Of a stretch of DNA of 64,000 bases, positions 1-64,000 are shown in pieces (the stretch's first letter is position 1; every line of letters starts with the position of its first letter). The translations under genes and the position numbers were made by a program. Origin of the DNA: Enoplolaimus lenunculus (Eukaryota); NCBI GenBank assembly GCA_030248215.1, contig JASANG010001414.1, positions 124,001 to 188,000 of the forward strand, in the 5' to 3' direction. Below the pieces are notes generated by a model, which was given only the letters and a program-made list of their open reading frames with translations, did not search any database and was not told the DNA's origin.

Positions 1-177
1 AACAATTAAACTAATAAACTGCGCAATATATGCACAAACACATACGAATTAACTTATAGCTATATAACCTTACAGCTTATTCTGCAACAAACAAATTAAA
101 ACTCATTCAATTTGCTAGTTAAACGCATAAACCGAAATAACTGGCTAAAGAATAAAACTGAAGATCTGGATTCTTAC

Positions 178-251
178 CAGTTTCCCGGACTCGAAATTGT
201 TACCGGAGCCGAGTCCGCCACCGGTACTACTAACAGGGGCCAAAGAATATT
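178..251 (-). CDS. Possible internal exon of an unidentified gene that runs off the left edge (EYSLAPVSSTGGGLGSGNNFESGKL)
   Basis: GC-richer 74-nt block, open in one frame, bounded on the minus strand by cttacag and gtaaga. No recognisable domain. Confidence 0.35.
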
Positions 252-1539
252 CTGTAAGAATGTATTTTGTTTTGTTAAAATAGATGTTTATTGCAACGAC
301 AATCATGGTTTTCAAGTCAAAATGACCGTGAACCATGTGTGCAGACGGAGCTTTTTTTAGATTGCAGTATTGTTGGTAGTGTAGTGTAAAAGTAGTTTTG
401 CCATTATATATATAGGATACTATACATGATATGTTAAATAATGGCACACACAATTTCAAGCCGCATAACTTTAGTTGATTTTTGTTAAAGAGTTTAATTT
501 TGTCATAAAAAAGTTACTGGCTCCAAGCAAAACCATGTCAGAACGACCGCGAACCATGTTTGCAGACGGAGCTTTTTTCAGTTTGCAGCATTATTGGTAG
601 TGTAGTGTAAAAGTAATTTTGTCATTTATTGTATCGCTAATAATCTTGTTTGAAGCACTCTTGGCAATTATTTTTATTCGGCACGATGAACCAAAAAAAT
701 TAGAGACAAGTCAGAAAATGACACCAAAACGAATCAAAATTCAAACCAAACTTTTTAGGTTGAACATTTTGCATGAAATTTATTTCGAAAAAATCAATTT
801 CCACGACAACTGTAAAATTTTATTACCAATTGATAGTTTGCAATTCAAGACGTGAGCTCGCAGCTTTGCTAAACAATCTGTACAAACAGCATCTGTGCGA
901 AAATGTCACCATTTTCCTCATATTTTGGAACAGTACAGGTATCTAAAACTTCAACCTGGCAACAAGAAATTTTGTACAAATTTCGGATGTGCTTGAAATT
1001 CTTCAACCTTAATTCCGGTTTCGGTTCCGGCATTTTTCACCTTCCTGTTCCGGTTCCGGTAAAATTTTACCGGAATTAATAATTCCGGTATTAAAATTTG
1101 GTAGATCGAAATCGGGGTGCAATCTGAATTCCGATTCCGATTAGAATCAATTCAAAACAAGTTCCGATTCCGATTCCGATTGCACAATCAATCGTATATG
1201 AATTTCCACATTTTAATTTTAGATCTACTTGTTGTGATATGTTGTATAAAAACTCTGCATCATTTATCTATTGCTTTCGATAATTGCCGAAAATAAACCA
1301 TCGAAGGAAGAAGTGAACACCCAGTTCCAACTAGAGTTATTTATTTCACCAATAACATTGCACAAAAGAAAATTAAAATGAATTTTTCGGTGACATGTAT
1401 TTTTCATTTTCCGGTTCCGTTTCCCGTAATTTTTTCAAACTCCGGTTCCGGTAAATTGTAATTCCGGCTGCACCCTGGTTGGAATATAATTGGAGTTGCT
1501 TGTTGGAGTTGTGTTTATTTTGGAGTTAAATATTAGCGT

Positions 1540-1807
1540 AAAGGCCCGGACCGCGAATTCCAACTTCTCATCCCATGGGTCTGCAATTTACAGCGCCCGT
1601 TTTGCGAATATACATGGTTTTCCACTCCGGGAATCGAACCTCGGACCTCTCGCTCGTGAGTCAAGCGCGCTACCCATTATACCACGCGGCCGATATTACA
1701 ATTTTCTTAAGTACGTACTATAGTGGTATATGTGTGCGTGTATGTGTAAGCATGTGTCTTAACGTTACATACACATTAGAACATACACTACGCCACGTAT
1801 CGCCACG
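1540..1807 (-). mobile_element. Partial copy of tRNA-bearing TRIM family 1 (LTR plus part of the internal region; LTR end and PBS deleted)
   Basis: Reverse complement matches the LTR at 27059-27300, including ggccgcgtggtataatgggtagcgc...ggttcgattccc. It also matches the internal block gggcgctgtaaattgcag...ttcgcggtccgg. Confidence 0.75.
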
Positions 1808-2975
1808 CTTGCACCCATCATATGACGTTTCAGCGCAAAATAATTTGGTTACCTAGGCAGGTGGCGCCCACCTCTCAAAGCATTTGTTCCATAAAAATCA
1901 AGTTAGAAACTTTACCAGAGAATCAAACAATTTGTGCTCGATACGATGCAAACATGAACTAAGGAAACTAGCTATGTATTAACCATAAGTGTAACAAAAG
2001 CTTGCATTTATATATTTCAATCTTGTAATAATACAGCCACTGACTCTGACTCCCCAAAACTGTAGTAGCGTTTGAATTATGTTATTTGCTTTGACTCTAA
2101 ACGGTTGTATTAAAACGCGGTGTCGATCTAAACTAGTCAATCTTTATTTAAAGTGAACGTGACTTTTATTGCTAAAATTTTAATCTCTGATTTGTGCCTT
2201 CGTTTGCATCAAAAGGTCAGGGGCGGAACGTATCTTTGCGTGACTCGAATAGAGTAAGCTTAAGCTTTAGACTAATTTTTTTGCTAGGGTAGGCCTTATG
2301 CTGAGGCTTAATAGGCTTTTAGGAATAAAGTCATTCTTACGGTTAGGCTTTGCTTACGCTTAGGCATAGGAAAATGCTTATATTAATCTTGTCCTAACCT
2401 TGCTCTTTACATTGGCCGCATCGCCAAATCTAAAACGAAAGACATGTGGTATGTGCAAAGTTCTTTTTGGTGTGAACAGGCAGCGGCGTATAAGCCATCT
2501 GAAAACATATCCTGACATTGCACGTCGTCAGACATGAGTACCAAATTAGTGTAGTGTGTTGCAAAATTCCAAACAAAAATCCCGCTTACGTGCTCAGATT
2601 TTGCTTACATTGTAGGCAGTGGGGACAGCGGGACACTAGGACAACGGAGCATCAATTACTGCTGGATAGAGGGGACAGTAAAACAATGGGGACCGCGGCG
2701 ACAGTAGGACAGCTAGACGCTAAAACTGCGAAACAAAAGGTCAACGAACACAAAAACAGCAGGGACCGCGTGACAGCACGATAGTTGAAACAACGCAACA
2801 ACAGGGAATACAAAACAGTGGGAAAGCAGGACAGGTGGGACAGCAGGCAGCGAGAAAAGCAGGCAACACGGACAGTAGAACAGGCCAAAAGTTTTAAGGA
2901 TATCAAAAAATCCCCTGTACGAGTTAATAAGCCAATTTATTCTGAAAGCATGGTGTAACAGAATATCCGTTTCCG

Positions 2976-3165
2976 GGCACATGTAAACATCAGGAATGGA
3001 ACGTTTTCCTGTGGAATCGCAACAGAGTAACCTTAAGTTTTAGACTAATTTTTTTGCTTAGCTTAGGCTTTAGGCTTAGGCTTAGGAATATGCTCATTCT
3101 TAGCTTAGAATTCGGCTTAGGCTTCAGCTTATAGTACGGTTCCGCCCCTGTTCTTTACATTGGCC
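2976..3165. mobile_element. MITE family A with internal TTAGGC array
   Basis: Termini ggcacatgtaaa...ctttacattggcc with internal (ttaggc)n. Same family as 20816-21030 and 45067-45261. A degenerate copy lies at ~2214-2416. Confidence 0.7.
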
Positions 3166-4706
3166 GGCTGCGGCTCAGGCTTCAGGAATATATTCAATCT
3201 ACTGTTACGGCCAGAAAAGTCATATTTGTCATAGCGGCGACGTCCAGCAGTGATATTTTCACGCCACCCCACACCGTTTCGGCCTCAAGCAAAAAAGTGT
3301 AGTCAGGAATCTAAGCCTGCTCTTTCACAGACCCACCAGAAACCGGCACGGCCATAAACGTATAACATGGGCCGCAGATTTATTGGTGTAAAAGATTCTC
3401 TATAGCAAAAATCCATTGCCTGTAGAATCGACTGCGTGTATATATTGCAACTTGTAAGTTATATATCGAAGCATTTGCAAATTGCTATTAAAGGAAACTT
3501 ATTCGCGTGACACTTAGCAGTTTAAGACGCTTTCATGCTCGGAAAATATTTAATTAAAATTTCACACAACGTTCGACTGTTTGGGTTAAATTTGACCATC
3601 TGGTTTCGTAAAACTATTTTTGTTTGGCTGCTATTTTAACACGCGACGTAAAAGACGGTATTACAGCTTGTGTACCAAAGTTTAGAATCTGGCACAAAAG
3701 CGATCTACAGCTAGCCTGGGCGTAAACACTAGATTTAGCGTATTCCTAAGTCTATAGCCTATTAAGCCTAAGCGTTGCAAAATGAGTTCCTAAGCCTAAG
3801 CCTAGGCCTAAGCAAAATATGTAAGCAATCTAGAATCGAAACCTACTCTATTTATAGAACCACCAGAAACCTGGACGCCCCTTAAAGTAACATGGGCCAT
3901 GGCTTCTGTAGAATTGTAATTTCTCCAGCAAATTAATAGTTGTAGTTGTTTTAAATAAATTTTGCCGTTTAAACATTTGTGCAGCTTTGTGACAATTAAT
4001 ATATGATACCGAGATATACATATGGTTGAAAAATCGAACTCGGACGAATTTACATTGTATTGTATAGTATATAAAGTCTTGTACGACTGGTTGATCCAAG
4101 GGACATCCAGACCACAGCTTCCTGTCAGCAATTGAAACCAAAATTTTAGTGTTAGGATTAATTTCTCAAACTTCATTTGGTATTCCACTCGCTTCACGTT
4201 CATGCATTTTTTGTAGCATACCGGCAGCGCCATATCAGAAATTGTAGATCAGCCATTGCTAGGCACTTGGGTTTTCAAGTAGTGTCCTAGGCTGAGGAAT
4301 CTTATCGATTTATGTTTTGTAAGTTTGAGCTAGCTTGCATGGTAAAACTTATATTAACGATATTTTATATTAAAGCTCACACAGGTCGAAATATGTACGT
4401 TGTTTTTAAGAGCAATGTGGGCTCGTTTAAGGGGATATCCGGTTAAAAGAAGTGTGTAAATTTACTCAAAATGGACTAAGAGAAATTCTCTCACCAACAC
4501 ATTTAAAATATGCAACTGGAAGAAGGAACGTATCCAATCACTTTTTCCAGCAGCTATTAAATGCAAGCTTTTGTCACAGACGTATTCTCAATTGTATCCT
4601 CAAATAAAAAAATTACAAATAACAAGTATGCCTCCTATCACCCATACAACTGACTAAATTTGCCACAATATTTGCGTTCAGAGCCATTTTGGTAAGTATA
4701 GTTTCA

Positions 4707-5582
4707 ATGCTTAAACTGGAAAAATTGCTGATTGCATTCATATTTACTGCAGTCTCTTTATGCATCGCGCACCGCAACTGCAGTTCACCTGCCGATTCAT
4801 TAATGTCGTCATGTTTTGATGCCGCCTACAAATCGACAGCACCAACTATATCGTACGAAGGTTTGCCCCAACTCCATTCAAAGCAATCTTGCGGTCGAGC
4901 AACTGCGTTTAGACGGTGCTTTTTAATTGGTTACAATTATCGTTGTTCTGACGAAACTATTGCTCAAATTGCATCTGTTCGCTATTTAAACTTTACCGGT
5001 CAACTGCTTCCTTCCCCAGTGTTCGTTCAAGTAAAAAATCGACTCCTGCTAGCTTGTCGAATTTATATGTCACGCTGTGAACGGCACATCTTGCAACCAT
5101 GCAATCGTATGACTGTTTCGCAACGTGCACGCAACCGCAATTATGCGACACAACTACGACAAATTACTCGTGCAACTACAGCGATGCAACAAGCAACGCG
5201 TGGAGGCAATAGCAACAGCAGCAAGGCGGAACAGTGTGGCGAAGTGTGGCGATTCCTGGCGCAATGGATTCAATATCGCAGTGCGGTGTGTAAATTTGAT
5301 TTTTCTCAATGTTACTGTTATTTGCTGCGCACAATATTGACAAAATATCGATGTCCTTTCAATGAACAAAATTGTAGAATTCCTGCAGTTCGTAGTGTGG
5401 CAGCGGTTGGAGAACTATTGGTACTCAAATCAGATGCAGCCGATATAATCGAAAGAAATGGGGCGGATAAGCTATTTAGAACTGCTGTCAGCGGAAATTC
5501 CGGAGCTTGCACACTCTACAAGCGTGTGAACGGGTATTGTATTTTGGTATTTTTACTGGTGATGCGCTGTCTATATATGTGA
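4707..5582 (+). CDS. Intronless Cys-rich putative secreted or GPI-anchored protein (~291 aa), function unknown
   Basis: Long ORF in AT-rich DNA. N-terminus resembles a signal peptide (MLKLEKLLIAFIFTAVSLCIA), cysteines are frequent, and the C-terminus is hydrophobic (GYCILVFLLVMRCLYM) after a small-residue stretch (SGNSG). Confidence 0.65.
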   Translation: MLKLEKLLIAFIFTAVSLCIAHRNCSSPADSLMSSCFDAAYKSTAPTISYEGLPQLHSKQSCGRATAFRRCFLIGYNYRCSDETIAQIASVRYLNFTGQLLPSPVFVQVKNRLLLACRIYMSRCERHILQPCNRMTVSQRARNRNYATQLRQITRATTAMQQATRGGNSNSSKAEQCGEVWRFLAQWIQYRSAVCKFDFSQCYCYLLRTILTKYRCPFNEQNCRIPAVRSVAAVGELLVLKSDAADIIERNGADKLFRTAVSGNSGACTLYKRVNGYCILVFLLVMRCLYM

Positions 5583-5836
5583 AAAACGAAGCCACCGTTG
5601 GTGTTGAAGTAAAAAGTTTTCATGCACACCAAACGAACAAAGTTAAGTTTACTTTAAAAGCAGTACAAACTGTCGTATAAACAAATTAAGCTCGTCAAAA
5701 AAATTTTGCTCACACTTTGCTGATATATATCGAGCGACCATAAAAGCCTGTTGTGATTGCAAGGATAGGATGAATTCTGAGATAGCAGTTTTAAGAAAAG
5801 TTTCTGAATATAGTAAAGTTTAATATTAGATAAAAG

Positions 5837-6012
5837 GGTCAATGTAAAGAACAGGGGCAGAACAGTATTATAAGCATAAGCCTAAGACTAAACCTAACCA
5901 TAAGAAAGACCATATTCCTAAGCCTAAGCAGAAGCCTAAGCAAAGCAAAAAGTTAGTCTAAAGCTAAAAGCTTACTCTATTCTAGTCACACAGATAAACT
6001 CTCCGCCCCTGA
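5837..6012. mobile_element. MITE family A copy, one end truncated
   Basis: Begins ggtcaatgtaaagaacaggggcagaac, contains a (cctaag)n array and ends ctccgcccctga. Confidence 0.65.
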
Positions 6013-6891
6013 TGCATTAAAGTGATACATTTTAATGAAACATGCCAAAAGCCCGAAACAAAATTTACGGCCCAGGGACTGTTCCAGATTTTCACTTTTA
6101 GAGAAGTCAGTTACAATTCCACCGAAGTCTAAAAATTTTGTGAAGTCCGAAAATGGACGGTGCGCACCCCGTTTTTTTTCTTTTTAAATTTTTTCGACCA
6201 CCCTATTTTCCGAAAAAATTTTCAACACAAGGTGGCACAGAATCCATGATTCAACCGAACCCGAACCCGAATTCGAATCCATTGCTAATTTGTCGAATCT
6301 GAATCTGAATCCTGCATGCTGCGAATTTCAGATATATCTATAAATTGTTTCAGAATATCAGCACATTGCCAGCCTTAAAACTTTAAACGTTAGTATATAT
6401 TTCGAGCTCGACCTCAGTTCTGAGATTTGTGACCTACAATAAAAAAATATTGATTTCTATATATAACAATTTACGTAAATTTGATTACTTAAAAATAAAA
6501 AAACATTGCCAAGCACTGTTGGATTCGGCTTTTTGATTCGGTTTTTGTCAGAACCAAAACCGGATCTAAATCTGAACCGCAAATGTTTTCCGAATCCGAA
6601 GCCGAACCTTTGCTACCACCCTGCTGAGAGTTGTCCAACTACTTCGGTGCACACAAAATAGTATTTCTGAATTTATTCAGAAAAGTGTCTTCTGTGAGGT
6701 GGCTTCATGGATGAATAAAATGGTTGCACCGGGTCTCTGTGGGACTGCTAGAAATTCATCACAAAGTATATGCGAAGCGTGAAGAGAGTCCTTGAAAGAA
6801 AATTTGAACGAGTCGTACTTTACTAAATATCACTTTAAAACCACGCGAGAGCTATGTTCTCGCAGCAGATAAGGAATATAGTTTCTCAGTA

Positions 6892-7136
6892 CACACAAAA
6901 TAGTATTTCTGAATTTATTCAGAAAAGTGTCTTCTGTGGCAAATCTGAAAAGTTTTTCTGATATTAAAGACAATTTTTCTGAAAATAACTGGAAAACGTT
7001 TATTTTCAGACTTTATTTCAAAACGTTTTGAAAACATTTCTGTTAAAACAGAAATACTTTTCAAGTGCACCTTGCTAATCATATTTCTCAAATGTAAGAA
7101 ATTTTTGCTTAAATATCAGAAATATTATTTTGAGTG
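6892..7136. mobile_element. TA-flanked MITE with TIR cac(a/t)caaaata(g/a)tatttctga; inverted copy at 20353-20598
   Basis: About 21-bp terminal inverted repeats. The copy at 20353-20598 has TA on both sides. Confidence 0.7.
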
Positions 7137-7734
7137 TGGTAAGAAGTTTTATCCACGAGCAGGTATGCGCGAGGATATGATTCTTCTAGAAAACTTCTCA
7201 ACATTTGAACAAGTATTTTGTAAACCCTTGTATATAACCCTGCCGAAGGCCGAAGAACGCAATCAGTACTTTCCAAAAATCCCGTAGAGGTATGACCGGC
7301 GTTGGAATAATAATAGTCGGCTGCCCCAAACAGGTTGAGGGTTCCCCTATTGAATGTTTCACAGCTTGTATAACTTCGTGATCCGCGAAAAAAATTTTGT
7401 TGGCTTGTTATCAATTGAAACATATCGTCGGTTTTCGGTTGGTGGGAGGCCCATTTTGGTGGGAGGCACGGCCCCCCCCCCTTTAATCCGGCGCTACCCT
7501 GATGTTTACATGGGCCGATAAAAGCAACAAAGTTTTTATTCTGAATAATTATTTACGAGCTTCTGCTACGCTACCGTGAAAACGAAGTTAATGTTAACAT
7601 TGATACCACGTCATTCTTGCGTTTAATGTGTCCAAAAACCACTATTTTAATGCGTTATTTTTTAATATCACTGAGGTTTACACATAGCTAAAAACACTTG
7701 ACAAGGAAAATCGAGAAATTGCTTAGAAGACTTA

Positions 7735-7942
7735 CACTGCAAAATGGTGAGTCAAATTGACTCTCTCCGAAATAGGCTTTTCCGGACTACACAAACTAAA
7801 TCAAAATTCGACTCCGCCAGACTCAAATGTGCGACTTGGCAAGTCGAAATTGACTCAGACGGAGTCGAATTTGACTCCGTTTGTGTAGTGCAGAAAACCC
7901 TATTTCGGAGAGAGTCAATTTGACTCACCATTTTTTGCAGTG
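7735..7942. mobile_element. Palindromic (hairpin) MITE; other copies at ~8696-8904 and ~31604-31779
   Basis: Long near-perfect inverted repeat cactgcaaaa..ggtgagtcaaattgactctctccgaaatagg / cctatttcggagagagtcaatttgactcacc..ttttgcagtg, present three times in the window. Confidence 0.8.
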
Positions 7943-9857
7943 ACACTCATCACATTTCATAACTTTGGTCATTTGAGCCGCGTTTTCGAAATCTTCAAAA
8001 ATTATGCGTCATCCATTAAAATCATTCAAAACATATCGCTGTAAAACATGTCAAGTTATTTATAACACTAAGTAACGCTTACAGAGCATCCGTTGTCTTT
8101 ATTAAGGTCAACAGAGGTCAAACCTACCGCACGCATTTCTGGTTTTGCTGAAAATCCAATTTCCCACTGCCGTCATATTTATTTATGTCGAGGGAAATTG
8201 GAACTCAATTGTGGTCGTCCATTTTCCACTGCCCTGATCGGCACTTTTCAATTTCCGTTTTGAAAAAATTCTGTCTTCTCAATTTTCCAATCTTTTCAAA
8301 ATTGAGATTCAATTTCCGACTTCCATAATCTGAAAAACCCGTAGTGGGAAGTTGAAATCTAAATATTTAATCAATTTCCATATACGGTTTTTAAAATAAC
8401 TCAATTTACCACACGAGCAATTTTGAGTTTCTCAATTTCCAACTACTATGATTTTTAAAAACCGTGGTTGGAAATTGGCGTTGCAAATTTCCACACAGCG
8501 GACACAAGATAAAATGGATGACGCATTATACGATGCCAGGATCCATCATCACTCAACTGCGGAAAATTACTCACATGAGAAGATGTGTAAGACTTTCGAC
8601 CGTCCCTCAATTTACAATAAACAACTATATATACTATTAAATTAACATATTTTTAAATCGTTGAAAATTCCCAGAACAAATATATAAGGCTCCTTCACTG
8701 CAAAAAATTTTGAGTCAAATTGACTCTCTCAGAAATAGGCTCTACGGGACAACACAAACTGAGTCAAATTCGACACTGCCAGAATCAAATTCGACACACG
8801 GAATCGCACGTTCCACTCCGGCGGTGTCGAATTTGACTCAGTTTGCGTAGTCCCGTAGAGCCTATTTCGGAGAGAATCAATTTGATTCACCATTTTTTGC
8901 AGTGTTGCAACACTTCTGAATTTAACAACAATTTTTTTAAATTATTTTTCTCAGCTTAATAATTCGTGTCACATTGGCAAGTGCTCTCAAATGGCAGAAA
9001 ATTCGCTACCTTTAACCCCTATAAGCGTAAACGACTGCTTAGCCGCTCGACCTGAACAAACAGTCGATTAGCTATGCATTTAATATGTGTGGTGTCAAAT
9101 TAAAATTGCAACAGTGCACAAAAATGTCATTTTCGCCCTTTTAGGTTGTTAAAATACGGTCGTTTTGTGCGCATAGAAATTCATCTGTTGCAATTAACTC
9201 GCACGTCACTTCGCCGACGCATAAACAGAAACTTTGTGAAAAGTTGTGTTAATACGGAAACACCGACATAAATCAAACGAATAATAAAAATTAAAGGCCT
9301 GTGTGTCTATAAAGCAAGCACGCGCCACAACGCTTAAATATTGTCGACCTTTGCTCCCGTTTTGAGTTCTTGTTCTGGCTCTTGCGTCCTCGCGTCATAA
9401 AGTGTCTCAGGTTTCTGAATCTTTTCATTTCCTTTTTCTTTCAACTCTGCCACTTCGAATCGATAAAGTGAAGATGAGAGTTAAAAATGGCTAGGCAAAC
9501 ACGGACAGACGGCACAAGAGTTAATTGTCGCGTCAAGTATAATCAATCATTGCAAACTTTGGTGCATTAAAACGAAATAAACATTAATTTCTGGGCTCGC
9601 AATAAATCTGAACGAAATTTTGCGAAATTTCATGAAAAAAATAAAGGAAATCGTCGTTAAGTTTGTGCAAAGTTAATAGCAGATAGAATGTTTGTTTCAA
9701 AACGAATTTTCAAACTTCTACAGGGTATATACTTACACTTTGGAATAAGTAAAATGCAGTAAAAACCAGCTGAACAACATTCAAAAAAGTAAATGAATAT
9801 AGGACTTTCTATATTTTCCAAATTCTTAAGTGAAAGTCTTATTTATACCAATATAAT

Positions 9858-10320
9858 TAAAACTGGAACGCCCACATGCGTATTTTGGGCAATGTTTCAG
9901 CATTTCAGTGCATAATATGTGTAACAGAAGAAAACTGCAGATATGCAAATCAGAGATCAGCAGCGTATATTTATATGGTAATAGTCGTTTCACGTACAGA
10001 ATAGATTTTAGTAGAATAACGTAAAACTCTGGCTACGGGTCAGCGTTCTGCGCTTAAATCTTCCGCATTGCAAATTTTGCACCACGTTGACAAGTAAGTA
10101 TAAACGCAGGAACAAGGCCATTACTAGCCCTACAATTAAAGCTGGAACGCCCCACATACTTATTTTGGGCAATGTTCCAGCATTTCAGTTCATAATATGT
10201 ATAACAGAAGAAAAACGCAGATATACAAATTTGAGATCAGTGTATATTTATATAGTGATAGTCTTTTCTCATACGCAGAATAGATTTCATAAGAAATAAA
10301 GCTCTGGCTACGGTCCAGCG
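9858..10320 (+). repeat. Direct duplication of ~185 bp (about 9858-10043 and 10137-10320)
   Basis: ctggaacgcccacat...ttttgggcaatgtt...ctctggctacgg occurs twice, about 280 bp apart. Confidence 0.7.
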
Positions 10321-10692
10321 TAACTAAATGCCGAAACAAGCCCATTAGCCCTGCATATATATTTAATTTCGGAATATTTCAGCTGGTATTTCAGTATTTT
10401 TTTAAACTAATTTTGCGTTGCGTTCTAGAAAGAAATGTTCATTCATAAATTGACTATAAACGTAGTAATAGAGCATTTTCAAAGGTTTGGAATTACATTT
10501 AGCTCGAAAACCTAATATTTAACATACGGATAGCGAATCCATCGAACTCTTAAAGTCAAACAGAAATTAAACTCAAGGCGGCGTTTATTCGTACAAGCGA
10601 CTTGTATATGTACAACTGTGATGTGAAATATCATGATACATATATATACGTTAAAATGTAAATCGTACAAATATTTATAGTACAAAAAGTTG

Positions 10693-10877
10693 GGCCCATG
10701 TTACGTTAAGGGGAGTCCAGTTTTCTGGTAGGTCTACAAAAGAGTAGGTTTAGATTCTAGATTACATTTGTTTGCTTAGGCTTAGGCTTAGGCTTAGGAA
10801 CTCATTTTTGCAACGCTTAGGCTTAGGCTTAGCAATACGTTGAATCTACTGTTACGTCCCTCAGAGCAACATTGGCC
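10693..10877. mobile_element. MITE family B with internal TTAGGC array and 8-bp TSD
   Basis: Termini ggcccatgtt...aacattggcc, flanked by aaaagttg at 10685-10692 and 10878-10885. Internal (ttaggc)n. Confidence 0.85.
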
Positions 10878-12414
10878 AAAAGTTGCATAATAGACAAAAT
10901 TGCAATCTTCAAAATTATATTCCTGTCAGACGCATGTTGGATCAAACACGAACACTTTGCGTTATTGTGTCGTTGATTTTATCTTGTGCCCACCATGTGG
11001 AAATTACAAATCGGCTATTTCCAGCTTCGCGTAAACAAAAAACTAGTAGATACAAATTGAGACAAGCACAACAGATCAGACAGTAGGCATTTTATTACTT
11101 GTGCATGAAAGTTAAAATAGATATTACGGTTGCAAATAATTATTAGAAATTTTTAAAAGTGTAGCAATGGGAAATTGAAACAATTCTTAAAAAGATTGGA
11201 AAACTGATGAGATTTTAGGAACCATACAAAAAATTCAAAGGAACTAAAAATGTGTGTTGTAGGTACGAAAAATTGCGCGAATAAGAAATACTAAAATCAT
11301 CTCTTCTCCAATTTCGGCATTTGACAAGTGAAACTTAAAATCAAATCGAAATGGAATTTGAAAACTGATTCAATTTCCTTATTTTATCTTTTTTAAAATC
11401 GCCGTAAACCCAACGTTTAAATTGATGTTTATCGATTCTAGTCAAATTTTAGAAGTCTGAAGCAGTGGAACTTGAACAGTTGTTCAATTTCTGTTTGGTA
11501 TAATTTTTTAACCTGTAGTTGAAAAATGCTGTTTGCAATTTCGGTAAGGTGGGCATAAGATAAAATGGACGATGCATTAGAAACGCAACATTCGCTGTTT
11601 CTAAAGTCTTATGACCAATCGTCATAATCTGATGATAGGTGCTGCACATGTTTAAGAAGACAGTTCTTAGTTTATAAACGTTGACATTTTGGTTTAAAAG
11701 ACTGTGCCTACAGCAAGTCTAAAAAAACTTCAAATTAGTATGAAAAAATAGGTTCAATTATTTCGCTAGGATAAAATGTTATGTAAATTTTGTCAGCGAA
11801 CGCAAAAATTTTACACCTTACAAAAATTCCCATTTCCCTATTCAGAAATTTCGAAAGGCAAATATCCATCCTATCGTTCCCCTTAAATACACCACTGGGT
11901 TTTAGCCCTTATTCATCAGTCATCACTGAAACTATTCATATACAACAGGTACCCCAGCTTTAAGATCTTTACTTTTAGGCTTAGACACTCGCATTTTGTT
12001 CTGGAATTGCTTTTTAAATAACCAAATAAATATTACTACAACATTCCTTCGAATAAAATCCAGTCAAACAGCAAATAGTGCAATGAAACATTAATAATTA
12101 AAATAAGATTTTGCAAAATTGCACGTTGCTTCAAGCTTGAGCACGACCATATTAATATTTCAATGGCCTATATTTAATTATAGAGGCTTGCTCATTGGAA
12201 GACGGATAGACTGAGAGGCATAGAGATTGGGAAGGTGACGTTTAGCCTTAGCTTTAGGCTTAGGATTACTGGACAGGTTCGTACCGATAACAAGCGCCCC
12301 TTTATTCCCTAAAAACTAGTAAACGGTTCGTTCTTCTCCGCACTAAATTTGCAATTTTTTTATTTTCGTAATCTGCACTTGGTCTTACAGCTTTGAATGT
12401 TTGCGATTTGGATT

Positions 12415-15400
12415 TTAGCAAATGTTTGGCATAGGATATTTTGCCGCATCTGGCATTATGCCGTTGCATCCGTTCGCTGAATGCTTGGTCAGCAGTGACA
12501 TTCGCGAAAATGTTTTTTGGCATCCGCCACAACGATACTTTTTGACATCAGAGTGCGTTTGTAAGTGCGCACGCAAATTTGAACGATCAGCAAACGCGCG
12601 ACCACAATGAGCGCAACCGAACGGTTTTTCACCTGTATGAGTTCGAATATGACCTAAAAATTTAAATTTTTAATTTTTAAATCAACAATTTCAGCTTAGC
12701 ACGGCAAAAAGATTTACTCGCCATCCTACGCTTAGGGGATGTTTAAAGGGTATATTCGTATATATATCACTGGCGGTCCCAGGATTTTTTCGGAAGAGGC
12801 GGACTTTTAAATTATATCTTTTATGTTGCTTTTCATGTAAGTATCATTTTATTTTTGTTCTAAAAATTTAACTGTGAAAAATTTCAAAAGAGGAGGGCCG
12901 CCCGCCCTTCCCCTGTGACCGTCCCTGATATATATTTTTTACCGACATTCCTTAAAAAATGAAAATAATAGCATTCTGAAGTAGTTTTGATTCGCCACAC
13001 ATGTTAGCAATATTTTTTCGTTGATGCTTAGATTTCACAGAATAAATTAAGTATGGCTCTGGTGTACGTATAAGTTTCGCTGGAAGCTTTAATTGTAATG
13101 CGGGTACATATTTGCAATTTTGTACAATAAAATGTTACTATAATGAATTATTAATACTTTAGTTTTATATTCTAGGATTTATCGTAAGGACTTGTCACCT
13201 ACTTATTGCTGGTAATTCCAAACCCCAACAAGCGAGTAGTACATTTTAGCAGCAGTGGTCGTAGCACGAGAACTCTTATATTACACCCTACTTTTGTGAA
13301 AATTTAAATATTTCTTACTATACCATAATTAGCTTGTTTCAAAACATTACTAAATAGCGATAGGTGACACACACATTTCAGAATGCATGCAAACTATAAT
13401 GTTTGTCACTGTAACTCACCTTGAAGCAGCCAAGGCCGTGAAAACGCTTTGCCGCACAGCTGACACTTGCACGGCAACGTATGCGTTCGAATGTGCATTT
13501 TCAACGCTCCAAGCGATCCGTAATTCTTATCGCAGTACTTGCAACTGAATTGCTTTTTCATCTGTGACGCACAATGAAATTGACGATGTTTACTCAAACC
13601 GCTGAAGGTCGAGTAGCTTCGATTGCAGTCTGGACATTGAAACCGTGGTGCAGATGATTGCTTACAGCGAGCCGGTCCAGCGAATTCTCCTTGTTGCCGT
13701 TTGAGCGCCCCGCTGCTCACTCCAACGCTCCCGAGCTTTGTCTCGATAATTGTTGTTGACGTTGTACCGGACAGACTTTTAGGGCACGTTGAGCAGCTTA
13801 GAATCGTGTGAACTTGACTACTATGCGGTGGAAATTTTGATGCCGGGTCAGCCCTAGCGAACAGCGAGTTTTGAGCCAAAGATGCATCGCGAGTTGAAAA
13901 TTGAACAGGGGAAGACACGTAAGTCTGGTTTACAATTGGAGTTGTGCTGGTTAGTAGCGTTGAAGTGCGGCTTGGGGTATCAGAAAACGGGCTGGTGTTC
14001 AATTTGGCATTTAGATCGGCAAATAGTTTATCGCTTCTGTTACAACGTAGTTTCTTGTCAGGAACTGGACAGTGTGGGGGTGATGATTCATCGTCATTGG
14101 TTGACCGTGAACTAGGAGACGGAACAGATAATGGTGAAAACATTTTGGCGAGCATATCATATCCGGTGCCGTTTGTCGGCATCTGACGATGACGTTTTTG
14201 CGTAGAATTCGCTGAAGTTAGAGAAGAAAGATACCAAAGCATCAGATCTTGATCGGGGGCGGCACTAGCGACACAAGGGCGCGGAATATTTTGACCTGGG
14301 GCGTGTTGGATTTGAGGACACCCGTAGTAAATGAGTTGCTGCCAAAATTCGTTTGCAGCGTACACTAGCGAGTGAAGGAACGAATCGTAAGGTACTTTAT
14401 GAATATCTGAAGACGGAAATGGATCTGCTGGAGGCGCAACTGTGCTAGTTGGCACGTTTTTCGAAACGTTAGGATCAGCATGCCATAATGAATCCAAAGT
14501 TGTTGTTTGGGAGTCATCGGTGAAAAACAGAGGATTGTTCTTAGGATGGGGAGCTGATAAATTGGCGACCGGTTGAGAAGTACCACGCGATTTTCGCAAG
14601 TCAATTGCATCGTGAAAACAAGGCGACCGCGGCAATGATGGAGTTGAGATTTCCGCATCTGACGAGCTGGTTTCCATTTCGGTCGTCTCTGTGTCTGCAG
14701 TCAGTCCTGCCATTAGACGTATATCTGAAATGAAATTTTTACAAAATTATTTGTAAACAAATAAATTTTAGCTCTTGTAATAAGCTTTTGCCACGTTTAA
14801 AAGGTTTATGGTTTAAACTCAGGTTTAGGCAAGTGCGTTATGCATAGATAAGCCCGTTTCCAAACTTGAGCAGAACTATGAGCCTAAAACGCCGAAATTT
14901 TTTGTCAAAATTGTGGATAAACAACGATCTACAACACTGTCTCCCGAACCAAACGCCTTTTCTGTAAAGTTTAATATTTTCCTTTTGAACTACGCAAATT
15001 GTAGCCATTTGTCAATTTTAACTTCAGCTCGCGCAATGTTCAATGAGATGAACGCTGTGAAACATCGTCGCCCGATAACTTGTCGCCCACCAATGCCGGA
15101 AAGCCTATGAATAAGTCTAAACATAACCCTGAGCGTAATCCTATACACCAAAGCCTAAGCATAATGTTTGGCAAACAGTTGTGGAGTGGATAATATTTCG
15201 GATTACAAGTTGTCGGGCGACAAATTGTCTCAATGCCGTGAAACATTAATAGTTTATTCATAACCGGTACGGTGCCACAAATGCTAAGATACACTGCCCT
15301 CTTCATCGGTATGTTTACATAATTTGCAAACTTAATTGTTTTCGTTTTAAACCTTCGTATCCGTACAAACTCTGCATATTTAGATTGCGCTGTACTGCAG

Positions 15401-15515
15401 CTTGAGACAGTTTCTTACCTTCAAAAATAGACTTGCGTCTGACGGTGGCTGGTTTCTTGGCATCAACGTTGCGAAAATTTTGTGAAAATAAATTCGTTCC
15501 TGCGTTATTCGACAT
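12415..15515 (-). CDS. snail: Snail/Slug/Escargot-family C2H2 zinc-finger transcription factor
   Basis: Exons 13420-14724 and 12415-12653 (GT-AG, phase 1) encode five fingers: [100 protein letters not shown] and [24 protein letters not shown]. The upstream exon 15419-15515 (MSNNAG...IFE) joins in frame but is less certain. Confidence 0.95.
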
Positions 15516-16120
15516 TACTTCTTTTTTATAGCGTTTGTTTGCGTAAGGCACGTTAATAATCACCGTATACTTGTTTAAGGCACTTAAAAGGCACTGATAT
15601 ATACTTTTGTCTAAAATTAAACGGATATATTGACGTATTACCTTGATTTAAACACAGACTGCATGACATTTATGTTCGGACATTTGGGATGGTGCTATAC
15701 TTGTCATGAGGCACCGTCCTTGATCGTACGTAGCTGTCCGTCACCGTACGGCGTTGTCTGAGTATATGCTTGCGTTGGCTACCCCACGGTGATGTACGGT
15801 GACGAACGGTGGCACACGGGACGTCCGGCGACGGACGACGCCGGAAGACGTTATAAAAATTTCGAAAAAGCGCCATCCTACCCTACCCCAAAATGTTCAA
15901 CTTGAGAGCAATAAACTGATTTGTTTAACTTGTCATAATAAAATGTGTCACTTGCGAGTGGTACTCCGACGCTGAGAAGACGTGGTCAATTTTTCTGAAG
16001 GAATTGAGTGCAGTTACAACATAAAGCAATAATTGCTGAATTCATGGCTCATTGTGAAAATATTTAACAAATAGAAAACTGGCAGAAACCAATAGTCCAA
16101 AATCCGAGGTCAATTCACAT

Positions 16121-16324
16121 AGCCCATGTTACTTTAAAGGGCGTCCAGGTTTCTGGTGGGTCCGTAAAAGAGTAAATTTACATTCTAGATTCCATTTGTT
16201 TTGCTTAGGCTTAGGCTTAGGCTTAGACTTAGGCTTAGGAACACATTTTTGCAACGCTTAGGCTTAGGTTTAGGCTTAGCAATACGGTTAATGTACTGTT
16301 ATGCCACTAAAAGTAACATTGCCC
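16121..16324. mobile_element. MITE family B copy with 8-bp TSD attcacat
   Basis: attcacat at 16113-16120 and 16325-16332. Body matches 10693-10877. Another partial copy lies at ~3712-3898. Confidence 0.85.
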
Positions 16325-19300
16325 ATTCACATTATGATAAAGCGTGTGCAGAATGTTACCGAAATTCAAAATTTTTTTACAATAATTTTAATTAAAACTA
16401 TAATTTATAAAAAAATAGCCAAACATGGAATTGTATAATTTGTCTAAATTTTCGATATCATTAACACAAAGCTTGATACGATCGCAGTGGTACGCGCAAA
16501 TACTAGCTCGCAATTATGTTGAAATATTAAGTTTAGGATAAACTTAAACGCAAAGTTGTAACTACTAATAATATTGAAAACAGACCGGTAGATAGTGTTT
16601 GCCACTTGCGCATCAACTGATTTACGACTGGTAACTTTGAACAACTCATGCCAAAATTAGCACAGTCGACAACTGCGTTGAGTCAAATATAATCAAAACA
16701 TTTTCAACTGACCTTTTGATTGTTATTGGTTTACAGTTGGCAACTGACAATGTCAAATAGACAGAAATATTGCCAGAAATTATGTTCAAAGGCACAAAAA
16801 CGACGATTTCGACTAAGTACAAAACTTGAAATATTTTAAATTTAATTAAAAATAATGTGAACTTTGGTGCTACGAAAAAGTGTAGTTTGAAATTTTAATG
16901 AAGATTTTCGAGCTGAAATTTTGTTTGTAAGCTTCTAGAATCATTAATTTTATTATTTACCTGTTCGACATGAAACGCGAAGACATTAATAATTGAAAAA
17001 TCCTACATTTCGGCGCAAAAATGCATTTCAGTCCGCAGACTGATTTTTCCATTTGTATGATTTTAATACTGCTATATATACCGTTGTAATGGCTTATTAG
17101 TTTTTCCTCGCAAACGAAAAATGAGTATAAAGCATAACCAGTTGTACTAAAATTTATTGCAAATCTATCAAAAATTTCAATTGCTTTTTAGTTTTAATTT
17201 TTAATTAATAATATGAGAAGCCACCATCACAAACTAATTTGTAAAATATACCGTTTCGACTCGTTACAGCTACAAACAACCAAAATTTTTCGACGATAGT
17301 GTAAACTTTGTTCTCCAAGTTTCTTATATTCCGAGGATAGTAAAGTTTCTTGTCCAAATTTCTTCAAATAATCACACCTAGTAAATCTGGTGTCAAACAT
17401 TTTTGTTAAAAGTTAAATTTGCCACTCTTAGAAGAACCGCCCTGGAACAACACATCTCTACAACCGCCGCTTAACGATATCGAGATTTCAACAAAACCGG
17501 TAGAGTGGAAACTTTGGTCTCTTTTAAACCTGGCGATGATATCTTCAAATTATCACACGGGCTCGAAGGCAAACGCTTGGTCGTTATAGAAACATTTGAC
17601 CGGCACCGATTTGTGCTCCGGAAAATATATATGCAATTGCCTCGTGGTGCACGAAGCGGTGTGTATAGGCACCTTTAGCCTATAACCCCACGAAAATAAT
17701 TGGCCCCAAAACCCTCTCAGCAAAACATCAAGCATTCCTTTATTCTCACGCGACATAAATCAAACAACCCTTAAATCCGATACAAAGACAACCAAATAAT
17801 AACCTTAAGGTGTGTTAAGTGTTCATTAAAAGTTTTTACATTCTGCTATAAACAGTTTACCACCGAGTCAAGTTTAAACTGTAAGGGTCATTATTAGATG
17901 CAGTGCAGTCTTTGGAGTTCGTTACCATTTGGGAGCCATATGCCCTCAAATTTTACGTACCTTTTGCAATCGACCTATCATACAGACGGATGTTCCCGAG
18001 CCTGTCAAAGGCGTAACCAGGATTTTATATTCAGTAAGGTATAACCTCCATGTAAACGTTTTTTTTTTCACGAACGAGTGTAGCGAGCAAGGAAATTATT
18101 TTGTCCTGCAGGATCCAATGGATTATTTTGAAACGTGTCAGAGTGTGCTTTGTGACGTCCCGTAAAACAATTTTCAATAGAACACAATTCCGTCGTGCCT
18201 GCCTGCCAATTTGTACACACCCCTTGAGAGTGCACCTCCATTTCCTGGTGACACAATTGAATCGCGGCAGCGATTTATTCAGAAAGAAACAAGCGAAAAA
18301 CCAGGCAAAAACACGCACAAGGCGTTGGCACTCAATTAAATATTAAAGTTTATGACATTTTGCAAAAATTTGCATTTGTCATGATACTGTGTTTTCTGGG
18401 TCGAACGAAACGTATAAACATCGTTGCAAAACAGAGTCGAAAAACGCACGGTAGTGGCGTATATACGAAGGATAGGGGATATATCCTCTTTTGTAAATCC
18501 GTCAAAAAAAAGAAGGACACTACTTACACAATTATTACAAACCAGTTTCTAGAGCTCAAATAAATTTCTCGCTCGCAAAACACCTTTGAGGTTAAAACTT
18601 CGTCTTGTAATCAAATTCCGGCTCCGGATAACGCTATGAACAAAAGCTATGCAAACAACATTGCACTTTATCTCAGAATAAATGAGTTCTGGTGGTGACC
18701 TCAGATACTATATAATTGCGCCTGAAAAATTTTAAGGTATAAAATCACGTTCTCGAATGGTTGGTATATATGGGTTAAGAAGGCGGTTCTTGCAATATTG
18801 TTTTGGATGCCTGTCAAAAATGTACCACTATAAGCTCGGTATAAAGTACCTTGCGGAGAAGTGTATATATATGCGTGTGCAAGGTTTGACATTATCCCAG
18901 CACCCAGGAATATTATATTTTTCTCGGGGAACACCACAATAATGAACCGTACATATATTTTGTATTTTTGAGATGTAAATGCGATATGAAATATTCAGCA
19001 GTTCCAAAATAAGACCAAGATTTACCTTAAACGATATTAATGTCACACTGAACTGTGTTTAGTTTTTCTTTAATACAACCGTTTAAGCATAAACGCGACC
19101 CTGAAAAAAAGCACAATTTAAGCTGTATCCAAGTCCAAACTACCGAAATTCATTGGCTGATCCAAAGGGATGCCGACTACGCCTTTAGGGATCGAAACCA
19201 ACCTTTTGTATGTGGTACTGAAATTGCGTTTGGGTTTTTGTTTCGGTCGCTTTGATCGCGAGCATTATTATATTATTGCGTGCCGCTGACTCCGCCCCCC

Positions 19301-20352
19301 CCGCTCGCCAGAAACTTCTTCTGCATTTGCTGCTACCAAAATTACGTTAAGGTTAATGGTACATATTATAGCTGTCGTGTCAGCGTTGTGGGCCAAACCC
19401 TGAAATGGTTTAGATTTGGGGGTTTATAAGTTTTTGTACAAAAATAATGCGGTGCTTCTCGAGTTGCACTTTAAGAGTGTGCAAATATCGCACTTATTAC
19501 CTCTGAATAATACCACTTGTGGTAATGACACAACAATATAAACAACTCACGTTTTACACCTCATCATTTTGGTTGAAAGGCACCAAAAACAGACAATACG
19601 AAACGGATTACGGTATATATAGCAGAGAGACGATGTTTCGTTGTCATTGTGGGCTGGGTTTTGTTGGTTCGTGGACAAAATTGGGAAAGTTTTGGAGTGA
19701 AATTTGGTTGTGAAATTTAATAATATTAAATTTTTTATCATAACTAAAAAAATTAAGGAATTTTGACGAATCATAATACAGAAATTAACTCTGCATTTTT
19801 GAGAGACAAGAATTAATGAAATAGGCTAGGCTTTAGGTTTTCAGACCTGAATTAAATGGACCAGCTGCACTATAAACTATTGGGTTAAACAGAATATGTT
19901 AGGTTTAATTTAATATTTTCATTGAAATGCAACAATGCCAAAATATACTCATAAAACGAAAAGTATACTTATTGGTTTTATTAGCACTGATTTATAGTTT
20001 AAAACAAAATTTATTCAGCAAACTGAAGCTTTATTAAAAATATTTTTTTATTTTTTTAAACTCAACAGTTTTCCCACTCAACTAAATGTCCACTTTGATG
20101 AATACCATTAAAGACAGGAACACTTTCTTTATGATACAATGCGAGTAAATGTGATCATATTATTCTGGTATTCTGAGTTTCAGGATTGGAAATGGTATTT
20201 ATAGATTATAATTTAATAACTCCACACAATTTCATTAGCCATGCTATGCAAACGCTTCTATGGTAAATTAATTGTTAAGCGGCTATTGGCGACTAATCAG
20301 GCCCTGAAAAGACATTTGGAATAGTGTATACCAAGGTAAAGCATTTTTACTA

Positions 20353-20598
20353 CACTCAAAATAATATTTCTGATATTTAAGAAAAAATTTCTCACATTTA
20401 AGAAATATAATTAGCAAGGTGCACTTGAATAGTATTTCTGTTATAACAGAAAAGATTGCAGAAAAGTTTTGAAATAAAGTCTGAAAATAAACGTTTTCCA
20501 GTTATTTTTGGAAAAACTGTCTTAAATATCAGGAAAACTTTTCATATTTGCCACAGAAAATACTCTACTGAATAAATTCAGAAATACTTTTTTGTGTG
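20353..20598. mobile_element. TA-flanked MITE (inverted copy of 6892-7136)
   Basis: TA|cactcaaaataatatttctga...tcagaaatacttttttgtgtg|TA. Confidence 0.75.
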
Positions 20599-20815
20599 TA
20601 CTGAGAAACTATATTCCTTATCTGCTGCGAGAACATCAGCTCTCGCGTGGACCTTGTTAAAAGTGATCATTTCAGTAAAGTACGACTCGTTCAAATTTTC
20701 TTTCAAGGACTCTCTTCACGCTTCGCATATACTTTGTGATGAATTTCTAGCAGTCCCACAGAGACCCGGTGTAACCATTTTATTCATCCATGAAGCCACC
20801 TTACTTCAACAAGAG

Positions 20816-21030
20816 GGCCAATGTATAGAACAGGGGCGGAACAGTATTGTAGGCCTGCTCCTATGCTTAAGCCTAAGCCTGAGTCTAAGCCTAAGTTTAA
20901 AAATGAGTTTATGCCTATGCCTATGCCTAAGCCTATGCCTAAGCCAAGCAAAAAAATTGTTTAAAGCTTAAGCTTTAACTTTTTTCTAGTCCCTCAGAAA
21001 AAAGTTCCGCCCCTGATCTTTACATGGGCC
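20816..21030. mobile_element. MITE family A with TTAGGC array and 8-bp TSD aacaagag
   Basis: TIR ggccaatgtatagaacaggggcggaac / gttccgcccctgatctttacatgggcc. TSD at 20808-20815 and 21031-21038. Confidence 0.9.
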
Positions 21031-22895
21031 AACAAGAGCGTGCAAGGGGATACATTCAGTGTAGAAAAGAATCTACCCGGCATAGCACACAGTGCGTTTT
21101 TGACTTACCCCCCTTTATTTAGCTGGGGGTACAACCTGTGTGAACCATGACACTTTATGTATCTGGCACCAAATATTGCTCCGGTTACAGTATAATGTAG
21201 GGTTACTGCTTGTAACAACGACAACCCCCACTAAGCAAGAGGGGGTAGACTAAAAACGCAACGTCCGGTGGTACATTTTGTACCATGCGGAACCACAAGA
21301 GACACTCTTTTATTATGCACTCTTGGTTATACCAATTCCATTCAAACCAAAAATTTTCAACATGATTCATTGCACACTTTAGCTTTTTCATCTCTTGAAA
21401 TCATCAGGGAGGCTTTAACTGATACCGTAGTGGGAACTCCAATAATTGATGTCTTCTGGGGACTTTAGTTGACCCTCGTTTTTGATTTGCGGAAACAATT
21501 CTAAGCTCAACATTTAGTATCAATGTAGGGAAATACGAAAACATGGCATTTCTTGAAAGAACGGATCTTTTCATTATGAATGCATATCAAAAGGCTTAGG
21601 AAAACTTACTTGTCTTACATAATTTCAACGCTGGTGTGCTCAAGGTTGTGAGTTTTTAATCAACATCAAACTGACATATAATCGGTCTTACTTTATAAAT
21701 TTTAAAAACAAATACAATTTGGTATAAATATACATCTTTTATTTATTGCATACAAATTGTTATGCTTTTTACTTACTAACAACGTGGATCTACAGTGAGA
21801 AAATCTGCCACCGAACTTGAAGGAAAAACAAAAACAAATCACCGCTCGTTTTAACTTAAATTCTAATGAGTTGGTTAACCAGCTCAAAGAGAGAAATATT
21901 CAATTCTGGATATATATTTTTGAGTTAATAACAGTAAATATTAATTCATTGTGAGCTGATTTAATTCTGGATAAGTGCATCCATTAACTCACAATGAGTT
22001 TAATCATTTCAGAATTCTGAGTTCTGAAAGACCTAATTCAGAGCTCAGGCTTGTGAGTGGATTCAATTCATGCTGAGTTCAAATCAATTCACTAGAATTT
22101 ACAGTGATACACAAACGCGATAAGACCAACCTGACCATTTCCTATATAAAATGTCAATCAAAAAAATTTGAAATTTAAAAATTTTGATGTCGGAACTCAA
22201 TTAAATGTAACAAAATTCTCTCGTCGTAAGAAACCAGAAATTGGCTTTGTAAACCGCTGCAAGAAACGCCGTAATGATAGGTAATATTGACGTTAACTGA
22301 TCGGCCAACCAAAAAAGTTTCACACGGTCCACCAGGCAGCTAAGTTAGGATAAGGGTATTAAACATTTGGCAGACGCAGTGAAAATTTCTGTTTGAGTGG
22401 TTCTCAAGATGGCAGGGATTGCTTCAAATGTAGATGATTGTCGGTAAGTATGGACTATAAAACAACAAAGCATTGTACAAAACGTAATAACGCTAAATTT
22501 AAGTTTTAATTCAGGAATTCAAAGTTTGCTGGATTATTAGGTGCAAAGCAAACTATGAAAACTTAGTAATATATTCTTGAAACGTAATCTTAAACTATTA
22601 TCATGGCATCGATAGAATTCAAATCCACCAAGTGGTTAATAAATATATTTTCAAACAAGTGCACTTTAAGATGAGGAAATATAAATATGGACACTTGTTT
22701 AAACACATAGATCAAATCAACGGCAAAAGTTGTGCTTAGTTTCGAAGCTTAACCATGCAACATTTCGCTGGATTTGATGAGTGGTACACACGTAAAGAAC
22801 TCGTAAAATAGAATTCTGACCTACACCGCCTTAGTTGCTAAGCGTAATTTAAGAAACAAAAACTTTCAACTCTAAAGTTGGTAGTCATTTTATTA

Positions 22896-23184
22896 AAGAC
22901 CTATTCACACAACTAGTTTTTGCTGTGAGAACTTGCATTTTTTCATCAACCAATGAGAAAGCGGCTACAATAAATTCAGTGAACTTGCATGGTTATTCAC
23001 ACATGTGAACTAAATTCCTAGCTATGATTTTTAATGAATTATTTGCAGCTGCAAGTTTTCGAATGGGAGTTTGAACAAAACTTGCAAGTGCAAGTGCAGC
23101 TGTGAGTTCTCGCAGCAAAAACTTGCAAGTGCAAGTGCAGCTGCGAGTTTTCGCAGCAAAAACTTGCAAGTGAGAATAGGGCTC
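22896..23184. mobile_element. Small inverted-repeat element with an internal ~40-bp tandem repeat
   Basis: Ends agacctattcacac / gtgagaatagggct. The unit aaaacttgcaagtgcaagtgcagctg.gagtt.tcgcagc is repeated. Confidence 0.5.
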
Positions 23185-23290
23185 AACTTTTGCTCGTATA
23201 GTATTATAATTAAAGGTTGTCTCATGGCCACAATGAACGATTCTCCTGATATTTCTTCCATGCGGTCATGCAGTGTTACGAATTTAAATC

Positions 23291-23358
23291 ATATTATTAT
23301 TATTAGTAGTAGTATTATTATTATTGTTGTTGTTGTTATTATTGTTGTTCTTGTTACT
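23291..23358. repeat. Compound trinucleotide microsatellite (TAT/TAG/TGT)n
   Basis: Seen directly in the sequence. Confidence 0.85.
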
Positions 23359-26300
23359 AGAGGTGTCATGTTCGCTAACCGAATTCTGCAGAAAATCAAT
23401 GTATATAGGGCAAGTAATTATGGTCTGGCGCGGAGTATCATGTCCTGTAACCAACTAAACCATTAAAACACCATTTCAATCTACGATCAAAAGCTATACC
23501 TCATTATTCACCTGCTGACAGAGAGCTAACAGGACAAAGTTTCTGCAAAACGATACAAAACTTTTCGAATTAAAACACTCTTCAGAGTTCATTGACACAT
23601 CAAAGTACGGCGGCGCCGGCTGGCTCACATCAATACAGAGCACAGCTGTCCTGTTTGTCTGTACGTTGGCCATTGGAACTTTTACCTTTGTGGCTCCAAA
23701 ATACCGACTGATCGAATTTAATTTCCGCCGGCGTTTGAACAGAGGGTATCAGGTTTGGCACTGCGTCTTCAGCATTCATAAATTGTTGCCTTAATCGATA
23801 CTTTTATAGTGCTGACTCTTGTACACTTTTCACCCACGGGTTTAGGCTGATTCGTAGCGAAAGGGGATTAGGTTTCGGAAATGACTCGCCCAGGCCTAAG
23901 TCTCTGCCTAATCCTTTGCCATCGTCTAAGCCTGAGCATAAGCCCAAACTTTAACTTTAAATGCGACGAAAGTGTACAAGAATCGCAGTTTTTTAGTCCT
24001 TTACAAGAATTCCAAAGGCTTGTCAAAATTTATGTAGCTTTTCAACATTCTTTGAAAGCAGTTGAATAAAAATTCAACAATTTATAAGGCTTTGTGAAAC
24101 GAGAGAAATATATAATACATTGGTTGTTCTACAGAAACATAGTTTTACATTCGCATTTGAAGTTGCAGCCAATATATAAAACACGGCCGTAAACAATAGT
24201 ATTAATATTCCTAAGACTAAGCCTAAGCATAAGGATAAGCCTATAAGCAAAAGGATAACCCTAAGCCTAAACTTAAGCCTAAACCTAACCAGTAAAATCA
24301 ATTTTTCCAATGGTAAAGTTCAAAATTACTCTATTGGAGTCTCGCGGAAAAACTACTTGCCCCTGATCTTTACATGAGCAAAAGCTGGGATCGTTTGTTG
24401 CTATGATTTGAAGTGTTTTTCCGGTGTTGCATGGTTATATATACAAAGAAAAGTTTAAAGTATGCAGAAAAACCAAAAAAAAATTAATTTGACCTAAAGC
24501 CAAAAATCAGTAAAAAAATTCAATCAAAAATTCAAAAATTGCAATTTTGACAACAAATGAAGAAGAATCCGGAATGGACTTCGACTTAAACGCAGAGAAT
24601 CCAGAAGTTTTTAGTTGTGGAAAATTTAAAGATGAAGAAACTGGCAATGCAACCATTTCTCACGGCAATTTCACAATTTCAACGCCGCTGTCTACGATGA
24701 TACAAATCAAGCGCCAATTTTTCAGTCAAATTTTGCTCGATCTTGTACTACTGTGTAAATACCGCACTGATTAATTTTTAAGCCAATATACGACCAAAAA
24801 TTGGTTTGATTTCTCGACACTAAAGATAAAATGCCAAAACTATAATAATAATAATAATAACAATAATCGTACAATCAGAACGCGCGTTCCGCGCCAAGAT
24901 TTATCACAACTCTGCACAATTCTGTTCAGATTTGTCATCTTTTCACACAAACACCATATATCTTTTGATCGGTTGCTAAACCTGAAATAGAACGAACGCA
25001 TTTAACATTATAGTTTTGATATCAGGCAAATTTCATCTCTTATCATCGTCGTTTGAGGCGTGCCTTTTTGCCATTTGAAATAAGCCTTTATTATTGGAAA
25101 GGTATCATCAAATAATTGGTTCAAATAGCAAATATGACGCTCGTATTAAAGCAATGATAAGCAATTTTATAAGCTTCGCACAGTTGACCCAGTGACAAAT
25201 CACAACTGTTGTTTAATTATGTTTGTGGTTTTGGCAACATAAACAATCGCAGTAGAAGCTAATGCAGAGTGCTGTGAGAAATGAGGGTTGTCCAGTTCAA
25301 GCGAAGGTTTTGCTGATTAATAAATTTTGTAGCGAGAGGGAAGGTGGAACGCAGCAAAGGATGGAACTTAAATTAATATTTAAAGTAAATTATATATATA
25401 TTTATTTTGTTTATTTATTTCTTTATATATAAATATATGTATATACATGGAACAAAAGCGTAAACTTGTGCATGAATAGGTATATACATATTGCTTAAAA
25501 CGACTTCTACATTGGAGGCGACCATGGGCGTACCGAGAGGGGGGATAGAAGGGGGGGCGTGGTATCCCCAATCGAAATCAGTACTTGCGTCATTAACTTT
25601 AGATACAAAAGTTTTGTATTTCTCGCTCGCGGTGTTTTTCACTGATCAATTTTTCTGTTCAAAGGTAGGCATCAAAATCAAATTTCCCAACCTGACCACC
25701 TCAGAATTAAAGATAGTAATAAAAAATGTGCCAACCTTCACATTTACATAAGCTCTGGACCATGCGGAGTTCGGTCTATTGGTGTAGACCCCGCGCTTTA
25801 TGAATAAAGAAATGATTAAAGACTGCTGCAGAGTGATTTAATACTGAAGTAATGTATAGCTTCTCGCTCGCTTCGGTCGCGAATTGTTCAAACCTCTGCC
25901 TAAATTCTGGCTTCGAGCCTTCGCTCACTTCGTTTCAACTCCTAGTGCCAACAAATATTTCATATTATATTTAAATTCCTCCACAAAAATTTCAAACTGA
26001 AGTTCCGTACTAGAGTACACGACAATAGTATCTAGCTTTTCGCTCGCGATAGTTTTTCCAATCGTGCTCTCGTCGCAAACAATTCGACCTGGTTCAGATA
26101 CCCAAACTGCGAAATTTGAAGGACCTAAACGGCATCACTGATACATATATAACGAGTCCTGAAAGTTACATAAGGTAGGTTCAAAGTCCAAACGAAATTC
26201 TTCATTTTTAAACCCAGGGCCGTCCACTAAAGTAACTCCATCCGAAATTTCTGGAATAACAACAAAAAAGTCGCTACTAGAGGCTTATACCCTGCTAGAT

Positions 26301-26964
26301 TGTAAACGTCAAAAAATAGGTAACCTTTCAGAAAAGAAATCCGTGCACCGCCCCTGGTCAGAATGCTGCCTTCGCGATATTTACATCACTTCAAGGTTTT
26401 CAATGAGTTACAATCAAAGTTGAAAACTTTCTATGGGGGCAAAATTTTTTCCAAGAGGTCTGAGTCCCCTGGCCCCCCCCTTGGCTACGGGCCCGTGGCG
26501 GGTATGTATCAGTAACGAATGGCGGTGTAGGGCGGGTTAAAAATAAATAAAAGTCAGCAACCGAATAACAGGGGGTTCCCTCTAAACAGGCAAATAAATA
26601 TCGGTGCCCCCTCTTATTCGAATCACTACAGTAGTTTCTTATATGCAACATTCTGTAACTTTTATTGAAATTGTTCAAGTCTTCGGATCCTCACATGTAA
26701 CCCTGAGCGAAGGCGGATGAAGGTCGGATCACCCATCCAGAAATTCCTTGACCCACCTTTATGTTGAAGTCCCACCAAATCTGGGGGGAGTTCCCAGCCA
26801 CGACCCATGCACGCTCTTGGGTACTACCTTTTTTAAATTTGCAGACAATTGGTCCGAGGTTCGATTCCCGGCGTGGCCATATCTTTCGGAGAAATTTAGG
26901 AAAAAAACAAATATATTCGCAGTACTTCGTAGGAAGGGGTCGTCCCTACCGTGCAGTTCTGACA

Positions 26965-26982
26965 TGGAGGTCCCACCGAGAT
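26965..26982 (+). promoter_or_regulatory. Primer-binding site complementary to the tRNA-Gln 3' end
   Basis: TGGAGGTCCCACCGAGAT is the reverse complement of ATCTCGGTGGGACCT-CCA, the 18-nt Gln PBS. It directly abuts the LTR CA. Confidence 0.9.
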
Positions 26983-27150
26983 GGGCGCTGTAAATTGCAG
27001 GCTCACGAATCCGGAGAATTTTGGATTCGCGGTCCGGCGCGACCGCCTAAAGGGGGAATGTGAGTATACGCGCCTTGTGTATGTGTAGAGTGTGTAATGT
27101 TAAGACATACATACTCGAGCACATATACCACCATAGGAAATTAGGATATT

Positions 27151-27223
27151 GGCCGCGTGGTGTAATGGGTAGCGCACTTGACTCGCGAGCGAGAGGTCCG
27201 AGTTTAGATTCCCGGCGTGGCCA
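27151..27223 (+). ncRNA. tRNA-like (pseudo-tRNA) cassette inside the LTR, with Pol III A and B boxes
   Basis: 73 nt. Acceptor stem GGCCGCG/CGTGGCC plus A, A-box TGGTGTAATGG, B-box-like GTTTAGATTCC (GGTTCGATTCC in the other copies). Anticodon and T stems are imperfect. Confidence 0.7.
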
Positions 27224-30189
27224 TATAAATTTAGGAGAAAAATTATGTATATTCGCAGTACTTCAGAGGAAGGGGTCGTCCCGACCGTGCAGTTCTGACA
27301 AGCATAATTTATAAGTGCATTGATAGCAGTGACTGAATTTCTGAAAAATCTTGAAAAGTTTTATCATTCGACCAGTTTATATAGTATTGGACGAAATTTG
27401 TCGAGTTGAATCGAATGGTGTTAAATTTATTGTCATCAGTCCAATATAGGTATTACTCAGCGAGTTATGTTTCAGACTTTGCGCCTCTCAACCTTTTGGT
27501 CGCGGGCCAAAACCTTTATTCGAGAATAACTCAGTACGGAGTAGTACTTATATGCCGAAATAACACCATTATTCAGCTGGAAAAGCAACGTCGAAATACA
27601 TAGGGATATAAATAGTTGAAGTTTTCCACAAGAAATATCCGGTTCAAAAATAGAGTGTTTTGGAACATTCAGAATTCGGAGTGGAATAAAAACTGCGATC
27701 ATGAGAAGCTTAAATACATATAAATTTACAAATTCCAAGTTTTTTGAGCAATAATTTACTGTCAGGCACTTAACGGAAAACAGATAAATTGTCTTGTAGT
27801 CAAGAATATAGTCTGAAATTTTAGACAATTATGTCTTAATGCAGACTACAGGCACCTATGTCTTAAATCCAGACATTAATTGCTTAAAATTTTCAGAAAC
27901 ATGGGTCTGAAATTTTTTAGACTGAGAAGTCCTTAATTTAAGACTGTTTCATGAACAATTAAGAAAAACGTTCTTCAAATATAAGACAAAAATTTCTGAA
28001 ATACAAGGCAAATATGTCTGAAATACAAGACTACGATTTACCAGGGTAAAGACTACAAATTTGAGGGCTAAAGGTGAAACAAATACTTCAGTTTACAATC
28101 TAAGATACGCCCAAGACTTAAACTTAGGTTGGGGTAAGCATGAGCTCAACCCAAAATATCGGTAAAGTTTGATTATTTATATACACCCCTAAGAATATAA
28201 ACGAAGCACAAGCAAATATATGTTTTATAAGGGTAACAGTTTTGTTAATAGACGTTCATGTATTAACCATTAAAATACGAGTATGTCTTGATAATTTAAG
28301 AAAGTAGGAGTCTTGCAATTTCTTGACAATTTATTTTGTGTAAAGACCAACCTCTGAAATCCTTCCCCTGCTCCCCTCCTTGGCTACATGCCCTACTCCA
28401 CTACCTAGCGTAAGTAAATTTTTATTTTTGCTCTCGACTACTATTGCGCGTGCGGCGCTTTTATAGTTAGCAAGGCTTGCACAGCCCCATCAAAATTGTC
28501 TATAGATCCACCCACACCAGCGTAAATGTTGTTTACATGCTCAATGATGCCAATTCCTACATTTAAATATTTCGATGACAACACATCAACGGAAGTTCAA
28601 GTGATATAACACTTATTATTCGCCGTATAGAAATCGTTTGGAACTGGTCATGCAACATCACTCGAAAATCTGTTCTGAATCAAAGTTTAGCCTAAACCGT
28701 AAATCAACCAAGCACAGTGTTGTTCAAAACCAGAACCATTACGTACCTCCAGTATATGCTTGGAGTCCTACTGTGAAGGCCTTTACCACACCACGAGTTA
28801 TCTGGTATGAGCTCGTATACATGGGGATATACTCTCCCGAAAAGTGCGAAAATAGGAAATAAGCACTATTACAGGGTTAAAATGTTTTTCGCTCGTTATG
28901 ACAGCTCCAAAACAATGTTAATATATCTTACCGAAATTCTGGCATCACTTATGATTAGAGGGCGTTTCATACCCGTAGAAGAGAAGGGACCACAAGGGTC
29001 TAAGTCGATCCTGAACAAATTTTGGTCCCCAACCCCGCTTGTTAAATTTGTTTCAAATCCTTGCATACCCCTCTACACAAATTTTTAGCTTTGCCCTACC
29101 TAGTATATTGGGTTGGCTACGAACCAGGAGTCTTGTACGTACACCTAAATACATACTGCTGTGTAAACACCTTCTATGTATATATAACGTACACTTTTAG
29201 TATATCTGTAGTGTTTTCTCTTTCTAAAATTACAGAGTATGAGAGGTTTTTTTATTTTTGAACAAATTCACAAACTATTCACAAGGTTAAATTTTAAAAT
29301 TGAAATATTGAGTTTACATTTTATCGCTTATTATATTTGTGCGAGTGTTGAATATTTTTGTTAATTTTGAGTGCGAAAAATTGAGATTTTTGAAGAGGCT
29401 ATATGAGGTACAACCGGACCAGAGAGACAGAGTAGGGCCAGGAGAGTGCGCTCCGCCGGCAGAATTCCGCCTAGAAAAATTTCAGCCTTGCTTACAAGTG
29501 ATCGAAAATCCTGTATGCCTGCCAGTAGTCCTGAAAATGTTTCAGCCTCCGTAGCCCATTGACCTAGCTACGGGTCTGGGTATTAGGGGCTTTATCAAGA
29601 CAAAAAGGCAGTTTGGTTCAAACAGGCTGGCAATTAATGGGAAGCGGAGGGAGGGCGACGGGAAAACGGATGCCGCCCCCTCTACGGTCAGTTTCGTCAC
29701 CCTGATCGGAAGTTTATTATCTTTAATAGTAAAATTCTATGTTAGAAAACTTTTTTGCCCCTCTGAAAATATTCTTACCCCTCTGCGAAGAATTGATGGC
29801 TGAAGCGTTACATTTGAAGGTTGTATCTGTGAAGGTATCTGACAAGTAGTTGCTCTATATTGGAACGCTTCGTTGTGGCATTCGTTATAGGGTTTCGTGG
29901 CAGTAAAGTTGAAACCCCCGCCGGTAAGGCATGCGGCCCCCTCTACGCGCTCCTAAAATTGTTTTACCCCTACTAACATGTTGATCTGCTTATGGGGGCT
30001 GTTGCTAAGTTGACGGCTATAGGGTCCTTTCCGTTAGGCACAAAGAATCGGTCTTTTGTTCGAGTTTGTTAGGCACAATGTTTGTGTTCAACTGTGACCA
30101 TTCATTATGTTATCGGCCAATGTTAACCTAAAAGCCACTCCCATTTTCCCGGGACAGAAATGTACCAGGAGTACATTCCAAAAATATAA

Positions 30190-31268
30190 TTGGGACAACG
30201 GGACAGTTGGGACAGATGGGACAGATGGAACAGATGAGATAGATAGGACAGATGGAACAGTTGGGACAGTTTGGACAGATGGGTCAGTTTGGACAGATGG
30301 GACAGTTTGGACAGACGGAACAGTTGGGACAGATGGATAGATGGGACAGTTGGGACAGATGGGACAGATGGGACAGATGGAACAGATGGAACAGATGGGA
30401 CAGATGGGACAGTTGGGACAGATGGGACAGTTCGGACAGATGGGACAGTTGGAACAGATGGGACAGCGGGGCAGTTGGGACAGATGGGACAGTTGGGACA
30501 CATGGGACAGATGGGACAGTTGCGACAAATGGGACAGTTGGGACAGTTGGGACAGTTGGGACAGATGGGACAGTTGGGACAGTTGGGACAGTTGGGACCA
30601 AAAGACAGACGGGTCAGTTTGGACAGATGGGACAGTTGGGACAGATGGGACAGTCGGGACAAATGGGACAGATGGGACAGATGGAACACTTAGGACAGAT
30701 GGGACAAACGGGACAGATGGGACAGTTGGGACAAACGGGACAGATGGGACAGTTGGGACAGATGGGACAGCTGGGAGAGTTGAGCAGATGGGACAGTTGG
30801 GACACTTATATATGGGACAGTTGGGACACTTTGGACAAATGGGACAGTTGAGACAGACGGGGCAGTTGGGAAAAACGGGACAGATGGGACAGTTGGACAG
30901 ATGAGACAAATGGTACGGTTGGGACAGATGGGACAGTTGGGACAGATGCGACAGTTGGACAGATGGGACAGTTGGGACAGATGGGACAGTCGGGACAAAT
31001 GGGACAGTTGGGACAGATGGGACAGATGGGACAGCTGGGACAATTGAACAGATGGGTCAGTTGGGACATTTGGGACAGATGGGACAGTTGGGACAGATGG
31101 GACAGTTGGGACAGATGGGACAGTTCGGACAGATGGGACCGCTGGGACAATTGGACAGTTGGGACACTTGGGACAGATGGGACAGATGGGACAGTTGGGA
31201 CAGATGGGACAGATGGCACTGATGGGACAGTAGGGACAGTTGGGACAGATGGGACAGTTGCGACAGTT
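30190..31268 (+). repeat. 9-bp minisatellite (TGGGACAGA/TGGGACAGT)n, ~1.1 kb
   Basis: Seen directly. It explains the many repetitive ORFs in all six frames. Confidence 0.95.
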
Positions 31269-31803
31269 TCAGGTTAAAATTTTATGGCACTGGTAGAACT
31301 GCGAAGAATCTACGGCAACCTGTCGCCCAACAACTCGTCGATCAACATTTCATTTCGTCGGCTCTGACAACTAATCGCTCCGACACGTCATGTACCTGAT
31401 CGTTTGTTACCCTGACATCTCGTCGACATGACAAACTATCTTGTTGACGAGTTGTTGTACCGGTTTGTTGGGCAGAGAGTTGTCGGGGTTGACGAGATGT
31501 CGGGTTAATGGTGACTTGTGAGTTGTCGGTCGGCGAGTTGTCGGGCAACGAATTGTCGAGATGCCAACTTTGATTGCAATGTTGCATTCTGATTTTATTT
31601 GTATACTGCAAAAAAGGGTGAGTCAAATCGATTCTCTACGAAATAGGCTATTCATGGCTACACAAACTGAGTCAAACTCGACTCAATTTGACTAGCGGAG
31701 TCGAATTTGGACTCAGTTTGTCTAGTCCCCTTGAGCCTATTTCGGAGAGATTCAATTTGACACACCATTTTTTACAGTGTAAGCAGATTTTCTGTTTAGC
31801 TCG

Positions 31804-34800
31804 ATGACCATAACATATACAGTATCGCCATTGCATGGTGGATTCTTTTCGTTACTATTTCGTTGGCGTGGCAGTATCTGGAAGCATATTTGGCGAAAAT
31901 TGCTAGTATTCAGTGCGATTTATACTGCGATTAGTTTAACGTTTCGATACGCGTTAACCAAAGACCAACAACGTACCTTTAAATCAGTGTCTGAGTATTT
32001 TAATGTTACCACGAAACAGTTGCCGTTGACGTTTTTGCTTGGATTTTATGTGAGTCAAGTGGTCAAACGATGGTATGAACAGTATAATCAAGTTACCCGA
32101 TTGGACGGATTTATGGTGCTTATTAGTTCAATTATTCGAGTAAGTTGTACGAATCTTGTGTTCGCTCATGTAGGACTAGAGTGACCAATCTAAAGCGAGA
32201 CTTGGGGGCTTGTTTTTAAAAATCATGAATCCGCTTGTGACTTGAGTACTGTAGTGACCCGAACAAGAGGGGACTGATATTTATTTGACCTCGCCAGAGG
32301 GAACCCCTCTTGCTATTCGGTTACGAACTGTTATTTATTTTCAACCCACGTTCCGCCGCCCTTCGTTACTGATATATATCCGGTAGTGCAATTATCCGTT
32401 GAATTAAACGTTTATTTGTCATGCGTCAATAGCTTGATCGACAATACAAGGTTATACTTAGGAATGTACTTTCAAAATTTAAGTACGCTTTAAAGTTTCG
32501 ATCTCAAATTATTTGGTCTTGGAGTCATTTATGCGCAACAATTAGTGTTCATCGACATTTATGGACTCGAATTAGGGTTTATTGACTCTATCCGCTTACG
32601 GACTCTTAATAGGGATACGGACTCCAATTGGTTCGGACTCAAAATGGGGACCCCCTCTTATTACCCCTCCTCCTCTTATTCAGGTCAATATAGTATATAC
32701 GCAACAAATTATATATTATATATATTTTTTATTTATTTATTTATTTATCTATTCATTATAAAGTTTGGTTCCGTACTGGTTGAGTTGCTCAGACGCAACT
32801 TAAATTGACGCTTGTCACTGAATGGAGTACGTGAAGACAGAAAGTAGTCTTTGGATACACTTAAATTACACATTCTCCGTATTAAAACGTTTCCATTGTA
32901 TTCCCCGTTGTGTCAAACGAACGTTGTCCAATCTGACGCGTTAACCTCAACATTTAGCGAAATGTTATAGCGTATAGCAGAAAAAAAATCAAATTTAATA
33001 TATAATTTCGGTGTCCAAGAGACAGTTCAACGATTCTCGGTGTAACTGACTTCAATGTAGTTAGTCCTCCAAGAACAATTAATAAAAGGTCCAATGTATT
33101 AAGCTTCCGGAGCATTCGCCTACGGATAGACAGATTTATACTCCTGCTTAACATTAATTTCTTGCTCAGGTTAGATTTAAGTTTAGATTCATACTTAGTG
33201 TTCCGTAGGTGTTCTTCGTAAATATATACAATTTTTAACGTCATTTTCTAGTAAAACATCTTAATTTCCACCTACCAAATTTAATACCGTAATTTTTAAT
33301 TATGTAAAAATTTACCGGAACCGGAAGGTGAAAAAATGCCGGAACCGGAATTTCGGTTGCACCCCAATATATATGTTAACTATGCAGCAATTCTAAGGGA
33401 CAAAACGAAATTCGAACGCGCATTATTCGTCGAACACTGGCGCGATATGCAAATTTGGCATGCATTATGGTGTGGCGCGGCATTGTGTTACGGGTCAAAA
33501 AACGCTTTCCAAAAGATTCTCATCTGATGGTCGCCGGGCTGATGACCGAAGAAGAAAAAACGGAATTTGACGAAATCTGCATGCCTACATCGTCGCATTT
33601 GGTGCCTCTGATGTGGATGATAAATATAGTAGGTCAGTTTGATGCGTACAAGGTTTGTTTCGCTGACCTTTAAATATACGTTAACGAAATACACCTTGTC
33701 TTATGAAGTCAATTGCGTTAATGTAATATGCTCTCGTTTCAAAACCGACCACGGAATCCCGAAACCAGTCGATTAAATGCAAAATGTTTTTCAGGTTTGC
33801 AATCTGCGTTTCATATTCGCCGCCAGAATGCTGAGTTTAGGACCCACATTTTCAAATGTATATAGCAACTATCATCAGTTAGTAATAGGTTTTCAAACTC
33901 ACTAGCTATTGCCGTTGTTGAACTCAAAATTGGTGCAGGAGTAGAGTAAATCATATGCGAAAATGTGATGAATTTTGAGTCTTAGTATTCACTGGTTCGA
34001 AAGTTACAGGGCCTGTCATCAACTGGTGATAGGTGCTTATTACACCCTTGAAAATGCGAGCAATGGTATGCAAGTGGGGCATGGGCGTAGCCGCAAGTTT
34101 TGTTTGGGGGGGGCTATTGAAATACTTTAAATATATAGTGTGTTAATCAATTTTCCTCAATAAGCATGTGCAGCAGAGTGCAAAACGGAAAAAGCATCAA
34201 CAACTAGTGTGTGGGAGCGAAACAGCACAGGGCATCCTAGTTTCAATTTATTCAAAAATGAAATTTTTCTAAACCATTGTGGGGCCATGGCCACCTTGCC
34301 CCCCTTGGCTACGCCTTGGAAGTGGGGCTTTTGACCAACACGTATGATAGGTGACCACCAGGGTGCATCCAGAATTATAAAATACCGGAGCGGGAACCGG
34401 AAAGTTAAAAAATACCGAAATCGGAACCGAAAAATAAAAATACTTGTTACCGAAAAATTCATTTAAAAGCCATTTTATTACTTTTAATGCTGTAAATACG
34501 CCACAATGCCAAAACCTAAAACAATAAAGCAGTATGTGGAAACATAAGATAAATTGTGGAGTATGGTACAAATTGAAAATTTTGGCAATACACCCTCAGA
34601 AAATTTTCGAAAAATAAGTTAGAATTATGCCAATTTTTTAAATTTTTGAATGAGAAGTTTTCAATACCGAAAATACCGGGAAATTCCGGTGAAAAAGTAC
34701 CGCATTTACTATCGGAACCGGATAGTGAAAAGTACCGAATTTTCCTACCGTAACCGGAATTCCAGTTGGACCCTCCGATTTTAACTTATCAATGCTCAAT

Positions 34801-37782
34801 GCCACAGGTGTTGGTAAAACACAAATGCTCTTGCCAATGTATAAAACAGAACCATAGCTGTAGTGTAATCGTATTAGCCTAAGCCTAAGCCTAAGCAAAA
34901 AATTAGTCCAATGTTTAAGCTTACTCTATTGCAGTACCACAGAAAAACGTCACACCCCTGACCTTTACATGTGCTAACGCTTTGAGTCATGCATTTCAGC
35001 AAAATGCTACGAAGAAGGTATGATCACTGATTATCAAATGGACAGAATTGTCACTGAAATCAACGGAATTCGCTCACAGCTTGGAACACTGTCCCGGTTT
35101 GATTGGATCCCGATTCCATTAATTTATACACAAGTCGCGACGTTGGCTACTTATGGATATTTTGCAGTTGCTACTATTGGACGCCAGTTTGTGGTAAGGA
35201 ATTGGCGTACGGGTCTTTTTGTGATAGTTTGGAGGATGGACCTGTTGCTTGAAAAGGGAACGAAACCATTAGAATCAGTTGTGATAGCAACATCGTTTAT
35301 AACAGCGTCAGTATAGCAACTAAAACATCGGGAAATGATGAAAAAAATTTATTTCTGGTAATAGATGTTCTTAAAAAAAAAATTTATTTCTCGTAATAGA
35401 TGTTCCGATTTGAAAAAATTAATAATTGTATACTCGAAATCCAATGGGAAAAATTGGTTTAGATAACACGGCAATTTGAAAAGTTATTGATTTATGTTTA
35501 AATCCAATACTAGCTGGCTTTTTATAAGTTAATACTTTTTATTACATTTTAGCATATTTTTTGCAATTTTATAGGATGACGAAGACGGCATTGATCTGTA
35601 CGTTCCAGTTCTGACACTGCTTGAATTTGTGTTCTATATGGGATGGCTGCAGGTCGCCGAAGATTTATTTAGTCCGTTTGGCGAAGACGATGAAGATTAT
35701 GAAATGAATTATATCATTGACAAAAATGTTCAGGTATTGAATTGTATGGCGGAGATACGAATCTGGACCCCCCTTTGATTTTGATAAAAAGTGGTCCATC
35801 CTATAGATCTCGACGAGCTGAATTCAACAATACCATTTTTATGGCTGCATGACCAACGGTTCAGAAGATATGGCCCTTGATATTAGTGCAATCACGCACA
35901 GATTGGAACAGCAAGAATCTATCATTCGCATTTTCGTAAAATATAAGCTTAACCAGGTTTACTCTTTAGACAAACTTGATTGTTTGCCCGTGTTTTATAT
36001 GGTAAAAAGTTAAAATTCAAATGGCCGTAAATATAGAAGCGGTGATCCTAATGCGCCAAATATGGCACCGTTGGACCCAGCGCGCCGAAATCTAAAAATC
36101 GAACTATTTTTTATTAAATTCCTAGGGGGTTCATATTCCGTACCTCCGCCGAATTAAATTACGTTGTAAAACCAAACGCTAAACTTTTGGTTGAATTTTT
36201 CGTTGAGGCCGCCATGCTGCAAACTTAACGTTTTAATAAGATTGTGAAATTTTGGTGGGTTTATGGTACCCAGTAAGGCCGGTAACCAGCTGTGATTTTG
36301 TTAGCGTGCCTCAAAAAATTCCAGTAAAATACGCGTGTAGATTGCACATAAAATTTATACACGAAGCTATAACTTTTCCAAAGGAATGTGACCATTTTTC
36401 AACGAGGGTAGAGCGCGTCTGCCCCACCGTGTCTACTCGTCCGTATATCGTCGTTCTAGAACGAGTGAAACAAAACTCAACCGCTACGGGTGCCTTTATT
36501 GGGCAAATGGCGTTTTGAAAATAGACGAAAATTCCTTTTTAATTTTAGAAAAGTTTTCTCATCGTCGATACTCTACACGGACGAATTGGTTCACTAACCA
36601 AAGATTTACACTGGTCGACGAAAATTGTTACGCTGCCGCACACCGTTGCGTCATCGCGAGTCACCGAGCATACGTTTCCAGGCCACTTGAAAAAGTATCG
36701 TTTGACTGAAAAACAAATGATTGTCGTCGAACCACAGTTTGCTAAAGGTAGGTTTTGTTTCACTGCTTCACTATAATAAAATTACTGTAGTGACCCGAGG
36801 AAGAGGGGGGACTGATATTATTTGCCCTCTCCAGAGGGTACCCCCCTTGTTATTCGGTTACGGACTGTTATTCATTTTTAACCCGCGCTCCGCCGCCCTT
36901 CGTTTCTGATATATATCCGGTACTGCAATTATCCGTTGAATTAAACGTTTATTTGTTCGAACTCAAATTATTTGGTCCCGGAGTTATTTATGCGCTGCTA
37001 ATTGACATTTATGGACTCTAATTAGGGTTTAGGGACTCTATCCGCTTACGGACTCTTATTAGGGATACGGACTCCTATTGATTCGGACTCAAAATGGGGA
37101 CCACCTCTTATTACCCCCCTCTTATTCGGGTCAATACAGTAATTGAATGAATGAGGCTCATGTACACTTTCTTCCGCATTTAAAGTTAAATTTAGGCAAA
37201 AACATTAGGGTTAGATCTAGGTAAGCTTTCGCTAAACATTACAAGAGCCTTTAAATGGTAGAATGATTATTTATATTTATACATATTTATTTCTGGCCCG
37301 CGAAAATTCTTTCAATTATTCTTTCATTGCTGAAACACTTTGTTTCTTAATTTGTAGATGTATATTACGCGCAAGGCTGGCAGTAAATCCAAAAATCCAA
37401 AAATTTAACTTTAGGAATACAACGGCGCCGTTCCGCGATGCGTGGCGAAGTCCGGTGGCGCGCTGCAGCGGGCGGCCAAAATTTTTTACGGTGTGCGCGC
37501 CAGCGTCTGGCGGCGCGCGTCGGCCGTTTTTCATTTACTACCACATTTTCTTACTTAATTGTTTACTAATTTTTTTAAAAATTATTTTCAGCCGAAGGAC
37601 CCGAAACATCAGTATTCGAACGCTTGCGTCTGTCGCGATTTGGGAAATGCTTCCGAGGTGAAGAAGAAGCAATCGACGAATCATCACCAGTTGCTTCCAA
37701 CGATAAACCAAACAATCAACAACCAGCAACAACGATTAAAACTGGCGAAACTGAACGGCTGACATTTGTTGACGATGCGTAA
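31804..37782 (+). CDS. best: Bestrophin-family chloride channel
   Basis: Exons 31804-32139, 33398-33632, 35000-35193, 35575-35733 and 36549-36747, with a probable last exon at 37592-37782 (3' end uncertain). Motifs: [72 protein letters not shown] and [12 protein letters not shown]. Confidence 0.93.
32249..32693. mobile_element. TA-flanked MITE family C (Tc1/mariner-like) in bestrophin intron 1
   Basis: TIR ctgtagtgacccgaacaagagggg / cctcttattcaggtcaatatag with TA on both sides. Confidence 0.85.
33863..34038. mobile_element. Small MITE; other copies at ~50995-51190 and partial at ~54325-54381
   Basis: TIR agcaactatcatcagtt / aactggtgataggtgct with a shared body across copies. Confidence 0.65.
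35748..36150. mobile_element. MITE in bestrophin intron 4
   Basis: TIR ggcggagatacgaatctggaccccc / gggggttcatattccgtacctccgcc. Imperfect 9-bp flanks gaattgtat and gaattaaat. Confidence 0.65.
36785..37139. mobile_element. MITE family C in bestrophin intron 5
   Basis: TA|ctgtagtgacccgaggaagaggggg...ccccctcttattcgggtcaatacag|TA. Confidence 0.88.
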
Positions 37783-39059
37783 AAAGCGATCGCGATTTCT
37801 GACAATGCTGGACTAAAACTGATCTCTTGCACTGTATTTCGAATGCTGAGGGCTGAGCCTATAACTTTAATGCTGTTGCTGCGGACGCTCAAATTTTCGA
37901 CGTACGCATGTGAAAGATGTACGAACCAATGAGAATTACATAAATCCCGGCTTGTAGACTTTTCATATTATGATTCTACCTACAAGAGTCCTTCAGAAAA
38001 AGTTTGCTGCAGTTGCGGGAAGACTCGAACTTACAACGTGTGCGATAAGTTGTATTGACCAGTGATTTAGGCCCAAAGGCGGAACGTTTTTCTGGCGTGA
38101 ATGCAATACAGTATAAGCTTAAGATTTAGGCTATTTTTTGCTTCGGTTTGCGGTTAGGCTTAGAAACATGCTTGTACTACTGTAACAACCCTGTTCTATA
38201 CATTGATCATTATTTGTTCGTCGGACATTGGGACGTTTCTTGTTGATTCCGACTATATTTAGCGACAATGCTTCACCAAAACTTGCTGTGGCTATGGTGA
38301 GCATCGAGTTTTACGACGTATATGACTGTTGCAAGGACTACCGATTAATCTGCCAGATATTTTACGCTATGTATCGAACTGTAGAGCCCTTCACGAAAAT
38401 CTTCGCACGGTTGCAATTTAACCAACAACGTATGTTTTCTCCAAGTTTATCGAGTATTAGGGATATCTTAGCTGGATTCAAAGATAATATCAAAACATTG
38501 GTACGGTGTTTTGAGAGTTTAAACTGCTGTAGCAATATTTTTGTATTTTTATACTCAATTTTGTACATCTTTAATTTGAAATAAACTGTGTTTTATGTTG
38601 CTGAATTTAAATGCAACCGTGTTTGCTTGTAAAAAACTCTTAAGCGTACACTATAAATAGTAAAGCGATTTATGTACAATATGTCTGAAATACTTATACT
38701 TGTATACGGCAATTGCACTTAAAACGAAAAAATCAAATTAGCAGTGGTTATACCAAATTGTTGATTATCCTACCCTGTAGCAGCCATAGATTGTCCCGCA
38801 GTCTGATGGTTGGGACGGCTCATGTTACGATGAAGGCCGTCCCATTGTCCTGGGTTATCAATATACTTAGAATGCAAACATGTGCACTCCTGAGCAGGAT
38901 AAAGTGTTCCAATAATGAACTGCATACAACCAATACTTTTCCTAAATCATATTCACTTTTTGAGAAAACATCGGAAAGAGCAAAAGCATTTAAACTGTTG
39001 AATTTCAAAATATAACGTTCAGATTAAAATGAACTATTTTAAGCGATAATAAAAGGTTA

Positions 39060-39497
39060 CTGTATTGACCCGAATAAGAGGGGGGCTGATATTTATTTGG
39101 CCTCTCCAGAGGGTATCCCTCCTTGTTATTCGGTTACGGACTGTTATTTATTTTTAACCCACGCTCCGCGGCCCTTCGTTACTGATATATATCCGGTACG
39201 GCAACTATCCGTTGAATTAAACGTATTCGTCTCGTTTCAGTAGTTTGAGCGATAATAAAAGGTTATACTTAGGAATGTACTTTCAAAATTTAAGTACGCT
39301 TAAGTTTCGAACTCAAATTATTTGGTCCTGGAGTCATTTATGTGCTACAATTAGGGTTAATTGACATTCATAGACTCTAATTAGGGTTTAGGGACTCTAT
39401 CCGCTTACGGACTCTTATGAGGGATACGGACTCTTATTGATTCGGACCCAAAATGGGGACCCCCGCTTATTACCCCCTCTTATTCGGGTCAATACAG
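39060..39497. mobile_element. MITE family C, intact copy nested in an older family C copy
   Basis: Perfect 25-bp TIR ctgtattgacccgaataagaggggg with TA duplication. The flanks rejoin as the internal family C sequence aaaaggt-ta-tac. Confidence 0.9.
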
Positions 39498-39808
39498 TAT
39501 ACAAGAACGTACTTTCAAAACTTACTCATCATGCTTTAAAGTTTCGAATTCAACTTTATTTGGGGGCCTAGAGTAGTTTATGCACTACAATTAGGAGAAG
39601 AAAATTTACTGGTAACTAGCACAAACATTAATAAAGCAAGGTATAAGAATTACCAAATAGGAAAAGCACAATAACGTTTTTGTTGCGCACAGTCACAAAA
39701 CCAATTCAAAATTTGTGTTTCATACTTAAAAAAATCACAGCAAACATCGAAATCCTAACGGGTTTATGTCTTGTATAACTATATGACTGAAGATAACCAA
39801 AAATGTCT

Positions 39809-42525
39809 CTAACGGCATTGGAGAACGTATTCTACAAAGGCATCTAAAATATTTTTCTTCATAAAATTTATGGCCGGTATAAAACGGCCTGATCGTGTTT
39901 CAATTCGCGATTGCCAGATTGCATACTGCATATTTTGAACTATGAAATTGAACTGGGTTTGATCATTTTTACGCGGGAGACGCTTACCCAGAATTAAATC
40001 ACTTAAACTAATGTGATTGATTTTTGCAATTGTTTTCAGCAAAGGAGACATGTCGTGATATAAGTCTTAAGCTCGTGAGCAATATATAAACACGTGAATG
40101 TTATCTTCAAGTATCTCTATTCCTGCCTTTCGGCACTAGGCGCAACACTCTGGTTCCTCAGTGAAGCGGGCTAAACCTTGAGTCTTAATGTAAAATGACA
40201 GTTTCTAACAGAACCTTCTACAAAACTAGCTTTCGCAAAAATCCAAGACTTCGTAATTCTTCTGAAACCCCTAAACTCAGGAACCAACTGTTAGTTTTGG
40301 GTCGTAGTTCCTTTGAAAAGGTTTCTGTAACCCATAAAATATAAAATTCTTTTGGCATTATTTTTTCTAGATCAAACACTTTCCCAAAAATTAACGCAAC
40401 CGCGCCATGTCTTTGAAAACCTGATTTTATTACCGCAGTTCTAATTTCCTTATAAAATTGTGGAGTTTTGCAGCGTGCAAGCTGGCGAATGGTTAAGGAT
40501 TGAACATTTTTGTAATGATGGTCGAAACTTCTTCTCCAGCTTAGGGCCTTTTTATGCGTAATTACATGTATGTAAAAAATTAAACGATTAACAAGGCAAC
40601 GTATACTTACGTTTGGAAAACCAATCCCACCTCTCATTGGGGTAAAAATAATATTTCTCTTTTGATTTTGCGGGCCTGAGAAGGAAACCAAACAAGGGCC
40701 GTGACATTTCGATAAGCCTGTGCTATAAGGCTAGCAGGTGGAGTAATTAGCCTTTTAATATAATTGAGCACAAATAATACAAAGACAGAAAATGAATTCT
40801 ACCGAAAAACGAAATACCATAAGGGGGAAACATAATTTTTATATTTAATTGGCACATTTCGTTCTGTCGTACCCAACAATAAAATTTTTGTTTTTGCAGT
40901 ATTTAACCTACTACCTGAGGCGAGTTTATACTGATCAAACAACTCTATAATTGTATCCATTTCATTCCATGAAGTAACAAACAAACTTGTATCACCGGCG
41001 TACCTGGTTAGTTTTGTATTAGTACCATGTAATAGAAAACCTCTTAGGAGATCTGTATGTCTGATAAAATTAGCTATTACTTCAGCGGTTATGAAATAGA
41101 TGTACGGGAACAACGGACATCCTTGTCTAATCCTCCTGCTCAACATTATTGGTTGAGACAGAAAACCATTGACATTAACCACAGACCTTGCATAACCAAT
41201 TTTATAAATACAACTTAAAAACCCCAAAAAGTTGGGCCCAAAATTCATTTTTTCTAAAACTTTAAAAATAAAGGGCCACTCAACCATATCAAAGGCTGCT
41301 TGATGATCTAATGAAACAATCATTCCTTGTTCATTATACTCATTCGAACAATCAATAACACATTTAACATGCATTATACTGTCAAAAATAGTTCGGCCAG
41401 GTATCGCACAGGTCTGGTCTGGGTGAACTAACGCAGTCATGACTTTTTCAATTCTACGTGAAAGTATTTTTGCAGAAATTTTATAATCCAAATTTAGCAT
41501 AGTTAACGGTCTCCATTTTTTACTCAAGTCGCGTGCTCCAGATCCCTTATATAACAAAGAAATAACACCATCATAACAACTAACATTCATTGTATTATAT
41601 GTTAAGAAAAGATTATACATGTCGCATAAAAATGGACTAATAAGCGAACAATACTTCCAATAAAATTCAGTTGGAATTCCATCGCGACCAGGAGTTTTAT
41701 TTCCCTTGACCGAGCATATAGCTAACTCAACTTCTGACACCATTATGAAACTATCAAGAATTAACTTTTGTTCTCACACAACGTGGGCAAACCTGGTGCG
41801 CTTAAAAACGAGTCCAGCAATCGGTGGTCTATTCTTTCCGATTGAAATATCGATGCGTACTGTTCTCTGATTTCAAGAAGTATTTCATCTGGGTCCTCTG
41901 AAATGTAACCATTCGATTTGCGAATAGCGAAAATATGTTTTTGTTCCCAATTTTTTCGTTGTTGTGATTTGATCGTTGCTATAGAAGAACGGTCGTTAAC
42001 AAAATCATTATAATAAGTATTATGCTTATAGGAGGCTATATAGAAACTATCCATTAATTCTAATTCATACAACAGTTGTTTTACATATTTTTTAATAATA
42101 ATAATAATATCATGAGGGTTGCACATTGTACAATCCGGGCATTCCGTATCCGGAGTTCAAGAGATCTTTTTTGAAGACGTTTAGATGTAGATTCACTTTT
42201 GCCTAACTGGCAGAAATATAATGTAATCTGTTTTTTAAAAATTTCCCATACATTAAAAGGTTCGTCCTATTGCTTCAAGAAATTTTCAACAAGAGGTATT
42301 ACAAAATTGTTAACGCAATTTCGGCAAACGAGTGATAAATCAGAAAACGGGAATTACAGATTCTGTCAAACATTTCAGCTTCATTAGGACAACGAAAATG
42401 TGTTTCCTGAAGAGCAACAACATCTAGGTCCTTTATTTTTTCCAGAACGCAGGAAATTTTGCGAAAGTTTGTCAGTCCACTACAATTGAAAGTCCCGAAA
42501 GTTAGAAATTTACAACTTGCAGCCA
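39809..42525 (-). pseudogene. ORF2 remnants: APE endonuclease N-terminus, reverse transcriptase and C-terminal zinc finger
   Basis: TFNCSGL...DVVALQETH (42299-42525; rest of the endonuclease not recognisable). KTPGRDGIPTEFY, WRPLTMLNLDYKI, SLDHQAAFDMVEW, IRQGCPL and YAGD (normally YADD) in 40799-41743. GGIGFP in 40218-40691. C-C-A-stop-C...EDNIHVFIYC at ~40080-40150. Confidence 0.92.
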
Positions 42526-42588
42526 TCAGAAGGACACTGAAAGTGTAAAGTTCGAGCAGGAGATTCAATCGAAATTATGTATAGGTTA

Positions 42589-44225
42589 CTATTTTCTCTT
42601 CATAAGAATATTTGTTGGACTTAGGTCAACTGCAGATGCGGATCGTTTAACCGCACGAAAATCTTTAATACTGCTTTTAAAAATATCATCAAATTCTTTT
42701 TTGAACGTCGGATCACACGCCAGCAAATGTTTGACGTAAGATAGCATATCGCCGTTAAGGTTTAAGCAGTCTTCAGGCCATTGCGTTCGGGTTGAAGCTT
42801 TTGGGTCATCATAATTCAATCCACAACCCCATATAGATCTGCCTGTGTTCGATTCTACGAAAGCACCTGATAAAGAAAAAAGTTTTTTTCGTTGATCTTC
42901 ATGCTGCATGAATTTTTCATAATTTGCTACAATGATCAATTTCCCTATCACTTGTACATAAAAACTGGGGTTTCCATTCAACGTCACTTTTTGCGTAACC
43001 GTTTTATTTTGACCGGGTCTGTTGTTGCACGAATTTCATCCGCTACATCTGAACAATTAGCCAGTTTCGCCTTCCACACACCAATAAATTGTTCCACACA
43101 ACTATAATGTTCACCCCAAACTTTGAGGCTAGGAGTCACCTGGTAAAAATTCGACAAAAAATTATTGGTTGGGTGTTTAGAGAAAAACAAATTTAGCTTA
43201 ATATTATTGGAAGCCGTAAAGAGAAAAATTCCTTCTCGTTTCATCGCAAGAAACTTATTCCAATTCAAAAAAGAGACAAATTCATTCGCAACTCGCGGTA
43301 GAATGTTTTCCGCTACAGAACGTTCTGGTTCAAGTGATTTACTCACCACCTCATCAACCATTCCTTTTACATACTGCGATATCTGTAAATACTGCTTATC
43401 GTTTTCATAATTTTGGCGAGTTCCAGGCACTAGCTCTGATTTTTTTGCGATTAATGCAGGAAAATTGTCACAATTTTCTTTCGAATGACCATATTTAGCG
43501 CAAATGCGACAATGAACAGGAACAGACATTTCCGGAAACCACACGCGGATCCGCAGTGACCCATTTCTAAAATTACAATGTTGCCAAAACAAAATAGGAG
43601 GCGGAACAAATTCACGCAAGCATTGTATTACATAACTACGACCTGGAGTATCAATTGTTGTGCCTTTCCACTTTATAAACCGTCCCGGAAAAATGGGACT
43701 TAACCCCTGTGTTTTTAAAAATTCGCACACTTGAGCATCCGGTACCGCAAAAGGTATTCCGTACAGGTGTATCGTGATACGTTTATGCAAATCTGAGTAA
43801 TCCATAGTCCTTGGGTGGTGTAGCGTAACGTTTTTTCCGCATACCGTTATTACTTCATTTGAAGCAAGTTTAGCAATATCCGGTGAATGAAAAATTAGTT
43901 GAATAGAGCTGCGCAACCGAGATGCTTTATCAAGCACAAATATATCATTAATCTCATTTAAAATTTGCGACATGTTGAAATCTTTTAAACCTAACTGATC
44001 CAAATTGTTAAGATACAATGTTCTCTGACGATAATATTCTAAACCATCCTTAAGTATTTCATAATCATCGCGTGCTACAGCTGTTTCCGAGTCAAAATAA
44101 TCATCGTCGGGGGATGTCGGAGGGCCGTTGACGGTAGCGAGATGTTGCCGTGACGGGGTAGTTCGACCGCCACCACCTGTGTCATCGACCAAGTCGTGTG
44201 AAGTTGAAGAAGCCAATGCATACAT
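42589..44225 (-). pseudogene. ORF1: RRM-like region, CX2CX4HX4C knuckle and C-terminal NADAR (YbiA-like) domain; one frameshift at ~42985
   Basis: ITIHLYGIPFAVPDAQVCEFL; CRICAKYGHSKENC; FLSNFY...YSCVEQF...KAKL...DPVKIKRLRKK, then in the next frame EKFMQHEDQRKKL...FVESNTGRSIWGCG...W...NLNGDMLSYVK. Adding one A to the A-run at the junction fuses the two ORFs. Confidence 0.82.
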
Positions 44226-44246
44226 AATTAGATTCAGATTAAAAAC

Positions 44247-44384
44247 TTGACATTTATGGACTCTAATTAGGATTTAGGGACTGTGTCCGCTTACGGGCTC
44301 TTATTAGGGATACGGACTTCTATTGATTAAGACTCAAAATGGTGACCTCCTCTTATTACCCCCCTCTTATTCGGAACACTACAG
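44247..44384. mobile_element. Right half of the MITE C copy interrupted by the retrotransposon (left part at ~39040-39059 and 39500-39595)
   Basis: ttgacatttatggactctaattagg...cccctcttattcggaacactacag|TA continues close to where 39500-39595 stops (ctacaattagg), with about 5 bp missing. Confidence 0.85.
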
Positions 44385-45066
44385 TAAGTGATCTTTTAGA
44401 TTGCTAATAACAAAATATAATATGTCCTCAATCGTAGTTTGGTTTGCGTCGTTTAATCCGGCCGAAAAGAAAGTATCGTTTGAAGAGTCAGTATTAACGA
44501 CACCACCATGAGTATCTACAATACCTTGATGTTGTCACGCTGCATTTGCGTATTTATCGTAGGTTATAACCATAAAATTTAAATAATATGAATGAAATAA
44601 GCAGGATGGGGTAATCGTATCCAAACCCCACACTTTTGGACTGTTCTGGTGTATGAAAAGAAAGTCGCTTAGCGTGGTGGATTAGAATTCAAAAGTTACG
44701 AGCTTATGAGTTCTGTGGCATAAGAAACTCAAATGTGCATTTTACAGATTGCCATATTCGTAAGCTAGCCTTTTGCTTATTAGCATCCCAGTTAGGCTTG
44801 GCGTCTTATTAAATCAAGAGCGATCAAAATTTAATGACGCCCAATTTATAATCTCGCGACGCGATTTGGTATATGTACAAGTGGATTTTTCTTACAAAGG
44901 TAATAAATTTTAGTACCTGACGGTGTGTACCCTATGCACATTTTTCACTGAGCTAATTTTGATAATTTAAAAACATGAAATTATTCCGATAAATAATAAG
45001 CTAAAATGAAGTTTTTTAATTTGGCATGTTTTAAAAAATGAAAATTTTAATCATTATGGATTTATG

Positions 45067-45261
45067 GGCCAATGTAAAGAACAGGGGCGGAACAGTATTA
45101 TAAGCATATTCCTAAGCCTAAGCCTACGCCTAAGCTTAAGCCTAAGCGTAAGAAAGAGTTTATTCCTAAGCCTAAGCCAAGCAAAAAATTAGTCTAAAGC
45201 TTAAGGTTACTCTATTCTAGTTCCACAGAAAAACGTTCCGCCCTTGTTCTTTACATGTGCC
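45067..45261. mobile_element. MITE family A copy with GCCTAA array
   Basis: TIR ggccaatgtaaagaacaggggcggaac / gttccgccccttgttctttacatgtgcc. Further degenerate copies at ~24185-24379, ~34832-34974 and ~38070-38205. Confidence 0.85.
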
Positions 45262-46141
45262 GAATTAGTATGTAAGAACATGGTTCAATATTTTAACTCA
45301 GGTTTGAACATAGATTTTTTGTCAGCTCCAGCTACATTAATGATGAAACAAATTAGCCCTAATTCTTATACAACATAAAGCTACGAAAAACTAGTTTTGA
45401 AAACCGTTACGGGCAAAATTTCGAACTCAATCTTTTCAAGCTCAACTCGGAATCTCCAAATTTAATACATAGCATAGGGTAAAACATAATTGAACACAAT
45501 AGCATGATCGATCTTTTTACTTTTCCAAGAAATACTCCAACGACACTTATTTCACTACTACCACTTATCGCTTGCAGTAGTGGTGACATTTACTATCTTT
45601 TGCTCCGGGGCAGTAAATAATTAGACGCGCGTTTTTTCAATGGCTGTTTTCCCTTGAACTTACAGTATGTGCAGTGAGCATGTTTGTGTGAAAAGACTTA
45701 GCCGGTGATTCGCAAAACATGCTCTGTTTTACCAGAAAAACCGCGTTTTGCACGTCCCTTTCAACAAAAAATTTCGCTTTTGACCATTCCATAGATAATA
45801 ATCATGAAACGTTCACTAATTAGAAGTTTTTCCGATCAAAAGTAATTTTTTGGTTGCATGGATTGTATGAATTTTTCTTTCATCGATAATTTACACAACA
45901 TTGGCCCAAGTTTTCGAAGAATGGTAAATGAATATTATCTGGCCACTATTGTGGCTAACAATTTAGAATTAAAATAACCACTAAAACCACTCAAATGCGA
46001 TTTATTTATTCTAAGACTGTTACATATTTGTACTACAAACTGAATAAAGTGTTCTATAACAGTATGATGAACGTCACTGGATTCATTGAAAAGTGTTATC
46101 CCTTTTCGCTAAATCAAGGTTTCAAATTTTACTTCCAAGTA

Positions 46142-46428
46142 CTGTAGTGAAGCGAATGGGGGAACTCATATTTATTTTGCCTCTCCAGAAAATACCCCGC
46201 GGTTATTCTGTTACGCACTGTTATATATTTTTAATTCAACCCGTTTCCTGATTGAATAGTCGGTTACATATTTGAACAGCCTAGTCCATTCTTCTGCTCA
46301 GGGGTTTTTTTACACTCTAATCAGAACTTACGCTACGCACTAATTACGGATACAAATTTTTACTGATTGCGACTGAAAATGAACACCTTTCTTATATTAC
46401 CTCCCATCTCTTATTCGAATTACTATAG
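46142..46428. mobile_element. Diverged MITE family C copy
   Basis: TA|ctgtagtgaagcgaat...ctcttattcgaattactatag|TA. Confidence 0.65.
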
Positions 46429-46694
46429 TACATTCTACCCCAAAGACTACTTTTTGAAAACAATAATGACGTGCAAAGTAAATTGTCACTAAATGCAGAC
46501 TTAGGTACTATGATCTTCCTTTTGAAGCTTTAGCCAAATTATAAATATCCGCAATTTGAAGCGGAAAGCAAGAGCTGTACAACATACTACATCCAATACA
46601 TGTGGAAGAAGCACGCTATGATACTTCAGCTAGAGATCAAGCACAACAAAAATTATATTAGCGAATATTCTGCGAGTTTACCACTTCAATATAA

Positions 46695-55866
<9,172 letters not shown>

Positions 55867-56824
55867 TATGCACGTTACATCAACCTTGCACTAAAACAAT
55901 ACGTATTGGTGCTACTGCTGATCAATACATAGCTTGCGACTGAAATCAATCTTGTACATGTTTTGTCAGACATTGGTTAGCCAAAATTGTATTTAAACCG
56001 GCTAAAATATGTGATTTTAAATTTTTGAAGTGAGGCTTTTGAAATCCGAGTAATAGCTTTAAAAACATTTCATGATTTGTATTATCTAGCAGCTTAGATA
56101 GGAAGGAAGCCAATAGGAATGAAGCCACGGGCATAGTAAAAACGCAGCAAAAAGTCTCTTCCAAGCGATGTTGTAAACACCCCGTCATTTTTAATTCCAA
56201 CAAGTTTTTGGGTGAACATGATGGTGCTTTTAATGGTTTTTGAAAAAGTGGGCTGGCGGAAGCTCGCAGGGGCTTCAACGTGCCCATTAGATAAGCACTA
56301 CATACGTTTCGAAAAATCAATTGATACATTTATCACTGGAACAAAAGGCTTTTAACACTATCTATTTGGGCACAGCTGTCAGTCTAGGTAGGAACCCGTA
56401 CTTCAGATTTTTCACCTAAGCAACTGAAATAGCGGGCCTCCAGAGCGGGGATCGAACTCTCAGCCTACGGATCTTTAACCGAGCACTCTACCGCTCCGCC
56501 ACGCAGCCAGCCTATCCAAATACCTTTGTCGACTATATGTGTCGACAGCATGCTGACGGCAAGCATACTATACAATGCGCATTGCATAGGATTGCATAGG
56601 ACTGCATATGCACCTGGACAAGCATGTTTCACACATGCCTCAATTTTCAACAATTTCGTCCCTTAACCGTCCACCCTATTTTCGACTGAATGCCGTGTTC
56701 ATAGCGCGGTAGTCTACCATTGCACTCCCGGCGTAGCCCCAATGTCAGTCTAGGTAGGAACCGGGACATCAGACCTTTATACAAAGCAGCTAGAAAAGCA
56801 AGCCTCCAGAGTGGGGATCGAACT

Positions 56825-57499
56825 TGTGATAAGTTGGGCAGGCTAGGGTACGACGGTTTTCGTTCTGAGTGCTCAGCAGCTGAAATAAGTTACGTTCCCA
56901 GGATCTTTCGAACTTGGTCGACTGATTGTCAGTCCAGCGTGCTAGCCACTGAGCCATGTGACATGTGGATGTATGGAGGCAAATAATAACCTCATGCTGA
57001 TGCTGTACATCGGTAAAAACACTGCTGCATATGTAGTGCCTTCATATGCAGCAGCAGTAAAACATGGAAGAACAAAGATACATGTGTATAATGTTGAGGT
57101 TCTTACAAGATTGTGAGGCGGCGTGGCTCAGTGGATAGCGCGCTGGACTGAAAAATCTGTCGACCGAGTTCGAAACCTATTGGGAGCGTCCCTCATTTTC
57201 AGCTGCTGAGAACTAAAAACTGAAAAACTGTCGTACCCTAGCGTACCCAACTTATCACATGGCGACCACGATGGTACCACAATGGCAAACTGCCGCGGTA
57301 GAACCAAAAATATGTAAGTTGGCGGTCAAGGGTCGACCTTGTAGAAAAATCTGGGGATGTGACAACATATACATGTATCTTGGTTCTTCCATGTTTTTAC
57401 TCCTTTTGCATATGAAGGCACTACATATGCATCAACGTTTTACCGATGTGCAGCATTTGCATAAGGTTAAGTTTTGCCTCCATACATACGCATGTCACA
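56825..57499 (-). mobile_element. TRIM family 3 LTR inserted in the B-box of family 2, with 5-bp TSD gaact
   Basis: gaact|tgtgataag...catgtcaca|gaact. The two halves (56825-56956 and 57365-57499) are the reverse complement of LTR 56957-57259. Confidence 0.85.
56957..57364 (+). mobile_element. TRIM family 3 copy: LTR 56957-57259, Arg-like PBS, internal region and start of a second LTR
   Basis: tgtga...tcaca LTR with ggcggcgtggctcagtggatagcgcgctggactgaaaa...gagttcgaaacc. TGGCGACCACG at 57260 follows the CA directly. gggga|tgtgaca at 57353-57364. Confidence 0.82.
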
Positions 57500-58720
57500 G
57501 AACTCTCGGCCTACAGGTGCTTAAGCGAACACTGTACCACTGCAACACGCAGACCGCATGTCTAACTGCTTTTCTCGCTGCCGGCAAGCACACTATACAA
57601 TTACAATGTGCATTGCATATATTGCATATGCACCAAGACAAGCATGGCTCACATCTATGTTATATACATACTGAGTGAAAGACTAAACTCGGATTTGAAC
57701 TCACAAGTTGCTAACGATAATTATATATCTATGTTCAACAGTGTTTGCTGTCGAATATCTTTGTGCTCTTTTTTCGGCGTTTGTTTGTCTTTAAATTATT
57801 AGTAGCTAAATAATTACACTAATATCGTAGTCCAAAATGGTAAGTGTCAACCAGATGTTGACAGCTTAATTCCTTCGACTCCTTGTGTATGATACATTTA
57901 AGTGCTGTTTCTTATTTTTGTTATCGGTAAACGTTACAAGATTACTGCAGCATTTACTCTGTTTACAATTTGTGCAAAAATTTTAACAACATATTTTGAA
58001 AACAAAAACGTTGGATTGCAAATTAAGCTAAAACTAAATAATATGTTTATCGAAAATTGCCTGAAGCACAAGGTAATCTCTTATATCAGTTTGTGTATCA
58101 CAGTTTTAAAAGTAAATTTAAGCTATAGGTATTTACAATAACATTGATTACAGGCGATCACAGCAGATGCACCAAATTGCAATTGATCAGATCATCTCAC
58201 CGAAAAACTACTTCCATAAGGTTATTATTTTGCAACAACTATATGCCGATGAGAAATCCATAGTTGTCACAATTCTCAAATAATCCACATATCATTTTTT
58301 GAGAAACTTAACACTTCAATATTCTAATCAGATTTAGGATTATATAGCTAATTATATGCAAATGAGTAGGATTACTGTATGTATAGGTAAACATGTTTTA
58401 AGTAAGTTTGCCTGGTGTCGTAGAACATAATTTTGCACATGTTTTGTGGCAGCGCAGGCAGAACAGGTTCGAACAGTGCAAGTTCGACAATGGTATAAGG
58501 ACACTCATAAATTTGTTTATGGAATCAATACCTAACCTAAGGCTGTTTAACTCACCGTCACCAGATATATTTTATTATTTTGGGTTCTGGGAATAATGGC
58601 TCTAGCGGACGATGACAATTAAGTTAATTGTCCACACGTTTATTTTCTGTCGTGTTAAATTTGATAGATATCTTTGCCTTATTTGCATGCATTTAAATTA
58701 ACTCACAGAAGATTGGTAAA

Positions 58721-61700
58721 ATGTTATCAAAAAGTGGTCTAAGAACAGAACAGGTAAGTGAAGACGCACCTTTTTGAAATCATTGAGTGAAAGCGGATTC
58801 ATAGGCTTTGTTTGAAAGTTTGTCATAGAATCTGTACAACATATTACGTTTTGAAATTCAAAGGCGGAATTGCTAGCTACTAAATAATTATTGTTTTACG
58901 TATGCGGTGAGTCGGTACCGGCAAGCCTCGGGATTTGAGGGTCTTGGATGTGATCTCGATTTTTTGAGTCTTCTCGGTTTGAAACCGTAAGTAGAAGTGG
59001 AGTATTCAGCAAATGTATCCCTGTATTGTTGATATTGTTGACGTAAGTGATGCATGATGAATAAAATTGCACTGTGAATCTAAGCATTTTCAGTTAGGCA
59101 ATAATTATGAGCACATATTCTGAACAACCGCAACAAACTTTGAAAAACACAAAACACTACGAAAAGGATTAATACCGAGGCCACCGGCCATGATGGAGAC
59201 AAGTAAAAACGTCATGCTGATGCTGCACATCGGTAAAACGCTGATGCATATTTGGTACCGTAGAAGAACGAACACATGTGTATAGTGTTGAGGTTCTTAT
59301 AAGGCATAAGTACAAAAAACCGCAGCATGTGACTGTGAGGTGGCGTGGCTCATTAGTTGCGCGCCGGACTGAGAATCTGTCGGCCATGGGTCATGTAATC
59401 GAAATCTCGTAAAAACGCCCCTCATTTTCAACAATAAGAACTCAGATGCGGATGCATGGAGGCAAATAAAAACCTCATGCTGATGTTACAAATCGGTAAA
59501 ACGCTGGTGAATATGTAATGCCTTCATATACAGATGCATTTAAACATGGAAGAACCAGAATGTGTATAATGCTGAGGTTCGTATAAGGCATACAAACAGA
59601 AAAACTCAGCAGTTGATTGTGAGGCGGTTTCGCTCAGTTGTAGCGCGCTGGACTGAGAATCTGTCGACCGTCGGTCATGGGATCAAAACCTTGTAATACG
59701 GCTCTTACAGCTGCTAGAACTGAGGTAGCCTACTCAACTTGTTAGTATATATTCTTATGTATTTCCTATGCCAAGTATGGTAATTAGGGCTACTCAATAA
59801 TTAATAAGCACAGGTATGTGCGTATTTATTTGGTATTTGCTATGGCAGTTAGGACATTATCTCGTAATATCATTTGTTGACGAGCTTAATTTTTACAGGG
59901 CAAATGTGTACAGCAAAATCAAACTGGGTCACCGATGAGGCGTAGTTCACGCGTTTGCGCTCTTCGAGCTATTCAGAAATTAAAATCAAGCGGTGAAGTA
60001 AAACAGAAAACTTATTCTGAAATGGAAGGCGATAGCGAATTAGATCGCAGTGATTCATCAGTATGTTGTTTTTGATTATTTATAGTCAACTTGCCGCTAA
60101 AACAATTTCTGATGTTAAGGTGTAACATTTTTTAATTTGTACGATCGGTACCGAATTGTGCAGGAGATTATATATGGCCATCAGATTATTTCAGGGGGCG
60201 ACGCGATAACAAAAAATGTCGGAGCCGGATAATCTAATATGCATTCGTCCGCATCCGGCTAATTTATTCTTATCTATTACTAGATGGCATTCAAATATCA
60301 GAACGTAACCAACAATTCTTTTTTAAATGGCCTAAGGTATCCAAATTGTTTACGTTACAAAGCTTAACATCTCACGCCGATGCATTCGTAGCACTTTGAA
60401 ATGAGCCCATTCCATTACTCTATGTTTTTGTGGCGTTGCGTTCAGTTACAATATATATTTGTTTGGCCCAAGGCTATGATTAATTACACCTATTTTTATG
60501 CTGAAGTTTCAAAGTTTTTTACGTTGAAGTTTCAAAGTTTGGCTTTGTCTTAGGAATAGGAATATATTGGCTAAGATGTATGTACTGTTACGCCGCTAAG
60601 ATAACACTGGCCAACAGTGATGGGAGTCTCGGTATTTGACAGGTCTTGGTTATGGTTTTTTATGTCTCGGTAGTTTGGAACCGAGACCAGAAGCCGAGAA
60701 TATTAGAAATAGTTTATTTTGAAAATTTTGTTTTTACGGCGATGCCAAAAAATAACCGAGACTGAGACTTTTCATGCCGGTTTCGGTAGGCAGGTCTCGG
60801 TTTTTAACCGATTATTGCAGCTGTCTTTCAAGTTTCACGTGTTATGAGATAAAATAAATGATTTTTTCTTTGGACGGAGTGACCAATCCAAACTCAGCCT
60901 GTCCAAATTGAAATAAGATCACGGCTTTCTATCGATTATTTTTTCACTTCAGAAGCTCTAATTTCATCAAAATCCACGGCTTCATCTTCAATTTACTAGT
61001 TAAATAGCAACAATACGTAACAAAAACGAAACTGGTAAAAAAATTTGTTTTACCTTCCTTAAAAACAGTCAAAGACAATTTCTCCAGCTGATTGATGCAG
61101 TGTGATTCAAAGCGGCTTTTAATAGATGTTGCAAGCTTAAGAGTGCTAATCAGGTTACTCGGTTTATTTGTAAGCAACAAATATTCGGCAAGGTAGATGG
61201 TAAAATACCGGAGCCGCCGAATATCCGATTGTACCCGGCTTTTTATGTACAGTGTATTGGTGTATATTCCTAACTTTTAAGAAGAATCGACACAGCCTCT
61301 TGTATCGGAAGGTATATCGGTTAACTTCCTTAAAACAACTTTGGTGTCTTTTTTGATAGGGTCAAGATCCAGGAGCGGATGGAGTTGCCGACGCAAATAA
61401 ATTCAATCAAGATATTGCAAACGGTTCTCGGAAGCGGACGGATTTATCTAGAAAACGAAAATTGGCGACAGAAGTTGCTGACTTGGATCCATCTAATACA
61501 CATTTTATAATTCAGCAACTTGGTAAGATTTATTCTTTACGATTTTACCTGTAAAACCACAATTTTGTAAATTCGTATTTTATAATTCAGCAGCTTAGTA
61601 AAATTTACTGTTTTCGCGTTCGGCGATTTTTCAAAAAATTCATATTGCATATACAATATAACGACTAATAAAACGAATATTCATTTGTTTACTAGAATGA

Positions 61701-63675
61701 TATAATACTAAAAATTTACATTTCAGTATTCTTAACTAGATTTTATTGAGGGAATTCACATGAATAAAATACGTAAATGTTAGTTATTTTACTAATTTTC
61801 ATTTTCGCGTGATCTATACAAACTTATATAATTCAAACAAAGGGCGTTCACCTGTGGGTCACTGAGGGGTGCATCCCAGCAGGCAGCTCACAGAGACATT
61901 GAAACAAATCTGTCGTGTTTTGATTCCATTTTCATAATTTGTGCGAAACTGCATTTGTACATAACACATATGGTAAAGACTCAGCGGCTCCTTGGGTGCA
62001 ATCAAAACAGCCCTATTACACATCAGTTTGGTAAAGCCTATGTTAGTTGGCCCCTAAATCTGAAAGTTTGTCCCATGATTTAGAACAAAAATGGGTCCTG
62101 CTTCTCGCTCACTGCGCTATTAATGTCTTTTCAGCTGCTACTAAAAGCGGACTATGTTCATTTGAGTTTCTTAATTTCTGTATGATTAGTTTCGAAAAAT
62201 GATAATTGAGCGAAGCGAAACGGGAAGCGTTTTATGTTTTGCACTCTGGGCTGGGGTCGAAAGGTGGATGTCCGTCTGTCCGTCCGAAAAGAATCTCAGG
62301 AACGGCTGAACCGATTTTGACAAACTTTTTTGTTTGAAAGCCAATTATCCTGGGGTGTTAACCTCGCATTGGGATTTTTAAATTTTAAGTCGTTTAATAT
62401 CTACAGGCTAATTTGTATAATTTGTTAAGCCTAAATTAGGACTTTCTACATTATTTCACTAATCATTACTGTTACAAGCAATTTAATTTCAGGATTAAAG
62501 GGTTTTGGGTGCGAGGAATCTAAACAGACTGTTTAAAAACCTTCAAAACCGATAATTGAGTAGTTAGCTAATAGATAATTTGCATATTAGTATAGTGTAT
62601 AAACCCAAATTAGATGCTGATGCTGATTAATTGGCACATTTCTACCCACTACGACTGGTTATTTATGTGACTAGTATACGCCACCTATATTAGAAACGCG
62701 CACTGCGGAATCGCAACTACATTTGAATTGGAATCAGTGTTTCATTAACACTATGGATATTTTTATTATTTGTGCTTGCGTGACCATATTATTGTTATTT
62801 TGTTTAGATGATGGTGAAGTTATAGTATTGAGCGACGATTCAGATGTATCTACTTTGAAGGATGAAGAACTTGAATTCATTAGATCTAATTATGAAAAAG
62901 TAATTATAATTAATTTTTTACGTAGGTTTCTCGTAGAAAATGGTGCAGCCAAAACACCGATTCCGATTCGAATTCCGATCCAAAACAAATTGTGATTCCG
63001 ATTGCGATAAAAATTCTGTATTATTTATCTATTAATGCTTTCTATAATCAATAATCGATTGTACTTTACCGTAGGAAAACCAAAAAGCATCGCCAATTTG
63101 TTCATGCGACGTGTTCGACAATTATTCGCAGCCAACATACCATAAATTAATATTATATTTCAAGTTTAAAGATGTAATTTGGTTTGGGCAAAAAGTGTTC
63201 AATTGGCTTTAAGTTTCTTTTTATACTCTGATTTACCTGCATTCATCCATTACGCATTTGCTTATATAATTCAAACCAGTTATTTCGGTACATATGTTGC
63301 TGTAATAAATACTAGTCCGCCGGCTTTGCGCACTGCGCATAAGTGATCCATTGCACAATAATCTACATGCAAAGTATCCTTTTGCAGAACAATAGCGTTT
63401 TTGTTCAAAGAAAATATTGAAATATTGTAGAAAAGTAATGTTGGAAAGTACCCAAATTACGAATCATGTGGGGCATTCTAGCTTTAATAATGTACATTTT
63501 CTTCTGGCATTTAACCATTATTGTTAAGATGGTCTGCTCTGAATTGACTATGGAACAAGTACGAGAGCGTCGAAATATGATTCGGCGCTTACAAGCAGAA
63601 CTTCGTGTCGAAGAAGCAAAGCTGGTTTTGTTGAAAAAGATGAGAATCAGTCAACAGCAACATCTAAACAACAAG
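58721..63675 (+). CDS. GATAD2: p66/GATAD2 (NuRD subunit; simjang/dcp-66 family), 5' part; continues beyond the window
   Basis: Exons 58721-58753, 59899-60060, 61360-61522, 62808-62899 and 63529-63675 join in frame. Motifs: RRSSRVCALRAIQKLK, EVIVLSD and the CR1 coiled coil ERRNMIRRLQAELRVEEAKLVLLKKMRISQ. Confidence 0.9.
59185..59744 (+). mobile_element. Two tandem degenerate family 3 LTRs
   Basis: atggag.caa.taaaaac.tcatgctgatg...tgaggttc.tataaggc...gtgagg.gg....gctca....gcgcgc.ggactgagaatctgtcg occurs twice. Confidence 0.75.
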
Positions 63676-64000
63676 GTTTGTCGGTCGGCACATGACGATG
63701 TCTGAATTTTATCAATAACGGTGGCATAAACAAATTTTGAATTTTACTGCCGATAAATAAGACTTTTAATTCTGCAAGTTATTTGTTTAAAAATATTTAA
63801 TAAATTTGGAAAATGCGAAAATATATCTCAAGCCTCAGCCGTTATTTTAGAGCCGAATGCATTCAGGGCTGTCTAAAGTCAACCACAGGATACCAAATTT
63901 ACCGAGGCGCACAGTTTATTGTCCAAGGGGAGGGGATTGATCGTGATGAAAATTGATTGCTCACTTTCTTTGTTAACGAATTTTGAAGGTTTAATGAAAT

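What the first reader, a model, noticed from the sequence alone, without database searches (positions are those of the whole stretch)
42589..44225. L1/Tx1 retrotransposon ORF1 fused to a NADAR (YbiA-like) domain
Seen: after the RRM-like region and CCHC knuckle, ORF1 continues (~43196-42720) with FLSNFY, YSCVEQF..KA, DPVKIKRLRKKV, KFMQH, FVES...IWGCG and W...NLNG..L..VK. It is split only by a one-base slip in an A-run, and it ends about 60 nt before the APE-RT ORF2. Established: this motif order is that of NADAR/YbiA/RibX proteins. These are N-glycosidases, and some remove ADP-ribose from guanine (DarT1-NADAR systems). LINE ORF1 accessory domains are usually coiled-coil, RRM, knuckle, PHD or esterase. 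Inference: the element carries its own ADP-ribose or nucleotide-processing enzyme in its RNP, possibly to counter host ADP-ribosylation. I do not know of a described NADAR-bearing Tx1 family but cannot search. Caveat: the usual Asp before IWG is Arg here, so this copy may be inactive.
Basis: partly seen in the sequence, partly recalled or inferred. Interest (0 to 1): 0.92.

Follow-up and report, generated by a model that had tools for sequence, protein, structure and literature searches.

The report
Dead LINE copy with NADAR ORF1
This is a broken copy of a multi-copy jumping gene whose predicted RNA-coating protein ends in a NADAR domain, likely an enzyme that strips ADP-ribose from RNA or DNA bases; the fusion is real and widespread, was already noted in print for oyster elements, and its job is untested.

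Summary
The minus-strand ORF1 (44225-42589) reads RRM-RRM-CCHC knuckle-linker-NADAR, and an APE-RT ORF2 starts 62 nt later. The NADAR halves match Pfam in order. An intact relative folds onto the NADAR structures 8BAU and YbiA (Z 15.6 and 14.3).

The frameshift belongs to this copy: contigs of all three runs read through it. This copy is dead, with a ~600-nt APE deletion, YAGD for YADD and several frameshifts. The fusion is not a one-off: 28 of 42 ORF1 relatives carry NADAR, and so do 6 of 80 LINE loci in a separate RT lineage.

It is not new: PMC12477816 (2025) reports YbiA-type NADAR in ORF1 of oyster Tx1 LINEs, and this scan found the fusion before on other DNA. The Arg for Asp is not decay. 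None of 12 domains in this subclade has the Asp, yet all keep both catalytic Glu. The host is probably a nematode, unproven. Best reading: a tethered N-glycosidase that removes ADP-ribose from the element's own bases (about 0.45). Verdict: new member of a known, functionally untested kind.

The parts
39596..44246 (-). Whole decayed L1/Tx1-type LINE copy, about 4.65 kb. No target-site duplication or poly(A) tail seen.
   Evidence: Junctions with the two halves of a MITE; contigs of empty MITE copies join 39596 to 44248
42589..44225 (-). ORF1, about 545 codons, in two pieces (44225-42984 and 43035-42589 stop to stop), split by a one-base loss in the A-run at 42992-42988
   Evidence: full-length colinear match to intact 545- and 575-aa relatives; the N-terminal D..GGG start is shared with relatives
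43812..44027 (-). RRM-like domain 1 of ORF1 (approximate limits)
   Evidence: Alignment to P0002; the model of P0002 residues 73-146 matches RRMs at Z about 10, rmsd 1.8-2.0
43527..43787 (-). RRM-like domain 2 of ORF1 (approximate limits), of the ZCCHC3/Tx1-ORF1 type
   Evidence: Tandem-RRM hits; HHalign 96% to the ZCCHC3-type ORF1 part of Pimephales P0126
43470..43511 (-). Single CCHC zinc knuckle (C-x2-C-x4-H-x4-C)
   Evidence: Sequence; zf-CCHC hits in relatives
42721..43187 (-). NADAR (YbiA-type) domain. It keeps the equivalents of 8BAU E43, K50, K75, E125 and W133; the D130 site is Arg, R93 is Ile, R79 is Lys, W89 is Tyr.
   Evidence: Pfam PF08719; residue mapping through P0002 and 8BAU; fold of relative
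42308..42526 (-). ORF2 start: only the first ~73 residues of the AP-endonuclease. About 600 nt are missing at 42317/42316.
   Evidence: Exo_endo_phos E 0.002; tblastn jump from residue 73 to 275; an X2 contig holds ~597 extra nt here
40799..41773 (-). Reverse transcriptase frame of ORF2; YAGD in this copy, Asp in the family contigs
   Evidence: RVT_1 E 1.2e-25; 131 bits to human L1 ORF2 against 44 to R2; variant at 40995
39738..40730 (-). Frameshifted C-terminal remnant of ORF2
   Evidence: tblastn pieces in three frames
44247..44386 (.). One half of the MITE that received the insertion (MITE positions 304-442)
39505..39595 (.). Other part of the same MITE (positions 216-298); a second, complete MITE copy lies at 39058-39499

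Best explanation
This is a dead copy of a multi-copy L1/Tx1-type LINE whose ORF1 is RRM-RRM-CCHC-linker-NADAR, and in working elements the NADAR domain likely acts as a tethered N-glycosidase that removes ADP-ribose from bases of the element's own RNA or new cDNA. Shown: the domain order; that the frameshift is private to this copy; that the fusion is shared with dozens of relatives and two RT lineages; that the fold is NADAR; that both catalytic Glu and the basic residue are kept. From established knowledge: LINE ORF1p binds and chaperones its own RNA, and tested NADARs hydrolyse guanine-ADP-ribose (PMC11543638, PMC11125620) and some cytidine-ADP-ribose on DNA and RNA (PMC12945103). Inferred: ORF1p would bring many NADAR copies onto the transcript, where they would clear base adducts that block reverse transcription. 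Not identified: the enzyme that would write those adducts.
For: Profile and fold: (8BAU Z 15.6, rmsd 2.7, 164 aligned; YbiA 2B3W Z 14.3). Family-wide: contigs of 3 of 3 runs (2 samples, 1 study) carry one more base at 42987 and cover the domain without loose ends; contigs bridge knuckle and NADAR start (X1 record 7 and X2 record 14). Widespread: 28 of 42 phmmer hits have NADAR at E<=0.01, 25 above the curated cut-off; 11 of them have a single matched stretch that lies in the RRM/knuckle part only. 6 of 80 metagenome LINE loci have a NADAR ORF upstream of the RT on the same strand. Constraint: across 20 near-full-length ORF1s the NADAR is 35% identical against 24 and 29% for the RRMs and 12% for the linker; one pair in the other lineage gives dN/dS 0.07 in NADAR against 0.32 in the tail. 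Residues: E43 in 38 of 38 domains, E125 in 37 of 38, K or R at K50 in 36 of 38, W133 in 37 of 38 (4 of the 38 are bacterial). These include the positions shown to matter for catalysis in PMC11543638. Parallel: NADARs in animal RNA-virus polyproteins are proposed to reverse host ADP-ribosylation (PMC9503650).
Against: No activity was measured and no writer enzyme was found. In this subclade the pyrophosphate cage is altered: D130 in 0 of 12, and R93 in 0 of 34 ORF1 domains against 4 of 4 bacterial ones. The Asp-x-x-Trp pair appears to be among the residues that the SNA-3 paper calls critical for YbiA (my inference from its D343/W346 and the original paper could not be read). NADARs have other roles, in riboflavin damage control and nematode trans-splicing. 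5 of 80 loci have a related RRM-type ORF1 without a NADAR hit, so such elements can exist without it. The dN/dS rests on one pair, in another RT lineage, with dS near saturation.
Confidence: 0.45

Rival explanations
1. In this subclade the NADAR fold is a binding or scaffolding module, or an enzyme with a changed substrate: it holds nucleotide or RNA ends or a host partner in the ribonucleoprotein rather than cutting ADP-ribose.
For: D130 is lost in 12 of 12, R93 in all, R79 in most, and G78 in 9 of 12 domains of the subclade. Pfam scores are lower in the subclade (25-61 bits for most) than in the canonical ORF1 NADARs (about 90-120). Nematode SNA-3 uses NADAR domains in RNA processing, with no known substrate. 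Earlier notes describe degenerate lineages (unchecked).
Against: E43 and E125 are invariant in all 12, with K or R at K50 in 11 of 12 and W133 in 12 of 12. Lys-to-Arg at that site keeps in vitro activity, and D130 makes only a water-mediated phosphate contact in 8BAU.
Confidence: 0.28
2. The domain is an active N-glycosidase but serves housekeeping rather than counter-defence: it clears small ADP-ribose derivatives or RNA-end products made during RNA processing or integration, or adducts from environmental bacterial toxins.
For: PMC12477816 suggests processing of RNA intermediates. PMC9503650 links NADARs to RNA repair and small ADP-ribose derivatives. PMC12945103 proposes protection of marine invertebrates against actinomycete genotoxins.
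Against: It gives no clear reason why a domain should be fixed to ORF1p in several retroelement lineages (LINE ORF1 here, Gypsy Pol in Ectocarpus) when hosts could supply the activity. No substrate is shown.
Confidence: 0.24
3. A one-off capture or chance passenger in this copy, or an assembly artefact.
For: The window's copy differs from the family contigs as neutral decay predicts: 8 replacement and 3 silent changes, expected silent share 0.21.
Against: That decay affects the whole copy, RT included (13 replacement, 5 silent among the 18 listed differences checked). Other copies and 28 of 42 relatives carry the same fusion at the same place.
Confidence: 0.02

Closest known systems
ORF1 proteins of Crassostrea gigas Tx1 LINE families with YbiA-family NADAR (Repbase; one paragraph and Fig. 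S2 in PMC12477816)
   Same: NADAR of the YbiA type inside ORF1 of an L1/Tx1-type LINE; function untested.
   Different: Different host, probably a nematode (unproven). This subclade lacks the D130 Asp. Direct sequence comparison was not possible: Fig. S2 gave only its legend as text.
Ectocarpus Gypsy lineage IV Pol with N-terminal NADAR (PMC12477816)
   Same: A retrotransposon carrying a YbiA-type NADAR.
   Different: LTR element, domain on Pol rather than ORF1.
Phytophthora NADAR (8BAU) and E. coli YbiA (2B3W)
   Same: Same fold (Z 15.6 and 14.3 for the relative P0002); E43, K50, K75, E125 and W133 equivalents kept in the window.
   Different: Stand-alone enzymes. The window's family has K, Y, I and R at the R79, W89, R93 and D130 sites.
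DarT1-NADAR toxin-antitoxin system (PMC11543638)
   Same: NADAR superfamily.
   Different: DarT1-linked NADARs are of the BC4488 subfamily with a catalytic Asp and sit beside a toxin gene. This one has the YbiA-type Glu and no transferase was found in the window.
C. elegans SNA-3 (PMC9303266)
   Same: NADAR domains in an RNA-protein particle of a nematode.
   Different: Host trans-splicing protein with three NADARs and no RRM-knuckle or RT. It was not compared by sequence here.
Xenopus Tx1L / ZCCHC3-type ORF1
   Same: RRM-RRM-CCHC ORF1 (HHalign 96% to a Pimephales ZCCHC3-type ORF1). Tx1L inserts in the DNA transposon Tx1D (PMC1950540), and this copy sits in a MITE.
   Different: No NADAR is listed for that Pimephales protein. 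Target preference here rests on one insertion.

Membership tests
NADAR superfamily (PF08719) | Profile match over the whole domain | tested here: met
   Halves cover profile 1-75 and 83-162 (28.7 and 33.8 bits, each under the 35.1 cut-off alone); intact relative P0002 61 bits; X read-through 139 bits on an independent profile
NADAR superfamily (PF08719) | YbiA fold | tested here: met
   On the relative P0002 (about 29-30% identical), not the window's own protein: 8BAU Z 15.6, rmsd 2.7, 164 aligned; 2B3W Z 14.3, rmsd 2.5, 148 aligned
NADAR superfamily (PF08719) | Catalytic positions E43, K50, E125 (8BAU numbering) | tested here: met
   E, K, E in the window; no contig variant at these codons
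NADAR superfamily (PF08719) | Full pyrophosphate-binding set K50, R79, W89, R93, D130, W133 | tested here: not met
   Window has K, K, Y, I, R, W; D130 in 0 of 12 subclade domains
NADAR superfamily (PF08719) | N-glycosidase / base de-ADP-ribosylation activity | not testable with these tools
   Needs an assay
YbiA subfamily | Glutamate in the last strand | tested here: met
   FVES glutamate aligns to E125; definition from PMC11125620
DarT1-NADAR toxin-antitoxin | BC4488-type catalytic Asp and an adjacent ADP-ribosyltransferase gene | tested here: not met
   Glu type. No transferase family among the element's 8 frames or 115 of 125 other frames of 75 aa or more in the window (short exons not covered)
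L1 clade non-LTR retrotransposon | ORF2 with N-terminal AP-endonuclease and L1-type RT | tested here: met
   131 bits to human L1 ORF2 against 44 to R2; close relatives carry PF03372 and PF00078
L1 clade non-LTR retrotransposon | Target-site duplication and 3' tail | tested here: not met
   Neither is seen at the junctions of this copy; a few target bases are missing instead. This may reflect how this copy inserted or decayed.
Tx1 subgroup | RT groups with reference Tx1 elements | not testable with these tools
   No Repbase references. The tree of 196 rows places the window in a 14-row clade of unnamed relatives.
Tx1 subgroup | ORF1 with RRM and CCHC knuckle of the ZCCHC3/Tx1 type | tested here: met
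   RRM/zf-CCHC ORF1s are described as consistent with Tx1 in PMC5203782
Tx1 subgroup | Target-site specificity (many, not all, families; recalled) | tested here: inconclusive
   One insertion, in a MITE family that covers 2.9% of the rest of the window
Oyster Tx1 ORF1-NADAR families (PMC12477816) | Direct homology or common descent with the C. gigas families | not testable with these tools
An Atlas cluster of 463-aa NADAR proteins, commonest phylum Mollusca, scored 0.82 on the non-NADAR part: a lead only.

The most novel reading that the evidence does not exclude
ORF1-NADAR is a retrotransposon counter-defence against an undescribed invertebrate system that ADP-ribosylates bases of retroelement RNA or cDNA. 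This lineage, probably extending L1/Tx1-type LINEs with NADAR into nematodes, has rebuilt the phosphate pocket around invariant catalytic glutamates to meet a different adduct.
Probability: 0.22. Interest if true: 0.85.

Novelty: new member of a known kind. Interest (0 to 1): 0.38.

Why it matters
If the domain is an active eraser, its wide retention on LINE ORF1 proteins points to base ADP-ribosylation as a chemical defence against transposons in invertebrates, which has not been shown in the papers I found. The intact relatives found here (P0002, P0043, P0008, P0014 and loci L056-L072) give ready assay material. They include a natural contrast between domains with and without the D130 Asp. 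The window's own copy adds little: it is a decayed member of a fusion already mentioned in print.

Tried and rejected
No whole genome is held for this window, so copies could not be counted or their flanks read. A word-based protein search with the 413-aa ORF1 piece found nothing among 4977 candidates; the full HMMER search then gave 42 hits. No RNA holder was listed.

Contig depth over the element was several times that of the unique flank 44345-44677 and rose towards the 3' end. The tool states that depth is no copy number, so I rely instead on the flank being identical while element contigs differ by 2-3%.

The ORF1 alignment had no stretch conserved enough for a locus search. ORF1-ORF2 linkage in the close clade therefore rests on the window, its family contigs, and three pairs of proteins that share source and contig length (P0002/P0054, P0007/P0055, P0020/P0060), which is suggestive only.

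Host: a bestrophin exon gave one hit (annelid, 43%), uninformative. The NADAR tree (38 rows, 4 bacterial, 18 of 35 inner branches open) cannot settle one or several captures; nematode host NADARs and the oyster families were not in it. The second fold job repeated P0002 with a smaller alignment and gave the same layout at lower confidence; the window's own ORF1 was not folded. Frelin et al. 2015 on YbiA residues is not held. The Atlas gave no hit at 0.9 or above.

Rejected: Arg-for-Asp as damage to this copy; DarT-NADAR membership; one-off insertion. Searches for earlier notes on this genome or on the RT sequence were empty.

Full report
What is in the sequence. The minus strand holds a 413-codon frame from the ATG at 44225 to a stop at 42984 and a second frame ending at 42589. 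Pfam NADAR matches residues 347-412 of the first piece on profile positions 1-75 and the second piece on positions 83-162 (E 4e-5 and 4.8e-8; the first half alone 1.8e-6). The halves adjoin across a run of five A at 42992-42988. ORF2 begins 62 nt after the ORF1 stop. It keeps only ~73 residues of the AP-endonuclease, jumps to residue ~275 of intact relatives, and continues in several frames through the RT to about 39738. The RT scores 131 bits against human L1 ORF2 and 44 against R2. The element spans about 39596-44246 and interrupts a copy of an abundant 442-nt MITE, without target duplication or poly(A).

This copy is dead, the family reads through. Three public DNA runs (two samples, one study, possibly the window's own source) hold the stretch. 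Their contigs match the unique flank at 44345-44677 with no difference, but match the element at 97-98%, so they stand for other copies. In all three runs the contigs carry one more base at 42987, so ORF1 and NADAR are in one frame there. One contig holds ~597 extra bases where the window lacks the endonuclease, and all three runs have Asp where the window reads YAGD. Over 42580-43082 the window differs from these contigs at 11 sites (10 seen in all three runs): 8 replacement and 3 silent, close to the neutral silent share of 0.21. At three of them (H for R411, E for K, L for M) the contig residue is the one found in relatives. Against a still-active family: lower-depth contigs show their own lesions in the NADAR N-terminal half (a stop in X1, indels at 43177 and 43182), and contigs cannot show that any single copy is whole.

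The fusion is old and common. HMMER over 1.84 billion representatives gave 42 hits. 28 of them carry NADAR at E<=0.01, 25 above the curated cut-off. Most of the 14 without are short fragments; two longer ones (406 and 1480 aa) lack it, and P0004's longer cluster-mate P0043 has it. Eleven NADAR-bearing hits matched the query in a single stretch confined to the RRM/knuckle part, so they were not found through NADAR. The ten looked up in each of two calls come from ENA, JGI, Logan and NCBI; four are named 'ribA/ribD-fused uncharacterized protein', the rest are unnamed. Of 80 LINE loci fetched by RT motifs (many near-duplicates, many too short to hold ORF1), 6 have a NADAR frame upstream of the RT on the same strand, and 5 others have a related RRM frame without a NADAR hit. 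In a FastTree of 196 RT rows (5 of 200 fetched rows dropped as partial; no outgroup) the window lies in a 14-row clade (support 99) of 49-56% relatives. The six NADAR loci lie together in a distant 11-row clade. The module is thus in at least two RT lineages; the tree cannot tell gain from loss. Across 20 near-full-length ORF1s, NADAR is 35% identical, the knuckle 38%, the RRMs 24 and 29%, the linker 12%. For one pair in the distant lineage, dN/dS is 0.07 in NADAR, 0.07 in RRM-knuckle and 0.32 in the tail.

Structure and active site. The intact relative P0002 (about 29-30% identical) was modelled at mean pLDDT 79. Residues 357-528 match Phytophthora NADAR 8BAU (Z 15.6, rmsd 2.7, 164 aligned) and E. 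coli YbiA 2B3W (Z 14.3); residues 70-255 match single and tandem RRMs (Z 9-10). A profile of the ORF1s matches the ZCCHC3-type ORF1 part of a Pimephales element at 96% over RRM2 and knuckle. Mapped through P0002 to 8BAU, the window keeps E43, K50, K75, E125 and W133. PMC11543638 (section 12 read) shows by mutagenesis of E. coli C7 NADAR that the positions equivalent to E43, K50 and E125 matter, that Arg can replace the Lys in vitro, and that D130 makes a water-mediated phosphate contact. The window's Arg at the D130 site is a lineage trait. No contig differs there, and none of the 12 domains in its NADAR clade (SH-aLRT 97) has Asp, while 14 of 16 canonical ORF1 domains and 4 of 4 bacterial ones do. 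R93 is absent from all 34 ORF1 domains. The pocket is therefore remodelled around kept catalytic residues. The SNA-3 paper (passages) says four residues are critical for YbiA and mutates an Asp-x-x-Trp pair as homologues, so the loss may matter; the original YbiA paper was not available.

How it most likely works. LINE ORF1p binds and chaperones its own RNA (established knowledge, recalled). NADARs of all tested subtypes hydrolyse guanine-ADP-ribose in vitro (PMC11125620, parts 1-2 of 6 read), and some also cytidine-ADP-ribose on DNA and RNA, including a sponge enzyme (PMC12945103, passages). I infer that the fused domain would be carried onto the transcript and would clear base adducts that stall reverse transcription (0.45). 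A binding or changed-substrate module (0.28) and a housekeeping glycosidase (0.24) remain open. No writer enzyme is identified.

What is known. PMC12477816 (passages and the Fig. S2 legend) reports YbiA-family NADAR in Pol of Ectocarpus Gypsy elements and in ORF1 of several Tx1 LINE families of Crassostrea gigas, role unclear. Its alignment figure and two FASTA supplements could not be read and may bear on how close those families are to this one. It was the only paper holding Tx1, ORF1 and NADAR as whole words. Searches for NADAR with retrotransposon, with ADP-ribos/YbiA/nematode/transpos, with LINE/retroelement/ORF1p, and for RNA ADP-ribosylation with retrotransposons listed no functional study in the rows shown (listings only). 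Subscription papers are not covered. This scan has noted the fusion before: 15 findings in at least 4 other genomes.

Host. TTAGGC occurs 61 times in the window, with 5 tandem arrays, against 23 and 0 for TTAGGG. TTAGGC is the telomere repeat of most nematodes (PMC9071541, passages). That is a hint, not an identification; the bestrophin search did not help. One search for L1-Tx1 with 'nematode genome' found no paper and another listed none on the point, too little to claim a first.

Verdict. This is a decayed new member of a fusion already mentioned in print, from a subclade with an altered phosphate pocket. The open question is the function, and it is directly testable with the intact relatives found here.

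Noticed in passing
window 39035-39595 and 44247-44386: The LINE sits inside a copy of a very abundant 442-nt MITE, and a second complete MITE copy has inserted into the same host MITE. Xenopus Tx1L targets a DNA transposon, so target preference is possible, but there is one case and the MITE covers 2.9% of the rest of the window.
   Followed up: partly
window 31804-37782 (+): Multi-exon bestrophin gene, divergent (43% to its only listed hit); the LINE lies about 1.8 kb beyond its apparent last exon.
   Followed up: partly
window 12418-14746 (-): C2H2 zinc-finger gene with a 446-codon exon.
   Followed up: no
window 63439-63702 (+): Exon with the P66/GATAD2 coiled-coil (NuRD subunit), Pfam E 2.9e-14.
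   Followed up: no
window 45067-45261 and 38074-38205: A second small inverted-repeat element carrying internal TTAGGC-type repeats; other TTAGGC arrays at 3070, 10776, 10817, 16205 and 34877.
   Followed up: partly
window about 30091-31274: GC-rich, strongly skewed stretch with long open frames in all six phases, probably a tandem repeat.
   Followed up: no
L056:298-1905: ORF1-NADAR with His in place of the catalytic Glu, the residue described for phage-type NADARs.
   Followed up: no
L080:57-7667: A single 2,500-codon frame holding an L1-type RT, far longer than a usual ORF2.
   Followed up: no
P0022 (1480 aa): ORF1 relative with many CCHC knuckles and no NADAR hit.
   Followed up: no
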